Notes under the pieces: generated by a model | Seen by the model: only the letters and a program-made list of their open reading frames with translations | Database searches by the model: none | What the model was told of the DNA's origin: nothing | Part shown: positions 1 to 64,000 of the stretch, piece after piece | How the letters are laid out: each line of letters begins with the position of its first letter | Numbering within the stretch: the first letter of the stretch is position 1 | DNA from: Bacteroidia bacterium | GTDB lineage: Bacteria > Bacteroidota > Bacteroidia > Cytophagales > Cyclobacteriaceae | DNA length: 64,000 nt | Direction of reading: 5' to 3' | NCBI GenBank assembly: GCA_030432655.1 | Contig: JAUILA010000021.1 | Location: forward strand, 1-64,000 | Program-made: the position numbers and the translations under genes

Positions 1-732
1 TTGTCCGACTGTTTGTGCCCCGTCAAGAACCGTGAAGATGCCTCGCTTCCTGGCCTCAGCACAAATACGTTTCACCGGCATCACCACACCGTATACAGAC
101 ACAATATGGGGTATGGCAATCACCCGCGTTTTCGGTGTCACTTCCCTGAATATGGCCTCATATATTTCGTCAGGATCATTGGCAGGCACAGGCATTTTTG
201 CCTGTTTATATACACAACCCTTACGTTTCGCCAGCAATTGCCAGGCGGCAAATCCCCCACCATGTTCCTGATCGGTATTCAGGAGCTCATCTCCTTCTTT
301 CAGGTCCAGCCCGTTCGCTACGTAATTCATCCCGAAGGTGGCATTTTGGGTAAGTACCACCTCTTTCCAGTCGGCGTTAATAAGTCCGGCTACTTTTTTC
401 CTCAGCTCCTCATATACGAAATATCCGCTTAGCAATTCCGGTCCTTCCCCTTTATAATCGGTTTCTGCTCCATGAATGGCGTTGTTCCGCATATCATCGA
501 TCATCCGGTTAAGCGTATAGTCCGGCACTGGTCCCATGGTGCCATTGTTGAAGTAGGTCTGCCCTTTTTTAAGGGAGAATTGGGCCCTTACCGCTTTCCA
601 ATACTCTGCCTCATCCTCAATCAGGTTCAGCTGATCCGGTGCAGGAGCTGAAGCATGGGTCATTCGTCCCAAAGGTGTGAGCATAGCTGTCCCGGCGATG
701 GATCTGGTGATGAAATTTCGGCGTGAGGTCAT
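1..732 (-). CDS. class V aminotransferase family protein (isopenicillin-N epimerase/cysteine desulfurase-like) with twin-arginine signal; 3' part outside window
   Basis: Minus-strand ORF absent from the supplied track. Hand translation from ATG at 732 gives MTSRRNFITRSIAGTAML... (SRRxF Tat motif) and stays open to position 1. Sequence is class-V PLP-fold-like. Confidence 0.5.
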   Translation of the reverse strand, partial: MTSRRNFITRSIAGTAMLTPLGRMTHASAPAPDQLNLIEDEAEYWKAVRAQFSLKKGQTYFNNGTMGPVPDYTLNRMIDDMRNNAIHGAETDYKGEGPELLSGYFVYEELRKKVAGLINADWKEVVLTQNATFGMNYVANGLDLKEGDELLNTDQEHGGGFAAWQLLAKRKGCVYKQAKMPVPANDPDEIYEAIFREVTPKTRVIAIPHIVSVYGVVMPVKRICAEARKRGIFTVLDGAQTVGQ

Positions 733-762
733 GTGAAAACTGTTTAGGTTACTTATTAATGT

Positions 763-2961
763 CTATTGTCCCGGATGATAGCTTCGTTCAGTATTCTCCC
801 GGACTGCGTCCCTGGTAAAGTGGACTTTTTTCAATTCTCCGTTCATAAACATTTCAGCCTGGTCGGTGTAATGCGGAGAATCAGGATCAGCGCTCTGGCC
901 ACCTCCCACAATGCTCCAGGCCTCCACCTGGTCCTTGTCAAAATTGATCACGGCGATAAAGCTGTTCCCGCCGGCATAGAATTTCTGATCAGTTCCTTCG
1001 GGGCTGTCATAGTATGCAGCCGGCAGTGACCCAAGGAAACCAGACATAAAGCGCGACGGGATTGATGGCGCTTCTGCGTCATATTTCGTGGGGTGATCAT
1101 TGAGTCTTTGAAACCGGTAGATATCCCCAAGGGGAACATTGAGCTGGCCGTATTCCTCCAGAACGTTCTCCCTTGCGGTTGACAGTGCCTCCAGAAATTC
1201 GTCTCCGGTCATCTTGTCCCTGGCCAGTACAATATTCGGAAAGGAAACGAGGTTCATACCCATTACGGTATCCCGGGGTATATATTTTCTGGACATTCCG
1301 GCAACGGTGCGGGCATACTGTTCGCCCAGGATCACCGCTTCCGATTCTATCGCAGCCCTCTGGTCCCAGTTCTTCAGAAGCTGCATGGCATCGCTGAGTT
1401 CAGTAAGCCTTGAATCATTCGCCGGAAGATTCTCCCAGGCTTCAAATAATCCAGGGAGGAGCAGGTCAAACAACTGAAGGTAATTGTCATATGCCATAGC
1501 CCTAAATTTATCCGGGGTGAATGCATTCTCCTTTTCAAGTATCCTGATGGCATTGGCGGCCCTGGGATTATGATGATGCCCGGTCATATAGGAGGGGTAA
1601 TTCCCGGGATTCGGGCTGTCATCGCCTGCGGAAAGATATGGTGTGGAATTACAATTCTGAACATACCCGGAAGAAGGATTGATCACCTGGATAATCTCAT
1701 CAAGGGGATGTAACCCCTTCCAGTCATTTTCAGGGGCGCTCGTTACCGCACTTCGCCAGTTGAGATCGGGGTTGCGCCTGGGTACAAAATTCCCGTTCCA
1801 GTAGGCGATGTTTCCGTCAACATCGGCATAGACCGTATTGTTCGTGGCATTTGACCGTATACTCATGACCTCTTTAAAATCGTCAAGCCCCTTTGCTTTC
1901 ATGGTCAGCCATTCCTGCTGATATTCTTTTTCCGGCATATGCAGTGGCGTCAGGCTGACATAATGCTCTCCCCGTTTAGCCATAATGGGACCGTGGTGCG
2001 TGTAGTGCACCTGGTATGTACGGAAATCGGCCGTTCCGTTATCTGTTTTAAATGGTATAGTAATCTCGCGCGTCTCAATATCACGCCATTCATCCCCGAA
2101 TTTGTATTTCAATCTGCCGTCGCGCTGCTCAACAGTTTCAAGAAAGCTGTCCTGCGTATCCGTCCCGCTGGATGTATGCATCCAGCCACAGTAATTATTA
2201 AACCCGTGGTAAACAAAGAACTGCCCTTTGCTTACGGCACCGTAAACATCCAGTCCGCCTTCCTGTTCGCTGATCAGGTGGGCCTCCAGGCGGTGATAGA
2301 CGGAAACATGCGGGTTGATGACGAGCATGGCATTGCCATTGGCCGTTTTTGATGGGGCAACGGCAAATCCATTGGAGCCTTTGCTTTCACCGCCGTGCTC
2401 TTCACTCATGGCATGTTGTGCGCTGAAGTATTCGGAGATCTCCCGGCCCGAAACGTCGGTCTGGTTGCTGGTATTTCCTTCGGAGGAACCTTCGCTGTAG
2501 GTGAGGGGATACCACGGCTGGTATCGCCGGATCAATTTTGGTTTATCCGGGTTTTGCGAAATATAATAATTCATTCCATCGGCAAAGGCCTGCATCAGCT
2601 CCTTCATCCAGGGGTCAAGTGACTCATACGTCTCAACCAGTCTTACCGAATCGCTGAATGCCCGGGCATAGAGGTCACTCATGACATAGCGCTCGCCCTG
2701 CAGTTCGGAAAGCCTGCCAAGTCCTTTAATGTACTGGTACTCGACTCGTTCAAAATCATCTTCACACTGGGCGTACATGAGTCCGAATACCACATCAGCA
2801 TCCGTTTTCCCGTAGATATGAGGTACGCCCCAGTTGTCGCGAATTATGGTCACATTTTCGGCCTGGGATTTCCAGCGGGCTATTTCTTCATCGGAGAATG
2901 ACTGGGAACGGACAAGTCCGGAAATCAACAGGAAAAAGAGGGGGATCAGGAATCGTTTCAT
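763..2961 (-). CDS. penicillin amidase/acylase family (S45 Ntn-hydrolase), secreted
   Basis: 740-aa ORF with the typical SNGFAV...INPH block around the Ser nucleophile. Likely start is MKRFLIPLFFLL (signal peptide) at 2961 rather than 2985. Confidence 0.8.
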   Translation of the reverse strand: MKRFLIPLFFLLISGLVRSQSFSDEEIARWKSQAENVTIIRDNWGVPHIYGKTDADVVFGLMYAQCEDDFERVEYQYIKGLGRLSELQGERYVMSDLYARAFSDSVRLVETYESLDPWMKELMQAFADGMNYYISQNPDKPKLIRRYQPWYPLTYSEGSSEGNTSNQTDVSGREISEYFSAQHAMSEEHGGESKGSNGFAVAPSKTANGNAMLVINPHVSVYHRLEAHLISEQEGGLDVYGAVSKGQFFVYHGFNNYCGWMHTSSGTDTQDSFLETVEQRDGRLKYKFGDEWRDIETREITIPFKTDNGTADFRTYQVHYTHHGPIMAKRGEHYVSLTPLHMPEKEYQQEWLTMKAKGLDDFKEVMSIRSNATNNTVYADVDGNIAYWNGNFVPRRNPDLNWRSAVTSAPENDWKGLHPLDEIIQVINPSSGYVQNCNSTPYLSAGDDSPNPGNYPSYMTGHHHNPRAANAIRILEKENAFTPDKFRAMAYDNYLQLFDLLLPGLFEAWENLPANDSRLTELSDAMQLLKNWDQRAAIESEAVILGEQYARTVAGMSRKYIPRDTVMGMNLVSFPNIVLARDKMTGDEFLEALSTARENVLEEYGQLNVPLGDIYRFQRLNDHPTKYDAEAPSIPSRFMSGFLGSLPAAYYDSPEGTDQKFYAGGNSFIAVINFDKDQVEAWSIVGGGQSADPDSPHYTDQAEMFMNGELKKVHFTRDAVRENTERSYHPGQ

Positions 2962-3037
2962 GGCAGAAAAATGGTTATTCTCCACCTAATATAAAAACAG
3001 AATTCCACGTACGGCGCAGCAATTACCGCCTTTCAGT

Positions 3038-3580
3038 CTATTTGCCAAATATTCTCCAGGCGATGTACACTTCCCACATTCTGAATTTCACATCTTTGAT
3101 ATATACATTATTGGAAATGTCGGATAGTCCGTGAACATATCTGCCGCCGGCTTCCAGTACTGGCAGGATATCCACCCCGGCGCCAAGGGTTCCGCTTACG
3201 GCAATACCTTTAAAATCTTCCTTTTCAACCAGGGTGGCATCCACGTTCAGCAGAAAGCCAAAATGGCCACCGGCATAAATATTGACCGGGGAGAATTTTA
3301 CCTTAAGTACGAGTGGTACAGCGATGTAATCAAAGCTGTAATCAAATCCGTTTTCATTTCCCTCCTGATGCAGGTAATAGGCTTCCGGCTGGATGGCAAA
3401 TCTTTCATTGATATCATACGCCACGAAAATTCCCCCGTAGAAACTGGTTTCTGAATCAGTCGTCAGGAAATCACTCTCCAGCCTGGCAAAATTGGCTCCA
3501 CCTTTTATGCCGCCTGAAAACTGGGCATTTACGGACAGTGCAGCAAGCAGAAAAACGATAAAAATCAATGACGTTTTCAT
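3038..3580 (-). CDS. outer-membrane beta-barrel protein (OmpA-like porin family)
   Basis: MKTSLIFIVFLLAALSVNAQ signal peptide, alternating beta-strand pattern, C-terminal aromatic residue. The longer ORF upstream of MKTSL is unlikely to be translated. Confidence 0.6.
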   Translation of the reverse strand: MKTSLIFIVFLLAALSVNAQFSGGIKGGANFARLESDFLTTDSETSFYGGIFVAYDINERFAIQPEAYYLHQEGNENGFDYSFDYIAVPLVLKVKFSPVNIYAGGHFGFLLNVDATLVEKEDFKGIAVSGTLGAGVDILPVLEAGGRYVHGLSDISNNVYIKDVKFRMWEVYIAWRIFGK

Positions 3581-3705
3581 AAAAGAATAAATCGTAAAGG
3601 TGTCAATATACAGGTAAATCAATCCTTTTATGGCATCTTGTAAGGTTTGTAACAAAAAGAAGGCCATCCCGAAGGACAGCCTTTCTGATTTCTTTTCGAA
3701 TTGGA

Positions 3706-4260
3706 TTATCGCCCGCCAAAGAGACGCCAGGCAACGTATAACTGCCATACGTGATTGTTTACGCTGCCCAGATCAGGAATGTCCGAAATATCAGTAATTC
3801 CATAAACATATCGTCCTCCGGCTTCGAGGCCAAGCGGTAGATCAACACCGGCTCCCAGGATAAAGCTCCATTCAGTGTCCTTAATATTATCGTCGTCAAA
3901 ACCGCCCGGAAGTCCCTTGTTGGTTATTAGGCCAAGTTGAGGTCCCGCATAAATATTAAGAATACTGAAGTTTCCCTGCAACAGCAATGGTATTTGAAGA
4001 TAATCAAAATCGATATCATCCGTACCATCCACTTCTGCACCTATTGTACTGTAAAGGAGCTCAGGCTGTATGGCCCATGTTTCGTTTAAATGAACGTTCA
4101 CGAATGCGCCAAAATGAAATCCTGTCTTGGAATCCGTGCTGATATCTTCAATATCTATGTTGGAAAAATTTGCGCCCGCTTTGATTCCAACACCAATTTG
4201 AGAATACGCTGTAAGGGTCGCCAATGACAGTAACATGGCGATCAAAGTGATTTTTTTCAT
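3706..4260 (-). CDS. outer-membrane beta-barrel protein (paralog of 3038..3580)
   Basis: MKKITLIAMLLSLATLTAYSQ signal peptide. Shares GIKAGANFSNI and GGRYVYG..DIS motifs with the neighbouring gene. Confidence 0.6.
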   Translation of the reverse strand: MKKITLIAMLLSLATLTAYSQIGVGIKAGANFSNIDIEDISTDSKTGFHFGAFVNVHLNETWAIQPELLYSTIGAEVDGTDDIDFDYLQIPLLLQGNFSILNIYAGPQLGLITNKGLPGGFDDDNIKDTEWSFILGAGVDLPLGLEAGGRYVYGITDISDIPDLGSVNNHVWQLYVAWRLFGGR

Positions 4261-4391
4261 GAGTTTTCGAGTTGGTTAGGTATTGTTAACGATGGAATGC
4301 CCGGATTGTTATTGGTGCTTTTCCAGGCACCCCATCATTAATTTCTTAACAAACTGATATACAGGTAAATATAACTTTATTTAGCCGGATT

Positions 4392-5186
4392 TCAGAACTC
4401 TCCTCGCTTAATTTTTTCAAAGGGTGAGGTGGCTCTGTTGAGGTAGCCATGATACCCGGAGGCAATTAAAAGTATGACACAAATTCCGATACACACATAA
4501 GGCAGGATCGAAGCTTCGGTATGCCAGTTATTAAACGCAATTGCCAATATTCCCCAAATGCCGACCAGGCTTGCTTCACGGAGGTTCCTTTTGTAGATAA
4601 GGGTGAGATAGACGAACATGGCCACCAATAAAATGATTACGGCCCAGGTTGTTTCAGACAGGGGACCGCCCGTCCATCCGGTACTCACCAGCCAGGCTGC
4701 AATATTTACCGCAGTGGCCAGCACGATCCAGCCCAGGTAAACGGTGAATGGCCACCAGACCGCAATGATCACGCGGACCGGCGCATCCCAAATTTCAAGC
4801 TTCAGCCGGATTACCAGCTGACAAAGTGCCAGAAGCAAAAGCAACATGATGATGACGGAAGTATCGAGCATCAGGTCCATCCAGCTTATGATCCACAGTC
4901 CGTTAGCCAGGTTTGCGACGGCAAACCAAATACCCGTCTCCTTAAGATTATCTTCTTTTTTTGACAGAAACAGGTACCACTGGTAGGCGAGGAATACTAC
5001 AAGCCCCAGGTAAATGAGTCCCCAGATACCAAATGCATAATCGGCCGGCGTGATGAGTGTGGCAAACCGGTCGCTGATATCCCCTATGCTGTTGCCGGGC
5101 CTGGCATTGGCATTTACATAATAGTTGGCAAAAAGGGTCCCGGCAAATGTGAGGGTGTTGAGAAGGAGCCATGCTAATCTGGACAT
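4392..5186 (-). CDS. TspO/MBR-like multi-pass membrane protein
   Basis: Multiple TM helices and an ITPADYAFGIWGLIYLGL motif reminiscent of the TspO family. Longer than canonical TspO. Confidence 0.4.
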   Translation of the reverse strand: MSRLAWLLLNTLTFAGTLFANYYVNANARPGNSIGDISDRFATLITPADYAFGIWGLIYLGLVVFLAYQWYLFLSKKEDNLKETGIWFAVANLANGLWIISWMDLMLDTSVIIMLLLLLALCQLVIRLKLEIWDAPVRVIIAVWWPFTVYLGWIVLATAVNIAAWLVSTGWTGGPLSETTWAVIILLVAMFVYLTLIYKRNLREASLVGIWGILAIAFNNWHTEASILPYVCIGICVILLIASGYHGYLNRATSPFEKIKRGEF

Positions 5187-5261
5187 TGAAAAATCGTTGA
5201 GGTTTAAGAATCAGTGATTTTATGATCCTGTTAAGTTACGTATCTTCGGACTCATCACAAA

Positions 5262-6023
5262 TTGACCTGCGTGCCATTTACCTTCAGTCATCCGGCCATT
5301 GTTCTTCCGTTTTTCAACAGAAAGTATGTTTCTGTATCCGGACTGATTGCCGGAAGTATGACCCCTGATTTTGAATATTTTATTCGGATGAGAATGCAGG
5401 GCGACCACGGGCACACCTTGCCGGGGATTCTGTATTTTGACCTGCCTGTTGGACTTGTGCTGGTCTTCTCTTACTTTCTGTTGGTCAGAGATCCTCTTGT
5501 AAATAATTTGCCCGCCCCTGTACGGGAACGCATGTCCCCGATTAAGAAGGCGGACTGGCTGACGTTTTTCCGCCGTAACTGGTGGGTAGTTGTCCTGAGT
5601 ATACTGGCCGGGGCAGCGTCACATGTGTTATGGGATAGTTTTACACATAACAGCACGTTTATCACCAGGAATCTCCCACTCCTCCGGCGTCACGTGCTGT
5701 TCTTTTTTGAGGATTACCCGGCGTATCATATTCTCCAGCATGTGAGTACCGGGATCGGACTGGCCATTGTGATTACCTCCTTCTTTTGTTTGCCAAGAAA
5801 TTCTTTCGAAGCAAAGTACTCCAGGGGGTACTGGCCCGGTATCATCGTTACCTTCCTGGTAATATTTGCTGTACGCATAGCGTTTATTGATGAGGAGATA
5901 AAAATCGGGCACGTGGCGGTCATGGCCATTGCTTCGATGATGTATGCGATGCTGCTTATCTCTGCTTTTTATTTACGGAGGTACGGCGGATCAATCACGG
6001 ACGCCAAGACGGTAGAGGAATAA
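5262..6023 (+). CDS. hypothetical membrane protein (DUF4184-like, metal-dependent hydrolase-like)
   Basis: Begins with a FTFSHPAIVLPF motif and is hydrophobic. Confidence 0.4.
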   Translation: MTCVPFTFSHPAIVLPFFNRKYVSVSGLIAGSMTPDFEYFIRMRMQGDHGHTLPGILYFDLPVGLVLVFSYFLLVRDPLVNNLPAPVRERMSPIKKADWLTFFRRNWWVVVLSILAGAASHVLWDSFTHNSTFITRNLPLLRRHVLFFFEDYPAYHILQHVSTGIGLAIVITSFFCLPRNSFEAKYSRGYWPGIIVTFLVIFAVRIAFIDEEIKIGHVAVMAIASMMYAMLLISAFYLRRYGGSITDAKTVEE

Positions 6024-7286
6024 CGCTGCCCGCCGGATCGAATCATCCAGCCTATACAGGTTTCCGAATTCTTCCGCCGTATGGTCTTTTCCTCCGCTCA
6101 GACCAAGTCCGTCAATAGAGGCATTTACAAATTCTGCGGCGAACGAAATATCTGCAGCCCCGGCATTGATTGGTTCTACCGCCGAAACCTCACCGTACCC
6201 CAGGTCTGTGCTGACCTCACTGTACAGGTTCAGGAGTTCCCTGTTTCCGGCGGTCCTGTCCATCGGAGGATACCCCCCTTCCTTAAACACAAGAGTTGCT
6301 TTAGTATGGGGATAATTTTGTGAGGCAATCCGGGCCATTTTCTGCTTCGCCCGTTCAAGTTGTTCCACACTTACCGCCCGGATGTCGCCGTGCACCACGG
6401 CCGTGGCAGCCACTATATTTCCCTTGCCTGTAACTGTACCGCCAATGTTGACCGAATCTTCTGCAACGGCGGTACCGCCAAGGATCGTCCCGGGATTAAA
6501 CGTAAGGTATTCTTCGTCCTGCAGTTCTGTGTAAAACGCTTCCAGTATTCGGGCCATTTCAAAAATAGCTCCTGCGCCAACCTCTTCGGAGAATATCTGG
6601 GAAGAATGGGCCGGACGACCTTCGACATGCAGAGACCACCCTGACGAACTGCGTCGGGATATAACGGCCGTTTCAAAACGGCTGTCCCCGTTTTCAAATC
6701 CGATGGCGTAATCCGCCCGCTGCGCGGCTTCCCGGATCGCCTGTTTGGAAAGGTCAATCGGACTACCGCTTTTTTCCTCATCACCAGTCATCACCACTTC
6801 GACCGTAACCCGGTCCAGGTAACCTGCTTCCTGAAGTGATTTGAGGGCATACAAAATGATGACATCTCCGCCTTTCATATCCACGACTCCCGGGCCTTTC
6901 ATGATCGTATCATTGACCATGGTATATTGCTGATTTGGGTGGTCAGGTTCGAATACTGTATCCAGGTGACCGATAAGGAGAATGCGCGGGGCGCCTTTAC
7001 GACCCTCGCGAACGGCAACCAGATGACCAGCACGATTAAAAGCACTTCCGTCTGCCCAGGTTGTCTCAAAACCCATTTGGTCAAATTCATCCATCAACAG
7101 GTTGCCAACCGACCGGACCCCTTCGAAATTCATGGTACCGCTGTTCATATTGACAAGTGTCCTGAGGAGTTCCGTTGCCTCACCGTTAAGCCGGCCGGCC
7201 TCCTCTGCTATTTTCCTTTCTGCCCGATTGAGCTGAGCTTTGGACGAAAAAGAAATAAGGACAAGTGCTATGAATAATATTCGCAT
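5991..7286 (-). CDS. M20 family peptidase (glutamate carboxypeptidase-like), secreted
   Basis: Signal peptide MRILFIALVLISFSSKAQ, plus IGHLDTVF and TGDEE metal-binding motifs. Confidence 0.75.
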   Translation of the reverse strand: MRILFIALVLISFSSKAQLNRAERKIAEEAGRLNGEATELLRTLVNMNSGTMNFEGVRSVGNLLMDEFDQMGFETTWADGSAFNRAGHLVAVREGRKGAPRILLIGHLDTVFEPDHPNQQYTMVNDTIMKGPGVVDMKGGDVIILYALKSLQEAGYLDRVTVEVVMTGDEEKSGSPIDLSKQAIREAAQRADYAIGFENGDSRFETAVISRRSSSGWSLHVEGRPAHSSQIFSEEVGAGAIFEMARILEAFYTELQDEEYLTFNPGTILGGTAVAEDSVNIGGTVTGKGNIVAATAVVHGDIRAVSVEQLERAKQKMARIASQNYPHTKATLVFKEGGYPPMDRTAGNRELLNLYSEVSTDLGYGEVSAVEPINAGAADISFAAEFVNASIDGLGLSGGKDHTAEEFGNLYRLDDSIRRAALFLYRLGVRD

Positions 7287-7346
7287 GATTAATCAGGTTT
7301 CCGGGGGTAAATCTACCTAATTTTAAAGGAATGACATGGGAGAATA

Positions 7347-7997
7347 ATGGCTGATACGATATTCCGGATTTTCCGTGAATCCGCTGACCCTGACCGGGCG
7401 CAGCAGATGGCAGCGTACATGAGAAATAAATTTGAATTCCTGGGCCTGATGCGGGCTGACAGGGACTTGCTGCAAAAGGAAGTGCTTCAATCAAAAAAGG
7501 CATTGCCTGCCGCGGACTGGGAATGGATCAGCCAGCTTTACGACCAGCCGGAACGTGAATTTCACATGCTCGCGGTGGATTATCTGCGGGCGATACGAAA
7601 GAAGCTTACGCCGGAAGATCTCCCAAAGATCGAGGCGCTGATCCGCCGTCATTCCTGGTGGGATTCGGTGGATGCGCTTTCCGATGTCGTTGGTACCCTG
7701 GTTAAAAAATATCCCTTTCTCCTCGGGGAAGCTCTGACGCGTTGGGTAACTGATGAAAATTTCTGGATACGACGCGCGGCGATTATCCATCAGCTGAAAT
7801 TTAAAGAGGAAACAGACAGGGAATTCCTGGAATTTGCCATTTCATCGAACCTGGGCTCAAAGGAATTTTTCATCAATAAAGCCATTGGATGGGCACTCCG
7901 GCAATACTCCAGGACAGATGCGGACTGGGTGCGTGAGTTCCTCACCAGGTATGATCTTGCCCCGCTGAGTGTCCGCGAAGCATCGAAATATATCTGA
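7347..7997 (+). CDS. DNA alkylation repair enzyme (AlkD-like HEAT-repeat family)
   Basis: 216 aa with the characteristic helical-repeat sequence of PF08713-like proteins. Confidence 0.65.
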   Translation: MADTIFRIFRESADPDRAQQMAAYMRNKFEFLGLMRADRDLLQKEVLQSKKALPAADWEWISQLYDQPEREFHMLAVDYLRAIRKKLTPEDLPKIEALIRRHSWWDSVDALSDVVGTLVKKYPFLLGEALTRWVTDENFWIRRAAIIHQLKFKEETDREFLEFAISSNLGSKEFFINKAIGWALRQYSRTDADWVREFLTRYDLAPLSVREASKYI

Positions 7998-8002
7998 GCG
8001 AA

Positions 8003-9679
8003 TTACATTTCACCAATTTTCAGCCTGCCATAATCAGCCACTGATTTGCGGGTCTCCTTGATAGCGGTTTTTACCACATCTGAACCGGAAAGATCTTCCA
8101 CGGTGCCTGCCACGTCCTCATAATAACTGGTCCAGGTCCGGATAATTTCCTCCTGATCCTTTTTGCTACCCCCTTCCTGCAGGATGTTCCTGCTTAATGC
8201 TGTTTCCGCATCAAGTCTGGTTTTTGCTGCCTGCTCAATTTCCCGGAGAATATTCAGCGCCAGCGCTTCGCCGCCTGATGCCAGCTCCATCACGCTGGTC
8301 ATCGTGCCCGCGACCACATTTCTCAAAGTCTCCTGTGAAACCTTATCGATCCGGTCCTGATCGGTATGATAGAACTGGTCGGTGAAATGCCAGAAGAGTA
8401 CCGAAGGAATATTTGCCCGTAAAAAAGGAACGTGATCACTACCCCCTTCAAACGGATTGGTATTGACGTTCCACTCACTCCGGGAAGCCTGGTTTGTGAA
8501 TTTTGATATGACAAAATCGTTCAGGTAATGAGGCTGGAGCTGGTCCTTTCCGATGGGAGATCCTCCCCATTCGGTATGTTTGTCGTTTCCGCGTGTCCAT
8601 ATGGCACTGGGGTCAGGCATCTTTTCAATCAGGAAGGACCCCCCGGTAACGGCTGTATTCTCCCCGACCATATCCAGGCTGAAACCCCACTTTATCTTTT
8701 CTCCATGTTCTTCCACATAGCGCCTGGTTGAAACGATTTCATCTCCCCACAAAAAAGTGATCGTTCTTTCCGGATCGTATTCTCCGCTTCGAACCAGTCC
8801 GGCCAGGTTCTCCGCAATTTCTGTAGCCGCCCCCACACCACTGGCGTTGTCATTGGCGCCAGGCTCCTGGACATGGGCACTCAGGACGACCTCTTCATCC
8901 GGATTTGATTTTCCGTGTATCTGAGCGACGATAGTGAGTTCATCCGAATCAATGAATTCAGTTTCAATACGCACGTGCACTTCTGAACCACCATTCTCCA
9001 GATACTCCTTTAATTGCTCATTGGCGGCATAGGACAGCGCGATGGACCAGGCTTCGCCTGAATCATTATAGGGAATACTGTTGAACTGAATGGAACGGCG
9101 GTTTGTCTCCGGTTCCAGGTAGGCGGGCATGCCATAGGTCATTATACCAAGCGCGCCAAATTCTCCGACAGCGGCATTAAACAGGTAATAGGGATGGATC
9201 TCGCCATAAACGATCTTCCCCCTGACATCTGCTGCGGCCAGGTCTTCCAGTTCCCGGATCCTGACGACCGGTGCCGTGATTCCTTCAGTCGGGGTGGAAC
9301 GGGAATTCACCGAGATCATGTTCCGGTTGTTGCTGTAATTCAATAAGAGCTCATTGTTACCGGCCAGGCTTACCTGCGCATCCACCGGGTGCCATGCCGG
9401 GTGGTCAAGTGGCCTTTTTTCAATCCGGTAGGTAAGCCGTGCATTGCTGTCTCCTTCCGGTACAAATCCCGCGTTTTTGAGTTTACCTACCACATAATAA
9501 ATGCTGGAATCAAAACCGGGATTTCCGGCGAGTCGCCAGAATTGTTCTACATAGGCAGTCACGTCATAAGCCGTTTCACCGGTGGCATGCTCGTTGGAAA
9601 GGTCAGCATAGCCTTTCTGGGCATGAGAGAGATAATTACCTGCAACGAGCAGCAAAAGAGTAATAAATAGGGTTCGCAT
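8003..9679 (-). CDS. M28 family peptidase with PA domain, secreted
   Basis: Signal peptide plus the HVQEPGANDNASGV M28 zinc-binding block. Confidence 0.75.
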   Translation of the reverse strand: MRTLFITLLLLVAGNYLSHAQKGYADLSNEHATGETAYDVTAYVEQFWRLAGNPGFDSSIYYVVGKLKNAGFVPEGDSNARLTYRIEKRPLDHPAWHPVDAQVSLAGNNELLLNYSNNRNMISVNSRSTPTEGITAPVVRIRELEDLAAADVRGKIVYGEIHPYYLFNAAVGEFGALGIMTYGMPAYLEPETNRRSIQFNSIPYNDSGEAWSIALSYAANEQLKEYLENGGSEVHVRIETEFIDSDELTIVAQIHGKSNPDEEVVLSAHVQEPGANDNASGVGAATEIAENLAGLVRSGEYDPERTITFLWGDEIVSTRRYVEEHGEKIKWGFSLDMVGENTAVTGGSFLIEKMPDPSAIWTRGNDKHTEWGGSPIGKDQLQPHYLNDFVISKFTNQASRSEWNVNTNPFEGGSDHVPFLRANIPSVLFWHFTDQFYHTDQDRIDKVSQETLRNVVAGTMTSVMELASGGEALALNILREIEQAAKTRLDAETALSRNILQEGGSKKDQEEIIRTWTSYYEDVAGTVEDLSGSDVVKTAIKETRKSVADYGRLKIGEM

Positions 9680-9682
9680 CGG

Positions 9683-10258
9683 TTAATTTTGAGTTTTTCC
9701 TTCTAAAACATTGACACCTGGCGGAACCGGGTTGCCTGACATTCGACGCATGATGATCAGCTGACCTGTGTGATAAATTGCGTCGGCGACCGGGCCGTTG
9801 ATGAGGTTCCAGTAGGGATAGCTTTGTTGAGGGAACTGGATGCTGAGTGCGTCCATATCTGGTTGTTGCTCCAGGAGTTCGTTACGCACCTCCTGCAACA
9901 TCATGAGAATTTCCGTTCGGATTTCTTCCGCATCTTTCGCGGAGGGGTCAACTGCCTGTACCGGCAGATTGCGGTGAGTATTGTAAATTACATTGACTAG
10001 CAGATAGATGTGGTCGAGCGTTTCCCGGCATGAACGGATGTCTTCTGCTGGCCTGAAAGCCAAATCCGCCTGTCGGAGCCCTTCCGTCGCCCACCTGAAC
10101 CGGAACCCCAGTCCGTCAATCATCCTGGCAGCCACCGAGTGGGCCGTGTACGAATCCGGGGTTTCTTCAATGGAACTGAAGGGGAGATCATCCTGGCCCT
10201 GAACAGCCTGGCTGAAAATCATAAGGATTGAATAAATGAATAATTGCCTGATAATCAT
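9683..10258 (-). CDS. DinB/YfiT-like superfamily protein, secreted
   Basis: 191 aa with signal peptide and a conserved His-containing helical-bundle pattern. Weak assignment. Confidence 0.35.
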   Translation of the reverse strand: MIIRQLFIYSILMIFSQAVQGQDDLPFSSIEETPDSYTAHSVAARMIDGLGFRFRWATEGLRQADLAFRPAEDIRSCRETLDHIYLLVNVIYNTHRNLPVQAVDPSAKDAEEIRTEILMMLQEVRNELLEQQPDMDALSIQFPQQSYPYWNLINGPVADAIYHTGQLIIMRRMSGNPVPPGVNVLEGKTQN

Positions 10259-10311
10259 CTTGGGGAGTAAACTTATTTATCCCTAAATTAAAGAGTATAA
10301 ATGATAACGTT

Positions 10312-11202
10312 ATGCTGAAGCGATCCATTATATTTTTCACCATCCTGATCGGCCATTCGTTGATGGCCCAGGTATCCGAGCGAATCCGGCCGGGAATAAT
10401 GTACAACGAAGGAACTAATCTTGAAAGCCCGAAATATGGATTTACGGCAACGATTCCGGATAACTGGACAGGAATGTTGCCCCAGGGGACAGAAATATTT
10501 ATGCTTCACCGTACTGATGGCACCAGTGGTGAAGTGCTGATGTTTGCCAGGCCCGAGGGAGACCTTGACCTCATTACAGATAACTGGAAAAACGGGGCAG
10601 CGCTAACCGATGCCATCTATCTGAAAGCAGAAGAAACGGATATAGTGCGCGAAGGAGACATGGCTTATTCGCCGGTGACAGGTGAAGGAGAACGGATCAA
10701 TCCGCAGTACAAAGGATTCATATTTGCGCGTTGCGGTGAATATGGACCCTGCGTGACCCTCCTTATGATCACTCCCGAACAGTTTTTTGATGATGTTCGC
10801 GCGGAAATGATGGAATTCATGAAGCGTGCCTCATTTACCGAACCGTCAAACCGGAATCCGTATGAAAATTTCAACTGGCAGGAATTCCTGTCTGGTAAAG
10901 TAATGGTTACCTATGAAATGGACCAGGGAGCGAAGCGGCAGAATATGATAAACCTTTGCGCCGATGGTACTTTTCAAACGAATATCCGGCAAAGCGGTTG
11001 GCTGAAACAGGATAACAAAGCCTATATGGGTAAAAAAACAGGCAGGTGGAATGTCGAGGGAAATGGGCCGGAAACTGTCCTGAACCTGGTTTTCGACAAA
11101 GAAAAAGCTCCTCCGATCGATATGGTGGTGAGTATTCAGGATGAGAAAATTTTCGTCAGAGGCGTTCGCTATTACGCAGGATATTCGGACTATTGTAACT
11201 AA
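10312..11202 (+). CDS. hypothetical secreted protein
   Basis: Signal peptide MLKRSIIFFTILIGHSLMAQ. No recognisable domain. Confidence 0.5.
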   Translation: MLKRSIIFFTILIGHSLMAQVSERIRPGIMYNEGTNLESPKYGFTATIPDNWTGMLPQGTEIFMLHRTDGTSGEVLMFARPEGDLDLITDNWKNGAALTDAIYLKAEETDIVREGDMAYSPVTGEGERINPQYKGFIFARCGEYGPCVTLLMITPEQFFDDVRAEMMEFMKRASFTEPSNRNPYENFNWQEFLSGKVMVTYEMDQGAKRQNMINLCADGTFQTNIRQSGWLKQDNKAYMGKKTGRWNVEGNGPETVLNLVFDKEKAPPIDMVVSIQDEKIFVRGVRYYAGYSDYCN

Positions 11203-11413
11203 CTGCAGGCACTATCTACCCGCATGGGTCTTAAGTTCCCCCATAATGGGGGATAGAAAATCGCAGGCAATCTGCGATATTGCCGGGGAATGCTTCAGGC
11301 AAATATCATATGGATTTACGAACTCTTCGGCGTTTCTGTACTTGCCGGACTCATCCTGGTTGCCATCCGGTACTTCCAGAAAGAGAACAAGTCGGATTCA
11401 GCAGGCGAATAAA

Positions 11414-12052
11414 TTATCCTTCCTCCTCCTCTTCTTTTTTCTTCCTTGCTTTTAGAAATTTTCGCACCACCGGGATAAGTGCAAGTATCACGATTGCCGG
11501 CAGCAGGTATTTCAGGTATTTTTCTATGCCCGGAATAGCCTGACCCAGATAATAACCGGCAAGTAACAGGCTCGTGACGTACAGGATGATCCCGATAATC
11601 ACGTACATCAGGAAACCGGATAGTTTCATATTGATCGTTCCGGAAAACACCGGATTGAACGTCCGGATGATCGGCAGGAAGCGTCCCAGGATCAGGGCAG
11701 ACTTACCGTGCTTTTTGTAAAAGTTTTCTGCTTCCGTAAGGTATTTCTTTTTAAAGTACCACGTATCCTCTTTCTTATAAAGCCCGTCGCCCCATTTACG
11801 TCCGATATAGTAACCGGTAAGGTCCCCGAGGAACGCAGCACCGACCAGCACCGGGATCATTAAGGTGATATCAGTCTGCAGGAATTGGGTACCCGACAAA
11901 AGGCCGGCGGTAAAAAGGAGGGTTTCACCCCCCGGTACGACCAGTCCGATCAAAAACGCGGTTTCAACATATACCAGCGCAATGATGATGGCAAATCCGC
12001 CCCATTTAATAATTGATTGGTTATCCAGAAAGGCAAAAAGTTCGAATTCCAT
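11414..12052 (-). CDS. DedA family membrane protein
   Basis: GGETLLFTAGLL DedA signature. Multi-TM, with an EEEEEG tail. Confidence 0.75.
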   Translation of the reverse strand: MEFELFAFLDNQSIIKWGGFAIIIALVYVETAFLIGLVVPGGETLLFTAGLLSGTQFLQTDITLMIPVLVGAAFLGDLTGYYIGRKWGDGLYKKEDTWYFKKKYLTEAENFYKKHGKSALILGRFLPIIRTFNPVFSGTINMKLSGFLMYVIIGIILYVTSLLLAGYYLGQAIPGIEKYLKYLLPAIVILALIPVVRKFLKARKKKEEEEEG

Positions 12053-14652
12053 TATTTACTTAGCTTTTTGATAAGTTGAATAACTATTAACGGGAGAATA
12101 CTTGTGATCCCGATAAGTACCCAGGTTCGGAAATCAAGTATCTGGAAGGATAGGATCTCCCTGATACCCGGAATTACATAAGCAAGGACCAGGGCCGCGG
12201 AACAAAAGGCAAGGGCCATCCAAATATATTTGTTGCGCGTAACCTGGTTGTTGAACAGGTTTTCCTCATTATCACGCATATTAAACACATGCCACAGCTG
12301 GGCAAACGCCAGTGAAAAGAAAGCCACATTGTTACAAATATCTTTTCCGAGATCCCAGTAGAAGTAGGCGAACAGGTAGGAACCGGTTACTGCCATAGCC
12401 AGCACGAGCGCATAGGTACCGATCTGTATCCACTTTTCCTTCGGAATGATCGGTTTGTCTTTGTCGTTAGGCGGATGGTTCATAACGTCCGGATGTCCTT
12501 CCCCGATGCCAAGTGCCAGCGCGGGAAAAACGTCGGATAGAAGATTTAAAAAGAGCAACTGCAGGGGAAGCAAAGGCAAATAAAACAACGAGAAGCTAAT
12601 GGCAGCAATGACAATGATCTCCGATAAGTGGTAGGAAAGCTGGTATACGATGAATTTTTGAATATTACCGAAAACAATCCGTCCTTCGCGTATCGCGGAG
12701 ACGATCGAACTGAACGCGTCGTCTTTCAGGACCATATCTGATACTTCCTGGGCAACCTGGGTTCCTTTTTTTCCCATGGCAATGCCGATATCCGCTTTTT
12801 TAAGCGCCGGTGCATCATTGACCCCGTCACCTGTCATGCCCACAATTTCTCCCTGTTCCTGGAAAGATTCTATAATTGACAGTTTCTGCGAAGGGTCTAC
12901 CCGGGCAAAAACATTGCGTTCCCGCATCTCTTCCGGCGACAGGCTATCGAGGTTGGTTCCGTGGATGGCTTTATCCTTACGGTCATCAAGGTTGATCTGG
13001 CTGGCGATCTCACTGGCAGTGCCAGGGTGGTCACCGGTCAGCATGACCACTTCAATGCCGGCATTGTGACAGGTATCTATTGAATCCCGGACCTCTTCGC
13101 GTGGCGGATCGATATAACCTACAAATCCGCAAAAGACCAGGTTTTCCAGCATCTCGTCTTCGTCAGGGGCCTGCCCGGCTTCACGCTTTGCAAGCGCAAT
13201 AACACGAAGCCCGTCTCCGGCCATCCGGTCATTTATTTCTATCAGCTCATTCTTCTTTTTTTTGTTCAGCCCTTCCTCCTCATCACCAGTGATCCATGAT
13301 TCACAGGCATCAACCACCTTCTCAGGAGCCCCTTTAACCGCTATAAAATAGTCCGAACCATCCCTGTGCGCAGCGGCCATCATCATGCGGTCTGAATCGA
13401 AAGGAAGTTCTCCGACACGTTCCATGGACAACCACTCAAGATATTGTTCTTCATTCTCCTGCTGAACATATTCAAGGGAAGCAATTTCCAGCGGGTCGCC
13501 GGATGATTCCTCCTCATTGAGTTCTGCGTTGTTGCACAACGTCATGATCTTCCGGAGAAGTATCGTCTGTTCATGAGATGCTTCTTCTGCGTCGTAAGCC
13601 TGATCGGCAGGAAGCAATTTTTCAACATGCAGTTTGTTGAGTGTAAGTGTTCCGGTTTTGTCGGTAAATATGACGGTGGTTTCACCAAGAGTTTCTACCG
13701 CTGCCAGGCGCTTAACAATCACCTGTTTTTTTGACAGGCGCAACATGCCACGCGCCAGTGCGATGCTGGCCACAATAGGTAATCCTTCCGGAATGGCCGC
13801 AATGGTCCAGGCAATGGCTGTCTGAACTAATTCGTAGATTTCCTTGCCTGTGAGCCAGCCTACCAGGAAGAAAACCGCAGCCAGTATCAGGGTGGCCCAG
13901 ATCAGTTTTTTGCTTAAAGACTCCAGTTTGCGGGTAAGGGGAACTTCTTCCGTTTCTGCATCGCTCACCATTTTCGAAATATCACCAAGTTCGGTTTCCA
14001 TTCCGGTTCGGATCACCAGGGCTCTGCCGCTGCCATTGGTTATTACCGTACCCTTGAAAACCATATTCGAGCGATCTCCTACCCCCTTTTCACCTTCCAG
14101 CACCTCATTCACCTTGTCTACAGGAACGGATTCGCCGGTGAGCGCCGATTCATCTGCTTTCAGCTGGCTCGCTTCGGTGATCCGGGCATCAGCTGTTACT
14201 AATTCGCCAGCCGAAAGTACCAACAGGTCACCAGGAACCATATCCTCCGCGTCGATTTCGGTTTCTTCACCATCCCGGATAACAATTGATTTCCTCCGGT
14301 CAAGTTTTTTCAGGGCCTTCATGGATTGGCGAGCCTGAAATTCCATCCAGAATCCAATGGCCGTATTCAGTAAGATCACGACGATGATCGCAATTGCTTC
14401 CGGGATGTCGCCGAAGGCAAAGGAAACTGTAACTGCGACCACCAGTAAATAGATGACCGGGTTGAGAATCTGATCAAGCAGAATTTGCCAGACGCTTTTT
14501 TGCTTTTCCTCGTGCAATTTGTTCGGACCGAATTCAGAAAGCCGCTTTTCAGCTTCTTTGCCGGTCAGACCATTTTCCTTATCGGCTTCAAGCTTACTTA
14601 TGATTTTTTCGTCCGACTGCTGGTAGGGTGTTTCTATAGTTTCCAAGGGCAT
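12052..14652 (-). CDS. P-type cation-transporting ATPase (type IIA Ca2+/Mg2+-like)
   Basis: DKTGTLT phosphorylation motif, TGDGVNDAPALKKADIGIAMG hinge, 10 predicted TMs. Confidence 0.9.
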   Translation of the reverse strand: MPLETIETPYQQSDEKIISKLEADKENGLTGKEAEKRLSEFGPNKLHEEKQKSVWQILLDQILNPVIYLLVVAVTVSFAFGDIPEAIAIIVVILLNTAIGFWMEFQARQSMKALKKLDRRKSIVIRDGEETEIDAEDMVPGDLLVLSAGELVTADARITEASQLKADESALTGESVPVDKVNEVLEGEKGVGDRSNMVFKGTVITNGSGRALVIRTGMETELGDISKMVSDAETEEVPLTRKLESLSKKLIWATLILAAVFFLVGWLTGKEIYELVQTAIAWTIAAIPEGLPIVASIALARGMLRLSKKQVIVKRLAAVETLGETTVIFTDKTGTLTLNKLHVEKLLPADQAYDAEEASHEQTILLRKIMTLCNNAELNEEESSGDPLEIASLEYVQQENEEQYLEWLSMERVGELPFDSDRMMMAAAHRDGSDYFIAVKGAPEKVVDACESWITGDEEEGLNKKKKNELIEINDRMAGDGLRVIALAKREAGQAPDEDEMLENLVFCGFVGYIDPPREEVRDSIDTCHNAGIEVVMLTGDHPGTASEIASQINLDDRKDKAIHGTNLDSLSPEEMRERNVFARVDPSQKLSIIESFQEQGEIVGMTGDGVNDAPALKKADIGIAMGKKGTQVAQEVSDMVLKDDAFSSIVSAIREGRIVFGNIQKFIVYQLSYHLSEIIVIAAISFSLFYLPLLPLQLLFLNLLSDVFPALALGIGEGHPDVMNHPPNDKDKPIIPKEKWIQIGTYALVLAMAVTGSYLFAYFYWDLGKDICNNVAFFSLAFAQLWHVFNMRDNEENLFNNQVTRNKYIWMALAFCSAALVLAYVIPGIREILSFQILDFRTWVLIGITSILPLIVIQLIKKLSK

Positions 14653-14839
14653 TATAATTTATACGGGATGAAGTGAAAAATTTATGCCAGCGGGAGAATT
14701 ATAGGATCAAAGCAATTGAACGACTTTCTGCCGTTTCCGATGTGGTAGTTTCTCTACAACATAACTTTTTAAAATTCAGCAACTAAGGTCAGGTTCAATT
14801 AACAATCGTCATGTAACTTTAGGAAAATTCCGATCGCCT

Positions 14840-16216
14840 ATGGATGTCGAGATTCTCTCCCGCCTGCAGTTTGCCCTGACTATTTCGTTTCATTACATAT
14901 ACCCGCCATTGAGTATCGGTCTTGGATTGATTATGGTTATCATGGAAGGCCTGTACCTCCGCACCGGGGATAAGCAATATGAAGACCTGGCCCGTTTCTG
15001 GACCAGGATATTTGCGGTCACTTTTGGTATAGGTGTAGCCACAGGGATCGTCATGGAATTTGAATTTGGTACCAACTGGGCTACTTATTCGCGGTATGTG
15101 GGGGATATCTTTGGTTCGGCACTGGCGGCGGAGGGTATTTTTGCCTTTGCCCTCGAAAGCGGGTTCCTGGGGGTCTTGCTCTTTGGATGGGACCGTGTGA
15201 AGCCGGCGGTGCATTTTATTGCCACCGTCGGGGTGTGGCTCGGCTCCATGTTTTCTGCCATATGGATCGTTGTAGCCAATTCCTGGCAGCAAACACCCGC
15301 CGGTTATCATATTGTCGGAACCGGTATGGAGGCACGGGCTGAGATTACGGATTTCTGGGCGATGGTATTTAACCCATCTTCGGTAGAGCGGCTTTCTCAC
15401 GTCTGGCTGGGATCATTTCTGGCTGGAGCATTCCTGGTTATGTCGGTGCATGCCTGGTACCTGTTGCATGGGAGATTTGGGGATATCTCTAAAAAAGCGT
15501 TCAGGATCGCTCTGCTGGTAGCCGTGGTATCTTCCCTGGCCCAGTTATTCGCCGGGCATAAATCTGCCGAGGTGGTTGCCGAACATCAGCCGGCAAAGCT
15601 GGCGGCTCTGGAGGGGCACTATGACAGCCTCGGTGTAGCTGATATGTACCTTATAGGTTGGGTGGACAAGGAGAATAAAAAGGTCACGGGAATCAGGATT
15701 CCGGGCGGATTAAGTTTTCTGACCGGCTTTGATTTCAAAACCCGGGTTAAAGGGCTGGATTATTTCGGGGAAGAGGATCGTCCTTCTGCGGTGAATGCTA
15801 TATTTCAGTTTTATCACATCATGGTCGCCATCGGAATGGCGCTTATCGCGATCAGTCTTGCCGGACTTTATTACTGGTGGAGGGGGACCCTATTTGAAAA
15901 ACGGTGGTTGCTGTGGGGGTTTGTAGGGGCGGTTTTACTGCCCCAGATCGCCAACCAGGCGGGGTGGTTTGCTGCTGAGATGGGCCGGCAGCCCTGGGTG
16001 GTGTACGGACATCTGCGCACGTCTGATGCGTTGTCAAAGTCGGTAACGGCAAACCATGTCTTATTCTCCATCATCCTGTTTACCATCATATACATTTTCC
16101 TGTTCACGCTCTTTGTCTATATGATGAATAAGAAAATCCAGCACGGGCCCGTCAGCGGAGAGCTCATGGATGACCGGCCCCGTCAGAAGGATATGACCAA
16201 AAAGATTACGGATTGA
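14840..16216 (+). CDS. cydA: cytochrome bd ubiquinol oxidase subunit I
   Basis: Strong similarity across the conserved N-terminus (haem ligands, Q-loop). Followed immediately by subunit II. Confidence 0.9.
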
Positions 16217-16217
16217 T

Positions 16218-17252
16218 ATGGAAACATTTCTCGGACTGGAATATTCAACATGGTGGTTTCTGGTGGTAGGCGGAGTTTTTTCCGGGTACGCCATCCTTGA
16301 TGGTTTTGACCTGGGTGCCGGGGCCTGGCACTTATTCCTGAAGAAGGAAAAGAGCAGGAGAATTGCTCTGAATGCCATCGGGCCGGTTTGGGATGGCAAC
16401 GAAGTCTGGCTGGTGATCGGCGGAGGGGCGTTATTCGCAGGATTTCCGGATGTATATGCCACCGTATTCTCCGCAATGTACATACCGTTCATTCTCTTCC
16501 TCGTCATGCTGATCTTCCGGGCCGTGTCGATTGAATTTCGCAGCAAAGAAAATATGAACTGGTGGAGAAAGTCGTGGGATCGTGCCTATTCGTTTTCAAG
16601 TATTCTCCTGGCCTTTCTGCTGGGAGTGGTCCTGGGAAATATTCTTCTGGGAATGCCGATCGGAGCGGACAAGGAGTTTTCAGGCTCATGGCTGAGTTTC
16701 ATTAATCCCTATGCTATCCTGGTTGGATTTTGTTCGCTGACATTATTCATGATGCACGGAGCGATCTACCTGATCATGAAGACAGAAGGGCGTCTTTATC
16801 AGAAAATGGCGATCCTGGCCCGCCGGGCAATAATTGCCTTCATTGTAATATTTGCGATCACTACTATCTATACGCTTATCTACCTGCCCCATCTTTCGGA
16901 TAAATTCAAAAGCAATCAATGGCTGTTTATTGTTCCGCTGCTCGCGATGCTGAGTATTGCTAATATTCCGCGACTGGTCACCAAGAGAAAGTACGTGCAG
17001 TCGTTTGTGTTTTCTGCACTGACCATAGCTCTGCTGCTGATTGTGGTGGCCATCGAACTGTACCCGGTAATGATCATATCCACGATCGATCCGGCGTACA
17101 GCCTGACGGTTCAGAATGCCAGCAGCTCCGAGAAATCACTGGAGATTATGCTCATATTTGCAGCAATAGGGGTGCCATTGGTGGCCATTTATACCACATT
17201 CGTATTCTGGACTTTCCGCGGGAAGGTCACCCTTGATGATCACAGCTACTAG
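16218..17252 (+). CDS. cydB: cytochrome bd ubiquinol oxidase subunit II
   Basis: 344-aa multi-TM protein. Start lies 2 nt after the cydA stop. Confidence 0.85.
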   Translation: METFLGLEYSTWWFLVVGGVFSGYAILDGFDLGAGAWHLFLKKEKSRRIALNAIGPVWDGNEVWLVIGGGALFAGFPDVYATVFSAMYIPFILFLVMLIFRAVSIEFRSKENMNWWRKSWDRAYSFSSILLAFLLGVVLGNILLGMPIGADKEFSGSWLSFINPYAILVGFCSLTLFMMHGAIYLIMKTEGRLYQKMAILARRAIIAFIVIFAITTIYTLIYLPHLSDKFKSNQWLFIVPLLAMLSIANIPRLVTKRKYVQSFVFSALTIALLLIVVAIELYPVMIISTIDPAYSLTVQNASSSEKSLEIMLIFAAIGVPLVAIYTTFVFWTFRGKVTLDDHSY

Positions 17253-17254
17253 CC

Positions 17255-19063
17255 TCAGGAAACCCTCAGCGTACGCAGGATCCGGAAGAGCATGAACGTA
17301 GACGCCACCGCCAGTACACCCAATATGCCGGCACGGGTGATATCTCCATAAACGATACCGCCAATCGTAAACAGGCTTGAGTAGATGGCAATACAACCCA
17401 GGAATACAAGAAGTATCTGCTTGGGCATTTCCCACGCCTTTCCTTCTTCCTTTTGGTTTATATTGACGCCTTCCGCGGCAGCCTCGTCCACAACACGCTG
17501 CCAGCCCGGTCCGCCAGGATGTGTAAGCCTGTAGAAGTTGCGCAGTGTTTCCTTATTCTCCGGCCGGGAGAAAAGGGTGGTCAATATCCAGGTAACCGTT
17601 ACCACGCCGACAGTGATAAGCAGTTTCATGGTGAAGGCATCCAGTATCATTCCGTCGAATACTTCGTCATTAACCACCAGCACCATTATGACGGCCATGA
17701 GTGTTGCCACCACCATCGCCACGATCTCGGTGAGCGCATTGATACGCCACCAGAACCAGCGGAGAATATAAATAAGTCCCGTACCGGCTCCCGACAGGAG
17801 CAAAATATCAAACGCCTGCGTGGCATCTTCAAGAAAAGTCAGCGAAAACGTGGCCGAGATAATCATCAGGACCACGGTGGAGATTCTTCCCATAGTAACC
17901 ATTTGCTTTTCAGTAGCGGCCGGATTGACAAAGCGCTTGTAAAAATCATTGACCACATAACTGGAGCCCCAGTTAAGGTGCGTACCAATAGTCGACATAT
18001 AAGCTGCGATCAGGGAAGCAACCACAAGTCCGAGCCAGCCGGGTCCGAGCCGGGTGAGCATCGCCGGATAAGCCACATCATCCCCCAGGTACTGATCGGT
18101 AATATTCGGAAATTCCTGCTTGATGGACGCCAGATCAGGGAAAATGATCAATGAGGCCAGGGCTACGATGATCCATGGCCAGGGACGCAGCGCATAATGG
18201 GCGAAGTTGAAAAGAAGGGTCGCGCCGATGGCATTTTTTTCATCCTTGGCAGAAAGCATCCGCTGCGCGATGTACCCGCCGCCACCAGGTTCTGCTCCCG
18301 GGTACCAGACCGCCCACCACTGGACAGCAATCGGGATGATGAGAAGAGGAATGTACACCGACGGATCGGTAAAATCAGGCATGATATCGAGCTTGCCCTG
18401 TACATTCGGATGAGTGAACAACGCGTCCAGGCTGCCGATCTCAGGCTGTTCGATGGCCACAACAGCCGCCATGATCGCACCCAGCATGGCCATTCCGTAT
18501 TGAAAGAAATCAGCCCATATTACCCCCTTGATACCGCCCAGAGCAGCATAAAGCACCACCACAACGGAGGCGCCCACCACTACGGTGACCGGATCCAGTC
18601 CGAGCATCACACCGCCGATCTTAATTGCAGCCAGTGTTACGGAACCCATGATCAGGCAGTTAAAGAGGATGCCGAGATAAAGCGAACGGAATCCGCGCAG
18701 GAAGGAGGCGAGTTTGCCCCCGTAGCGTATTTCGTAAAATTCAAGATCGGTCATGACATTTGACCGGCGCCACAGACGGGCGTAAATAAAGACGGTGACC
18801 ATCCCGGTGATCAGGAATGCCCACCATGCCCAGTTTTTAACCACGCCATCTTCCCTGACCATACCAGTGACCAGGTTGGGAGTATCCGCAGAAAACGTAC
18901 AGGCTACCATCGAAATACCCAACAGCCACCAGGGCATTCCCCGGCCGCCCAGGAAAAATTCGGAAGTGCTCTTGCCTGCAGTACGGGAAGCGACCCAGCC
19001 GATACCAAGCACGATGATGAAGAAAACAGCTACGATTATCCAGTCAAGGGTTGATAATGCCAT
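17255..19063 (-). CDS. sodium:solute symporter family transporter
   Basis: 602 aa, 13-14 TMs, SSF signature GGRGMPWWLLGISM. Confidence 0.8.
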   Translation of the reverse strand: MALSTLDWIIVAVFFIIVLGIGWVASRTAGKSTSEFFLGGRGMPWWLLGISMVACTFSADTPNLVTGMVREDGVVKNWAWWAFLITGMVTVFIYARLWRRSNVMTDLEFYEIRYGGKLASFLRGFRSLYLGILFNCLIMGSVTLAAIKIGGVMLGLDPVTVVVGASVVVVLYAALGGIKGVIWADFFQYGMAMLGAIMAAVVAIEQPEIGSLDALFTHPNVQGKLDIMPDFTDPSVYIPLLIIPIAVQWWAVWYPGAEPGGGGYIAQRMLSAKDEKNAIGATLLFNFAHYALRPWPWIIVALASLIIFPDLASIKQEFPNITDQYLGDDVAYPAMLTRLGPGWLGLVVASLIAAYMSTIGTHLNWGSSYVVNDFYKRFVNPAATEKQMVTMGRISTVVLMIISATFSLTFLEDATQAFDILLLSGAGTGLIYILRWFWWRINALTEIVAMVVATLMAVIMVLVVNDEVFDGMILDAFTMKLLITVGVVTVTWILTTLFSRPENKETLRNFYRLTHPGGPGWQRVVDEAAAEGVNINQKEEGKAWEMPKQILLVFLGCIAIYSSLFTIGGIVYGDITRAGILGVLAVASTFMLFRILRTLRVS

Positions 19064-19341
19064 GAGAAGTTGGTTGGTAAAACTCGGTGAATATATAAAT
19101 AATTACTCGCATTTGAAGAAGGGGCTTTATGAACGGTGTCTTATTTGTGCGAACCACCCCGGGGTCAGACGGGTGAGGTGGCGGCCTGATGAGCATCCGG
19201 CAAAATATTGGCAGTCAAAGACTATTCAATAACTATCTGATTATCAATTATGTAGAATGTAAATTTTTGATTGGCACGATTTTGTATTAGGTAGGGGTGC
19301 AGCGCTGCGAAAGTTTAATCATACTATAAACACTGAGCAAT

Positions 19342-20019
19342 ATGAAAAAGAGAATATGGATTGCTTTCGCTTTACTACTTACAGGAATTTCCTGGGCGGA
19401 AGCACAGGTCAAACCTGAATTTGGGATACGTGCAGGGGCGAATTTCGCCAACTGGCGCGGAGAATTATATGACGGGTTCAGTACCCTGCTTGAGGGGACG
19501 AACGCGGTGGAAGCAGAAGGACGTACCGGATTTCACGCCGGGTTTTATATGGTGCAGCCGCTCTCGGAGCGGTGGTCGGTCGAACCGGGTATTTACTATT
19601 CCACGAAAGGAGTGCGGGTATCACAGCGCCTGCTGGATGATACCATGGTGGGCAGCCTGCTGAATGTGAAAGCATCGGTAGCGAATGTGTCCCATTACCT
19701 GGATATGCCGGTGTATTTCCGGTATAATATAACGGATGGATTTCATATTTACGGAGGGCCCCAGGTTTCTTACCTGATGGAGAATAAAGTACGGGCAGAG
19801 GCCGGGTTACTGGGGTTCTCGATCGGTCAGACAGTACCGGTTGATCCGGGATTGAGAAAATGGGATTTCGGACTTTCCGGTGGATTAGGATATGAATTTA
19901 CCAATGGGCTGAATGTACGCGCAGGATATGATCACGGTCTGACAACCCTGGACGAAGGCAGAGGTGATTTTGAGGCTTACAATAAGGCGGTTAAAGTTTC
20001 TGTTGGCTTTACTTTTTAG
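19342..20019 (+). CDS. outer-membrane beta-barrel protein (porin-like, OMP_b-brl_2)
   Basis: Signal peptide MKKRIWIAFALLLTGISWAEAQ, alternating hydrophobic beta-strands, C-terminal F. Confidence 0.6.
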   Translation: MKKRIWIAFALLLTGISWAEAQVKPEFGIRAGANFANWRGELYDGFSTLLEGTNAVEAEGRTGFHAGFYMVQPLSERWSVEPGIYYSTKGVRVSQRLLDDTMVGSLLNVKASVANVSHYLDMPVYFRYNITDGFHIYGGPQVSYLMENKVRAEAGLLGFSIGQTVPVDPGLRKWDFGLSGGLGYEFTNGLNVRAGYDHGLTTLDEGRGDFEAYNKAVKVSVGFTF

Positions 20020-20032
20020 CAGGAGGGGATGT

Positions 20033-20156
20033 ATGTACAGTTGGAGAATTGAGCATACAGCGTGCGTGGGTCAAAAAGTCTGTCATCCCCGTCTATGTAC
20101 AGTGGGAGAATTGAGCATACAGTGTGCGTGGGTCAAAAAGTCTGTCACCCCCGTCC
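20033..20156 (+). repeat. 62-bp tandem repeat, 2 copies (same family as 30367..30800)
   Basis: Unit atgtacagttggagaattgagcatacagtgtgcgtgggtcaaaaagtctgtcacccccgtct repeated at 20033 and 20095. Confidence 0.9.
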
Positions 20157-20354
20157 GGTAACCTGAACGAGTGATTGTCCCTCCAGACGGGGGTCTGGGA
20201 TCGGAGATCCCCGGTAAGCTGGAAGAGTACGATAGGAGGGGCGTAGCGTGGACGCTACGACCATCATTGGATTAAAGAGTAAGTCTCCGTAGCTGCTGGA
20301 TCTCGGGTTACACGACCTTCGGCCGTGTCCCCGAGATGACAGCGCATGAGTCCA
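20143..20354 (+). repeat. ~210-nt structured repeat element, copy A (putative structured RNA / MITE-like)
   Basis: About 93-95% identical to copies at 30786..30998 and 30999..31208. Contains nested perfect stems (cccccgtc...gacggggg, cgtagcg-tgga-cgctacg, ctcggg...cccgag). Confidence 0.7.
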
Positions 20355-20416
20355 TGTCCCCACGCCCTGTTTTTGTTCCCTGTCACCCCACGCCCTGTTC
20401 TTCTTCCCTGTCACCC
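20352..20416 (+). repeat. 27-bp tandem repeat x2 containing the ctgtcaccc core
   Basis: cacgccctgtttttgttccctgtcaccc followed by cacgccctgttcttcttccctgtcaccc. Confidence 0.7.
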
Positions 20417-20422
20417 GGATAT

Positions 20423-21211
20423 TTACTCCTTCTCCCCCTTCCGATCCATGGTTTTCATCAATAAGTCAAGTTTTTCTTCCAGGGCAATAATGCGTTCCTC
20501 GGTCCGTGATGGTGCCTTCATGTGTTCGCTGTAATAGGCCCGGACTTTCCAGATTTCCAGCAGGGCATTCCTGGAGTAATGCAGGATGTCAAAAGCCGGG
20601 TCGTCCGTTTTGAAGGTCAGGTTTTTGTTAATATCGCTCAACCGGCGTACGCGGATTGCATCATCTGTAATCAGCACATACAAGGTTCCCACTTCGAGCA
20701 TATCTTCCTTTCTAACCCGGTCACATAAAAGAATATCCTGATGGTGAATCCCGCAGTTTTCATATTCCATCTCCTTCCCGTCTACCTGGAAGGCCCGTGT
20801 TTTTTCAAACTGTGTGAATGGAAACTGGAAGGAAGGGAGGGAGTTGATAAAGTCTTTGTTCTTATGGCTTACAATATATTCGGTCATCTTATCGATCAGG
20901 ACCAGCGGGGTTTGTTCTTTGAGAAGATCCTTGTCAAGGATGACTTCACTTTCCGTCTTCGCCTTTCCACCTGCAGAGAATAGGTCAAACTTATATAATT
21001 CATTGATTGTGAGTTCTTTGGTGAGAAGGGCGTCAGTACTGATTTTAAAATGCTTCGCTATTTCTATGAGCGTATCTATTTTTGGTTCGGACCGGCCTTC
21101 TTCATAGGCTCCCACACTTGGTCGGGCTAAATTGAACAGCTGAGCAAAATCTGCCTGACTCATTTTCTTCACTGAACGTATTTTTTTGATGTTTTTCCCA
21201 ATTTTTGACAT
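20423..21211 (-). CDS. XRE-family HTH transcriptional regulator with LexA/cI-like S24 domain carrying substituted catalytic residues (Ser to Glu, Lys to Arg)
   Basis: N-terminal HTH_XRE (KKMSQADFAQLFNLARPSVGAYEEG). C-terminal region aligns to LexA VSGMSM...VKRL as VDGKEM...VRRL. Confidence 0.7.
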   Translation of the reverse strand: MSKIGKNIKKIRSVKKMSQADFAQLFNLARPSVGAYEEGRSEPKIDTLIEIAKHFKISTDALLTKELTINELYKFDLFSAGGKAKTESEVILDKDLLKEQTPLVLIDKMTEYIVSHKNKDFINSLPSFQFPFTQFEKTRAFQVDGKEMEYENCGIHHQDILLCDRVRKEDMLEVGTLYVLITDDAIRVRRLSDINKNLTFKTDDPAFDILHYSRNALLEIWKVRAYYSEHMKAPSRTEERIIALEEKLDLLMKTMDRKGEKE

Positions 21212-21450
21212 GTGAATATTTTTTTTCTTTTGTGTAACCTCTTAAGAACTAGTACGTAAATATAAGTAATTAGTTGCTCAAAAAAATAGCAATGACAAAA
21301 AAAGTAGCATTATTTAATTTTATTTATTACTTTTAGAATTAGATGCGAGGCTACATTCAGTATTAGTATACTTTTTATGATTTCCCTCGGGAGTCAAAAA
21401 TATAATTAATACTTTCAATCGATTTATTCACCTCTAACTCAAATCAACCT

Positions 21451-21852
21451 ATGAACGAATACTTCAAAAAAGTACGGGATTACCTGCTGGACCTAAACTA
21501 CAACATCAGCTATGAAGCTGAAACAGACGGTGTCATCGTCGTGGATGAACAAAGTGCAGGAGTGCAAAATCTGGTACTTGGGGTAGCAGACCCGATCCTG
21601 ATCATCGAACAGTTCATTCTGGAGATCAATGGCAACAGTGCAGAAATCTATCGCAGCCTTCTTCAGAAAAACCGCGACATCATCCATGGAGCCTTCGTGC
21701 TTGATGAAAGCGGCACCAAAGTGATTTTCCGGAATACCCTGGAACTTGAAAATCTTGACCTGAACGAACTGGAGGCGTCCTTTAATTCGCTCAGTCTGCT
21801 CCTAAGTGAGTACTCAAACGAACTAATCCAATTTTCTAAGAAAAAACAATAA
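21451..21852 (+). CDS. YbjN/YjfI-like small cytoplasmic protein (putative sensory-transduction regulator fold)
   Basis: 133 aa, acidic. Pattern resembles YbjN-like domain proteins. First gene of the pspA operon, 11 bp upstream of pspA. Confidence 0.4.
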   Translation: MNEYFKKVRDYLLDLNYNISYEAETDGVIVVDEQSAGVQNLVLGVADPILIIEQFILEINGNSAEIYRSLLQKNRDIIHGAFVLDESGTKVIFRNTLELENLDLNELEASFNSLSLLLSEYSNELIQFSKKKQ

Positions 21853-21862
21853 ACATACGATC

Positions 21863-22591
21863 ATGAAAATCTTTAAACGACTATTCAAAATCGGCCAGTC
21901 CGAGGCCCATGCAGCTATAAACAATCTTGAAGATCCCATTAAGCTGACCGAACAGGGTATCCGCGATATGAAGGAAGACCTTGATAAGGCGCTTAATTCA
22001 CTGGCCCAGGTGAAAGCCATGGCCATCCGTGCCCGAAAGGATGCGACCACCTACTCGGAAAAAGCGGAAGAGTATGAGGGAAAAGCGGTGACTTTGTTAA
22101 AGCGTGCTCAAAGTGGTGACATTGATTCATCCGAGGCAGACAGGCTGGCCACCGAAGCCCTTGCACAGAAAGATAATAATCTTCAGCACGCTTCCCGCGC
22201 ATTGGGAGAGCAGACGAAATACGAAGAATCAGTTGAAAAGCTTGAAAGCAATGTCAACCGGCTCAAGTCAACCATTAATCAGTGGGAGAATGAGTTGAAA
22301 ACACTCAAGGCACGCGTCAAAGTGAGTAACGCAACCAAGAATATCAACAAGCAAATGGCGCAGATCGATTCCACGGATACGATCTCCATGCTGGAACGAA
22401 TGAAGGATAAAGTTGCTCAGGAAGAAGCACTGGCCGAATCCTACGAAGAGATGGCCAACGAATCCAGAAGTATCGATGAGGAAATCGATCGTACCCTGGA
22501 GGAGTCCGGTAAATCCGACAAAGCCCGTGAACTGGAAGCTTTGAAGGAGAAACTTGGAATAAAAAAAGAGGACAGTTCTGACAAAGAATAA
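21863..22591 (+). CDS. pspA: PspA/IM30 (ESCRT-III-like) family protein
   Basis: 242 aa all-helical. Alignable with E. coli PspA over the full length (N-terminal amphipathic helix, coiled-coil hairpin). Confidence 0.85.
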   Translation: MKIFKRLFKIGQSEAHAAINNLEDPIKLTEQGIRDMKEDLDKALNSLAQVKAMAIRARKDATTYSEKAEEYEGKAVTLLKRAQSGDIDSSEADRLATEALAQKDNNLQHASRALGEQTKYEESVEKLESNVNRLKSTINQWENELKTLKARVKVSNATKNINKQMAQIDSTDTISMLERMKDKVAQEEALAESYEEMANESRSIDEEIDRTLEESGKSDKARELEALKEKLGIKKEDSSDKE

Positions 22592-22597
22592 TTAATC

Positions 22598-23221
22598 ATG
22601 GGCGAATTACTTGAGGCGGCACTTTCACCAGCAAACCTGGTGATTACAATCCTGGCGGTTTTTGTAGTGATCTACTGGATCACCGTGATCATCGGCCTGG
22701 TGGATGTCGACCTGTTTGATCTCGACTTAGATCTTGACATGGACGTCGATGCCGACGGAATTTCGGTCGGCTGGCTCAACTCGGCCCTTGCCTTTTTCAA
22801 CCTGGCACAGGTGCCCATCATGATCTTCCTGAGTTTCCTTATCATTCCGGCCTGGGGCCTGATACTAATCGTTAACAATGCATTAGGGATTGAATCCTTC
22901 CTGCCCGGATTGCTGGTACTTATTCCTGTATTCATCATCAGTTTGTTCATTGCCAAATTCATGACAATTCCCTTTGTGAAAATTTTTGGGAAAATGTCAG
23001 AGGAGAAGGAGAATGAAGTGGTCATTGGCAAAGTCTGCGAAGTTATTGTTCCCACGAGGGGCAGTAAAGTCGGACAGGCGCTTGTAACAACAAACGGGGC
23101 ACCCCTGCGACTGAATGTCTTTACAACAAAAGGCATCGAGTTGATCAAAGGGGATAAAGGCCTGGTCATTGAATACCAGAAAGAACGAAATATTTATTTA
23201 ATCGAACCTTATAACAATTAG
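22598..23221 (+). CDS. YqiJ/NfeD-like inner-membrane protein (TM N-terminus, acidic DLDLD stretch, C-terminal OB-fold)
   Basis: Multi-TM N-terminal half. C-terminal VIGKVCEVIVP...GQALVTTNGAPLRLNVFT...GDKGLVIEY resembles the NfeD OB-fold. Sits immediately upstream of a flotillin gene as in yqiJK. Confidence 0.6.
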   Translation: MGELLEAALSPANLVITILAVFVVIYWITVIIGLVDVDLFDLDLDLDMDVDADGISVGWLNSALAFFNLAQVPIMIFLSFLIIPAWGLILIVNNALGIESFLPGLLVLIPVFIISLFIAKFMTIPFVKIFGKMSEEKENEVVIGKVCEVIVPTRGSKVGQALVTTNGAPLRLNVFTTKGIELIKGDKGLVIEYQKERNIYLIEPYNN

Positions 23222-23223
23222 AA

Positions 23224-25395
23224 ATGGCAACAAATGTAACGATCGTTTTAATTCTGGTCGGCGTTATCCTCGTAATCGGGATATTGTCGCTCTTTATTAA
23301 AATGTATAGAAAAGCTGTCCAGGGCGAAGCACTCATCAGGACTGGTGTTGGCGATGCAAAAGTTTCATTCTCCGGAATATTTGTCATCCCGGTAATGCAC
23401 AAACTGGAGGTTATGGACATCACCCTCAAAACGGTCAATATATCGAGAATGGGGAAAGATGGTCTCATATGTAAAGACAATATGCGAGCCGATATCAAGG
23501 TGAGTTTCTTTATCCGTGTAAACAAAACCACGGAAGATGTAATTCATGTAGCACAGTCAATCGGATGTCAGCGCGCTTCGGATATTCAGCAACTTGAAAT
23601 GCTGTTTGACGCAAAATTCTCCGAGGCCTTAAAAACCGTAGGTAAGCACTTTGACTTTGTGGAACTCTATAATTCACGAAGCAAATTCAAGGAAAAGATC
23701 CTGGAAGAGATCGGTACGGACCTCAATGGCTATGTGCTGGATGATTGCGCCATAGATTATGTGGAGCAGACATCGATCCTTGATCTTAATGAACAAAATA
23801 TCCTTGACGCACAGGGTATCAAGAAGATCATTGACCTGACGGCCGCAGAAAAGGTGAAGTCCAACCTGATCGAGCGGGAAAAGGAAAAGACCATTAAGAA
23901 GCAGGACGTGGAGGCGCGCGAAACCATTCTCCAGCTGGAAAGGCAGCTTGCGGAGAAGGAAGAGCAGCAGAAACGTGAAATTGATAACATCAAGGCCCGT
24001 GAAGAAGCGGCGATTGCCAAGGTGCGTGAGGAGGAACGTCTCAAGTCCGAAAAAGCACGAATTACCACCGAGGAAGAACTTGGGGTAGCCGAGGAGAACA
24101 AACTCCGTCAGATCGTAGTGGCGCAGAAGAGTAAGGACAAAACGGAAGCGGTTGAAATGGAGCGTGTGGAACTTGCCCGTGCCCTGGAGGCAACCGAACG
24201 CGAGCGGGTGGTTGAGCTGGCGCAGATTGATAAGGAGAAGTCCCTCGAAGTGGAGCGCAGAAATATCCAGGAGGTTATCCGTGAGCGCGTGACCGTGGAG
24301 AAGGCAACAGTGGAAGAAGAGGAAAAGATCAAGGATACACGCGCGAAGGCTGAGGCTGATCGTAATAAGATGGTGGCGATTACGCTGGCCGAACAGAATG
24401 CCCAGGAGGCGCTTGTTAAAGAGATCAAATCGGCCGAAGCTGCCAAACAGTCGGCAGAACATCTTGCTGAAAAAGCGCTGGTGGATGCACAAGCGGAGAA
24501 ATCAGCGGCCGAACACCGCGCAGAAGCCATGAAGACCATGGCCGAAGCAGAAGCCGCTCAGAAAGCAGCTTTAGGTATGTCCGAGGCACAAGTCATGAAA
24601 GCCAAGGCAGAAGCACTCGAAGAGCAGGGTGAGTCGGAAGCCTCCGTGATCGAAATGAAAGCAGAAGCCGAAGCCAAAGGAATCCGGGCCAAGTCCAACG
24701 CGCAGGCGGAAGCCGAAGAGCGCCTCGGATTTACCGCAGCCAAGGTAAACCGGGAGAAAGGGCTTGCCAATGCCGAGGTGACGGAAGTTCAGGCAGCTGC
24801 CGACGAGAAGAAAGGCCTTGCCGACGCCAGGATCATGAAGGAGAAGTTCGCCGCGGATGCAGAAGGCATAAAAGCCAAAGCGGAAGCTATGAAACTCTTC
24901 GACGACCAGGGTATCCTTCACGAAGAGTTTAAGTTACAGCTTGAAAAAGACAGGACGATCGAACTTGCTCATTTCGACATTCAGAAGTATGTGGCAGAAG
25001 CACAGGCGAAAGTACTGGGAGAAGCATTCAAGGAAGCCAACATCGATATCATTGGTGGGGAGTCCATGTTCTTCAACCAGATCGCGGGCGCCATTGCCAA
25101 TGGTAAGTCGATCGACGGACTCGTCAATAACAGCAAAGTGCTGAGCGATATCCGCCATACCTTTTTAGGAAGTGAAGGCGGATCTGACTTCAAGCACAAG
25201 ATCGGTGAATTGCTTAAAAGCTTTAATGTGACCAGTGATGATGTGAAGAATCTCACCATTTCTGCGATCCTCTTTAAGCTCATGGGCAAAGCCGATAATG
25301 CCGACCTGAAGTCAAACCTTCAGCAAATGATGAGCATAGCCAAGTCTGCGGGACTCGATAAGGAGACCCCGAGATCATTGGGACTGGCCGTTTAA
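23224..25395 (+). CDS. flotillin-like SPFH/band-7 protein (YqiK/FloT-type) with long Ala/Glu/Lys-rich coiled coil
   Basis: N-terminal TM anchor, SPFH domain, about 350 aa of EA-rich heptads. Start is 3 nt after the upstream stop. Confidence 0.8.
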   Translation: MATNVTIVLILVGVILVIGILSLFIKMYRKAVQGEALIRTGVGDAKVSFSGIFVIPVMHKLEVMDITLKTVNISRMGKDGLICKDNMRADIKVSFFIRVNKTTEDVIHVAQSIGCQRASDIQQLEMLFDAKFSEALKTVGKHFDFVELYNSRSKFKEKILEEIGTDLNGYVLDDCAIDYVEQTSILDLNEQNILDAQGIKKIIDLTAAEKVKSNLIEREKEKTIKKQDVEARETILQLERQLAEKEEQQKREIDNIKAREEAAIAKVREEERLKSEKARITTEEELGVAEENKLRQIVVAQKSKDKTEAVEMERVELARALEATERERVVELAQIDKEKSLEVERRNIQEVIRERVTVEKATVEEEEKIKDTRAKAEADRNKMVAITLAEQNAQEALVKEIKSAEAAKQSAEHLAEKALVDAQAEKSAAEHRAEAMKTMAEAEAAQKAALGMSEAQVMKAKAEALEEQGESEASVIEMKAEAEAKGIRAKSNAQAEAEERLGFTAAKVNREKGLANAEVTEVQAAADEKKGLADARIMKEKFAADAEGIKAKAEAMKLFDDQGILHEEFKLQLEKDRTIELAHFDIQKYVAEAQAKVLGEAFKEANIDIIGGESMFFNQIAGAIANGKSIDGLVNNSKVLSDIRHTFLGSEGGSDFKHKIGELLKSFNVTSDDVKNLTISAILFKLMGKADNADLKSNLQQMMSIAKSAGLDKETPRSLGLAV

Positions 25396-25465
25396 CGGGC
25401 CAGCTGTATTAATCAAAACGCCCGGGAAGTTGGTCCCGGGCACTTAAACCCTACACCAGTAAAAT

Positions 25466-28400
25466 ATGAGCGATAAGGAAACTTTGTCGACGGGTGGAAA
25501 CTACGAGGTTCTGAAGTCACGCCTGAATGCAGCAGTTGAAGATTTGAAGTCTTCCCTCGCCGGCCTGAATGAGGCTAGGAAAGATACATTCGGCAATATA
25601 GAACAGAAGCTGGTTGCTACCGAACGGATCAGTACGCAGAATAATTGTGTTCCGAGGGATATGATAGCACTGGGCGATAAGCTCCTGTTTGGCTTTAATG
25701 TGCACATCGGGCTAAAAGCCCAGGTCAGTGTGTCCGATGTATTCTCCATCCACAAATATGAAGATCATGCTTTTCATGAACTGGATAATGCGCTTATCAG
25801 CGACGATCAGTTTGAAGATGATTTTCATAAGCTATATAAATACTACAAGGAAACCACCTTCGTGAAATTCGCGGTCCGCGGTCCTTACCTGTATATGATA
25901 TTCCGTATCGGCAAGGACGAAGAGGATATTAAGGCGTTCAAATGGCAGATCAATGCGGAAGGACTCACCTATATCGATAATCGCAGCGAGTACGAATTTT
26001 CCTATCCCGATCAGCATGAATTCTCCTGGAAAAAGACCACGCGTGACAATCAGCGTCAGGGTAAATTTCCCCATGTTTCCATTGAGGATAAGTTGTTCGT
26101 GGAAACAATAGGAGGTGACCTGACCATAAAGATAGAGGACAATACCGATAACGGTCATGGCATTTACAAGGAGGAAGTGGAGGATGCCGACCAGACCCTG
26201 GATGACAGTGAGATCTATTATGCAATTTACGGCAGCCTGATCCTGTTGAAAATCCGCCCCTACCGCGAAGAGGCATACCGTTACCTCGTGTATAACAGTA
26301 AGCTTCAGCAGGTGCGAAATATACCGTCAATCCGGGAAGCATGTATCTTTCTTCCGGACGACCAGGGTATTCTGTTCACAAATGGATATTACCTGCAATC
26401 CGGTGACTTCAAGGCGTTTGAACGCGACGAAGCCAATCTTAAGTACGAACTGACTATTGCCTCTCCCAATGGGGAGGATTATATGTATGTTTTCTACCAG
26501 CCCGGAATCGGTAATTACCTGTTGCTTCCATATAATATAATTCTCCGTCAGATCGGCACCCCGATATGGTGCCATGGATACGCGCTGTACCAGAACGGCG
26601 AATTGGCTTATTTCACGGCAGATGAGCAGCCAAAGAAGCATCATGTAGTGCGGATCTGGCAAACTTCATATACCGCTCCTGATTTTGAACTGACCCACAC
26701 CAACAATTCTTACCTGTCAAAAGTCGGTAACAAAGATATCGTACGAGCGATGGCGGAATGTCAGGAGATCATTACACTTACGGAGAAAGGAGAGGATTAT
26801 GATGGTTTGTATATTGATCTGTCAAGACAGGCGACAGATGTTATCGACTCCTATTACTGGCTGGATCATGACGAGGCGTTTAATGTAAAAAGTCCGCTGG
26901 AAAATATCCGGCAGTCAGCGAATGCCGCCATTGATGAATTTGACAAAGTAGTCAGGATCCGGAAGGAAACCGGCCAGCGTACGAAAGCTGTTTTTGACGA
27001 GGGGTCCTCACATATTAAGAAAACATCCCGCGAAAGCGGACAATCCCTTGATACGTATGTGGCTCACCTGACTACGTTCAGAAAACTGATGGGGGAAACG
27101 GAAGGCTTGCGTCAGTTGCGGTTTGCAGATGAGGAAGCGGTGGATAAACAGCTTGCGGAATTGAAACAGGCCAGTGAGAGTTACGCGGCATCCTGCGTAC
27201 GGTATCTTCTTCGCCCTGAATCGCTCGAGCCTTACGAAAAACGTATTGACGAATTAGCGGCTCGGATTGATGAGGTGAAAAAGGTGACCGAGGCCAAGGA
27301 ATTGCAGGAGAATATTAATCAGACAGGTAAGGATCTGGAGATGCTGATCGACGTGGTGAGTAATCTTAAAATTGAAGATGCCACACAAACGACAGAGATC
27401 ATTGAAAATATTTCAGCACTTTTCGCGAGGGTTAACCAGCAAAGGGCCCGGCTGAAAAAGCACAGGCAGAATCTGTCGCGGGAGGAATCCAAGGCAGAGT
27501 TTGTGGTCCAGATGAAACTGGTTGATCAAAGCCTCACCAATTACCTGGATCTGTGCGATACACCGGCCCGTTGCGAGGAATACCTTTCAAAGCTGTTAAT
27601 CCAGATTGAGGAGATGGAGAGCCGTTTCGGAGATTTTGAGGACTTCTTTTCTGATATTGCCGATAAACGGGAGATGGTGGTCGATGCCTTTGAATCCCGC
27701 AAGAATGTGATTAATGAAGAGCTCGGTAGAAAGCGTCAGAGCCTTTTTCAGTCCGGTAAGCGAATACTTCAAAGTATAGAAAACCGCGTCTTGAAAATGA
27801 ATGACGCCGCCGAAATTCAGGCCTATTTCACTGCGGATTTAATGATTGAGAAAGTTCGGTCCACCATTGAAAAATTGCGTGAAATTGATGATCCGGTTAA
27901 AGCGGATGATCTGGCTGGACAGCTTAAATCATTACGGGAAGACGCTTACAGGCAATTGTCGGACAGGCAGGATCTGTATGCCGGAGATGATGATATAATT
28001 AAATTCGGCAATTTCCAGTTTTCCATTAATTCGCAGCAACTTGAATTGTCCATTATTCCACGGAATGAATCACTCTATTTCTACCTGGGCGGCACAAATT
28101 TTTACGAAAAAGTCAATGACGAATTTCTGGAGAATAACAAGGAAATATGGGACCAGGTCTATCAGTCCGAATCGCCGGATGTATACCGGGCGGAGTTTCT
28201 TGCCTATTCACTTTTCCAGCAATGGCGGATCCAGGGCAATGAAGTATTAAGTGACATTGAAGCGATGGAGGATCAGGATCTGCTGGAACGGATCCGGAAG
28301 GAAATGTCCACCCGGTTCAACGAAGGATACGCGAAAGGCATTCATGATGAAGATACCCTGAAGATCCTGAAGGCAATTTTCTCATTTTACTCAGCAGGGG

Positions 28401-30310
28401 GGACGCTGATCTACCCGGCGGATATCCGTGCGGAAGCAATGAAATTCTGGTTTTTCACCCTCGATGAGGGTTCCAGGAAAAAATGGAACGACAGGATCAA
28501 GGGTCTTGGATTAATTTATTCCGTTTTTAATAATCCTGCGATTTATGCGGAAACCTGCGCGCTCCTTTTACCACTGATTACAGAATCGTCGCGTGATTCC
28601 TTAACCCGCAGTCAGTATGAAGAGGTGACCCGTTACCTTGTGGAAGAAATGGCGGTGGAAACCACCTTCATCTTGTCTGCAGAAGCAGCGGCAACCGGCG
28701 TTAATTTCAAGGCAGCCCTGAAGAAAAGAAAGGCAGTAAAGACCTTTGAAGAATCGCTCAGGAAAGCGGGTGAAACACCTGCAGAACAATTTGCCATGGT
28801 GTGCGAATGGTTAAGGGTTTTTAGTAATCCGGAAGAACGTGAGTTTATGCAGGAAGCCGCTTTGTACATATTAATGGAAGATGTTTTCAGGGTGTCTGAT
28901 ACCGTTATGAAACACCAGATTGGCGGAATGAAGGGAACACATCCGAAGATCAGTGACCAGAATGAATTGGCGTTGAACTTTAATAATTATTTCAAGCGCC
29001 TTTTAGACTATACAACAGGTACTTTACCGGCGTTCCGTGAATTTCAGCACCGGAAGCAGGAAAAGGTAAAAACGTTTTCCGACGAACTTCGGCTGGATTC
29101 CTTTAAGCCAAAAGTCATGAGCAGTTTTGTGCGAAACAAACTGATTAATGATGTCTATCTTCCCCTCATAGGTGCCAACCTGGCCAAGCAAATTGGGGAG
29201 GCCGGAGCCAATCAGCGAACAGATCTGATGGGACTATTGCTGTTGATCTCTCCGCCCGGCTATGGCAAGACTACGCTTATGGAATATATTGCCAACCGCC
29301 TGGGGCTTATATTTATGAAAATTAACGGTCCGGCCATTGGTCACGATGTTACTTCCGTTGATCCGGGAGAAGCGTCAAGTGCCACTGCCCGCCAGGAGCT
29401 GGAAAAGCTGAACCTGGCTTTTGAAATGGGCGATAATATTATGATATACCTGGATGACATCCAGCACGTGAGCCCCGAATTTTTGCAGAAGTTCATTTCG
29501 CTTTGTGATGCCCAGCGGAAAATTGAAGGTGTTTATAAAGGTAAAACCCGCACCTATGATTTTCGCGGTAAGAAGGTTTGTGTGGTAATGGCAGGCAACC
29601 CCTACACCGAGAGCGGTGAGAAGTTTGCTATACCTGATATGCTGGCTAACCGGGCCGACATCTATAATCTTGGCGACATCATTGGTGATTCCTCCCATGC
29701 TTTCAAATTGAGTTACATCGAGAACTGTATCACGAGTAACCAGACCCTTAATAGCCTGGCCGGTAAAAGCCGCGAGGATATCTATGCACTGATCAAGTCT
29801 GCAGAAGACGGAACGGCAGCCGACACCCTCACCGGCAACTATTCTCCAGATGAAATTTCAGATTACCTCAAAGTATTTAAAATGCTTCTGAAGGTCCGGG
29901 ATGTCATCATGACCGTCAATAACGAATACGTTCGCTCAGCAGCACAAGCAGATGAATTCCGGACTGAACCTCCGTTTAAACTGCAAGGTTCTTATCGCGA
30001 CATGAATAAGATCGCGGAAAAAGTATTTCCGGTCATGAATGAAGACGAGTTGAATATTATCCTGTCGGATCATTATGAGAATGAAGCGCAGTCACTCACC
30101 CGCGGGGCTGAATTTAACCTGCTTAAATACAACCAGCTGACTGATCAGCTGACCGACGAAAACCGGAAACGATGGGATTATATAACCAGTGTCTTTATGA
30201 AACAGCAAAAGCAGAAAGGATACGGGGATAATTCAACGGCGATGCTCGTGGAGAATATGGAAGAAATCAGTGACGGGATTCGTGAGATTGGAAAGGCATT
30301 GAAGAAATGA
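25466..30310 (+). CDS. giant (1614 aa) protein with C-terminal MoxR-like AAA+ ATPase module; N-terminal ~1200 aa of unknown function (beta-rich region + long coiled coil)
   Basis: Walker A LISPPGYGKTT (about 29245), Walker B IMIYLDDIQH, sensor block VVMAGNPYTESGEKFAIPDMLANRAD (compare MoxR ATQNP...LDRF). No recognisable N-terminal domain. Confidence 0.75.
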   Translation: MSDKETLSTGGNYEVLKSRLNAAVEDLKSSLAGLNEARKDTFGNIEQKLVATERISTQNNCVPRDMIALGDKLLFGFNVHIGLKAQVSVSDVFSIHKYEDHAFHELDNALISDDQFEDDFHKLYKYYKETTFVKFAVRGPYLYMIFRIGKDEEDIKAFKWQINAEGLTYIDNRSEYEFSYPDQHEFSWKKTTRDNQRQGKFPHVSIEDKLFVETIGGDLTIKIEDNTDNGHGIYKEEVEDADQTLDDSEIYYAIYGSLILLKIRPYREEAYRYLVYNSKLQQVRNIPSIREACIFLPDDQGILFTNGYYLQSGDFKAFERDEANLKYELTIASPNGEDYMYVFYQPGIGNYLLLPYNIILRQIGTPIWCHGYALYQNGELAYFTADEQPKKHHVVRIWQTSYTAPDFELTHTNNSYLSKVGNKDIVRAMAECQEIITLTEKGEDYDGLYIDLSRQATDVIDSYYWLDHDEAFNVKSPLENIRQSANAAIDEFDKVVRIRKETGQRTKAVFDEGSSHIKKTSRESGQSLDTYVAHLTTFRKLMGETEGLRQLRFADEEAVDKQLAELKQASESYAASCVRYLLRPESLEPYEKRIDELAARIDEVKKVTEAKELQENINQTGKDLEMLIDVVSNLKIEDATQTTEIIENISALFARVNQQRARLKKHRQNLSREESKAEFVVQMKLVDQSLTNYLDLCDTPARCEEYLSKLLIQIEEMESRFGDFEDFFSDIADKREMVVDAFESRKNVINEELGRKRQSLFQSGKRILQSIENRVLKMNDAAEIQAYFTADLMIEKVRSTIEKLREIDDPVKADDLAGQLKSLREDAYRQLSDRQDLYAGDDDIIKFGNFQFSINSQQLELSIIPRNESLYFYLGGTNFYEKVNDEFLENNKEIWDQVYQSESPDVYRAEFLAYSLFQQWRIQGNEVLSDIEAMEDQDLLERIRKEMSTRFNEGYAKGIHDEDTLKILKAIFSFYSAGGTLIYPADIRAEAMKFWFFTLDEGSRKKWNDRIKGLGLIYSVFNNPAIYAETCALLLPLITESSRDSLTRSQYEEVTRYLVEEMAVETTFILSAEAAATGVNFKAALKKRKAVKTFEESLRKAGETPAEQFAMVCEWLRVFSNPEEREFMQEAALYILMEDVFRVSDTVMKHQIGGMKGTHPKISDQNELALNFNNYFKRLLDYTTGTLPAFREFQHRKQEKVKTFSDELRLDSFKPKVMSSFVRNKLINDVYLPLIGANLAKQIGEAGANQRTDLMGLLLLISPPGYGKTTLMEYIANRLGLIFMKINGPAIGHDVTSVDPGEASSATARQELEKLNLAFEMGDNIMIYLDDIQHVSPEFLQKFISLCDAQRKIEGVYKGKTRTYDFRGKKVCVVMAGNPYTESGEKFAIPDMLANRADIYNLGDIIGDSSHAFKLSYIENCITSNQTLNSLAGKSREDIYALIKSAEDGTAADTLTGNYSPDEISDYLKVFKMLLKVRDVIMTVNNEYVRSAAQADEFRTEPPFKLQGSYRDMNKIAEKVFPVMNEDELNIILSDHYENEAQSLTRGAEFNLLKYNQLTDQLTDENRKRWDYITSVFMKQQKQKGYGDNSTAMLVENMEEISDGIREIGKALKK

Positions 30311-30323
30311 CAGCATGGCGGAT

Positions 30324-30347
30324 GGTCGGAGCGTCCACGCTCCGACC
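30324..30347 (+). terminator. perfect 10-bp stem-loop immediately after the giant gene stop (no U-tract)
   Basis: ggtcggagcg-tcca-cgctccgacc, 14 nt downstream of the TGA. Confidence 0.4.
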
Positions 30348-30366
30348 AACAGTCCCTGTCACCCCT

Positions 30367-30800
30367 ATGTACAGTTGGAGAATTGAGCATACAGTGGGCG
30401 TGAGTAAAAAAGTCTGTCACCCCCGTCTATGGACAGTTGGAGAATTGAGCATACAGTGTGCGTGGGTTAAAAAGTCTGTCACCCCCGCCTATGGACAGTT
30501 GGAGAATTGAGCATACAGTGCGTGTGAGTAAAAAAGTCTGTCACCCCCGTCTATGTACAGTTGGAGAATTGAGCATACAGTGTGCGTGGGTTAAAAAGTC
30601 TGTCACCCCCGTCTATGTACAGTTGGAGAATTGAGCAAACAGTGGGCGTGAGTAAAAAAGTCTGTCACCCCCGTCTATGTACAGTTGGAGAATTGAGCAT
30701 ACAGTGTGCGTGAGTAAAAAAGTCTGTCACCCCCGTCTATGTACAGTTTGAGAATTGAGCATACTGTGTGCGTGGGTCAAAAAGTCTGTCACCCCCGTCC
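30367..30800 (+). repeat. 62-bp tandem repeat array, 7 copies, two alternating unit variants
   Basis: Copies start at 30367, 30429, 30491, 30553, 30615, 30677 and 30739. Variants differ at gtgggcgtgagtaaaaaa versus gtgtgcgtgggttaaaaa. No unique spacers. Confidence 0.9.
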
Positions 30801-30998
30801 GGTAACCTGAACGAGTGATTGTCCCTCCAGACGGGGGTCTGGGATCGGCAGATCGCCGGTAAGCTGGAAGAGTACGATAGGAGGGGCGTAGCGTGGACGC
30901 TACCACCATCATTGGATTAAAGAATACGTCTCCGTAGCTGCTGGATCTCGGGTTACACGACCTTCGGTCGCATCCCCGAGATGACAGCACGTGAGTAC
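30786..30998 (+). repeat. ~210-nt structured repeat element, copy B
   Basis: See copy A. Has a register-shifted hairpin, cggc-agatc-gccg, where the other copies have gggatc...gatccc. Confidence 0.7.
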
Positions 30999-31208
30999 CT
31001 GTCACCCCCGTCCGAAAATCTGAGCGAGTGCTTGTCTCTCCAGACGGGGGTCTGGGATCGGTAGATCCCCGGTAAGCTGGAAGAGTACGATAGGAGGGGC
31101 GTAGCGTGGACGCTACGACCATCATTGGATTAAAGAATACGTCTCCGTAGCTGCTGGATCGCGGGTTACTCGACCTTCGGTCGCATCCCCGAGATGGCAG
31201 AGAATGAG
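30999..31208 (+). repeat. ~210-nt structured repeat element, copy C (overlaps the annotated ltaE ATG)
   Basis: Tandem to copy B. The element's terminal ccccgagatgRcag supplies the ATG at 31194. Confidence 0.7.
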
Positions 31209-31238
31209 AAATACCGTGATTTTTCCTATTTTTCACCT

Positions 31239-32261
31239 ATGATCATCGATTTGCGCAGTGATACTGTAACCAAACCCACTCCGGGAATGCTGGATGCCAT
31301 GATGTCGGCTGAGGTTGGCGACGATGTATTCGGCGAAGACCCCACCGTCAATGCCCTGGAAGAAAAATGCGCTTCGCTTTTTGGCAAGGAGGCCGCCCTG
31401 TTTTGTCCGTCCGGTACCATGACCAACCAGATCGGGATCAATATCCTGACCAGTCCTTACGAGGAAGTCATCTGTTACAGGAACAGTCACATTTACCTTT
31501 ATGAAGGTGGCGGAATTGCCGGCAACAGTGGATTATCATTCCGTTTACTGGATGCCGATAACGGCCGGCTCACCCGTGACCAGGTGGAAGCGGCCATAAA
31601 TCCGGATGACGTTCACTTTCCCCGCACTTCAGTGGTTTCACTGGAGAATACGGTTAATAAAGGCGGAGGCTCGTGTTACGACCTCAATGAAATCCGCAAG
31701 ATCAGCCGTCTTTGTCGTGACAGAGGCCTGGGACTGCACCTGGATGGCGCCCGCTTGTTTAACGCACTGGTGGCCAGGCATGAATCGCCCAGTGATTACG
31801 GCCGGCTCTTTAATACGATCTCTCTCTGCCTGTCGAAAGGACTGGGCGCCCCGGTCGGATCGGTTCTGATTGCCGACAAATCCCTGATCGCCAAGGCGCG
31901 CAGAATGCGAAAAGTATTCGGCGGAGGAATGCGCCAGGCAGGATTCCTGGCGGCCGCAGGGATCTATGCACTGGATAATCACGTTAACCGGCTTGAGGAT
32001 GATCACCGGAGGGCGACCACCCTGGCGGCGGTGCTTTCCGCCTGTTCCTGGGTAACCGAAGTGTTCCCGGTGGAGACAAATATCGTCATTGTGAAGTTGA
32101 AAGAAGGCCTGACCAATGAACAGGTTTTAGGAGAATTCAGCGAAAAAAATGTACTGGCAACGGGCTTTGGACCTGGGTTGATCCGCTTCACAACCCACCT
32201 GGATTTTACTGATTCACATCTTGAGGAGGCCGTTAAAAAGCTTCGCCCGATATCCTTTTAA
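31239..32261 (+). CDS. ltaE: low-specificity L-threonine aldolase
   Basis: [14 protein letters not shown] start is typical of LtaE. Class-I/II PLP aldolase sequence. The longer ORF from 31194 starts inside the repeat element. Confidence 0.8.
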
Positions 32262-32268
32262 GAGGGAG

Positions 32269-32445
32269 TTAGTAGGTTCGGTCCCGCACATGTACAAGGT
32301 AATAAACAATGGCCGCCGCGAAGATAAGGGCGAAAATTGTCCATAAGATCTTATTGGTTTCGCTAAGCCGGGTATTCTTATTCCATACATCGTAAATAAC
32401 CCAGACAGCGCAGGCAATTCCCAGTAACCAGATTAATTTAGACAT
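32269..32445 (-). CDS. PLDc_N-like small membrane protein (58 aa)
   Basis: Not in the supplied track. MSKLIWLLGIACAVWVIYDVWNKNTRLSETNKILWTIFALIFAAAIVYYLVHVRDRTY matches the PLD N-terminal small-protein pattern (xIxDV...K.LW......P..G.I.Y). Its ATG overlaps the stop of the upstream EamA gene (ATGTCTAA). Confidence 0.5.
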   Translation of the reverse strand: MSKLIWLLGIACAVWVIYDVWNKNTRLSETNKILWTIFALIFAAAIVYYLVHVRDRTY

Positions 32446-33320
32446 TCTTATTTCGTTTGCTCACTAAATAAACACCTGCCATGATAATCAGCGCATAAAT
32501 CACAGTCAGCAAATCAAGCTGATCTTCACCGGCAGCAAGGGCAACAATGGTTGCGAATACAGGCTGAAGATAAATAAAAATGCCGACAACCGAAGAATCA
32601 ACATAGTTGAGTGCCCAGGCATTAAGCAGGTAGACGACAAACGTAGCGGCAAGTACCACATATCCCAGGCTCCACCAGGTAAGATCCGGAAATGATGACC
32701 AGTCCGCTGAGAACACCTGCTGCAACCCAACCGGAACCATCATAAGCGCCCCATAAAGAAATACCCACTTCAGCACGGTGGCATGATGATAAGTCCGCAT
32801 AAGTGGTTTTACCAGTACCAGGTAGGTGGCATAAGTGATGCCGTTAAGCAGAATGAATAAGTCTCCTGTAAACGTACCATTCTCCAGCGAAACACCCCCT
32901 TTGGTAAGCAGCAGAAGCACACCGGCCAACCCGACAAGCACACCTGTGATCTTCATCATCGTCAGTCGTTCATGCCTGAGAAAAGCCGCCACCATCAACA
33001 CCGCAATCGGGGTGGTGGTCATGATCAGGGATGCGTGGATGGGCGTGGTGAGGCTAAGCCCTTTGAAATAGAAGAACTGGTTGATCGCCGTGCCGAAAAA
33101 GGCGCAGCGAATAAGCAACCAGTGATCACGACGCCTGACTTTCTCAGTGGGAAAAGTCCGCGCAACCATCCAGAACAACAAGGTGGAAACCGAAACGCGC
33201 ATTACCACGAACGCCAGCGGCAGGAGATACTCCGGCACCACATATTTCGCAATAGTATAATTCGCCCCGTAAATAAGCGTGACTAGCAAAAGGGCAAGGT
33301 AAACCAGGGCGGTACGCGGC
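32438..33320 (-). CDS. EamA/DMT family transporter
   Basis: 10-TM protein with two EamA-type repeats. Likely start is MPRTALVYLALLL at 33320, since the long ORF N-terminus is not protein-like. Confidence 0.7.
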
Positions 33321-33379
33321 ATAGGTAAAACTATAGATTGCACATGGAAAATCTTACCTTTACAGGGTAAATTACAACT

Positions 33380-34648
33380 ATGTTTGAAACATCCCGCCCC
33401 CTTGCCGAAAGAATGCGTCCCTCCCGTCTCGAAGACCTGATTGGTCAGGAACATCTGACAGGGGAACAGGGAGTGCTGAGGCGTGCGATTCGCGCGGGTA
33501 GTATTCCCTCCATGATCCTTTGGGGACCTCCCGGGGTGGGAAAAACAACTATGGCAAATATCATTGCCAATGAGCTCAAGATCCCGTTTTATACCCTGAG
33601 TGCGGTAAGCGCAGGTGTCAAGGACGTACGGGAGGTTATCCAAAAGGCCCAGCGGCAGCAACATGCCATTTTATTTATCGATGAGATCCACCGTTTTAAT
33701 AAGTCTCAGCAGGATGCACTGCTCGGTGCTGTAGAAAAAGGGATCATTACGCTGATAGGTGCTACGACGGAAAATCCATCCTTTGAAGTAAATGCCGCCC
33801 TGCTCAGCAGGTGTCAGGTGTATACCTTAAAATCCCTGTCAAAGGAGGACCTGCTGTCCCTGATGGACCACGCCCTGCAGAGTGACCCTGAACTGAAGAA
33901 AAAGAAAGTCAATATAAAGGAGAATGAGGCATTGCTTTCCATCAGCGGGGGAGATGCGCGAAAGCTGCTGAACCTGCTGGACCTGGTGGTCAGCCATCTG
34001 CCGGGTGATGATGTGGAAGTGACCAATGAGGAGGTGAAACGAATCGCCCAGCAGCGTGTGGCGATATATGATAAAAGCGGTGAACAACACTATGATATTA
34101 TTTCTGCATTTATCAAATCCATTCGGGGAAGCGACCCCAACGCCGGATTGTACTACCTGGCACGGATGATCGAAGGGGGGGAGGATGTGAAATTCATCGC
34201 CCGCCGCCTGCTTATACTGGCCTCGGAAGACATCGGTAATGCCAATCCGACCGCCCTGGTGATTGCGACAAGTACATTTCAGGCGGTGACAATGATCGGA
34301 TACCCCGAAGCTGAGATTATACTTTCTCAATGCGTCGTTTATCTGGCGTGCTCGCCAAAGAGTAATGCAAGTTATAAGGCTATTAAGAAAGCCAGGGGGC
34401 TCGTGAAAGAAACCGGCGACCTGCCGGTACCGCTGGCAATTCGTAACGCACCCACCAAATTAATGAAGGATATCGGGTACGGAAAAGGGTATCAGTATGC
34501 CCATGATTTTCCGGGGAATTTTGTCCACACAGAGTTCCTTCCCGAGGCCATTTCAGGCACCAAAATCTACGATCCGGGAGAAAACCCCCGGGAGGCCGAA
34601 ATGCGCAAGAAAATGCGGCAATTCTGGAAGGAAAAATACGGTTATTAG
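33380..34648 (+). CDS. rarA: replication-associated recombination protein A (AAA+ ATPase)
   Basis: GPPGVGKTT Walker A. Full-length RarA/MgsA-like, including the C-terminal MgsA domains. Confidence 0.9.
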   Translation: MFETSRPLAERMRPSRLEDLIGQEHLTGEQGVLRRAIRAGSIPSMILWGPPGVGKTTMANIIANELKIPFYTLSAVSAGVKDVREVIQKAQRQQHAILFIDEIHRFNKSQQDALLGAVEKGIITLIGATTENPSFEVNAALLSRCQVYTLKSLSKEDLLSLMDHALQSDPELKKKKVNIKENEALLSISGGDARKLLNLLDLVVSHLPGDDVEVTNEEVKRIAQQRVAIYDKSGEQHYDIISAFIKSIRGSDPNAGLYYLARMIEGGEDVKFIARRLLILASEDIGNANPTALVIATSTFQAVTMIGYPEAEIILSQCVVYLACSPKSNASYKAIKKARGLVKETGDLPVPLAIRNAPTKLMKDIGYGKGYQYAHDFPGNFVHTEFLPEAISGTKIYDPGENPREAEMRKKMRQFWKEKYGY

Positions 34649-34881
34649 GCCCCTCTAAGTCCCTGTCAGTCATCGGGGATATGTGCATCTTGTCGTCAAT
34701 ATTACACACTGGCCGTTTGGCACGATCCGTTTATGGGCATATTTTACATTTCATCGACCGTATTTACAATTAAAATATTTCGGGATTAAATTGTAGATCA
34801 AATACCACACATTTGCAGCTGTTGATATGTGGACTAACCATCCACTTAATTTTTTTTAACCACTACTAAATTTATTGGAGA

Positions 34882-37197
34882 ATGAGGAAAGTTCTATTGA
34901 CCACCTTGTTGGCTGTGATCTCTTTTGCAATGAACGCGCAATTTTCGAGTAATGCTGACATTGATGATCATAATCGAGTGACGATTAATAAGTATCCTGT
35001 CAACGGATACCTTGAGCATCTTCCCGCAGACTACTATTCAAATCCTACTAAAAAATATCCGATGATCGTGATGCTTCACGGACAGTCGGAACGCGGAAAT
35101 GGTACTACTCAACTCTGGATGGCTGCCAAGGCAGGACCATCTTATGAGGCTGAATATAACGGGAAGTTTTGTATAGATGGAGAATGTTTTATAGTGATAT
35201 CACCGCAGCTTGCAGCGGGCAGCTGGACTGCCAGCGCACAGGCTGGTTTCTGGGATTATATCCTGAATCAGCGCGGACTGCGGTACGATCCGGACCGGAT
35301 CTACCTTACAGGGCTTTCCCTGGGTGGTAACGGGGTCTGGAACTGGATAACTTCGGATTATCCCGGAGCTGATAAAATTGCCGCGGCAACGATCAATGCC
35401 GGTTGGGGAAATACCGGACTTGCTTATAAGGTCAATCAGCGTGGAACTTCGACCTGGGGTTTCCATGGAACAGCTGACCCGGTTATTGCTTATAACAACG
35501 GGAAAGGAATGAGCGACGCGGTAAAAAATTCAAGTAACCCGCATGGAGCTGAACACAGGTGGACGGGCTTTGCCAATCAGGGTCATAACATCTGGTGGAT
35601 GACTTATCGCATGGATGATTACTACGTAAGCCCGAATCCTTATCGTTGGATGGCCGGAAAACGTCGTCAGAATCAGTCCGGTGGCGGAGGTTCAGAGCCT
35701 AACCAGGGACCAAGTGTTAATGCCGGTGCGGACGTAACAGTCAATGCGAATACCGGCTCGGGCAGTGTTACTGCTTCGGCAAGTGATCCGGATGGATCTG
35801 TGGTAAGTTACCGATGGACTAAGATCTCAGGTCCGGCAGTATCCATGTGGAGCACCAATACCGCAACACTTGGACTATCAAACTTTGCTGCCACCGGTGG
35901 AACATATGAATTCCAGATCACGGTAACGGATAATGACGGAGCTACAGCTTCTGACCGGGTACGGGTGATCAAGGAAACTGCTCCTACTGGCGGAGGTGGA
36001 ACCGGCGGTGGCTCTAACAGCGCGCCTACTGTTTCAGCGGGACCTGACGTTACAATCCCTGCTTCTTCAGGTTCAGGGAGTATTCAGGCTTCAGCAAGTG
36101 ACAGCGATGGGTCCATCGCCAGCTACAAGTGGACTAAAATTTCCGGTCCTTCTGTTTCCATGTGGAGCACTAACTCATCGAAATTGTTGCTTTCTAACTT
36201 CTCAGCTAACGGCGGTACGTATGTCTTCCGGGTAACGGTAACCGATAATGATGGTGCCCAGGCTTCGGATGATGTCACCCTTGTGAAACAAGTTGCCGGA
36301 GGCGGCACTTCGTCTTCCGGAAATAATGCGCCAACTGTTTCGGCTGGCTCTGACTTTACAGTACCTGCCAGCTCCGGATCGGCAAGTATCCAGTCTTCAG
36401 CCAGTGACAGCGACGGAAACATCGCCAGCTATAAGTGGACTAAAATTTCAGGTCCGTCCGTATCCATGTGGAGTACCAACTCATCAAAACTGTTGCTTTC
36501 TAATTTTGCGGCTTCCGGCGGTAACTACGTGTTCCGTATAACGGTAACCGATAACGGAGGGGCAACCGCTTATGATGATGTTGTGGTTACGAAGCAGGTT
36601 ACAGGTGGTTCAGGTTCAGGCACAGGCATTACTGTCTCTGCAGGAGCCGACATGACAATCGATATGTATACCGGTTCTGCACTTGTGCAGGGAGCAGCGG
36701 TAGACCAGGGCGGCCATATTGTAAAATACCAGTGGACGAAAGTAAGCGGACCCAGCGTATCGATGTGGAGTACCAACTCTCCAAATCTGGGTCTTTCGAA
36801 CTTTGCTGCATCAGGTGGAATTTATGAGTTCAGGCTTACTGTGACGGACGATTCCGGAAACCAGGCGTCTGATGTGATGAGGCTGACCAAGCTGACTACG
36901 CTTTCAGCTTTGAATAATAATAACTTTAACTACACTATCAATAAGGAATCAGGTGAATTCAGCCGCGTTGAGCAGGAAGTTGAAGTGAAGAACTATCGTA
37001 CTGATGGTAATCCCGTAGAATTCAGCAGCACCCAGCCAATGAGAGTGATTATCATGGGCATCAACGGTGTAATGGTGACGGATGAGAAGGTGAACGGAAG
37101 TGTAAATGCCAACATGCTTTCTAACGGTATGTACATTTATCGTCTCGTGACCGAGGAAGGAGTCCTTGTTCAGAAAGGACGAATTATCCGCTACTAG
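34882..37197 (+). CDS. secreted esterase (alpha/beta-hydrolase, GLSLGG) with 5 PKD-like repeats and T9SS C-terminal sorting domain
   Basis: Signal peptide. GLSLGGNG nucleophile elbow. Five repeats of about 95 aa, each with SDPDGS..SY.WTKISGP.VSMWSTN. C-terminal ...NGMYIYRLVTEEGVLVQKGRIIRY T9SS CTD. Confidence 0.75.
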   Translation: MRKVLLTTLLAVISFAMNAQFSSNADIDDHNRVTINKYPVNGYLEHLPADYYSNPTKKYPMIVMLHGQSERGNGTTQLWMAAKAGPSYEAEYNGKFCIDGECFIVISPQLAAGSWTASAQAGFWDYILNQRGLRYDPDRIYLTGLSLGGNGVWNWITSDYPGADKIAAATINAGWGNTGLAYKVNQRGTSTWGFHGTADPVIAYNNGKGMSDAVKNSSNPHGAEHRWTGFANQGHNIWWMTYRMDDYYVSPNPYRWMAGKRRQNQSGGGGSEPNQGPSVNAGADVTVNANTGSGSVTASASDPDGSVVSYRWTKISGPAVSMWSTNTATLGLSNFAATGGTYEFQITVTDNDGATASDRVRVIKETAPTGGGGTGGGSNSAPTVSAGPDVTIPASSGSGSIQASASDSDGSIASYKWTKISGPSVSMWSTNSSKLLLSNFSANGGTYVFRVTVTDNDGAQASDDVTLVKQVAGGGTSSSGNNAPTVSAGSDFTVPASSGSASIQSSASDSDGNIASYKWTKISGPSVSMWSTNSSKLLLSNFAASGGNYVFRITVTDNGGATAYDDVVVTKQVTGGSGSGTGITVSAGADMTIDMYTGSALVQGAAVDQGGHIVKYQWTKVSGPSVSMWSTNSPNLGLSNFAASGGIYEFRLTVTDDSGNQASDVMRLTKLTTLSALNNNNFNYTINKESGEFSRVEQEVEVKNYRTDGNPVEFSSTQPMRVIIMGINGVMVTDEKVNGSVNANMLSNGMYIYRLVTEEGVLVQKGRIIRY

Positions 37198-37223
37198 TCA
37201 GGATTACATATATTGCAATGAAA

Positions 37224-37253
37224 CCCTGCAGGATTTTCCTGCAGGGTTTTTTT
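37224..37253 (+). terminator. rho-independent terminator
   Basis: ccctgcagg-atttt-cctgcaggg followed by T7. Confidence 0.75.
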
Positions 37254-37283
37254 ATCATCATTTTTCAATAATTAGCATGAAGT

Positions 37284-38333
37284 GTGGCCATCATGTATAT
37301 TTACTGCATGTGGTTGGTTGTTCTGGCGTTCAATTCATTCTCCGTCGTAAAGCTTGGAATTTGTTTCCTGGCTGGCCTGGCTGTCGGTTGGTATTATTTC
37401 AGGAGACCGGGACCCTGGAGTAATATTACTGCTTTATTTCATGGATTGTTCTACGCCGGTATTGTGACATTCATCATGGGGATTATGTTATTTCCGGTGC
37501 TTGGCAGGGTCTGGTACGAATTGTCTAAACCTCCCCTGATGTTCAAAAGTAATGATGACTTGAAGCAATTTACTATCCGGGAGTTTGCAGACCCGCCTGT
37601 GAAAGGTTACCTGGAACATCTGCCTCCCGGATATGAGGAGAATGAGGATGATACCTATCCGATGATCGTGTTTCTGCATGGTCTGGCGGAATATGGAAAC
37701 GGGAAGGATAAAATTTACAGAGCGGCTGAGCTTGGGGTACCACGTGAAGTGGAAAAACTTGGTAATTTGTGTGTCACTAAATCGGACGGAGAAGAAGAAT
37801 GTTTTATCGTCATTGTACCTCAGAAAGACGACAAAGGAGAATGGACGGTGGATATTCAAAGGAATTTCTGGAATTATATACTACACGGGCCTCATAATTA
37901 TCGGTATGATCCGGACCGCATATTCCTGACCGGTTTGTCACTTGGCGCACACGGAGTCTGGGCCTGGGCTCATTCCAAAGAGCCCGATGCCGCTTTGCTG
38001 GCCGGAGCTATACCAGTCAGTGGCCGTGGTAAAAATGCCACCTATGCCTGTCACCTGGAAGAAAATGGTATTAACCTGTGGGCTTTTCACGGCGCTGAAG
38101 ACCCGATCCTTCCTCCGCCAATCGCTATGCAGGAATTTAATGCACTGGAGCGATGTCCTGAGGTGACGGGGGCCGAACATACCTGGACCAACGTTCCGGA
38201 CGTTGGTCACTGGATGTATGAACCAATTTATATCAATGACCACCACATGTTCAATCCGAATATATATGAATGGATGGCAGAGACCCCGAAAAAACATCCT
38301 CCGGCGAAACCTTTACCTGTCCATAGCGAATAA
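37284..38333 (+). CDS. esterase (alpha/beta-hydrolase) paralog of the 34882 N-terminal domain, membrane-anchored
   Basis: Shares YLEHLP, ECFIVI.PQ and YDPDRI.LTGLSLG..GVW.W blocks with the upstream gene. N-terminal 2-TM region carries a GPWS motif. Confidence 0.6.
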   Translation: MAIMYIYCMWLVVLAFNSFSVVKLGICFLAGLAVGWYYFRRPGPWSNITALFHGLFYAGIVTFIMGIMLFPVLGRVWYELSKPPLMFKSNDDLKQFTIREFADPPVKGYLEHLPPGYEENEDDTYPMIVFLHGLAEYGNGKDKIYRAAELGVPREVEKLGNLCVTKSDGEEECFIVIVPQKDDKGEWTVDIQRNFWNYILHGPHNYRYDPDRIFLTGLSLGAHGVWAWAHSKEPDAALLAGAIPVSGRGKNATYACHLEENGINLWAFHGAEDPILPPPIAMQEFNALERCPEVTGAEHTWTNVPDVGHWMYEPIYINDHHMFNPNIYEWMAETPKKHPPAKPLPVHSE

Positions 38334-38386
38334 ATTTACTTTCAACCGTAACAGGCGTATCTTTAATGACGTTGAATAGCTGAAGT

Positions 38387-40468
38387 ATGATCTCTGAATT
38401 CTCTTTGTCATATCCTCCCGGATTTGTTCTGCTGTGTATTGCCGCTGGGGTACTTTATGCTTGGATCGCCTACCGTAAAAAAGGGCCCTGGAGTAAACGG
38501 ATGAATTGGATCCTGTTTGCGGTACGTACCATTATTGTGAGCATTCTTGCCATATTATTACTGTCACCTGTACTGCGGCAGACACGGAATTATACGGAAA
38601 AACCGGCGCTCGTAGTCGCTGTTGATAATTCTGTCTCAATTGGCGCTATCTACGATTCAGGCGCACAGGAATCTCTTAATGAACAAATCCTTGATTTCGC
38701 CGGGAAACTGTCATCAGACGATTTTGAGGTGGAGGTCCGGCTGCTCGATGAGAAAAATCCGGAAGAATGGTCGTATTCAGCCGGAAGTACCAACCTGGAC
38801 CAGCTGCTTCAGAATGTTCGTGAGGATTATCAGGGTATGAACCTGGAAGAAGTGATCCTGATCAGTGATGGTATATATAATGAAGGCATTTCTCCGGGAT
38901 ACCGTGAATATCCGTTTGCTATCACCACCGTGGGTGTGGGGGACAGTTCGGTTAAAAAGGATATTTACTTATCCAATGTGCTTTACAACAAAATTGCTTA
39001 CCAGGGCAATCGGTTTCCGCTGGTGGCAACCGTTAGTCAGAATGGCTATGCCCAACAACCGGTAAGGATGGAAGTGCGTCACGGTGGCCGCGTAGTCGGC
39101 AGTCAAACGGTCAACCTTCCCGCTGAAGGCGTACCGCTGGATGTACAATTTTTACTGGACGCAGATGAGGTGGGATACCAGCAATTCGATGTGATCGTCG
39201 AACAACTCGATGATGAATTCTCCAAAGAGAATAATGTACGTACTGCATTTGTCGAGATTGTCGAAGGCAAGCAAAAAATCCATATGGTTGCGGCCGCCCC
39301 GCATCCTGACCTGAAGGCAATTCGCTCAGCCCTGGAGACAAGTGAAAATTATGAGATCAGCCAATTCATACTAAGCATCCCTGCGGAACGTCAGCAGTAC
39401 CTGTCCCTGGATGAATCTGCCGACCTGGTGATTTTGCACCAGCTGCCTTCCTCGTCGGTAAGCGGCTTTAACTGGCAGGAACGACTTAAGAATTCATCAC
39501 AATGGTATATTTACGGTCCGTCTATGAATTTAACGGCTTTTACCGGCTTTAACCCCTGGCTATCGATTCGGCAGATCAGTGGGGAATTCGACCGGGTATT
39601 ACCTGTTTTCAACACACAATTTGCTCCTTTTACTTTTTCTGACGAACTGCTAGCGCAGTTACAGAATTTTCCGCCAATCGCTGTGCCTTTTGGGGATATT
39701 AATATATCACCACAAGCACAAACGTTATTGTTCCAGCAAATCGGGAGTATCCGCACTAACCGGCCGCTGATTACTGTCAATGAGTCAGCCGATCAGAAAG
39801 TCGCTATCCTGCTGGGCTCAGGAATATGGCAGTGGAAACTGACGGATTATGCGGAGAACAAGGATAACCGGATTTTCAATGAACTGGTATCTAAACTGGT
39901 GCAATACCTGTCTACCCGCGATAATAAGGACCGGTTCCGGTTGTACCCGGTGGAGACTGAATATGAACTCGGCGAAGAAGTGGTTTTTGAGACTGAGGTA
40001 TACAATGAACTTTATGAGCGCATTTACGGAAACAAAGTGGCGCTGGACATTACAGGTCCGAATGGCGAGGTGAACAGTTATTCGTACGTTACGAGCCCGG
40101 CAAACAGCAGGTACAGGGTAGGCGGACTTGAAGAAGGGGTGTATCAATATAAAGGTACTACGGTTATTGATGGAACGGAGGAAACCGTGAACGGACAAGT
40201 CGTTGTACGTGGTGTGGATTTAGAAATGATTAATCTGACTGCCAATTTTAACCTGCTTCGTAACCTGGCATCCGGATCAGGTGGTTCGTTCTATTCTCTC
40301 AATCAATGGAATGAACTTGAATCCCGTTATGAAAACCTGGAAGCGCAGGGAGTGATTCACAGCGAAGAAACCTATTTTCCCGCCATCGACCTTTTCTGGC
40401 TGTTCATTGCTATCCTGGTACTCATATCACTGGAATGGGGCCTTCGCAAATATCACGGATCGTATTAA
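38387..40468 (+). CDS. membrane-anchored vWA-like domain protein
   Basis: N-terminal TMs with YRKKGPWS. VVAVDNSVSIG carries a DxSxS MIDAS-like motif. C-terminal TM. Confidence 0.4.
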   Translation: MISEFSLSYPPGFVLLCIAAGVLYAWIAYRKKGPWSKRMNWILFAVRTIIVSILAILLLSPVLRQTRNYTEKPALVVAVDNSVSIGAIYDSGAQESLNEQILDFAGKLSSDDFEVEVRLLDEKNPEEWSYSAGSTNLDQLLQNVREDYQGMNLEEVILISDGIYNEGISPGYREYPFAITTVGVGDSSVKKDIYLSNVLYNKIAYQGNRFPLVATVSQNGYAQQPVRMEVRHGGRVVGSQTVNLPAEGVPLDVQFLLDADEVGYQQFDVIVEQLDDEFSKENNVRTAFVEIVEGKQKIHMVAAAPHPDLKAIRSALETSENYEISQFILSIPAERQQYLSLDESADLVILHQLPSSSVSGFNWQERLKNSSQWYIYGPSMNLTAFTGFNPWLSIRQISGEFDRVLPVFNTQFAPFTFSDELLAQLQNFPPIAVPFGDINISPQAQTLLFQQIGSIRTNRPLITVNESADQKVAILLGSGIWQWKLTDYAENKDNRIFNELVSKLVQYLSTRDNKDRFRLYPVETEYELGEEVVFETEVYNELYERIYGNKVALDITGPNGEVNSYSYVTSPANSRYRVGGLEEGVYQYKGTTVIDGTEETVNGQVVVRGVDLEMINLTANFNLLRNLASGSGGSFYSLNQWNELESRYENLEAQGVIHSEETYFPAIDLFWLFIAILVLISLEWGLRKYHGSY

Positions 40469-40492
40469 GCTCCGGCTGAGTGTTGGTGCCGG

Positions 40493-41032
40493 TTAATCGA
40501 GGTACTGATCCGGGATAGGAAATTCGGCAGTTTCAGATTGCCAGAATATACTCATCACCCACCATCTTTCCCCATCAAACAGTAACTGGATACTGTTTAT
40601 ACCCCGGGCAAAAGGTTCATCGTCGGACTCTGAATGATAGGATTCGTACGTGCTGAAAATCTGAACAACATTACCAAAACGATCGGTTTCACGGCTGATC
40701 TCCTTTTCAAAGAAACCATTGGCCTCCAGATACGAACCGGAGCTCTCCACGTAATCGGCCGGGGACATTACTGAATAGGAAACCTTCCCCTGTTGGTTTT
40801 TTCCGCTGGGAATCAGCCTTGCTTCGGGTACAAATAAATATTTAAACAATTCCCAGTCCCTGGCTTCCCCTTTCTCCCCCGAAATAACGGCGTAGAGCGT
40901 TTCAATGGTGCTGTCGAGTGTTTTTACTTTGGCCTGGTAATCGGTGTCCTGGGCAATGCCTGAGAAAGAAATCAGGAGAATGGTGAAAATAAGCAGGTAT
41001 CTCATGGGTAAGCGGGTTAGTAGCAGTACCAT
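40493..41032 (-). CDS. hypothetical secreted protein
   Basis: Signal peptide. No recognisable domain. Confidence 0.45.
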   Translation of the reverse strand: MVLLLTRLPMRYLLIFTILLISFSGIAQDTDYQAKVKTLDSTIETLYAVISGEKGEARDWELFKYLFVPEARLIPSGKNQQGKVSYSVMSPADYVESSGSYLEANGFFEKEISRETDRFGNVVQIFSTYESYHSESDDEPFARGINSIQLLFDGERWWVMSIFWQSETAEFPIPDQYLD

Positions 41033-41075
41033 AAGATAGAAAAAAACCCCGAAGAAAATCTCCGGAGTTGTTAAT

Positions 41076-43613
41076 TTACTCTTCTTTTTCTTCCTTTTTG
41101 GAAGCTTTCGGTTTTTTGATCTTCAGTGTCAGCTCATCCGATTTGCCATCGTAATCTGCTACAATGATAGATCCTTCGTCCGTTTCACCCTTAAGGATTT
41201 CTTCCGCAACAGCATCTTCCAGGTATTTCTGAATTGCCCGGTTCAGCGGTCTGGCCCCGTACTGAGGATCATACCCTTTCTCGGCAAGGAAATCCTTGGC
41301 CTTCTTAGTAAGCTCAACGGTATATCCGAGGTCGGTGATACGAATGAACAATTTCTCCAGGGTAAGATCGATGATTTTGTGAATATCCTCGCGCTGAAGC
41401 GAATTGAAGACAATAACATCATCAAGCCTGTTAAGGAACTCCGGACTGAACGCTTTTTTAAGCGCGTTCTGTATGGTGGATTTCATGATCTCATCTTCAC
41501 TTGCCTGCTTGGCTGAAGTAGAGAATCCGATTCCCGCACCGAAATCCTTCAGGTCGCGTACCCCGATATTGGAAGTCATAATGATGATGGTGTTCCGGAA
41601 ATCCACGCGGCGTCCAAGTCCGTCGGTAAGTATACCTTCGTCAAGCACCTGCAACAACAGGTTGAATACATCCGGGTGTGCTTTCTCGATCTCATCAAGG
41701 AGCACAACACTGTAGGGTTTACGTCGTACCTTTTCGGTAAGCTGACCGCCCTCTTCGTAACCAACATAGCCCGGAGGCGCTCCTACGAGACGTGATACGG
41801 AGAATTTCTCCATGTACTCGCTCATGTCAATCCTGATAAGACTGTCTTCCTTATCAAACAGGTAAGTGGCAAGAACTTTAGCCAGCTCTGTTTTACCCAC
41901 CCCGGTCGGACCGAGGAATATGAATGAACCAATGGGTTTTTTAGGGTCTTTCAGACCAACGCGTGTACGCTGGATGGCCTTCGTGAGTTTCTTGATAGCT
42001 TCATCCTGGCCGATAACTTTATCGCTGAGCTCCTTCTGCATTCCGAGCAGCTTGTTGCTTTCTTTCTGTGCGATCCGTTTGGTCGGGATGCCGGTCATCA
42101 TGGCGATTACATCCGCCACATTGTCTTCATCCACCTCGTACCTTCGGCTTTTTGTTTCTTCTTCCCATTCCACCTTGGCCTGCTCCAGCTGTTCAAGGAG
42201 TTTTTTCTCTTTGTCACGCAGACGGGCCGCTTCTTCGTACTTCTGGCTCTTTACTACCTGATTCTTTTCTTCCTTGATATCCTCAATTGCAGCTTCCAGC
42301 TTCACAATGTTATCGGGAACATGAATATTATTAATATGCACACGGGCACCTGCCTCATCCAGTACATCAATTGCCTTATCCGGAAGATAACGGTCACTGA
42401 TATACCTGTCAGACAACTTGACACAAGCCTGTATGGCCTCATCGGTATAGTTGACGTGGTGGTGCTCTTCGTATTTTTCCTTAATATTCTCCAGGATCTG
42501 GATAGTTTCTTCCGGCGTTGTCGCATCGACCATCACCATCTGGAACCTTCTGGCGAGGGCGCCGTCCTTCTCGATATACTGACGGTACTCATCCAGCGTA
42601 GTGGCTCCAATACATTGAATTTCTCCTCTTGCCAGGGCCGGCTTAAACATATTGGACGCATCCAGTGAGCCGGAAGCGCCACCTGCGCCGACGATGGTAT
42701 GAAGTTCATCAATGAACAGAATCACTTCAGGTGATTTTTCGAGTTCGTTCATCACGGCCTTCATCCTTTCCTCGAATTGTCCCCTGTATTTGGTGCCTGC
42801 CACGAGGGAGGCAAGATCAAGGGTTACCACACGCTTACCGAAAAGGACGCGTGAAACTTTCTTCTGGACAATACGCAGGGCGAGGCCTTCAGCAATAGCC
42901 GTTTTACCAACACCCGGTTCCCCGATCAGAATCGGGTTATTCTTTTTACGGCGGCTCAGGATCTGTGCCACACGTTCAATTTCCTTTTCCCGACCGACGA
43001 TCGGGTCCATTTTATTTTCTTCAGCCAGTTTGGTCAGGTCTCTTCCGAAATTATCCAGCACAGGAGTCCTGGATTTTTCACTTCCTTTCTTCTCCTTGCC
43101 GCCACCTGCGGTACCGCCGAAAATTTTTGATCCGTCATCATCCGGATCATCGGTGTCCGATGAAGCCATCGGATTTTCGGTCTGGTACTCCAAGAGCTCC
43201 TTGATCACGTCATAGTTGACATCAAATTTCTCCAGGATCTGTGTAGCAATATTATCTTCGTCACGCAGGATCGAAAGGAGCAGGTGCTCGGTTCCGATCA
43301 ACTGGCTTTTGAATATCTTGGCTTCCAGGTAGGTTATCTTCAGAACCTTTTCAGACTGCCTCGTCAGGGGAATATTTGCGAGGTTTTTCACGTCGTGTGA
43401 GGCCGTGCCCTTCGATACTTTTTCGACGGCGGCGCGTAACTCCTCCAGGGAAATTCCAATCTTCTTCAATAGACTTACAGCCACTCCTTCACCTTCGCGG
43501 ATCATCCCCAAAAGGAGATGTTCTGTCCCAATGTAGTCATGCCCAAGTCTCAACGCCTCTTCCCTGCTGAGGGATATAACCTCCTTAACTCTGTTTGAAA
43601 ATTTAGCTTCCAT
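41076..43613 (-). CDS. clpC: ATP-dependent Clp protease ATP-binding subunit ClpC-like (Clp_N, two AAA+ modules, short UVR-like M-domain)
   Basis: Clp_N repeats. Two Walker A motifs (GEPGVGKT, GPTGVGKT). M-domain of about 60 aa. Start taken at MEAKFSNRV (43613). Confidence 0.8.
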   Translation of the reverse strand: MEAKFSNRVKEVISLSREEALRLGHDYIGTEHLLLGMIREGEGVAVSLLKKIGISLEELRAAVEKVSKGTASHDVKNLANIPLTRQSEKVLKITYLEAKIFKSQLIGTEHLLLSILRDEDNIATQILEKFDVNYDVIKELLEYQTENPMASSDTDDPDDDGSKIFGGTAGGGKEKKGSEKSRTPVLDNFGRDLTKLAEENKMDPIVGREKEIERVAQILSRRKKNNPILIGEPGVGKTAIAEGLALRIVQKKVSRVLFGKRVVTLDLASLVAGTKYRGQFEERMKAVMNELEKSPEVILFIDELHTIVGAGGASGSLDASNMFKPALARGEIQCIGATTLDEYRQYIEKDGALARRFQMVMVDATTPEETIQILENIKEKYEEHHHVNYTDEAIQACVKLSDRYISDRYLPDKAIDVLDEAGARVHINNIHVPDNIVKLEAAIEDIKEEKNQVVKSQKYEEAARLRDKEKKLLEQLEQAKVEWEEETKSRRYEVDEDNVADVIAMMTGIPTKRIAQKESNKLLGMQKELSDKVIGQDEAIKKLTKAIQRTRVGLKDPKKPIGSFIFLGPTGVGKTELAKVLATYLFDKEDSLIRIDMSEYMEKFSVSRLVGAPPGYVGYEEGGQLTEKVRRKPYSVVLLDEIEKAHPDVFNLLLQVLDEGILTDGLGRRVDFRNTIIIMTSNIGVRDLKDFGAGIGFSTSAKQASEDEIMKSTIQNALKKAFSPEFLNRLDDVIVFNSLQREDIHKIIDLTLEKLFIRITDLGYTVELTKKAKDFLAEKGYDPQYGARPLNRAIQKYLEDAVAEEILKGETDEGSIIVADYDGKSDELTLKIKKPKASKKEEKEE

Positions 43614-43723
43614 ATTTGAGCAATCTGTTAAAAATATACTATGTAAATGTATGATATATGATAAAGAATTACCATACAACATACCATTAATTAGAATAAA
43701 AACATTACCTGAGATTTAAATGT

Positions 43724-44347
43724 TCAGGATACGTCTGAATCATTTAGAATGCGGCGGGCATCAGGCCCCTGGCAAAATAACAGGTCTATGATACTGAGGT
43801 TTGGTACAAAGTCTTTGCCAAAAACCTGAATATAAGGAACCGGCCTGTAAAATGAATTGCCTTCAGGTGATTTTTTTGGATGAATTACCGATCTGAGGTC
43901 AATCAGCGGCTTTGAGGGGTTTTTATGATAGGAATCGCTGATCGAAATTTTGGGAACATCCATTTCGAGTAATTTCAGACATAATGTCAGCAGGCGCAGG
44001 TTGATATCCCACAGAAAACTTCCCTGCTTTTCCAGTTCTTTTTTGAAATAGTGTCCGTAATATTCGAAAAAAGGCGCATTACCATACGCGGATATTATTG
44101 ATCTCCAGTGAGTTGCCCTCCAGTTTTCCCGGTCATCCACCTGTACCTCGCGGATGGGAATATTGCTTCTGCCCCTGATAATCGGAATATTCAGCATCAG
44201 CGGTCCGTTTGCCCCGAGAATGTAGCACCGGTTCCGGTACGTTTGCTTGGTAAAATTCTCATGACCCTCCAGCAAAATTTCATTCTCCCTGTTGATGCGG
44301 CAGAAAAATTCCAGGCTCGGAAGGTACTGAAGGTCAATCAGCACCAT
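43724..44347 (-). CDS. WbqC-like family protein
   Basis: QYLPSLEFF...FTKQTYRNRCYILGANGPLMLNIPI matches the WbqC family pattern. Confidence 0.55.
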   Translation of the reverse strand: MVLIDLQYLPSLEFFCRINRENEILLEGHENFTKQTYRNRCYILGANGPLMLNIPIIRGRSNIPIREVQVDDRENWRATHWRSIISAYGNAPFFEYYGHYFKKELEKQGSFLWDINLRLLTLCLKLLEMDVPKISISDSYHKNPSKPLIDLRSVIHPKKSPEGNSFYRPVPYIQVFGKDFVPNLSIIDLLFCQGPDARRILNDSDVS

Positions 44348-44976
44348 CAGGCAAATTCACGGATATCGCCCAGGCCCTCCCGCAGGATCACATATTCGTC
44401 GCCGGTACAATCGACCACCGTGGAAGGGATGTTTCCTCCATAGCCTCCGTCGATGACAATATCGACCTGGTGCTTGAACGATTCATACATGACCTCCGGA
44501 TCAGTCATATATTCAATGATCTTGTCGTCGTCTTTCAACGAGGTGGTAACGATCGGATTGCCGAGGGATTTGACGATCATTCTTGGAATGGTATGGTCAG
44601 GAATCCGGATCCCTACGGTTTTTTTGGTGACGTCCAAAATTTTGGGGACGTTGCTGTTGGACTCCAGAATGAAGGTAAATGGCCCGGGCAGGGATTTCTT
44701 CAGAAGTTTGAAATCAGGGGTGTCCAAACGTTTGACATAGTGGCTGATATCGCTCAGGTCGTAGCAGATAAACGAAAGGTTCATGTCCTTCGGCCGCAGT
44801 CCTTTCAGCCGGCAAACCCGTTCGACCGCCTTCCGGTTAAACAAATCACATCCGACGCCGTAAATAGTATCCGTTGGATAAATAACGAGGCCCCCTTCGC
44901 GAAGAACCTCTGCGACTTGCTCGATCTTTTTCATTTCCGGGTTGTCCGGGTAGATTTTCATTAATTGTGCAGTCAT
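44347..44976 (-). CDS. tsaC: L-threonylcarbamoyladenylate synthase (YrdC/Sua5 family)
   Basis: YrdC fold motif [14 protein letters not shown]. 209 aa. Confidence 0.8.
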
Positions 44977-45096
44977 GACGATAAAGATTTGTTAATCTAA
45001 ATTACGGTGAATTATTGAATTGTGAATTTTAACCACGGGGATTTCTGTTATAAAAATGATAGGCATAACCTGTTGATTCACTAGATTTGCGCTGTT

Positions 45097-46155
45097 ATGA
45101 CCAGGAAAAAAATTGTTGTAATCGTGATGTTGCTGCTGACGATCCTGTTGTCGTCATTCGCTTTTTATGGCTGGCAGATGTTGTATTCTCCCAATATATT
45201 GGTGGAAGGGGAGGACAGGTATTTCCTGGTGCAACGCGGGGATACCTTCAAGGATGTACAGGACAGGTTGTATGACGGACATTATGTGAATGACCTGGTT
45301 TCATTCAGTTTCCTTGCCAAACTGATGAATTATAATGAGCAGGTGAAAGCAGGAAGGTATCTGCTCACCAAGGATATGACCAACCTGGAAGCTGTAAGGC
45401 TGCTCAGGTCCGGGCAGCAGGCACCGGTGAATATTACTTTTAATAATATCCGCCTGAAGGAGGAGATTGGTGAGAAAATCACGGACAATATTCTCCTGAC
45501 GGAGACGGAATTTAATGAAGCCCTGGAGAATTATATCGCTACCAACGACGAAGGCTGGAATGATGAGAACATCATCGGAATGTTTATTCCGAATACGTAT
45601 GAAGTATATTTTGATGTAAGCGGACCGGCACTTATTGAGCGGATGAACCAGGAATATCACAAATTCTGGAATGAATCAAGGACGGCAAAGGCTGATTCGA
45701 TCGGCCTTAAACCGCGGGAGGTGTCGGCCCTGGCCTCCATTGTGCAGGCGGAGAGTGTTAAAGCAGATGAAAGTGCGCGGATCGCCGGGTTGTACATGAA
45801 CCGGCTGAACCGTGGTATTGCCCTGCAGGCGGATCCCACGCTTGTTTTTGCTTCGGGAGATTTTACGCTCAAGCGGGTGCTGAATGTTCATAAGGAGATT
45901 GATTCTCCCTATAATACCTATAAGAATGCAGGCCTGCCTCCGGGCCCTATCAACATGCCGACAATCCGCTCGCTGGATGCGGTCCTTAACTATGAGGATC
46001 ATAAATTCATCTACATGTGCGCCCGTGAGGATTTTTCTGGCTACCATAATTTTGCCACGAACATCGCAGATCACAACGCCAATGCCCGGCGTTACCAGCG
46101 GCAGCTGTCTATTGAAATGCGGAAGGCGCGTGAGGCGGAAAGGGAAGGCCGATAG
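45097..46155 (+). CDS. mltG: endolytic murein transglycosylase (YceG family)
   Basis: N-terminal TM followed by a YceG-like domain. Confidence 0.8.
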   Translation: MTRKKIVVIVMLLLTILLSSFAFYGWQMLYSPNILVEGEDRYFLVQRGDTFKDVQDRLYDGHYVNDLVSFSFLAKLMNYNEQVKAGRYLLTKDMTNLEAVRLLRSGQQAPVNITFNNIRLKEEIGEKITDNILLTETEFNEALENYIATNDEGWNDENIIGMFIPNTYEVYFDVSGPALIERMNQEYHKFWNESRTAKADSIGLKPREVSALASIVQAESVKADESARIAGLYMNRLNRGIALQADPTLVFASGDFTLKRVLNVHKEIDSPYNTYKNAGLPPGPINMPTIRSLDAVLNYEDHKFIYMCAREDFSGYHNFATNIADHNANARRYQRQLSIEMRKAREAEREGR

Positions 46156-46158
46156 CCT

Positions 46159-46584
46159 ATGTACCGTCACGAGACCCGGCTTCGCGTGAGATATGCAGAC
46201 ACTGACCAGATGGGCTATGTCTACTACGGGAATTACTCGGCATACTATGAAGCAGCACGTGTTGAGAGCATGAGGGCACTGGGGCTTAGCTACAAATCCA
46301 TGGAGGAAGACGGCGTGATCATGCCGGTAATGGAGAATTGGTCGAAGTATCATGCACCGGCCACGTACGATGAAATGCTTTCGGTTCATGCCATCATCAA
46401 GACCATGCCGGGGGTGCGGATCAAGTTTTTTTATGAAATCTACAACGAATCTGATAACTTGATCCATGAGGGGGAAACAACACTGGTTTTCGTAAAAAAA
46501 GAAACAGGAAGGCCGTGTAAGATGCCTGATCAGATGCGAGAAGCGCTGGCTCCCTTTTTTCCCGATGAAAAAACGCCTGGTTAA
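46159..46584 (+). CDS. acyl-CoA thioesterase, 4HBT/YbgC hotdog family
   Basis: 141 aa. YADTDQMGYVYYGNY motif. Confidence 0.75.
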   Translation: MYRHETRLRVRYADTDQMGYVYYGNYSAYYEAARVESMRALGLSYKSMEEDGVIMPVMENWSKYHAPATYDEMLSVHAIIKTMPGVRIKFFYEIYNESDNLIHEGETTLVFVKKETGRPCKMPDQMREALAPFFPDEKTPG

Positions 46585-47527
46585 TTATATTGTCGAATCC
46601 GACTGGTATGCTGCGCTCATCAACTGGCTCAAGAGTATCCGGTTTAAGCGCTACGAGGATCTTACCCTTTATGAAGTGATCAATGTTTTTCTGCAGAAGA
46701 TCACCAAGGATGAGATCATTGACCGGGCCAATGCCGTGGCATTTAATTTTACCCTAGCCATATTTCCCGGGATAATATTCCTTTTTACCCTGACGCCCTA
46801 CATTCACGAAGTAATCCCGGAAGTGAGCCAGGACAATATCATGGAATTTATCAGCAATTTCATGAGTTCGGATATGTACAGTACGGCTTACCTGACGGTG
46901 GAAGATATCGTGGAGAATACCCGCGGCGGACTGCTCACTTTTGGTGCGGTGACCTCCCTGTACCTGGCTACGAACGGGATGCTGTCGTTAATGAAAGCGT
47001 TCAATGCTTGTTACAGGACTATTGAAAAGCGGGGTTTTCTGAAAATGCGGATGGTGGCGACCCTGCTGACCATCATGTTTGCGTTTGTGCTGATGCTGAG
47101 TGCGCTGTTGTTAATTGTCGGAAACCTGATCGTGGACAGTATTCAGTCTATTGAATGGCTGAACTTACAGAATCATTCTGTCGGGCTGCTTTTTCTGAGC
47201 CGGTTCCTGATCCTGTTTATTGCGTTCTTTACCGTTATTTCGATGGTCTATTATTACGGGCCGGCAGTGCATTACAACTGGCGGTTCTTTTCAATCGGCG
47301 CCTTCCTTGCGACGATCCTGGCTGTTCTTGCCTCGTATCTTTTCTCCTTTTACCTGGATAATTTCGGAACATACAACAAACTATACGGTTCGCTCGGCGC
47401 CCTGATTGCGCTGATGATCTACCTGGAGATCCTGAGTATCATTTTACTGGTAGGGTACGAAGTAAACGCGAGTATCCACCATGCGCACCGGATATCCGGG
47501 ATACGCGAATTGCGGCATTACGATTAA
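46565..47527 (+). CDS. yihY: YihY/BrkB family membrane protein
   Basis: 320 aa, 6 TMs, YihY-like conserved core. Confidence 0.7.
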   Translation: MKKRLVNYIVESDWYAALINWLKSIRFKRYEDLTLYEVINVFLQKITKDEIIDRANAVAFNFTLAIFPGIIFLFTLTPYIHEVIPEVSQDNIMEFISNFMSSDMYSTAYLTVEDIVENTRGGLLTFGAVTSLYLATNGMLSLMKAFNACYRTIEKRGFLKMRMVATLLTIMFAFVLMLSALLLIVGNLIVDSIQSIEWLNLQNHSVGLLFLSRFLILFIAFFTVISMVYYYGPAVHYNWRFFSIGAFLATILAVLASYLFSFYLDNFGTYNKLYGSLGALIALMIYLEILSIILLVGYEVNASIHHAHRISGIRELRHYD

Positions 47528-47610
47528 TTTTGCCGGAGTTGTTTGGACAGAAATAAAAAACAAAATACATTTGCAATCCCGTTCGGAAAACGACCGGTCG
47601 GGAAATACAA

Positions 47611-47695
47611 AGAGGAGTGGCAGAGTGGTCGAATGCGGCGGTCTTGAAAACCGTTGTACCGCGAGGTACCGGGGGTTCGAATCCCTCCTCCTCTG
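47611..47695 (+). tRNA. tRNA-Ser (anticodon TGA)
   Basis: Hand-folded. Acceptor agaggag/ctcctct. Anticodon loop cTTGAaa. Long variable arm gtacc...ggtac. T-loop ttcgaat. Discriminator G. No encoded CCA. Confidence 0.85.
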
Positions 47696-47921
47696 CATAG
47701 TGATCCCCTAAGTAGCTAATAGTCAGTTATTTAGGGGATTTATTATTTGTTGTGGGGCGAATTGTGGGGCGAAATTAAGTTCTAGTATTACTCAGAATAT
47801 GCCCTATTATAATTATCTCAGAGCAAGCAATGAACTTATTTATAAGTACAAATAAAAAACTTTAATGGCTAGATTATATTGTCATAGCTGACGATAGGAA
47901 GCTATTGTTGTAAAAGTGTAT

Positions 47922-48941
47922 TTATTTTTTGTATGGCCCTAAAAATTTGTCGCCATTAAAATGGACTAAGTGATCAGGATTATCCGCAATCCAAACTTCA
48001 GTTTCCCAAGCAATGTCAGTCATAAATTGTCGAAACTTCGGTCTGGTTAAAAATGAGGTTACATATACAATTTCTGCTTTGCATTCCTGAGTCAGCTTTT
48101 GAAGTTGTATTAACCGTAATTCACTAATTGGACCCGATGAGTGCACCGCTTCAATCAAATAGAGCCAATTTTTTTTTTTTGAGTATGCAATTACATCTGG
48201 TAATTCTTCGTGTGAAATCTCGAAGAAGTTTAATTTCTCGAGTTTTTCTTTTTCCAAGTAGAGGTATTTGTCAGAAGTGTCACCAACATAGAGTATCTCA
48301 GCACCATGTCCATATCTTGGAAGAAAATCTTCAATTATTGCCTTTTGTAAATCATTGTGTTCTCCTGAGGAAAAAGTTAACTCACCACCCGAAGGAAGAG
48401 TTACATTTACTTTCGCAATTTCCCTTTGACGTTTAAGTTTTTTACTAAGCGGTTCGATATTTTTGAGTTTATCAGAGACCATTTTTTCCCAATTCTTTGA
48501 TCCAAATGCTCTTAGAAGTTCAGCATATGTTGGATTGATTGAATACCCCCTTGTTGAGTCGTTTGTGGCAGAGTTTGGACTCGACTGAAGAATAACTTCT
48601 GCAACCGTAAGCAATTTGAGGTCTTTTCTACGAATATCATCATAAGACCCAGAGCTAATGTCTTCTCCAAAATACTTGTTGACAAAAATGATGATATCCC
48701 TAGTTTTTAGGGAATGACCACTGTTTAAGTCTTTTGCATTTTTAATATCCGAGAATTTTTTAATGTCACCGCTGGCTAGAAATGCAATTGCCATTCTTTC
48801 CAACCTTCTTGAAGTTGAATCTAAAGGAATTCCAAATGTGTCCAGGATATAAAGCGTGGTGTTTATCAGTTCCTGTACCTGTTTGCTTTTCTTGCTAAAG
48901 GTTTTGGATTTAACGGGACTGATATACTGCTTCATTCTCAA
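47922..48941 (-). CDS. putative type II restriction endonuclease (partner of adjacent m5C methyltransferase)
   Basis: Called only from context: 3' neighbour of, and 32-bp overlap with, the m5C MTase gene. No family assignment possible by eye. Confidence 0.4.
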   Translation of the reverse strand: MRMKQYISPVKSKTFSKKSKQVQELINTTLYILDTFGIPLDSTSRRLERMAIAFLASGDIKKFSDIKNAKDLNSGHSLKTRDIIIFVNKYFGEDISSGSYDDIRRKDLKLLTVAEVILQSSPNSATNDSTRGYSINPTYAELLRAFGSKNWEKMVSDKLKNIEPLSKKLKRQREIAKVNVTLPSGGELTFSSGEHNDLQKAIIEDFLPRYGHGAEILYVGDTSDKYLYLEKEKLEKLNFFEISHEELPDVIAYSKKKNWLYLIEAVHSSGPISELRLIQLQKLTQECKAEIVYVTSFLTRPKFRQFMTDIAWETEVWIADNPDHLVHFNGDKFLGPYKK

Positions 48942-49941
48942 ATAATTTTAGTTGGTCGTTCTCTGTAGTGATATATTGGTTTTCTACATCAACTGTAAAA
49001 TAATTCTTGATATTTAATGCCAAGTGATATGCAAAATAAGGCGCAACCGCATTGCCAATTTGGTTGAATTGATTTGTTTCTGTTCCTGAGAACTTAAACC
49101 AATCGGGAAAACTTTGAAGTCTGGCAGCTTCTCTAACCGTAATTCTTCGTCGTCTACCATCTTTTAATCTAACTCGGTGCATATCTCCTGTTGCACCTGC
49201 TAAATTTCTACATGTTAAAGTTCTCGCGGGTCTATCCAAGTATAAGTCTCGAGGATTAATACAGTTGGAGGCTCTTTCGTACTTGGCAACATATCTGTCC
49301 ATGGATTCCGTGAAAAACTTAGAATCTTCATCAAATTGAAATGCTAGCCCCCCTAATGCTTGACCTGCCGTTACTTTTCTGTTCACCTTTTTTGGAAGGC
49401 TGATTTTTTTCTTTGCCCCGATGACAATTACCCGTTCTCTGTTCTGTGGAACTTCATAGTTCAAAGCATTCAAAAGGGCATAATTGATAAAGTAACCTAG
49501 GCTTTCAAGCTCTTCAATGACTTCTTTTAAATACCACTTATTCTTGTAAAGCATTCCCCTTACATTTTCAAACATCAAGACTTCTGGGTTAAGTTGTCCA
49601 ATTGCGGATAAGAATATCGGAAATCCATCTCTCGAATCTTTTAATCCTAGTTGCTTACCACCAACGCTGAATGGCTGACATGGTGGTCCCCCAATGACAA
49701 TATCTGCTTTTGGATATTCTGACTCAATTGTAAGCTTTTCGTTATAACACTTTCCAATTAAGTTTTTATTATATGTCTGGGTGGCAGGTTCGTCCATTTC
49801 ATAACCAATTGTTCGAAAACCATTAGCTTCGAAACCTAGAGAAAGTCCACCACAACCTGCAAAAAGGTCTACTACTGTTTTATTTAAATCAGTGTCAACC
49901 CAAGGTTTCAACTTTACATTTATCTCTTCCCAGTATTTCAT
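48910..49941 (-). CDS. DNA (cytosine-5)-methyltransferase
   Basis: Motif I DLFAGCGGLSLGF. Motif IV GGPPCQPFS. Motif VI ENVRGM. Confidence 0.9.
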   Translation of the reverse strand: MKYWEEINVKLKPWVDTDLNKTVVDLFAGCGGLSLGFEANGFRTIGYEMDEPATQTYNKNLIGKCYNEKLTIESEYPKADIVIGGPPCQPFSVGGKQLGLKDSRDGFPIFLSAIGQLNPEVLMFENVRGMLYKNKWYLKEVIEELESLGYFINYALLNALNYEVPQNRERVIVIGAKKKISLPKKVNRKVTAGQALGGLAFQFDEDSKFFTESMDRYVAKYERASNCINPRDLYLDRPARTLTCRNLAGATGDMHRVRLKDGRRRRITVREAARLQSFPDWFKFSGTETNQFNQIGNAVAPYFAYHLALNIKNYFTVDVENQYITTENDQLKLFENEAVYQSR

Positions 49942-50144
49942 TGTTTTAAGTTACGAATTTGTGAAGTGGTTTCTATTTCTTCACATTGGGTACAAGTCTG
50001 TGTAGACAAAATATGCCACACATGAGGCAATAAAAAGCTAAACGTAGCAATTTCTGCTAAAATTCTCAACCTAAAATAGGCAATAAAATGTTTCTTCTTT
50101 TAAGTTCCTACTGCGTCATTGTTCAATACATTCCTAAAAAAAAG

Positions 50145-51329
50145 TTATCGTCCGATTCCTCTTTTTCTTTTTGTTTTACCTTGATTTTCTTCATCAATAC
50201 CTACTACATTAAAAACCCCAGCAACATCACCAAATTTATTGCCACCACGATGATCAGACCGAAATACACCATTCTCAGGATCCAGCTGCCGATGTCCCTG
50301 GCTTTCCTGAATTCCAGAATCTCTTTTTTCACTTCTTGAATTTCCTGATGAAGAATCTGCTGATTCCCCATGACACTTCCCATTTCTTCCAGGCTGCTTA
50401 TGAATGAATTCTGATTCTCCCCGAACTGCTGATTGACTCCTTCCAGTGCTATCTTCATTTCTTCCATCTGTTGAAGAAGCTCTTCCACCTGAAGTTCTTC
50501 CCTGAGTGTCGAGGATTCTCCTTGTTCGATCGTTTGCCTGGCTAATTTCCTGGCCGTCTCTAGTTTTTTCATATTCAATTTGTTTAATAATGTTCCCCCA
50601 GGTGAATTGCCTGCCGAGCTTCTGACCCTTGATCAGGAAGTCTCCATAAGCATATGAGATTCCTGAAACTCGTCCGGTCGAAGCCTGGTTGAACAGGGGA
50701 TGAATATTTTGTTTCTCCATATTTTGAATGAACTCGCTAATAGATCGGGAATGCTGAATGCCCAGCGCCACCATATCCTGCAATTCCATTTTGATTGAAG
50801 GCAGGCCGGTCCGGACAACCATTTCAATTTCATTCTTCGTAGGAGCTCGTCGGATGGCCTTCTTACTGGATTGGGTTTCCTCCAGCTTGTATTTCTTTTC
50901 CAGATCGCGAATTATCTGCTCACTTCTCCGGTAATTATTGCTGTCTGAGACCACAGTTCCGTCAAACCGGTTTCTCAATACCAGGACATGGGCATGTGTA
51001 TGGCCGGCATCGTGATGGCGAAAGATGAAATACAGGTTATTATCAAATCCCATCCTGGTCATATATTCCCTGGCAATGGCCAGCATCTTTTTATCAGACA
51101 GCTTATCTTCTTTTGGAAAATTCAGACTCGTATGCCAGGTGTTACGCTGCAGTCGGGGATTCATTTGTTTCATCATCATCAGCTCGGCCAGGATCTGGTT
51201 CCGCTCCATGGACTGACTGTTGGTTTCCAGCAAGGTCGCTCGCTGACCAGGATCCGGATGACCCACTTTTTTGAGGTTGTAATCCAGGGCACCCATGAAT
51301 GATTTACCGATGGACTGTTTAGCGATCAT
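50145..51329 (-). CDS. relaxase/mobilization nuclease (MobA/VirD2-type, Bacteroides MobB-like)
   Basis: HHDAGHTHAHVLV histidine triad. Confidence 0.8.
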   Translation of the reverse strand: MIAKQSIGKSFMGALDYNLKKVGHPDPGQRATLLETNSQSMERNQILAELMMMKQMNPRLQRNTWHTSLNFPKEDKLSDKKMLAIAREYMTRMGFDNNLYFIFRHHDAGHTHAHVLVLRNRFDGTVVSDSNNYRRSEQIIRDLEKKYKLEETQSSKKAIRRAPTKNEIEMVVRTGLPSIKMELQDMVALGIQHSRSISEFIQNMEKQNIHPLFNQASTGRVSGISYAYGDFLIKGQKLGRQFTWGNIIKQIEYEKTRDGQEISQANDRTRRILDTQGRTSGGRASSTDGRNEDSTGRSQSAVRGESEFIHKQPGRNGKCHGESADSSSGNSRSEKRDSGIQESQGHRQLDPENGVFRSDHRGGNKFGDVAGVFNVVGIDEENQGKTKRKRGIGR

Positions 51330-51654
51330 GGAGTATCTGGTTAATAAGTCTGTTCAAGTCTTCCCTTATTTTTTTTATTTCGCCAGCATCCGCTTTCATT
51401 CCGGAATTCAAATGCCTGGCAATATGATTGATGTTATTGCCAATCCGCTTGAGCTCACCATACGCTTTGCGGTCAACCAGCGGCTTCACAGGTTTCAGCG
51501 TTCGGGGTTTGAATACACAGGCCCTTATCACTTCACCGCCGGAGGTATTATAATATTCTGCCATCACCGCCAGCATCCGGAATTCTTCCTCTGTCATCCG
51601 AAAGGTGAACCGGATCGATTTCTTGTCTTTTCTGTCTTTCCTCGGGCGGCTCAT
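51319..51654 (-). CDS. mobilization protein MobC-like (relaxosome accessory)
   Basis: 111 aa. ...GNNINHIARHLN motif typical of Bacteroides MobA/MobC small proteins. Overlaps the relaxase start. Confidence 0.65.
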   Translation of the reverse strand: MSRPRKDRKDKKSIRFTFRMTEEEFRMLAVMAEYYNTSGGEVIRACVFKPRTLKPVKPLVDRKAYGELKRIGNNINHIARHLNSGMKADAGEIKKIREDLNRLINQILHDR

Positions 51655-51694
51655 TTTCCTTAACTGTGAACGAAGTGAACAGTCCTTCCGTAGG

Positions 51695-52600
51695 TTACGG
51701 AAGCAAGCGTTTTGGTCTTACCAAAACATGGCTTGCTTCCGGCGCGTTGGCTAATTTCTTTTTACGTGCAATTTTTGAAACAAGAAGCTCATTGAAGTCT
51801 TTGAATCCGCTGTAGATCCAGCGCTTATCCTTGCTGAATGGATATTCGTCCCTGATCTTTTGAGTGGCTTCATTCCCTGCCCGGTCATTATCCAGGAAGA
51901 GGTTGATTTTCTCATATCCCTGGAGGGCATCGATTCCTCTGTTAAGATTAGCCGTTGAATTCAGGATCAATAAATCCGATTGTCTACTGCTGTAAGTAGC
52001 CAGCTGCTTGTAGCTGATCATGTCGAAGATTCCTTCGAAGACTGCCACCTGGTGAGAGCCTGTCCTGTGATGGGTGATGCCCTGACCTGTGCACCCCTTC
52101 CAGTATTTGTTCCGGATGGACCAACCCTTTTCATTTTCATGACCAATCCCGAAATAGGATTTGCCACCAGTTTTGTAATAGATTTCACTGCAGAATTTGT
52201 TGGCCAGCTTTACATCTATTCCCCGTTCGTTCAGGTAGGCATTCAGCAGCTTATTGTTGCCAATGGATCCGATGGATTCTATCTGTATTCTGCCTTTAAC
52301 TTCGGACTTGTTGACAGACGCTTGCCTTTGAAAAGAAAAAGAGGATAGGTCTTTGAGTACACCACTAACGTCTAGTTCAGGTTTCATTTTACGAACCAGG
52401 TCAATGAGGCTTCCTCCGGCATTGCTGTTTCCATAATCCACCCACAGGTTCTTCTTCAGATCCACTTTCATCGAAGGATGAGTATCATCTCTCCAGGGAG
52501 CTTTATACATCAGATATCCTCCGTAGGTCCTGGCCGGCTGGATACCCTGGCTGGCCAGGTAGTCCGGAATCGGGATGCGATTTGCCTGTTCTGCATTCAT
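51695..52600 (-). CDS. toprim-domain DNA primase-like protein
   Basis: Typical of Bacteroides CTn/IME replication-initiation genes. Start taken at MNAEQANRIPIPDYL. Confidence 0.5.
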   Translation of the reverse strand: MNAEQANRIPIPDYLASQGIQPARTYGGYLMYKAPWRDDTHPSMKVDLKKNLWVDYGNSNAGGSLIDLVRKMKPELDVSGVLKDLSSFSFQRQASVNKSEVKGRIQIESIGSIGNNKLLNAYLNERGIDVKLANKFCSEIYYKTGGKSYFGIGHENEKGWSIRNKYWKGCTGQGITHHRTGSHQVAVFEGIFDMISYKQLATYSSRQSDLLILNSTANLNRGIDALQGYEKINLFLDNDRAGNEATQKIRDEYPFSKDKRWIYSGFKDFNELLVSKIARKKKLANAPEASHVLVRPKRLLP

Positions 52601-52749
52601 GTTTTTATTTTTAAAATCGTTTGTAGCACCTGCTACCTTGCTACCATTGCCTCTTTGTAGTAAGGTGTAGCAGGTCATTTATTTTATCCTTACTACAGGT
52701 AACTATCTTATATTCAGTAGTATATATTGATTGTAGCATGGTAGCAGGG

Positions 52750-53913
52750 TTAATTCTTTAAAATGTAATATCCTCTTATCGGGATACGGTCTCCTTCCTT
52801 ACGGACCTGCACCTGGTTGAAGCCTAACAGGACCAGGCCTTTTCCAATTTCCATGGGGGAAAGCTTAAACTTGGAATTGGTCTGAATCATCAGTTCTTCA
52901 CCCATCTCCGTGGCGGTCATGAAAGCATCATTTTTTTCTTTAGTGCCGGGAGAATAAAACCGCTGGATCAGTTCAGCCTCGGTCGACAAGGTTTTGTAGG
53001 TACTGTTCAGGTTTTCATTCTCCAGGATTTCTACAGTGGTCATCTGGTATTTGAATCCGGATTTATACAGCTGATAGGCCTGCGCCCAGACCTTATCAAT
53101 GTCAATATCGGTTTTATAGGCCCAATCAATTTCCTGGACAGTAAAACATAGCCAGCGGACACTCCCGGTTTCATCGGTCAGGAATTCTGCTTTGTTGGTG
53201 GATCCGATTATAGAAGCCCTTCGCGGATTCTTCGTGGTCTTTCGCGCATAGGGATGGCGCACTTTTACGCTCGACTTACTCATCAATGCTTTCTGGGCAT
53301 TGATCTCTGTTCGGGTCATCGTGGAGAGTTCATCCTGTATGATGATGAAGTTCTCGGTCAAGGAAATTAGGCTGTCTTTGTCCGTGGAGATATTCTCCGC
53401 TTTGTATTCCTCCAGTGCTGCTGGTACCAGGAATCGGGTAAAGGTTGTCTTGCCACTGTTCTGTTTATTCTGGACCAGGATGAGTGCCTGTTTATTGAAA
53501 AATTCATCCTCCAGGGCACAGGCAATACAGCGTACCAACCATTTCTTGAATTGCACTCCGAATAGCTCCTGGTCTGCTACCTTTACATACTCACTGAACC
53601 GCTGGACATAATCGCCATCCTCTTGCTGAGAATAGCATTGCTCAACATTTTCAAAATAGGAGAGAAGTGGATTTATCTTTGGGATATAATCGGAACTCAG
53701 GAAAATTTTGATGTCCTGGATGGAGCAGCGAAATCCGGCTTGCTTTGCTTCAAGGTACAGGTTATTCGGATTGATTTGTTCAACATTCTCTTTTCCTTTT
53801 TCACTGGCAAAAACTACATTCAAGATTTCGTTATTCCTGAAGTCATATTTACTCATGAGGTATTGGATCATCTTAATAGTAGGATCCGTGGAATCTTCTT
53901 TGAAAAGCTTCAT
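52750..53913 (-). CDS. P-loop NTPase, plasmid/phage primase C-terminal (VirE/D5-like) family
   Basis: Walker A NKQNSGKTTF. Context within the mobilization module. Confidence 0.45.
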   Translation of the reverse strand: MKLFKEDSTDPTIKMIQYLMSKYDFRNNEILNVVFASEKGKENVEQINPNNLYLEAKQAGFRCSIQDIKIFLSSDYIPKINPLLSYFENVEQCYSQQEDGDYVQRFSEYVKVADQELFGVQFKKWLVRCIACALEDEFFNKQALILVQNKQNSGKTTFTRFLVPAALEEYKAENISTDKDSLISLTENFIIIQDELSTMTRTEINAQKALMSKSSVKVRHPYARKTTKNPRRASIIGSTNKAEFLTDETGSVRWLCFTVQEIDWAYKTDIDIDKVWAQAYQLYKSGFKYQMTTVEILENENLNSTYKTLSTEAELIQRFYSPGTKEKNDAFMTATEMGEELMIQTNSKFKLSPMEIGKGLVLLGFNQVQVRKEGDRIPIRGYYILKN

Positions 53914-53921
53914 GGTTCCGA

Positions 53922-54209
53922 TTATTTGACCCTTGAGAATGCCCGGCGGGAGTTTCTTCCGGCGTTCAGTACATCTGATTTCTTGAAATAGACCCGGGTG
54001 TTGATCACCTGGTCCTTGAGGAATCCTTCCTTACGCCAGTTATTTATGGTAGATCTGGACCTGCCAAGGATCTTCATGGCTTCCGGAATCTGAATGAGTT
54101 CGTCTTCCTGTGAGAGCTCCTTTAGTTCGGATAATCTGTTAAACAGAGCATTGGTAATTTCATTTACCAGTTCGGCCCGGTCCGTGGGAGTTAGTTCAAT
54201 TCTTTCCAT
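53922..54209 (-). CDS. excisionase-like HTH DNA-binding protein (HTH_17/MerR-like)
   Basis: LIQIPEAMKILGRSRSTINNWRKEGFL. Confidence 0.65.
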   Translation of the reverse strand: MERIELTPTDRAELVNEITNALFNRLSELKELSQEDELIQIPEAMKILGRSRSTINNWRKEGFLKDQVINTRVYFKKSDVLNAGRNSRRAFSRVK

Positions 54210-54295
54210 ACGAATTTTGTTTTTCGGGGAAGTTGGAAAGAATGGGAATTGGGTAGGTAGTTGGGTAGTACCCCTTAATTGAGAATAATTTGACT

Positions 54296-55129
54296 TTACC
54301 GGTCAGCCTGATTCAGGCGGTCTTCTATTTCGCTTACGATGTGCAAAAAATTGGCGCGCCTGAAGATCTCCTGAACCTGGACCAACTGCTGCTTGCGTTT
54401 AGCACTAAGTGGACCGGATTGATTTCTGATCTTTTCTAATTCCGGAAGACCTTTGCGAATATTATCTTCATCCGTATTCAGAATGTCTCCTAAAACAGCA
54501 AATATTCCTCTTTTACTAAGCTTAGGATTTTGATGATAGAGCTTGTTAATACTTTCATTCAAAGATCCTGGTTCTCCGACAAGGTAGTCCAGGAGTAAAA
54601 GTTTTTCAGTCCGGTCCAGGTTAACCTCTGATAATTTCTTTTCAACATAAGGTCTATTCAATAAATAGGCGGACTGAAATTGTGCAATGGCCTCTGGATC
54701 ATTCAGGTCTAGTTGAATAAATGCCGCTTTGTTGACTACATCGGACTGAATGAATTTAAGCAGGTATTTTGTCTGGCTGTAGTTGAGAAAAAACTTGCTT
54801 TGCAGGAAAACTAAAACTGCCACGACGGAGGTTATAACTATAACTGCCATTGAGGTATAGGCTATGGATCCATTTGATATGGCCTTGAAAAGAATAATAG
54901 TGAGCCAGATTATAGTGACTAACCCCAGGATAAGAAGTGTGACAAGAAACACTCCACGCCATTTGATGAAATTCATATAGGTGTCAAGTGACAGGTTTCT
55001 ATTGACGAATTGGTCTCTCCCTAACAAATAGGCTTGTAGTCGATCACAACCATTTGCAGAATAATCATAATATCCGACCAGTTCGCGAATTACGTATTGA
55101 GCGAAACCTAATTCTGCAGCCTTGTCCAT
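54296..55129 (-). CDS. hypothetical membrane protein (IME cargo)
   Basis: 277 aa. One TM pair mid-protein. AT-rich. Confidence 0.45.
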   Translation of the reverse strand: MDKAAELGFAQYVIRELVGYYDYSANGCDRLQAYLLGRDQFVNRNLSLDTYMNFIKWRGVFLVTLLILGLVTIIWLTIILFKAISNGSIAYTSMAVIVITSVVAVLVFLQSKFFLNYSQTKYLLKFIQSDVVNKAAFIQLDLNDPEAIAQFQSAYLLNRPYVEKKLSEVNLDRTEKLLLLDYLVGEPGSLNESINKLYHQNPKLSKRGIFAVLGDILNTDEDNIRKGLPELEKIRNQSGPLSAKRKQQLVQVQEIFRRANFLHIVSEIEDRLNQADR

Positions 55130-55407
55130 TTATATTGTGTTGAGATGGTATTTGTGGCGTGATAATTACGCCCATCTGACGGACATGGATCAAAAGTCAT
55201 GCTAGAACTTGACAATGCGTACCAAGTAATACTCTACCTCCAGTTAAGGGGTCAAAATGTACCAGATAATCTAGCATGATAGGCAAGTCAGAAAATCCAC
55301 ATAAATAGGGATGCTTAAAACATTAAATTTTGCTAATTTAATTTTGGATTTTTTGGGGGAACCCAAGGTAATAAAGAATTAGGTGTCTTGTTCTAAATAA
55401 TGCATGT

Positions 55408-55641
55408 ATGAAGGCAAAATTGAATGCGGTTCATGATAACGATCTAGAAGTCCTATTGATAAAGTTGAATTTGTTGGAAAAAATTAATAGAGGAGAATTG
55501 AAATGCAAATTCACGAAGGAGATAATTACTTTGGAAAATCTTCATTCAATTTTTCCAGAGGAAGGAACAATTAAATTAGTCTCTGACAGCCCTGAGGCCA
55601 TTAAGTTATTTTCAGAATATATTAATGATAAAGATTTATAG
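55408..55641 (+). CDS. hypothetical small protein (IME cargo)
   Basis: 77 aa. Overlaps the start of the next gene by 17 nt. Confidence 0.3.
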   Translation: MKAKLNAVHDNDLEVLLIKLNLLEKINRGELKCKFTKEIITLENLHSIFPEEGTIKLVSDSPEAIKLFSEYINDKDL

Positions 55642-56710
55642 CGCTATAGAGTTTAACTTTTTCTTTGATTTTGAAATTTCAGCTTGGCAACTATCCACTG
55701 CCACATTGGCTGGAATCTTAATCTACTTCTTACTCAATCCAGAAAAGTTCGAAAAATTCGTAGCCCTTGTTAGCAAGTTTTTAAAGATAGTCTCAAAAAG
55801 CTTTGATAGAACGTATGTTAAATATGACTTGCAAGGTAAGATTAATGACTATTTGCGCAAGGTATCAAAGCGAGTGAAGCACATTGATATAAAAAAAATA
55901 AAAGTAGAATGGATTGATGTAAATACTCAATCTGAGAGCCAATATATTCAGAATGGTGAAATGATAATTCGCCTAAAGAAAGGTGAGCATCAAAATGAAA
56001 ATATAGTTAAAGCTTCTATGGCTTTTATTTCTTTTGCTTTTTTGAAAAAAGCAAAATCCTACATAGCTAAGTATCAGAGGGAGTCTATGGATTTATTTGC
56101 ATGCTATGATCTATTAAAAGAGGAACATGCCGAAATACTAGACCAATTCGTTCAAGACTTTATGAAGGAAAAGATGGACAACGATAAGATTGCTGATTTT
56201 TTTCAAAAGTACACCGATATTGACGAGGTTGGTATTTTCTATCCGGTTCTGGTTCAGGAGTTAACGTTTTTGGGAGAAAAAGTTTTGGCTAGAAAAAGAG
56301 ATGCACATCAAATTTATTCTGAGGTAACAAATCTTGTAAATTTTCTTTATCGATATGCCAATAGAAAGCTAAGAGAAGATAATATATCTGACTTCTCTGG
56401 GGAATATTGCAAATTCGGAATCCGTATTATTGGGAGAAGTACTGTCATTAACCGAGATGGAGAACGTGTATATTCCAATCATTTAAGAAAAATTGCAAGT
56501 CAAAATGAAACTATATATTTAATCGGGAGTAAAGACCATAAAAAATTCATTAAAAAAGTTTTTAAAAGTTGTAAGTCAGATATAAACTATTCTCTTCTTC
56601 AAAAAGAGACATATTCCGCAATAATCAAGGATCCTGATGGCGAACCAATTAAAGTGGAAAGTTTTATGATGACTATTAGAAATAATTCGATCAAAGTTTA
56701 TCATAAATAG
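55625..56710 (+). CDS. hypothetical protein (IME cargo, AT-rich)
   Basis: 361 aa. No recognisable motifs. Confidence 0.45.
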   Translation: MIKIYSAIEFNFFFDFEISAWQLSTATLAGILIYFLLNPEKFEKFVALVSKFLKIVSKSFDRTYVKYDLQGKINDYLRKVSKRVKHIDIKKIKVEWIDVNTQSESQYIQNGEMIIRLKKGEHQNENIVKASMAFISFAFLKKAKSYIAKYQRESMDLFACYDLLKEEHAEILDQFVQDFMKEKMDNDKIADFFQKYTDIDEVGIFYPVLVQELTFLGEKVLARKRDAHQIYSEVTNLVNFLYRYANRKLREDNISDFSGEYCKFGIRIIGRSTVINRDGERVYSNHLRKIASQNETIYLIGSKDHKKFIKKVFKSCKSDINYSLLQKETYSAIIKDPDGEPIKVESFMMTIRNNSIKVYHK

Positions 56711-56746
56711 GGGGCCACTTCTTATTGATGGGTTATTTCACTTCAC

Positions 56747-58078
56747 TTAATTAAAATTAGGACTCCCCCAAGCCCGCTCCATCTCGTTCTTCTTCCGCTG
56801 CTCAGAAACATTAACATATCGCTGAAAGCTCTTGTAATCGGAATGCCCGGTAATTTTCATTACGGTTTCTGCCGGTATGCCTTTTTCCAGAGATAGTGTA
56901 ACGAAAGTTTTCCGACCGGTGTGGGCGCTGATCAGGTCGTGTTTCTTAAACACCTGGGAAATTTTCTCCGCGCCACGGTATCGAATAATTTCAATGTCCT
57001 CATCGATTTCGGCCTTCTTGCAAATCTCTTTGATGTAAATGTTGAATTTCTGGTTGGTTATCATTGGCAGCGGATCGGCTCTGGATTCGTATTTCTTCAG
57101 AATATCAGCAGAGATTTTATTCAGCGGAATAATCATGGGCTCCCTGGTTTTCTTGATGGTTAGCCGGATCTCATTAGGTTTGATGTGTTCTCTTTTCAGC
57201 TGCACCATATCCGAATACCGCAATCCAGTGGCACAACTGAAACAAAATACATCTCTTACTTTATTTAATCGGGCATCCTTCGACAGATCCAGGTTTAGTA
57301 GTTTATTAAGTTCTTGTTCGGACAGAGCGATGACTTCAAGCTTATCTTTTTTGACTGAGAAATCTCTGAATCCGGAATTAACCTTAATGCCACGCCTCTT
57401 CGCGTATCCCAGGAACGTTTTCAATGTGCCCAATTGTTTGCTGATGGAGGTATTTCCCAGGGTGGTAACCGTGCCCGTCTTAGGATGAGTAGTCTCCCAA
57501 CTCAGCAGATGGTTTTTAAAGGCCAACATGAAATCATAATCCATCTCCTCAAAGGTTATCTTCTTCATTCGGGATTTCTCGAAATTCTTTAGATGTTTTC
57601 TCAGCGATTTGTACACCACAATACTCCCTTTGGCACGGGACAGCTCGTGATCTTCTATATACTTGTCAATAAAATCGTAGACGTTGACTTTTATTTTCCG
57701 ATTTGACCCACCCGGATTATCTTCATCCGAATTGTATTCGGGTATCAGAATATCGAGGGTAATTGGAATCCTGTCAAGCTTATGTCGCATGACGATGTCA
57801 TTTAACTTCTTTAGCATCACTGCAAGGACGGACTGGTAATCGTGCAGGTCCTTTTTGAGCACTGAATCGTGATCGTATTTCTTACGCAGCTGATCCATTC
57901 GCCGGTCGGAGGGAATTATTATTTGCTGATTCTCCGCATCCCAAAGCTCCGGCCATAACTTGATACCGGTGGATAGTTTTCTTCGTTCAGAGTCCTGATG
58001 AATATTAAGAACAATCGGATGTTCGCCGTTCTTATTTTTCCAATCCTTCCTAAGCTCAAAACGATATGTGATCTTCAT
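56747..58078 (-). CDS. int: tyrosine-type site-specific integrase (Bacteroides CTn/IME type)
   Basis: Catalytic box ...LRYSDM...HTGRKTF...GHSDYKSFQRYV. Start taken at MKITYRFELRK (58078). Confidence 0.85.
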   Translation of the reverse strand: MKITYRFELRKDWKNKNGEHPIVLNIHQDSERRKLSTGIKLWPELWDAENQQIIIPSDRRMDQLRKKYDHDSVLKKDLHDYQSVLAVMLKKLNDIVMRHKLDRIPITLDILIPEYNSDEDNPGGSNRKIKVNVYDFIDKYIEDHELSRAKGSIVVYKSLRKHLKNFEKSRMKKITFEEMDYDFMLAFKNHLLSWETTHPKTGTVTTLGNTSISKQLGTLKTFLGYAKRRGIKVNSGFRDFSVKKDKLEVIALSEQELNKLLNLDLSKDARLNKVRDVFCFSCATGLRYSDMVQLKREHIKPNEIRLTIKKTREPMIIPLNKISADILKKYESRADPLPMITNQKFNIYIKEICKKAEIDEDIEIIRYRGAEKISQVFKKHDLISAHTGRKTFVTLSLEKGIPAETVMKITGHSDYKSFQRYVNVSEQRKKNEMERAWGSPNFN

Positions 58079-58326
58079 AGTAAACTGATTATTCGAAGTT
58101 TGGAAATTCGCCGGACAGGTTCGAGAATGTATACTCCCTGAATTTAGAAAATCGCCCCAGAAAAACAAAAAGTCTGGGGCGATTTGTGGGGCGATTTTGC
58201 TGCATAACACCGTATATAGGTTGTCATAACTACTCAAGAAACATCATTTAAATCGTTTCAAGCACGTTTCTATGACCGATTATGACTCAAGGTGAACAGA
58301 TGGTTCATAAACCTTCTCCTCTGCAG

Positions 58327-58366
58327 CCAAAAGCCGGCCCGCAATAGCGGGCTGGCTTTTTTTATG
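58327..58366. terminator. bidirectional rho-independent terminator
   Basis: aaaagccggcccgc-aata-gcgggctggcttttttt. Confidence 0.6.
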
Positions 58367-58610
58367 CACCTAAACGAACGAAGCTTGCTTCAGCGAGTGC
58401 AGGAGCAAAAAAGCAAGGCAACTTTGTCTCCGTCGCTTTTGGTTGACACACCCCCTGCCGGGATCACCGAGCGATAGCGAGGTAATCCAATTGTCTGCGA
58501 ATTGTGGGGCGATTTGTGGGGCGAAAATCATTGATAATTAGATAACTGATTTTCACTTAATACCAAATGTATAATTTGAATCCCTTTAGAAGGATTAATT
58601 GCAGGAGTCA

Positions 58611-59375
58611 TCAGGGAAGCGTTAGATTTTTCTGAATTTGTTGGATCAGTCTTTCGGTTTGGCCTTTGAGTGGTAAATAATAAGCTTTGTTAAGGTTTAT
58701 GGAAGCTACTATGTATAGATACAGGTTGCTTTCAAATTCCTGCATTTTCAGGAACTTAAAATCGTTATCCGGAAAACTACCTGGTGTTGGATCAAGCAGC
58801 ACATCATCAATAATATCCAGATGTCTTCTGAAGTTGCCAAACTTAATAAAAAAATCCTGGCTTGAGTCCCTTCTCCGAATGACATACGATTCCTGATTAC
58901 TAATAAATTCCAATTGGGAACGCCATTCAGAAATGGCTTTTCTTAATTCAGGGTCAGAAATCATCGACATTTTTCCAGAATTGATCATTTCATTCATTGT
59001 GCCTGAATTAGGAATGTATCGGGCTTCATTTTTAAATGCTCCAACCAATAATGTCGATATATCCTTTTCATTGTATTCTGGCGATGACGGACCTGTGAAT
59101 TCACCGATCATTATGGCAGATTCATAATTACGGGTGTTTGTCAAGATAGTCGAATCAAGTATTTCAAGATTGCCTTCAAATTCCTGGAGGAGAGCTGTCA
59201 GGAGGTGCCGCTCCATTGCCTTTTCTTTATTCAGATCATTCCAATTATTAATCTGAATCGCAATTAATATGCCTATCACTACAAGGATAATTTCACCAAG
59301 CGCATAAATCAGGTATTTACTGATCCTGTTTTCAGATAGCATTTTCTTACGAATCTTTCTTATGAATTGTATCAT
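58611..59375 (-). CDS. hypothetical membrane-anchored protein
   Basis: N-terminal TM (YLIYALGEIILVVIGILIAIQI). No recognisable domain. Confidence 0.45.
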   Translation of the reverse strand: MIQFIRKIRKKMLSENRISKYLIYALGEIILVVIGILIAIQINNWNDLNKEKAMERHLLTALLQEFEGNLEILDSTILTNTRNYESAIMIGEFTGPSSPEYNEKDISTLLVGAFKNEARYIPNSGTMNEMINSGKMSMISDPELRKAISEWRSQLEFISNQESYVIRRRDSSQDFFIKFGNFRRHLDIIDDVLLDPTPGSFPDNDFKFLKMQEFESNLYLYIVASINLNKAYYLPLKGQTERLIQQIQKNLTLP

Positions 59376-59726
59376 GCGAGGCAGTGTTCCAAGTGAGCAA
59401 CTATTTGTGGCATATAAGAAGGATCAAGTCACCGAACTACGTAGTTGTGGCCACTTTATCTGCTGAAAAATACTATTTTTACCTGATACACATTCACTTT
59501 TTATGATTTGGGCCGGAAGTTTCTGCCCTGTTTTCCTTTGCGGCCTCATCAAATGCGCCAGGGTATGGCCTGGCGTCAACTTGAACAATCTAAATTTGAT
59601 CGGAAAACCAATTAATGTCAGCGCCGGGACCACCTTGCGTCTGCGAGGTAACCCCGCTGAACAGAATCAAACCACATCATGCTCTTCAGTTAAGAGTAGC
59701 AATAGCAATTCTCATTTTTTACTATC

Positions 59727-60743
59727 TTGACTATCCAGCCAAGGTATTTACAGCCAATGAGCTATATCTCTATTAATCTTTACAGGAAAATTGTTAATCA
59801 TGGATTATCTGAGGGTCTTAGCAAAGAAGACTTGTCCGACCTTCCGGTGTCACCGGAGAAGATGGAGCAGCTACAGGCAGTGCCCTCCGACCAGTTTTTT
59901 TTGACCCATGAATTATTGGATGAAAAGCTGGGGCCGGGCTTTGCTGTTCGGGTAGGTCAGGAAATGAAAATTGATGACTATGGGGTTTTAGGCTTATCCT
60001 GGCGCACCTGCTCATGGGCCGGAGAGATCTTTGTAAGAAGTGAGCGCTATTTCAAATTGCTTTCAGATACGTATGTGTTCACAGTTGAAGACAGAGGAAG
60101 CCTATCTTATATCAATCTGCATCGTGAGCCACACAGAAGAGGGGTGGAACTTTCTAATGAAGCTACTTTATCGGCAACAGTAGTGGTACTGCAGGCCATC
60201 ACAGAGACCAACATCCTGCCGGTTCAGGTCGCATTCAAGCATAAGGCGCCAAATGATCTAGCCAATCATAAAAAAGGTTTTCGATGTGAATTGCTTTTTG
60301 AACAACCCTGTTATTACATCGCCTATAAAACGAAGGACCTTCAATTGCGAACAGCCAAAGCTGATGAGAGCATTAATAAGTTTCTGGTCGAGCGGGTCAA
60401 AGAAGAAACGGAAGGTATAGTAGCAGATTCAGGACGATTTACCAGAGATGTCGAACGACTCATAAAGGAAGCGCTGCCCAGCGGCATTCCCAGTGTGGTG
60501 AATATTGCAGAACATATGGGCATGAGCAACCGCACACTCACCAGAAGACTGGCAGAACACGGGGTTACTTTTAGAGACCTCATTAAAAAAACGCAGGAAA
60601 ATATTGCGAAAAATCTTCTTGCCACTTCCAATCGCAGCATTGCTGAGATCGCTTTTGAAACGGGGTTTTCCGAACAAAGCTCTTTTAACCGTGCGTTCAA
60701 AAGATGGACTAATCTGAATCCACTGGAGTATCGCGCCAAATAG
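59727..60743 (+). CDS. AraC family transcriptional regulator
   Basis: C-terminal HTH_18 (...SIAEIAFETGFSEQSSFNRAFKRWTNLNPLEYR). Alternative start at 59757. Confidence 0.85.
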   Translation: MTIQPRYLQPMSYISINLYRKIVNHGLSEGLSKEDLSDLPVSPEKMEQLQAVPSDQFFLTHELLDEKLGPGFAVRVGQEMKIDDYGVLGLSWRTCSWAGEIFVRSERYFKLLSDTYVFTVEDRGSLSYINLHREPHRRGVELSNEATLSATVVVLQAITETNILPVQVAFKHKAPNDLANHKKGFRCELLFEQPCYYIAYKTKDLQLRTAKADESINKFLVERVKEETEGIVADSGRFTRDVERLIKEALPSGIPSVVNIAEHMGMSNRTLTRRLAEHGVTFRDLIKKTQENIAKNLLATSNRSIAEIAFETGFSEQSSFNRAFKRWTNLNPLEYRAK

Positions 60744-60838
60744 CCAGGTGGCGTAAACTGTCAAAAACTTGGCGTAAAGTGTCAAGTTGCCAGGTAATTA
60801 CTGATTCATCTTTGTGTCATACAAAATTTGATGTATCG

Positions 60839-61336
60839 ATGAACGGTCAATCTCTTCAAACGCTTATACACATTACAACCTTATTGCTGATCGGATTAGC
60901 AGGAGGTTTTTTCTACACCTGGCAGGTATCGGTCATTCCCGGTACGCTCAAGATTTCGGACACCTCCTATCTGGAAGCAATGAAATCCATCAACAAGGAA
61001 ATTCTAAATCCCTTCTTCTTTGTCATCTTTTTTGGCGCGCTGCTCTTTGTGCTGTCAGACGCCGGTTTTCATCTCTTCAATTCACGGAGCCTGGCTACCC
61101 TCTGGGTGTCTCTGGCGGCAATTTTATATGCAATAACATTTGGAATAACTGCCTTTGGTAATGTTCCTCTCAACAATTCGCTGGAAGCTCTTCAACTTGA
61201 TGAATTGAGTGCTGTTGAGCTTAAGGATTTCAGAAACTATTACGAAGTCGCCTGGAATAAATACCATGTGTACCGCATGTGGACTTCCTTGATGGCTTTC
61301 ATATTTATCATTATTGGAACTATAAACTCAAAATAA
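60839..61336 (+). CDS. DUF1772-like (anthrone-oxygenase-like) membrane protein
   Basis: 4 TMs, about 165 aa from MNGQSLQ. Confidence 0.4.
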   Translation: MNGQSLQTLIHITTLLLIGLAGGFFYTWQVSVIPGTLKISDTSYLEAMKSINKEILNPFFFVIFFGALLFVLSDAGFHLFNSRSLATLWVSLAAILYAITFGITAFGNVPLNNSLEALQLDELSAVELKDFRNYYEVAWNKYHVYRMWTSLMAFIFIIIGTINSK

Positions 61337-61337
61337 A

Positions 61338-62180
61338 ATGAAACACAACATCTTAGTAATCGGTGGCACTGGTAAGACCGGCAGCCGCGTAGTTGAAAAC
61401 TTAGTGAAACTGGGCCATAACGTAACTATTGGATCCAGAAATGGCAGTCCGGCCTTCAATTGGGATGATCCCGGCGCCTATGCAGCTGCGCTCAGGGGTA
61501 TGGACCGCGCCTACATCGTTTATTACCCTGACTTAGCTGTGCCGGGAGCGAGGGATGCCATTTCGAAATTAACTGAGACTGCTTTAAAGGAAGGTCTGGA
61601 AAAAATAGTGCTGCTCTCAGGAAAAGGTGAATCAGAAGCTGAGGCCTGCGAAGAAATAGTGGCTCATTCCGGCTTGAATTATACGCTGGTACGGGCCTCC
61701 TGGTTTAATCAGAACTTCAGCGAAGGAGCATTCAAAGAATTCATTCTTGCCGGAAATGTGGCGCTCCCTATGCCGGAAGCAAGAATACCATTTGTAGATG
61801 TGAACGATATCGCTGATGTCGTGACTAAAGTAATGCTCGATGACGCGTATAACGGCGAAACGATCACTGTCACCGGCCCGAGGAAAATGACTTTTAAGGA
61901 GGTAGTGGAAACCATGTCCAATGCTACAGGAAGAGCAATTCATTATGAGCCAATTTCAATCGAAGAATTTAAGGCGGGAATGAAAGCGGCCGGTTTACCA
62001 GACTCTTATGTTTGGCTTTTTGGCTACCTGTTCAAGGAGGTTTTAGGAAATCCTGATAATCAGGATATTTCAACGGATGTTGAAAAAGTATTGGGCAGGC
62101 AGGCCGTTGATTTCAGGGATTTTGCTGCCAGGACCGCTGCGTCCGGAGTTTGGAGTGAGAATATCACCCAAAGTATTTAA
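61338..62180 (+). CDS. NmrA-like NAD(P)H-binding protein
   Basis: N-terminal Rossmann motif ILVIGGTGKTGSRVV. Confidence 0.75.
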   Translation: MKHNILVIGGTGKTGSRVVENLVKLGHNVTIGSRNGSPAFNWDDPGAYAAALRGMDRAYIVYYPDLAVPGARDAISKLTETALKEGLEKIVLLSGKGESEAEACEEIVAHSGLNYTLVRASWFNQNFSEGAFKEFILAGNVALPMPEARIPFVDVNDIADVVTKVMLDDAYNGETITVTGPRKMTFKEVVETMSNATGRAIHYEPISIEEFKAGMKAAGLPDSYVWLFGYLFKEVLGNPDNQDISTDVEKVLGRQAVDFRDFAARTAASGVWSENITQSI

Positions 62181-62191
62181 ATGGATCTGTC

Positions 62192-62599
62192 ATGACAAAT
62201 TTAAACATGAAACGAGCTTTATTGAGCTCCCTGGTAGTCTACATCATAGGTATAACGGCTTTCGTAAGCTCTTACTTCGTTACGATATCAGACGATGCAG
62301 ATCTGCAGGCAAATTATGCATTGATGATAGTCATACTTCCTGCTGCCCTAATCGGTGCGCATCTATACTACAGAGAGGGATTTGACACCAACGGATTCAT
62401 ACTGGGAGCCGTTATGTTCCTTGGTGCTATGATCCTGGATGCAATAATTACTGTTCCTCTTTTTATCATCCCCAATGGCGGCGATTATTTCTCATTCTTT
62501 GGAGAACCTGGTTTTTGGCTCATTGCCATAGAGTATTTAAGTGTAGTTGTGGCCTATTGGTATACAGAGAGGAGGGTGGGCAGACTAAAAACGCAATGA
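62192..62599 (+). CDS. hypothetical 4-TM membrane protein
   Basis: Hydrophobicity pattern. Follows the NmrA gene at 12 bp. Confidence 0.45.
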   Translation: MTNLNMKRALLSSLVVYIIGITAFVSSYFVTISDDADLQANYALMIVILPAALIGAHLYYREGFDTNGFILGAVMFLGAMILDAIITVPLFIIPNGGDYFSFFGEPGFWLIAIEYLSVVVAYWYTERRVGRLKTQ

Positions 62600-62806
62600 G
62601 ATTGAAATTGAAATAAGGCTAAAGGTAAACCCTTCTACTTTTGGAAGGGTTTCTTTATGACTCACGAATTGAATTCAAGCCCCGGCTTTTGAATGACCAA
62701 CCCTGGCAAAACCTCCCCAACCCCATATTATTTAACTGTATTGATAATTCCATAGTAAGATTTTTGTAAATTATCTTACGGACTGATAATCAGAAGATTA
62801 TATAAT

Positions 62807-63787
62807 ATGAAATATCGGATTGTAATAGCCTGCATGTTCCTTTGGATGTCAAACCCGATATTGTCACAGGATACTGGCGATGCATATTCTGAAGCTTGCG
62901 AAGGTGTTACCACCTTGTCGTGGCAAAAACAGATAATAACTCCGAGTGACGAATACAATGCTGCCAGGGCCGGGGAAATACGGGAAGCGCTGGAAATGGA
63001 CGCCCGGGAAAGTTCCATGCTAAGTCAGGGTTGGAAACTAAAAGGAACGGTTACCAGTCATCTAGCCAGCGTTATCAACAAATATATGTCTGACAGCCAA
63101 AGCGTCAGCGATGAGTTTTGGGAACAATCTGTGCGGTTTACAGAGACCATGTGTTTTTTGCTGACCCTGATGGACAGAAGTGATCTGTCAAACACGATGA
63201 GACAGAATCTGGAGAATAATCTTCAGAGTGTGATTAACTCCAGAAGTGATTATCTGACAAACCTGAATTTCGTCGGTAATAAAACCATAGAGGTTATTGA
63301 AGTTGATGAGGACCAGGTCCGGCTTTCCATTGCGAATTATTTCGATGACCCATATTCCATTTCTATTACGGACATAGATATCCTGAGAAGGTACATTATT
63401 CAATATGAGACGGAACCATCTTTTGACAGGGGTTTAAACTCTGATGGATTTGTTAAAGATATAGAACTGTCAATTGTTAATGATCCGGAAATAGATGGCA
63501 ACCTGCAAACTATCCCGTTCAATGAAACTAATACCTCTTGCCAGTTGAAAAGTGGTGACCATGTTTACATTAAGTTAAGATTCAATATACAGGACTACCT
63601 GCAGGACGGATTAGCTTATATCGAAGCAAATTCTACCGGTCGCGCCATAGGTTTCAGGGTCGATCACGCGGTTCGGATAATATCCTATGGACCGGAGATT
63701 CAGAAGAACAGTGAGAATGGCACTTCCATTGTAACCAAAGCAGATACCATCATCATTCAAATACCTGATCTTTCATATAAATTCTGA
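62807..63787 (+). CDS. hypothetical secreted protein
   Basis: Signal peptide MKYRIVIACMFLWMSNPILSQ. Confidence 0.5.
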   Translation: MKYRIVIACMFLWMSNPILSQDTGDAYSEACEGVTTLSWQKQIITPSDEYNAARAGEIREALEMDARESSMLSQGWKLKGTVTSHLASVINKYMSDSQSVSDEFWEQSVRFTETMCFLLTLMDRSDLSNTMRQNLENNLQSVINSRSDYLTNLNFVGNKTIEVIEVDEDQVRLSIANYFDDPYSISITDIDILRRYIIQYETEPSFDRGLNSDGFVKDIELSIVNDPEIDGNLQTIPFNETNTSCQLKSGDHVYIKLRFNIQDYLQDGLAYIEANSTGRAIGFRVDHAVRIISYGPEIQKNSENGTSIVTKADTIIIQIPDLSYKF

Positions 63788-63791
63788 GCAC

Positions 63792-64000
63792 ATGAAGACT
63801 CTCAATACTTATTTGGCCTATGTAGTTTTGGGAATTGGCATATCCTTATTCATTCAATGCAGTCCGGCCACCAAAACCGTACAGACCGACAGGAATGCTT
63901 ATTCTGAAGCATGTGAAGGAGTTACCTCCTTATCCTGGCAAAAGCAAATTCAAACCGGGGATGCCGAAACCGACGTGCAGAGAGCGCTGGATCTGGTAAC
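63792..64000 (+). CDS. hypothetical secreted protein, tandem paralog of 62807..63787 (3' end outside window)
   Basis: Signal peptide. Shares NAYSEACEGVTSLSWQKQIQT with DAYSEACEGVTTLSWQKQIIT in the upstream gene. Confidence 0.45.
   Translation, partial: MKTLNTYLAYVVLGIGISLFIQCSPATKTVQTDRNAYSEACEGVTSLSWQKQIQTGDAETDVQRALDLV

What the first reader, a model, noticed from the sequence alone, without database searches (positions are those of the whole stretch)
30367..30800. 62-bp tandem array (7 copies, alternating A/B variants) with a second 2-copy array 10 kb upstream
The period is exactly 62 bp. Two unit variants (…gtgggcgtgagtaaaaaa… and …gtgtgcgtgggttaaaaa…) alternate, implying a 124-bp higher-order unit. 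The second block at 20033-20156 has the same orientation, so together they bracket the Psp-like island. Each unit carries the core gtctgtcacccc. This core also starts each ~210-nt element and recurs in the 27-bp repeats at 20352-20416. It could be a protein-binding or recombination site. It is not a CRISPR array, because there are no unique spacers.
Basis: seen in the sequence. Interest (0 to 1): 0.6.

Follow-up and report, generated by a model that had tools for sequence, protein, structure and literature searches.

The report
Orphan modular intergenic repeat flanking island
The 62-bp array is real and is one module of a composite non-coding repeat, found so far only in this uncultured Cytophagales-like bacterium, whose two same-direction copies tightly flank a six-gene PspA/AAA-ATPase module; it looks like an ordinary repeat of the BOX or MIRU kind rather than a new system.

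Summary
There is a 62-bp x7 array at 30365-30799 and a 62-bp x2 array at 20032-20155, with no indels and in the same orientation. Both are joined head-to-tail to a 213-nt hairpin-rich element (E1 at 20142, E2 at 30786, E3 at 30999). The left block also carries 28-bp repeats. Every unit type starts with CTGTCACCCC.

Short-read contigs from two independent runs match the window 100% and stop inside the repeats, so the junctions are real. Copy number is unverified.

The two blocks abut a conserved six-gene module (HTH-S24 repressor, CesT-like, PspA, two unknowns, DUF3686 AAA ATPase). That module lies inside a 12-kb segment that the nearest relative lacks.

The 62-mer has no coding potential, no fold, no conserved dyad and no Rfam match. 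No homologue turned up in any collection searched. Related PspA modules elsewhere carry no such repeats.

Best reading (about 0.5): a lineage-restricted composite intergenic repeat, like BOX/BIME/MIRU in architecture. Its 62-bp module grew by slippage or unequal crossing-over between core-bounded units. The paired blocks are traces of, and substrates for, homologous recombination around the module.

Rivals are a minus-strand sRNA, a site-specific recombination core, a protein-binding array and an assembly artefact. Interest is modest.

The parts
20032..20155 (+). Left 62-bp array, 2.0 units (L1, L2), both B-type. It starts 13 nt after the stop codon of the OMP gene.
   Evidence: TRF; unit table; sequence
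20142..20360 (+). E1, a 213-nt-class hairpin-rich element. It begins with the core that ends unit L2.
   Evidence: (95% mean column identity among E1-E3), nhmmer
20345..20417 (+). 28-bp repeats, about 2.6 units, each starting with a core variant (CTGTCACCCCACGCC). They end 6 nt before the HTH-S24 stop codon.
   Evidence: TRF; sequence; identical in Logan contig L083
20423..30310 (.). The bracketed six-gene module (context, not repeat). Genes: HTH_3+Peptidase_S24 repressor (20423-21211, -), CesT_Tir_1/YbjN (21451-21852), PspA (21863-22591), unknown 207 aa (22598-23221), unknown 723 aa (23224-25395), DUF3686/DUF7902/AAA ATPase of 1614 aa (25466-30310).
   Evidence: Pfam; the same module in more than 25 metagenome contigs
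30318..30348 (+). GC-rich hairpin directly after the ATPase stop codon. Its stem-loop AGCGTCCACGCT is the inverted form of the central hairpin of E (AGCGTGGACGCT).
   Evidence: sequence; nhmmer E=0.033; 4 copies of the motif against 0.3 expected, all in the blocks
30356..30799 (+). Right 62-bp array. A truncated core (CTGTCACCCC, lacking CGTC) is followed by 7 units, R1-R7, that differ from each other by 1-7 nt. Variable columns cluster at unit positions 29-41.
   Evidence: TRF; first junction confirmed in L164/L165
30786..30998 (+). E2, a 213-nt element. Its 5' half is identical to E1 and its 3' half resembles E3.
30999..31216 (+). E3, a 213-nt element in tandem with E2. Its 3' end coincides with the right edge of the 12-kb indel and supplies the spurious upstream ATG (31194) of ltaE.
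19139..31217 (.). A 12,079-bp segment (OMP gene, left block, module, right block) that is absent between the SSF symporter and ltaE in the closest relative, L003.
   Evidence: pairwise alignment; synteny with SSF 91%, ltaE 81%, EamA 74% aa identity

Best explanation
The 62-bp array is the tandemly amplified module of a lineage-restricted, non-coding, composite intergenic repeat. One block has this order, on a single strand: [hairpin]-[62-bp unit]n-[213-nt hairpin-rich element]1-2-[28-bp unit]0-3. Every unit starts at the same 10-14-nt core, CTGTCACCCC(CGTC).

Inferred mechanism:
- Core-bounded units expand and contract by replication slippage or unequal crossing-over between cores and between whole units. 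This produced 7 versus 2 copies and a partial two-unit pattern.
- The two blocks are paralogous copies that exchange sequence by recombination or gene conversion.
- Because they sit in direct orientation on either side of the six-gene HTH-S24/CesT/PspA/x/x/DUF3686-ATPase module, they are most likely a trace of the homologous (Campbell-type or duplicative) recombination that placed the module there. They are also a ready substrate for RecA-dependent loss or amplification of the module.
- The 62-mers themselves probably have no sequence-specific function, like a variable-number tandem repeat. The hairpins of the 213-nt element may incidentally act as terminators between the closely packed genes.

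Shown: the anatomy, the junctions, the tight bracketing, the absence from relatives, and the lack of coding, folding or dyad features.

Inferred: the amplification mechanism, the recombination history and the neutrality.
For: Anatomy and significance.

Junctions: confirmed in two independent short-read assemblies whose contigs break inside the repeats, as expected for true multi-copy DNA.

The 62-mer looks featureless:
- A period of 62 is not a multiple of 3.
- DNA fold z-scores run from -0.3 to +0.9.
- The only palindrome, TGTACA, is broken in R2 and R3.
- Unit differences cluster in a GT-rich patch.

No database relative: no Rfam family at gathering score or at E<=10. The ORF-like minus-strand translation of E is R/S/P-rich junk with no relative among 5.8 billion protein clusters.

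Mosaic similarity between blocks: L1-L2 plus E1 positions 1-49 against R6-R7 plus E2 positions 1-49 match at 166 of 173 positions. The E2 3' half equals E3, while the E1 3' half is distinct. This indicates exchange between the blocks.

Context:
- The closest relative has SSF and ltaE adjacent, so the 12 kb is an indel whose right edge is the end of E3.
- The module is a conserved cassette found in many other contexts. None of 17 relatives with both flanks has flanking direct repeats, and none has this repeat. The repeat therefore belongs to the host lineage, not to the module.
- No recombinase, transposase or partition gene lies beside the blocks.

Precedent: composite boxA-boxBn-boxC repeats with a variable tandem module are documented in PMC3049150.
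Against: - Only two loci are visible in a 64-kb window, so I could not show that the family is dispersed in the genome. That is a defining trait of BOX/BIME/MITE-type repeats.
- Three different unit types begin at exactly the same core. This is not explained by random tandem duplication and hints at a core-specific process.
- The similarity between the 62-mer and the 213-nt element outside the core is only 8 nt (CGTGAGTA) and is not significant (348 of 1000 shuffles). A common origin of the modules is unproven.
- The left edge of the 12-kb indel is not at a repeat block.
- Neutrality of the array is assumed, not tested.
Confidence: 0.5

Rival explanations
1. The 213-nt element is a small-RNA gene on the minus strand. 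E1 would be made from the 3' UTR of the HTH-S24 repressor mRNA. The core plus A-run is the 3' half of its intrinsic terminator, read as GACGGGGGUGACAGACUUUUU. The 62-mers would be truncated terminator-bearing derivatives.
For: - The minus strand of E2 folds better than shuffles (z=-3.8, 0 of 200 shuffles as good), while the plus strand gives z=-1.6.
- A terminator-like hairpin plus T-run on the minus strand sits exactly at the core end of E1 and E2.
- Several differences between copies keep pairing on the minus strand through G-U: 5 one-sided changes against 3 on the plus strand.
- E1 lies directly downstream of a minus-strand gene.
Against: - No compensatory pair on either strand, with only 3 copies at 95% identity.
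- No Rfam match.
- No Bacteroidota-type TAnnTTTG promoter anywhere near E3 or E2 on the minus strand.
- E3 carries two stem-breaking changes.
- The 62-mer has no fold at all.
- No homologue in relatives that could show conservation.
Confidence: 0.15
2. The core CTGTCACCCC(CGTC) is the crossover or target site of a site-specific recombinase or transposase encoded elsewhere. Units of 28, 62 and 213 bp, and the six-gene module itself, would be cassettes inserted head-to-tail at the core.
For: - All three unit types start at the same core and all cores are on one strand.
- The right block and the E2/E3 junction both begin exactly at CTGTCA.
- The 213-nt element is closed by a short terminal inverted repeat, CTGTC...GACAG, and has subterminal hairpins.
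- The module is bracketed to within a few nucleotides of its outer stop codons.
Against: - No recombinase or transposase lies in or next to the segment. The only integrase in the window (56747-58078) belongs to a tRNA-Ser island with its own att repeats and no core.
- The core has no dyad symmetry.
- There are no target-site duplications.
- The left array starts without a core.
- Related modules elsewhere have no flanking repeats.
- No other genome or metagenome shows the element.
Confidence: 0.12
3. The array is a set of reiterated binding sites for a DNA-binding protein. It could be centromere-like as in F sopC, iteron-like, an operator bank for the neighbouring HTH-S24 repressor, or a curved-DNA/nucleoid site upstream of ltaE.
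For: - The 62-bp spacing is regular, about 5.9 helical turns, with one A5-6 tract per unit and two TACAGT half-motifs 20 bp apart.
- A CI/LexA-like repressor gene adjoins the left block.
Against: - There is no conserved dyad, and TGTACA and TACAGT are mutated in several units.
- Nothing of 9 nt or more is shared with the repressor's own promoter region.
- There are no ParA/ParB or Rep genes.
- There is no DnaA-box enrichment.
- Relatives of the module lack any array.
Confidence: 0.1
4. The array, or its copy number, is an assembly artefact from an expanded or collapsed repeat.
For: The copy number could not be checked. Short-read contigs all break inside the repeat.
Against: - Three unique-to-repeat junctions are reproduced at 100% identity in two independent runs.
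- The units carry distinct substitutions in a consistent register with no indels, which is unlike polishing or expansion artefacts.
Confidence: 0.04

Closest known systems
Pneumococcal BOX elements (boxA-boxBn-boxC composite repeats; PMC3049150)
   Same: Both are non-coding, intergenic, modular composites on one strand in which one short module (boxB there, the 62-mer here) is present as a tandem array of variable number next to larger hairpin-forming modules. Both often lie just downstream of genes. In BOX elements length varies by gain and loss of the tandem module.
   Different: There is no sequence similarity. The host is Bacteroidota, not Streptococcus. BOX elements occur at more than 100 dispersed loci with terminal inverted repeats and target-site duplications; here only two loci are visible, the inverted repeats are 5-10 nt and no target duplication is seen. 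Here the modules share a common starting core.
Mycobacterial interspersed repetitive units (MIRU-VNTR) and enterobacterial BIMEs (from my own knowledge)
   Same: They have tandem units of 40-100 bp in intergenic regions, oriented with the flanking genes, with copy number changing by slippage (MIRU). BIMEs are mosaic combinations of several short motifs.
   Different: There is no homology. REP/BIME units are palindromic and depend on RAYT transposases, whereas the 62-mer is not palindromic and no RAYT is seen. MIRU polymorphism between strains is documented, but here it is untested.
Direct repeats flanking genomic islands (attL/attR of integrative elements)
   Same: Same-orientation repeats lie at both sides of a horizontally distributed gene module that the nearest relative lacks.
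   Different: The repeats here are 0.4 and 0.9 kb of composite tandem DNA rather than a 15-60-bp att core. There is no integrase in the segment, and the left block is internal to the indel. The genuine att-type island in this window (tRNA-Ser, 47.6-58.3 kb) looks quite different.
F-plasmid sopC-type centromeres (12 x 43 bp; from my own knowledge)
   Same: Both are regular tandem arrays of a unit of about 40-60 bp with no spacers.
   Different: Each sopC unit carries a conserved inverted repeat bound by SopB and lies next to sopAB. Here there is no conserved dyad and no partition genes.
CRISPR arrays
   Same: A short conserved sequence recurs at a fixed interval.
   Different: The stretches between cores are near-identical (not unique spacers), the repeat is 10-14 nt, and there are no cas genes in the window. 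It is not CRISPR.

Membership tests
CRISPR array | Repeats of 23-55 bp separated by unique spacers of similar length | tested here: not met
   Sequences between cores are 89-98% identical to each other. The conserved core is only 10-14 nt.
CRISPR array | cas genes or a leader nearby | tested here: not met
   Pfam scans of 40 of the 53 large ORFs across the window show no Cas domains.
Composite interspersed repeat (BOX/BIME type) | Non-coding modules combined in a fixed order, with one module tandemly reiterated | tested here: met
   The order [62]n-[213]1-2-[28]0-3 is seen in both blocks on the same strand.
Composite interspersed repeat (BOX/BIME type) | Many dispersed copies in intergenic regions of the genome | not testable with these tools
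   Only 64 kb of the source genome is available. Two loci are seen and there are no further copies in the window.
Composite interspersed repeat (BOX/BIME type) | Sequence homology to boxA/B/C or REP | not tested
   No direct comparison with boxA/B/C or REP sequences was made. The broader searches of the collections found no relative of any kind: 62-mer against GTDB representatives; E patterns and 62-mer against IMG/VR; E 20-mer against JGI metagenomes; blocks against plasmids, phages and E. coli genomes. The resemblance is in architecture only.
MITE | Terminal inverted repeats | tested here: inconclusive
   E has CTGTCAYCYC at its 5' end and the inverted form 11 nt from its 3' end (9 of 14 matching, my own manual comparison of the termini). 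The termini pair as CTGTC/GACAG in the consensus fold. The 62-mer has none.
MITE | Target-site duplications and a related autonomous element | tested here: not met
   No duplicated flanks are seen. There is no transposase in the window.
Integrative island att sites | Integrase gene within the bracketed segment, with short identical att cores at both ends | tested here: not met
   There is no integrase in 19139-31217. The flanking repeats are 0.4-0.9-kb composite blocks.
Partition centromere or iteron array | Adjacent ParA/ParB or Rep gene and a conserved binding motif in each unit | tested here: not met
   No such genes are present. The only palindrome is broken in 2 of 9 units.
Known structured RNA family (Rfam 15) | Covariance-model match at or near the gathering score | tested here: not met
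   Only a tRNA is found in the window. At E<=10 in 30250-31300 there is only a 13.8-bit chance hit.
VNTR / minisatellite | Copy-number polymorphism between strains | not testable with these tools
   Short-read contigs of the two other samples break in the array. Within the genome the two loci have 7 and 2 copies.

The most novel reading that the evidence does not exclude
The 10-14-nt core could be the recognition and crossover site of an as yet unidentified recombination system, acting in trans. Such a system would string non-coding units of different length (28, 62, 213 bp) and a whole six-gene PspA/AAA-ATPase module head-to-tail at one chromosomal site. That would be an integron-like cassette platform in Bacteroidota with no integrase in cis.
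Probability: 0.08. Interest if true: 0.65.

Novelty: new member of a known kind. Interest (0 to 1): 0.3.

Why it matters
If the reading is right, this is one more lineage-specific intergenic repeat family.

Practical consequences:
- It breaks short-read assemblies of this organism. All five Logan contigs fetched from this region have an end inside it.
- It supplies a false upstream start codon for ltaE.
- It provides 0.4-0.9 kb of direct homology that could delete or amplify a conserved but uncharacterised PspA/AAA-ATPase module.
- It could serve as a strain-typing marker.

It would matter more only if the shared core proved to be a site-specific recombination target or if the 213-nt element proved to be a functional RNA.

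Tried and rejected
**Homologues of the repeats (none found)**
- The 62-mer 24-nt pattern gave 0 hits in GTDB species representatives and in IMG/VR.
- The E 20-mer gave 0 hits in JGI metagenomes and IMG/VR. The pattern of core plus left hairpin gave 0 in IMG/VR.
- Blastn of both blocks against E. coli genomes (near mode) and against plasmids and phages (distant mode) found nothing.
- nhmmer profiles of both unit types against 2 Mb of fetched Bacteroidota loci hit only the same organism's Logan contigs.

**Spurious-ORF trick.** The minus-strand ORF across E was searched against 5.8 billion protein clusters with no hit.

**Coding.** Rejected. A period of 62 is not a multiple of 3. The open frame on the E minus strand (213 = 3x71) translates to low-complexity R/S/P sequence.

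**Known RNA.** Rejected by Rfam. Covariation is uninformative with 3 copies.

**Is the 62-mer an internally deleted E?** Only the core and CGTGAGTA are shared, which is not significant.

**Operator bank for the HTH-S24 repressor.** No motif is shared with its promoter region.

**Replication origin.** The cumulative GC skew has a minimum near 15 kb, but DnaA boxes are not enriched.

**Are repeats a general feature of the module?** No. None of 17 related modules has comparable flanking direct repeats, and the 234-bp tandem in L084 is unrelated.

**Defence system.** PADLOC gives only generic HTH hits.

**Literature.** Searching for the repeat sequences found nothing.

Full report

Yes. Tandem Repeats Finder finds a 62-bp unit repeated 7.0 times at 30365-30799 (93% matches, no indels, score 758). 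The same unit is repeated 2.0 times at 20032-20155.

Immediately 3' of each array lies a 213-nt element. E1 is at 20142-20360, and E2 and E3 sit in tandem at 30786-30998 and 30999-31216. Mean column identity among the three is 95%. E1 is followed by 2.1-2.6 copies of a 28-bp unit.

The decamer CTGTCACCCC (up to 1 mismatch) occurs 14 times against 2.7 expected. Thirteen of these are on the + strand inside the two blocks.

- The short repeat has a period of 28, not 27.
- The left array starts at 20032.
- The A/B alternation is imperfect. The unit tails read A B A B A A B, and both left units are B-type. Lag-124 identity is 94.5% against 93.3% at lag 62. A 124-bp higher-order repeat is therefore only weakly indicated.

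**2. Is it an artefact?**

Exact-protein look-ups recovered Logan short-read contigs from two runs, SRR24442557 and ERR3420974. These contigs are 100% identical to the window and stop inside the repeats:
- The ATPase contig runs through the hairpin and truncated core into the first 62-mer.
- The HTH-S24 contig runs through the 28-bp repeats into E1.
- The ltaE contig starts inside E3.

Three junctions between unique and repeated DNA are thus independently confirmed. The copy number is not.

**3. Organism and context**

The best relatives of ltaE are Cytophagales. An uncultured Roseivirgaceae MAG reaches 81% aa identity, and Fulvivirga and Cyclobacteriaceae reach about 60-66%. The source is therefore a Bacteroidota lineage with no close species representative.

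Genes around the blocks:

| Coordinates | Strand | Product |
|---|---|---|
| 17255-19063 | - | SSF symporter |
| 19342-20019 | + | OMP beta-barrel |
| 20032-20417 | + | LEFT BLOCK |
| 20423-21211 | - | HTH_3+Peptidase_S24 repressor |
| 21451-21852 | + | CesT_Tir_1/YbjN |
| 21863-22591 | + | PspA |
| 22598-23221 | + | unknown, 207 aa |
| 23224-25395 | + | unknown, 723 aa |
| 25466-30310 | + | DUF3686/DUF7902/AAA ATPase, 1614 aa |
| 30318-31216 | + | RIGHT BLOCK |
| 31239 onward | + | ltaE (conserved start; runs to 32261) |
| 32438-33664 | - | EamA |

The left block fills the whole 403-bp gap between two convergent stop codons. The right block starts 8 nt after the ATPase stop codon and ends 22 nt before the conserved ltaE start.

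In the closest relative (L003) the symporter and ltaE are adjacent, with SSF at 91%, ltaE at 81% and EamA at 74% aa identity. DNA homology stops at window 19138 and resumes at 31218. So 12,079 bp are an indel comprising the OMP gene, the left block, the module and the right block. Its right edge is the end of E3.

The six-gene module recurs with the same order in more than 25 marine metagenome contigs, in other contexts, at up to 66% PspA identity. None of those loci contains the repeat. None of the 17 with both flanks available has comparable flanking direct repeats. The repeat therefore belongs to this host lineage and is not part of the module.

**4. What the units look like**

*62-mer.* The nine units differ by 1-7 nt, and variable columns cluster in a GT-rich patch at positions 29-41. 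The unit cannot be coding, because 62 is not a multiple of 3. As single strands, units and dimers fold no better than shuffles, with z from -0.3 to +0.9. The only palindrome, TGTACA, is broken in R2 and R3. No motif of 9 nt or more is shared with the module's divergent promoter region.

*E (213 nt).* It is rich in hairpins and is closed by a short terminal pairing, CTGTC...GACAG.
- Its minus strand folds better than shuffles (z=-3.8; the plus strand gives -1.6).
- On the minus strand the core end forms a terminator-like stem followed by a T-run.
- With three 95%-identical copies there is no compensatory change on either strand.
- The minus-strand open frame, kept open because 213 = 3x71, translates to low-complexity sequence with no relative in the protein database.
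- Rfam finds nothing.

*Shared features.* The ATPase-proximal hairpin at 30318-30348 carries AGCGTCCACGCT, the inverted form of E's central hairpin. The motif has four copies against 0.3 expected, all within the blocks.

Outside the core, the 62-mer and E share only CGTGAGTA near their 3' ends, which is not significant.

All three unit types, the start of the right block and the E2/E3 junction begin exactly at CTGTCA. The left array begins without a core.

*Relation between the two blocks.* L1-L2 plus E1 positions 1-49 against R6-R7 plus E2 positions 1-49 match at 166 of 173 positions. The 5' half of E2 equals E1 and its 3' half equals E3, while the 3' half of E1 is distinct. This mosaic pattern indicates recombination or gene conversion between the blocks.

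**5. Distribution**

No homologue of either unit was found in:
- GTDB representatives, 62-mer only
- IMG/VR
- JGI metagenomes, E 20-mer
- E. coli genomes, plasmids and phages
- 2 Mb of fetched Bacteroidota loci
- the literature

Whether more copies exist elsewhere in the source genome cannot be tested with the 64-kb window.

**6. Most likely explanation (confidence about 0.5)**

This is a lineage-restricted composite intergenic repeat. Its architecture resembles pneumococcal BOX elements, which have boxA and boxC flanking a variable tandem array of boxB and vary in length by gain and loss of boxB (PMC3049150). It also resembles MIRU-type VNTRs.

Inferred steps:
- The 62-bp module expanded by slippage or unequal crossing-over between core-bounded units.
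- The two blocks are paralogous and exchange sequence.
- Their direct orientation around the module is a by-product of the homologous recombination that installed the module.
- It also makes the module prone to RecA-mediated deletion or amplification.

The hairpins of E may incidentally act as terminators in these tightly packed intergenic gaps.

**7. Rivals**

- *Minus-strand sRNA, or 3'-UTR-derived RNA for E1 (0.15).* For: fold asymmetry and the terminator-like end. Against: no promoter motif and no conservation evidence.
- *Core as a site-specific recombination or transposition target (0.12).* For: the shared unit start and the tight bracketing. Against: no recombinase nearby, no dyad in the core, no target duplication and no other instance. 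The window's only integrase belongs to a separate tRNA-Ser island with its own att repeats.
- *Protein-binding array (0.10).* For: regular phasing. Against: no conserved dyad and no partner gene.
- *Assembly artefact (0.04).* The confirmed junctions speak against it.

**8. Novelty and score**

This is a new family of a known kind of element: a composite, tandemly amplified intergenic repeat. It has no known relatives, and no feature so far demands a new mechanism.

Interest is modest at 0.3. The shared core and the exact bracketing of a conserved, uncharacterised PspA/AAA-ATPase module are the only aspects that could hide something more unusual. I put the probability of an integron-like, core-specific cassette mechanism at about 0.08.

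Noticed in passing
window 47611-58330: A mobilisable island of about 10.6 kb is integrated at tRNA-Ser(TGA) (47611-47696). It carries a BsuBI/PstI-type restriction enzyme with a C5 methylase, a MobA/VirD2 relaxase, a Toprim primase-like protein, a VapE-like protein and a tyrosine integrase (56747-58078, -). GC drops to 0.34-0.38. The tRNA 3' end (47674-47697) is partly duplicated at 58302-58325, which looks like an attR. Short arrays of the 12-mer TTGTGGGGCGA(A/T) lie next to both ends (47750, 58172, 58490-58526) and may be arm-type sites.
   Followed up: partly
window 20423-30310; loci L084-L163: A six-gene module is conserved in order in more than 25 marine metagenome contigs. It consists of a divergent HTH-S24 repressor, a CesT_Tir_1/YbjN-like protein, PspA, unknown proteins of 207 aa and 723 aa with no Pfam, NCBIfam or PADLOC hit, and a 1614-aa DUF3686/DUF7902/AAA ATPase. 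Its function is uncharacterised and it is not a listed defence system.
   Followed up: partly
window 31194-31239: Gene callers start ltaE at the ATG at 31194, inside repeat element E3 (the 355-aa product on record in Logan). Homologues align only from residue 16, and the DNA homology with the relative L003 resumes at 31218. The real start is probably the ATG at 31239, and the 15-aa extension is repeat-derived.
   Followed up: yes
window 35707-36608: Three direct repeats of about 281 nt, spaced 306-315 nt apart at 62-76% identity, lie inside the 771-aa ORF 34882-37197. They encode tandem K319L-like PKD domains, so these are coding domain repeats and not a non-coding array.
   Followed up: partly
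window 35056-35208 and 37656-37823: Two short segments (47 and 34 nt, 76-77% identical) recur 2.6 kb apart in neighbouring ORFs (34882-37197 and 37293-38333). This suggests that the two genes share a paralogous domain.
   Followed up: no
window 1-64000 (minimum near 14-15 kb): Cumulative GC skew falls to a minimum around 15 kb and then rises steadily. DnaA-box-like sites are not enriched (13 against 17 expected), so there is no evidence for an origin. The pattern may simply reflect gene orientation.
   Followed up: partly
L084 2183-2647: The closest related PspA locus (MAAC01018578.1) has an unrelated 234-bp x 2.0 tandem duplication (91% matches) that overlaps the 5' end of the longest ORF of a gene whose product carries a P-loop-like GSRGVGKTT motif (an annotation I read from the sequence).
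   Followed up: partly
L159, 1.5-kb flanks on both sides of the module: A sequence of about 33 bp matches in both orientations on either side of the related module. This looks like a shared palindromic terminator-type hairpin rather than direct repeats.
   Followed up: no

What the first reader, a model, noticed from the sequence alone, without database searches (positions are those of the whole stretch)
30786..31208. Three copies of a ~210-nt highly structured element (two in tandem here, one at 20143-20354): candidate ncRNA or MITE
The copies are about 93-95% identical. They contain a nested 8-bp stem cccccgtc...gacggggg, a 7-bp hairpin cgtagcg-tgga-cgctacg, a ctcggg...cccgag stem enclosing a cgacc-ttc-ggtcg hairpin, and a GATC-centred hairpin. 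In copies A and C the GATC-centred hairpin is gggatc-gga/ggta-gatccc. In copy B it is re-registered to cggc-agatc-gccg. That is a structure-preserving difference, which hints at selection on RNA or DNA secondary structure. No reverse transcriptase or transposase is nearby. A short SD-like AGGAGG-GTG 14-codon ORF inside is probably incidental.
Basis: seen in the sequence. Interest (0 to 1): 0.7.

Follow-up and report, generated by a model that had tools for sequence, protein, structure and literature searches.

The report
Hairpin-tagged DNA repeat arrays flanking island
The three ~210-base copies are real, but they are best read as DNA repeats: two inverted "TGTC-tagged" hairpins of the REP/NTS kind, sitting in larger mosaic repeat arrays on both sides of an accessory gene island in a Cytophagales bacterium, and not as a new RNA gene.

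Summary
There are three copies, 93-96% identical: A at 20142-20354, B at 30786-30998, C at 30999-31211. Each copy sits in a same-strand array of 62-nt units (2 and 7 copies) and 28-nt units, and every unit begins with CTGTCACCCC (11 hits, 0.14 expected). The two arrays sit at the two junctions of a 10-kb island (HTH-S24, CesT, PspA, DUF3686-AAA). Four related genomes have the same junctions without any repeat.

Each element ends in a tagged hairpin, tags outward:
- + strand: TGTC-ACCCCCGTC...GACGGGGGT-CTGG
- - strand: TGTC-ATCTCGGG...CCCGAGAT-CCAG

This is the signature of CGTC/TGTC-tagged REPs (Neisseria dRS3/NTS, "SRM"), which are targets of the small GIY-YIG single-strand DNA nuclease Ssn. 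The difference is loop size: 27 and 23 nt here instead of 4-5. Metagenome contigs show canonical versions with the same tag, tandem half-site repeats, and in one case a flanked GIY-YIG gene.

Nothing supports an RNA gene. There is no Rfam hit and no compensatory change, and the "re-registered" hairpin is a single disruptive substitution. No ssn gene lies in the window, so the enzyme link is inferred. Verdict: a new variant of a known kind, of moderate interest.

The parts
20032..20141 (+). Locus 1: two 62-nt S units. Each is a ~48-nt AT-richer body followed by the GC-rich head CTGTCA(C/T)CCCCGTC. They start 12 nt after the stop codon of the OMP beta-barrel gene (19342-20019).
   Evidence: TRF period 62 x 2.0; alignment; sequence
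20142..20342 (+). L copy A, 201 nt from terminal repeat to terminal repeat (CTGTCACC...GATGACAG)
   Evidence: right end confirmed in independent contig L132
20343..20416 (+). 11-nt tail of copy A plus about 2.5 T units of 28 nt (CCTGTCACCCCACGCCCTGTTCTTCTTC). These are head-only half-sites and abut the stop codon of the HTH-S24 gene.
   Evidence: TRF period 28 x 2.1
30311..30355 (+). Leader of locus 2. It has ATGACAG overlapping the stop codon of the DUF3686 gene, then a perfect 12-bp hairpin at 30323-30348 that resembles the central hairpin of L.
   Evidence: DNA fold z -5.29
30356..30785 (+). Locus 2: seven S units of 62 nt. The heads start at 30356, 30414, 30476, 30538, 30600, 30662 and 30724.
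   Evidence: TRF period 62 x 7.0; (head 71-79% GC, body 38-42% GC)
30786..30998 (+). L copy B (core 30786-30987 plus the 11-nt tail CACGTGAGTAC)
30999..31211 (+). L copy C (core 30999-31200 plus tail). Native ltaE upstream sequence resumes at about 31212.
   Evidence: boundary from comparison with L133; last 81 nt identical in L002/L003
30788..30842 (+). Left tagged hairpin, read on the + strand: TGTC-ACCCCCGTC-[27 nt]-GACGGGGGT-CTGG. The same hairpin lies at 20144-20198 and 31001-31055.
   Evidence: structural scan, 0.045 expected per shuffled window; fold
30941..30985 (-). Right tagged hairpin, read on the - strand: TGTC-ATCTCGGG-[23 nt holding a nested 8-bp hairpin]-CCCGAGAT-CCAG. The same hairpin lies at 20296-20340. 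A degenerate copy lies at 31154-31198.
   Evidence: DNA fold z -5.85 (B), -6.47 (A), -1.17 (C)
30843..30940 (+). Conserved 98-nt spacer between the two tagged hairpins. It holds the GATC hairpin (30841-30856) and the CGTAGCG-TGGA-CGCTAC(C) hairpin (30887-30904).
20423..30310 (.). Accessory island bracketed by the two arrays. Genes: HTH-S24 regulator (-), CesT/YbjN, PspA, a 207-aa protein, a 723-aa protein, and a DUF3686+AAA protein of 1614 aa.
   Evidence: Pfam; absent in L010/L011/L133, present in L009/L134

Best explanation
The ~210-nt element is a DNA-level repeat. It is a dimer of two inverted hairpins of the CGTC/TGTC-tagged REP class (Neisseria dRS3/NTS, 'Ssn-related motifs'), with the tags facing outward, around a conserved 98-nt structured spacer. 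It belongs to larger head-to-tail mosaic arrays, in which the 62-nt and 28-nt units carry only the tag and the 5' arm.

By analogy with NTS/SsnA, I propose the following. The hairpins extrude in single-stranded DNA. A small GIY-YIG Ssn-type nuclease, encoded elsewhere in the genome, recognises them through the GTC just 5' of the stem, the stem base, and the C just 3' of it. It nicks a few nt 5' of the tag, on the + strand at the left end and on the - strand at the right end. Those positions are at or next to the unit junctions.

Repeated nicking and repair or re-insertion, together with unequal recombination, would then build the arrays. Sitting at both junctions of an accessory island, the arrays would act as recombination or ssDNA-cleavage landmarks, as proposed for the NTS-gene-NTS arrangement in Neisseria.

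What is shown: the anatomy, the tags, the lineage-specific insertion, and the family resemblance. What is inferred: the nuclease, the nick sites, the way the arrays grow, and any effect on the island.
For: 1. Both termini fit the class, on opposite strands. Each has a TGTC tag, then an 8-9-bp stem whose first pair is A-T, then C and a YRG tail (TCTGG and TCCAG, fitting the TCYRG of NTS). The structural pattern hits 5 of the 6 L ends, against 0.045 expected per shuffled window.

2. The published definitions match. CGTC may be TGTC, stems are 8-9 bp beginning with A-T, the tail is CCA, and dimers have 20-100-bp conserved, structured spacers (Di Nocera 2013). NTS is CGTCATTCCCGCGMAVGCGGGAATCYRG and NTSvar is CGTCATACTCGGGNNNNNCCCGAGTATC. 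The window's right end reads GTCATCTCGGG...CCCGAGATC.

3. In SsnA assays the C right after the palindrome matters most for binding, and the three nt before the palindrome matter most for cleavage. Both features are kept in both hairpins.

4. In a scan that selected only for two CTGTCACCCCC heads, 23 metagenome contigs carry canonical tagged hairpins: stems of at least 7 bp (8 bp in every example listed), loops of 3-8 nt (4-6 in the examples), and a TCCA tail. Many of them also show the mirrored right end GGATxCCCG...CGGGxATGACAG. Eleven have tandem 18-22-nt half-site repeats directly upstream, the analogue of the S and T units. Thirty loci match the published SRM expression.

5. One such contig, L117, encodes a 95-aa single-domain GIY-YIG protein flanked by these hairpins.

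6. The repeats are absent from the orthologous junctions in four relatives.

7. All heads are on one strand (11 of 11). The arrays show a GC wave, 71-79% in the heads and 38-42% in the bodies, as described for NIME arrays.

8. In the nested stem of the right hairpin, copies A and B differ by three transitions. All three are G.T wobbles on the - strand, which is the strand that carries the tag.
Against: - The loops are 27 and 23 nt instead of 4-5 (0-5 in the SRM expression). The published SRM expression finds nothing in the window.
- With such a loop, the left hairpin is no more stable than shuffled sequence (z -0.18).
- No GIY-YIG gene, or any other candidate nuclease or transposase gene, lies in the 64 kb. 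The rest of the genome could not be read.
- Only three L copies are available, so genome-wide abundance is unknown.
- Head-to-tail arrays are said to be negligible for CGTC REPs.
- The CTGTCACCCCC head of the metagenome relatives was my search key, so identity of the head itself is not independent evidence.
- Copy C has a degraded right end.
Confidence: 0.55

Rival explanations
1. The element is a structured non-coding RNA. It would be either an sRNA on the - strand or a cis-acting 3'-UTR element on the + strand, and its hairpins would be selected at the RNA level.
For: The - strand fold is better than shuffles (z -3.60, 0 of 200 shuffles). On the - strand the element ends with a long GC hairpin followed 8 nt later by a T run, which the terminator scan flagged. 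Both loci lie downstream of + strand genes. REPs in general can act in mRNA (Di Nocera 2013 abstract). Three wobble-compatible transitions occur on the - strand.
Against: No Rfam match appears even at E<=10. No promoter-like site is associated with the element. No compensatory double changes occur among the copies, while at least four substitutions break stems. The + strand fold is unremarkable (z -1.57). The two terminal hairpins carry their tag on opposite strands. The element is absent in all four relatives. No homologue turned up in any collection searched.
Confidence: 0.1
2. The element is a classical MITE. It would be a deletion derivative of a DDE-transposase insertion sequence, moved by cut-and-paste through its 8-nt terminal inverted repeats CTGTCAYC/GATGACAG.
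For: Terminal inverted repeats are present. The size of about 200 nt fits. The copies are multiple and near-identical, and the element is present or absent between relatives.
Against: No target-site duplication flanks any copy. No transposase lies in the window. The copies sit head-to-tail in same-strand arrays with 62-nt and 28-nt units that share only the left head. The S-L junction is identical at both loci, so S and L moved or duplicated together. The termini are themselves tagged hairpins of the REP type.
Confidence: 0.1
3. The element is a REPIN mobilised by a RAYT (an IS200/IS605-type Y1 transposase). Such enzymes also recognise hairpins in single-stranded DNA.
For: The architecture is the same: two inverted REP hairpins around a spacer, forming a non-autonomous unit. 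Such elements are expected to be intergenic, lineage-specific and vertically inherited.
Against: RAYT-associated REPs carry a GTAG tag, whereas these carry TGTC. CGTC/TGTC REPs were found not to flank RAYT genes and were later tied to Ssn. No Y1 transposase was found among the window's ORFs.
Confidence: 0.1
4. The two arrays are mainly a by-product of island integration. In this view they are duplicated attachment or recombination sequence left on both sides of the 10-kb island, not an independently spreading repeat.
For: The arrays are direct repeats at the two island junctions. Copy A (left) is closer to copy B (right), at 96%, than B is to its tandem neighbour C, at 94%. The S-L junction sequence is identical at both sides. 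The island is present or absent among relatives.
Against: Relatives L009 and L134 carry the island next to ltaE with no repeat at that junction. No recombinase lies in the island. This view does not explain the tagged hairpins or the internal tandem structure. It is compatible with the main explanation, through recombination between pre-existing repeats.
Confidence: 0.05

Closest known systems
CGTC/TGTC-tagged REPs (Di Nocera, De Gregorio & Rocco 2013, PMC3733652), which include Neisseria dRS3 and Rickettsia RPE-4/6
   Same: Both have an unpaired (C/T)GTC tag, an 8-9-bp stem beginning with A-T, and a short C-starting tail. Both are organised as inverted dimers with conserved, structured spacers. 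Both lie in intergenic positions downstream of genes. The class has been reported in Bacteroidetes, among five phyla.
   Different: The loops are 27 and 23 nt rather than 4-5. The left tail is CTG rather than CCA. The elements are embedded in head-to-tail arrays with half-site units, which that survey called negligible. The spacer, at 98 nt, is at the top of the reported range.
NTS / Ssn-related motifs and the Ssn GIY-YIG ssDNA nuclease family (Chenal et al. 2025, PMC11893778)
   Same: The flanking determinants are the same: GTC before the palindrome and C after it, with a TCYRG tail. The right-end stem CTCGGG/CCCGAG is nearly that of NTSvar. The repeats cluster around particular genes. A metagenome relative of the head motif flanks a 95-aa GIY-YIG gene (L117).
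   Different: The window's hairpins fail the published SRM expression because of loop size and one stem position. No ssn gene was seen in the window. Cleavage has not been tested.
Neisserial intergenic mosaic elements, NIMEs (Bentley et al. 2007, PMC1797815)
   Same: Both are arrays of different repeat units (19-214 bp in NIMEs; 28, 62 and 213 nt here) separated by a short conserved GC-rich motif. Both give a GC wave. Both flank variable genes or islands, and array length varies.
   Different: In NIMEs the separators are complete dRS3 palindromes. Here most separators are only the tag plus the 5' arm. Here the units are tandem copies of the same sequence rather than a mosaic of many RS families. 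The organism belongs to Bacteroidota.
REPIN/RAYT systems (Bertels & Rainey 2011, PMC3116915)
   Same: Two inverted REP hairpins form a ~100-200-nt non-autonomous unit that is recognised as ssDNA and is lineage-specific.
   Different: The tag is TGTC, not GTAG. No RAYT is present. The elements are arranged in arrays.
Modular repeats such as pneumococcal BOX elements (boxA-boxB(n)-boxC); this comparison is from memory and was not checked here
   Same: Both have a composite structure with a variable number of tandem internal modules.
   Different: There is no sequence or terminal-hairpin similarity. BOX elements have complementary A and C ends rather than tagged REP hairpins.

Membership tests
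CGTC/TGTC-tagged REP (SRM/NTS class) | Unpaired (C/T)GTC tag immediately 5' of the palindrome | tested here: met
   TGTC lies directly before the stem at the left end (+ strand, 3 of 3 copies) and at the right end (- strand, 2 of 3 copies; copy C reads TGCC).
CGTC/TGTC-tagged REP (SRM/NTS class) | Stem of 8-9 bp whose first positions are A-T | tested here: met
   Left stem ACCCCCGTC/GACGGGGGT, 9 bp, first pair A-T. Right stem ATCTCGGG/CCCGAGAT, 8 bp, first two pairs A-T and T-A.
CGTC/TGTC-tagged REP (SRM/NTS class) | Loop of 4-5 nt (0-5 in the SRM search expression) | tested here: not met
   The loops are 27 nt (left) and 23 nt with a nested hairpin (right). The published SRM expression gives 0 hits in the window and hits 30 metagenome loci.
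CGTC/TGTC-tagged REP (SRM/NTS class) | C directly after the palindrome, with a CCA / TCYRG tail | tested here: met
   The left end reads ...GGGGGT-CTGG, so TCTGG fits TCYRG. The right end reads ...CGAGAT-CCAG, so TCCAG fits TCYRG and carries the CCA tail (definitions).
CGTC/TGTC-tagged REP (SRM/NTS class) | Inverted dimers with a 20-100-bp conserved, often structured spacer | tested here: met
   The tags face outward. The 98-nt spacer is conserved in the three copies and holds two small hairpins (definition).
CGTC/TGTC-tagged REP (SRM/NTS class) | Many copies per genome | not testable with these tools
   Only 64 kb of the genome is available. It holds 3 L copies and 14 heads in total, all within the two loci: 11 exact CTGTCACCCC matches plus 3 variant heads (20080, about 20353 and 20408). 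The genome is not in the species-representative collection. The one scan of that collection gave only a chance hit.
NTS/SRM-Ssn system | A cd10448-type single-domain GIY-YIG gene in the genome, often flanked by the motif | tested here: inconclusive
   None is in the window: tblastn with the L117 protein, a motif scan, and Pfam on the large ORFs. The rest of the genome is unavailable. A metagenome contig with the same head motif does carry one.
NTS/SRM-Ssn system | Strand-specific binding and nicking of ssDNA a few nt 5' of the motif | not testable with these tools
   This needs purified protein and oligonucleotides.
NIME-type mosaic array | Units of about 20-200 bp, each flanked by complete dRS3-type palindromes | tested here: not met
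   The S and T units are separated by the tag plus the 5' arm only. S keeps at most a degenerate 3' arm, CGTGGGT. Only L has complete palindromes.
NIME-type mosaic array | GC wave along the array, and association with variable flanking genes | tested here: met
   Heads are 71-79% GC and bodies 38-42%. The arrays bracket an island that is present or absent among relatives.
Classical MITE | Terminal inverted repeats plus a target-site duplication | tested here: not met
   An 8-nt TIR is present, but no duplication flanks any of the three copies.
REPIN/RAYT | GTAG-tagged REPs and an associated Y1 transposase | tested here: not met
   The tag is TGTC. No Y1_Tnp domain was found among the window's ORFs.
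Structured ncRNA family | Match to a curated RNA family, or covariation that supports a conserved fold | tested here: not met
   Rfam gave nothing at gathering thresholds or at E<=10. Three copies show no compensatory pairs and several stem-breaking changes. Three sequences are too few for a formal test.

The most novel reading that the evidence does not exclude
The arrays may be a fossil record of how Ssn-associated (CGTC/TGTC-tagged) repeats spread, which is still an open question. In this reading, units are added head-to-tail at the nuclease's nick site just 5' of the tag. That leaves tandem half-sites, as seen here and in at least 11 unrelated metagenome contigs. It would mean the small GIY-YIG enzyme acts as, or cooperates with, a single-strand copy-and-insert machine. 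The large-loop L element would show that such hairpins can carry cargo in their loops and spacer. The paired arrays could mark the 10-kb PspA/DUF3686 island as a unit for exchange or for protection.
Probability: 0.15. Interest if true: 0.7.

Novelty: new variant of a known kind. Interest (0 to 1): 0.35.

Why it matters
CGTC-tagged REPs were an orphan repeat class until 2025, when the Neisseria version (NTS) was shown to be the target of a site-specific single-strand DNA nuclease. How these repeats multiply, and what they do outside Neisseria, is unknown.

This locus adds three things. First, it is a Bacteroidota example whose hairpins keep the flanking recognition features but carry 23-27-nt loops. 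If the cognate nuclease cuts them, the usable substrate range of Ssn enzymes is wider than the published motif, which matters for their proposed use as ssDNA tools. Second, it shows NIME-like arrays outside Neisseria, bracketing a variable island. Third, the tandem half-site arrays, also seen in many metagenome contigs, are a concrete footprint that any model of repeat propagation must explain.

It also removes a false lead: there is no evidence for a new RNA gene here.

Tried and rejected
- **Known RNA family.** Rfam at gathering thresholds on the whole window, and at E<=10 on 30200-31300, returned only a tRNA and noise.
- **Protein-coding.** A - strand frame stays open through B and C (169 aa; 213 = 3 x 71) and through A. 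A 1-nt indel shifts the frame in A, and a search of 5.8 billion proteins found nothing. Rejected.
- **Remnant of an ssn gene.** tblastn of a GIY-YIG protein against L and S alone found nothing meaningful.
- **CRISPR.** The 'spacers' are themselves repeated, so the window arrays are not CRISPR. Some metagenome hits to the head motif were true CRISPR repeats (ending ...GGATTGAAAC) and were set aside.
- **Finding more copies.** The exact 21-mer of the L core in 185,579 species genomes gave one chance hit. Scans of viral contigs gave none or only chance hits. The S/head 20-mer in JGI metagenomes gave none. BLAST against E. coli genomes, plasmids and phages gave none. The L core and the S body have no relative among 120 metagenome loci. 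A covariance model was therefore not built, because three near-identical copies carry no information.
- **S as a deletion derivative of L.** The best local alignment joins the S 3' part to the L 3' terminus and tail, but its score equals the shuffle mean. This stays a suggestion only.
- **Island as a known defence system.** PADLOC gave only generic HTH and AAA hits.
- **Integrase link.** The window's only tyrosine integrase belongs to a separate tRNA-Ser element 16 kb away.
Full report
**1. Observation**

The three copies are real.
- The repeat finder reports a 202-nt family at 20141-20342, 30786-30987 and 30999-31200.
- Tandem Repeats Finder reports period 213 x 1.9 at 30786-31200.
- Gapped identities over the core are 96.0% (A/B), 94.1% (B/C) and 92.6% (A/C).

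Independent short-read assemblies from two other samples confirm parts of the copies. Logan contigs L002 and L003 reproduce the last 81 nt of the 213-nt unit of copy C exactly. L132 reproduces the 28-nt units and the right end of copy A exactly. Each contig stops inside the repeat, as expected for short reads.

**2.

The element is not free-standing.
- At locus 1 it is preceded by two 62-nt units and followed by about 2.5 units of 28 nt.
- At locus 2 it is preceded by seven 62-nt units and is itself duplicated in tandem.
- Every unit of every kind begins with CTGTCACCCC. There are 11 exact matches, all on the + strand and all in these two loci, against 0.14 expected. With up to three mismatches to the 14-mer, 12 of 16 matches are in the two loci.
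- L has 8-nt terminal inverted repeats, CTGTCAYC...GATGACAG, and an 11-nt tail. No target-site duplication is present.
- The GC content alternates between 71-79% in the heads and 38-42% in the 62-nt bodies. L is 58% GC in a 46% GC window.

**3. Genomic context**

- The organism is a Cytophagales bacterium. The nearest named ltaE homologues are Fulvivirga at 64-67% identity. Unnamed relatives reach 74-81%.
- Locus 1 lies between an OMP beta-barrel gene and an HTH-S24 regulator gene. Locus 2 lies between a 1614-aa DUF3686/AAA gene and ltaE.
- Between the two loci is a block of six genes: HTH-S24, CesT/YbjN, PspA, 207 aa, 723 aa and DUF3686-AAA.
- In relatives L010 and L011 the OMP gene is directly next to ltaE. 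In L133 the SSF gene is next to ltaE. In L009 and L134 the block is present and abuts ltaE, with 55 nt between DUF3686 and ltaE in L134.
- None of these junctions holds any repeat.
- Comparison with L133 places the right edge of array 2 at about 31211 and the true ltaE start at 31239.

So the arrays are lineage-specific additions, and they sit exactly at the two junctions of an accessory island.

**4. Not RNA, not protein**

- Rfam gives nothing.
- The + strand RNA fold is ordinary (z -1.57). The - strand fold is better (z -3.60).
- Among the three copies there is no compensatory pair. At least four substitutions break stems: the central hairpin in B, the right stem in C, and the inner stem in A and in C.
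- The 're-registered' GATC hairpin of B is one substitution that removes a pair.
- An open - strand frame is broken by a 1-nt indel in A and has no homologue.

**5. Identification**

A metagenome scan for two CTGTCACCCCC heads 30-60 nt apart returned more than 120 contigs. Some were CRISPR arrays or low-complexity coding repeats. A coherent group showed one architecture:
- (C/T)CTGTCA-CCCCCGxx-loop-xxCGGGGG-TCCA, then 10-60 nt, then GGATxCCCGxx-loop-xxCGGGxA-TGACAG.
- Tandem 18-22-nt repeats of the tag plus the 5' arm lie on the left. Mirrored repeats lie on the right (L089, L109).
- 23 loci have canonical tagged hairpins, and 11 of them have at least two half-sites directly upstream.

This matches two descriptions in the literature.
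- Di Nocera et al. (2013) defined CGTC-tagged REPs. The tag is often TGTC. Stems are 8-9 bp and start with A-T. Loops are 4-5 nt and the tail is CCA. They occur mostly as inverted dimers with 20-100-bp conserved, sometimes structured spacers. They were found in five phyla including Bacteroidetes and have no associated transposase. The Neisseria members are dRS3.
- Chenal et al. (2025) showed that the Neisseria version, NTS (CGTCATTCCCGCGMAVGCGGGAATCYRG), and its variant NTSvar (CGTCATACTCGGGNNNNNCCCGAGTATC) are bound as single-stranded DNA by SsnA, a 94-aa GIY-YIG nuclease, which nicks them just upstream. Thousands of homologues are flanked by such 'Ssn-related motifs'.

**6. Fit of the window element**

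- Left end, + strand: TGTC-ACCCCCGTC-[27 nt]-GACGGGGGT-CTGG.
- Right end, - strand: TGTC-ATCTCGGG-[23 nt with a nested 8-bp hairpin]-CCCGAGAT-CCAG.
- Both ends have the tag, a stem that starts with A-T, the C after the palindrome, and a TCYRG tail. In SsnA assays that C was the most important base for binding, and the three bases before the palindrome were the most important for cleavage.
- The right stem is almost that of NTSvar.
- A structural pattern (GTCAY, a stem of at least 6 bp, a loop of at most 45 nt, then TCYRG) finds 5 of the 6 L ends plus one stray hit, against 0.045 expected per shuffle.
- The right hairpin is very stable as DNA on the - strand (z about -6 in A and B). There, A and B differ by three transitions that are all G.T wobbles on that strand.

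What does not fit is the loop size. The published SRM expression finds nothing in the window, and the left hairpin, with its 27-nt loop, is not more stable than shuffles.

The 62-nt unit keeps the tag, the 5' arm and, about 33 nt later, a degenerate 3' arm (CGTGGGT-C). The 28-nt unit keeps only the tag and the 5' arm. Both correspond to the half-site repeats seen in the metagenome contigs.

**7. The enzyme**

One metagenome contig, L117, carries a 95-aa single-domain GIY-YIG gene flanked by these hairpins. The window holds no GIY-YIG, Y1 or DDE gene. The rest of the genome could not be reached:
- The species-representative collection does not contain it.
- Only short Logan contigs carry its proteins.

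The link to an Ssn-type nuclease is therefore an inference from the motif class, not a result.

**8. Mechanism proposed**

The steps marked as inferred are stated in the best explanation. In outline:
- The tagged hairpins extrude in single-stranded DNA.
- An Ssn-type nuclease nicks a few nt 5' of each tag, on opposite strands at the two ends of L. Those positions are at the unit junctions.
- Nick-associated copying or re-insertion, plus unequal recombination, builds the same-strand arrays. Two details fit this growth. The 62-nt units alternate between two subtypes. The S-L junction is identical at both loci.
- The two arrays, as direct repeats around the island, can serve as substrates for recombination or as cleavage landmarks for incoming single strands. 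This has been argued for NIME arrays and for the NTS-gene-NTS arrangement in Neisseria.

**9. Novelty and score**

The class (CGTC/TGTC REPs, NTS/SRM, NIME-like arrays) is known. This is a new variant, with long loops, a 98-nt structured spacer, tandem half-site arrays, a Bacteroidota host, and a position bracketing an island.

NIME arrays were stated in 2007 not to occur outside Neisseria. Head-to-tail CGTC arrangements were called negligible. The half-site arrays are not mentioned in the two papers read. These points give some specialist interest. With three copies and no enzyme in hand, the finding rates moderate (0.35), not the 0.7 first assigned.

Noticed in passing
window 47611-58526: An integrative mobilisable element sits next to tRNA-Ser(TGA) (47611-47696). 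It is bounded by 25-nt direct repeats, TTGTGGGGCGAWTTGTGGGGCGAAA, at 47750-47774 and 58502-58526. It carries a PstI/BsuBI-type restriction enzyme, a C5 methylase, a MobA/VirD2 relaxase, a Toprim protein, VapE and a tyrosine integrase. It is unrelated to the repeat arrays.
   Followed up: partly
window 20423-30310: The block of six genes (HTH-S24, CesT/YbjN, PspA, 207 aa, 723 aa, DUF3686+AAA of 1614 aa) behaves as an accessory island. It is absent in L010, L011 and L133 and present in L009 and L134. It matches no PADLOC defence system, and two of its proteins have no Pfam domain.
   Followed up: partly
L045, L047, L078, L089, L097, L102, L109, L123 and others (metagenome contigs): Canonical (C/T)GTCA-tagged hairpins are preceded by tandem 18-22-nt repeats made of the tag, the 5' arm and part of the loop. 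This holds for 11 of 23 loci. Mirrored repeats of the 3' arm plus the tag follow the right-hand hairpin in L089 and L109. The two papers read do not describe this. My sample was selected for paired heads, so the frequency is unknown.
   Followed up: partly
L117 1435-1719 (-): A 95-aa single-domain GIY-YIG protein (Pfam PF01541, E 5e-19) is encoded between clusters of TGTCA(C/T)-tagged hairpins. This is the NTS-ssn-NTS arrangement described for Ssn nucleases.
   Followed up: partly
window 30321-30348: A perfect 12-bp hairpin (TGGTCGGAGCGT/ACGCTCCGACCA) lies just after the DUF3686 stop codon. It resembles the central hairpin of L (CGTAGCG-TGGA-CGCTACG), with a G-C versus T-A double difference and a reversed loop. 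ATGACAG, the right-terminus motif of L, overlaps the stop codon.
   Followed up: partly
window 31194-31239: The longest ltaE ORF starts at an ATG inside the right terminus of copy C. Homologues are 337-340 aa and the upstream sequence aligns with L133, so the true start is the ATG at 31239.
   Followed up: yes
window 14840-17252: Cytochrome bd oxidase subunits I and II lie between the P-type ATPase and SSF transporter genes. In L010 and L011 those two genes are adjacent, so this is a second indel in the region.
   Followed up: no
window 35707-36608 and 35056/37656: Diverged 281-nt direct repeats (62-76% identity) lie inside the 771-aa PKD/K319L-domain protein gene; they are protein-domain repeats. 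A 47-nt repeat is shared with the next gene.
   Followed up: no
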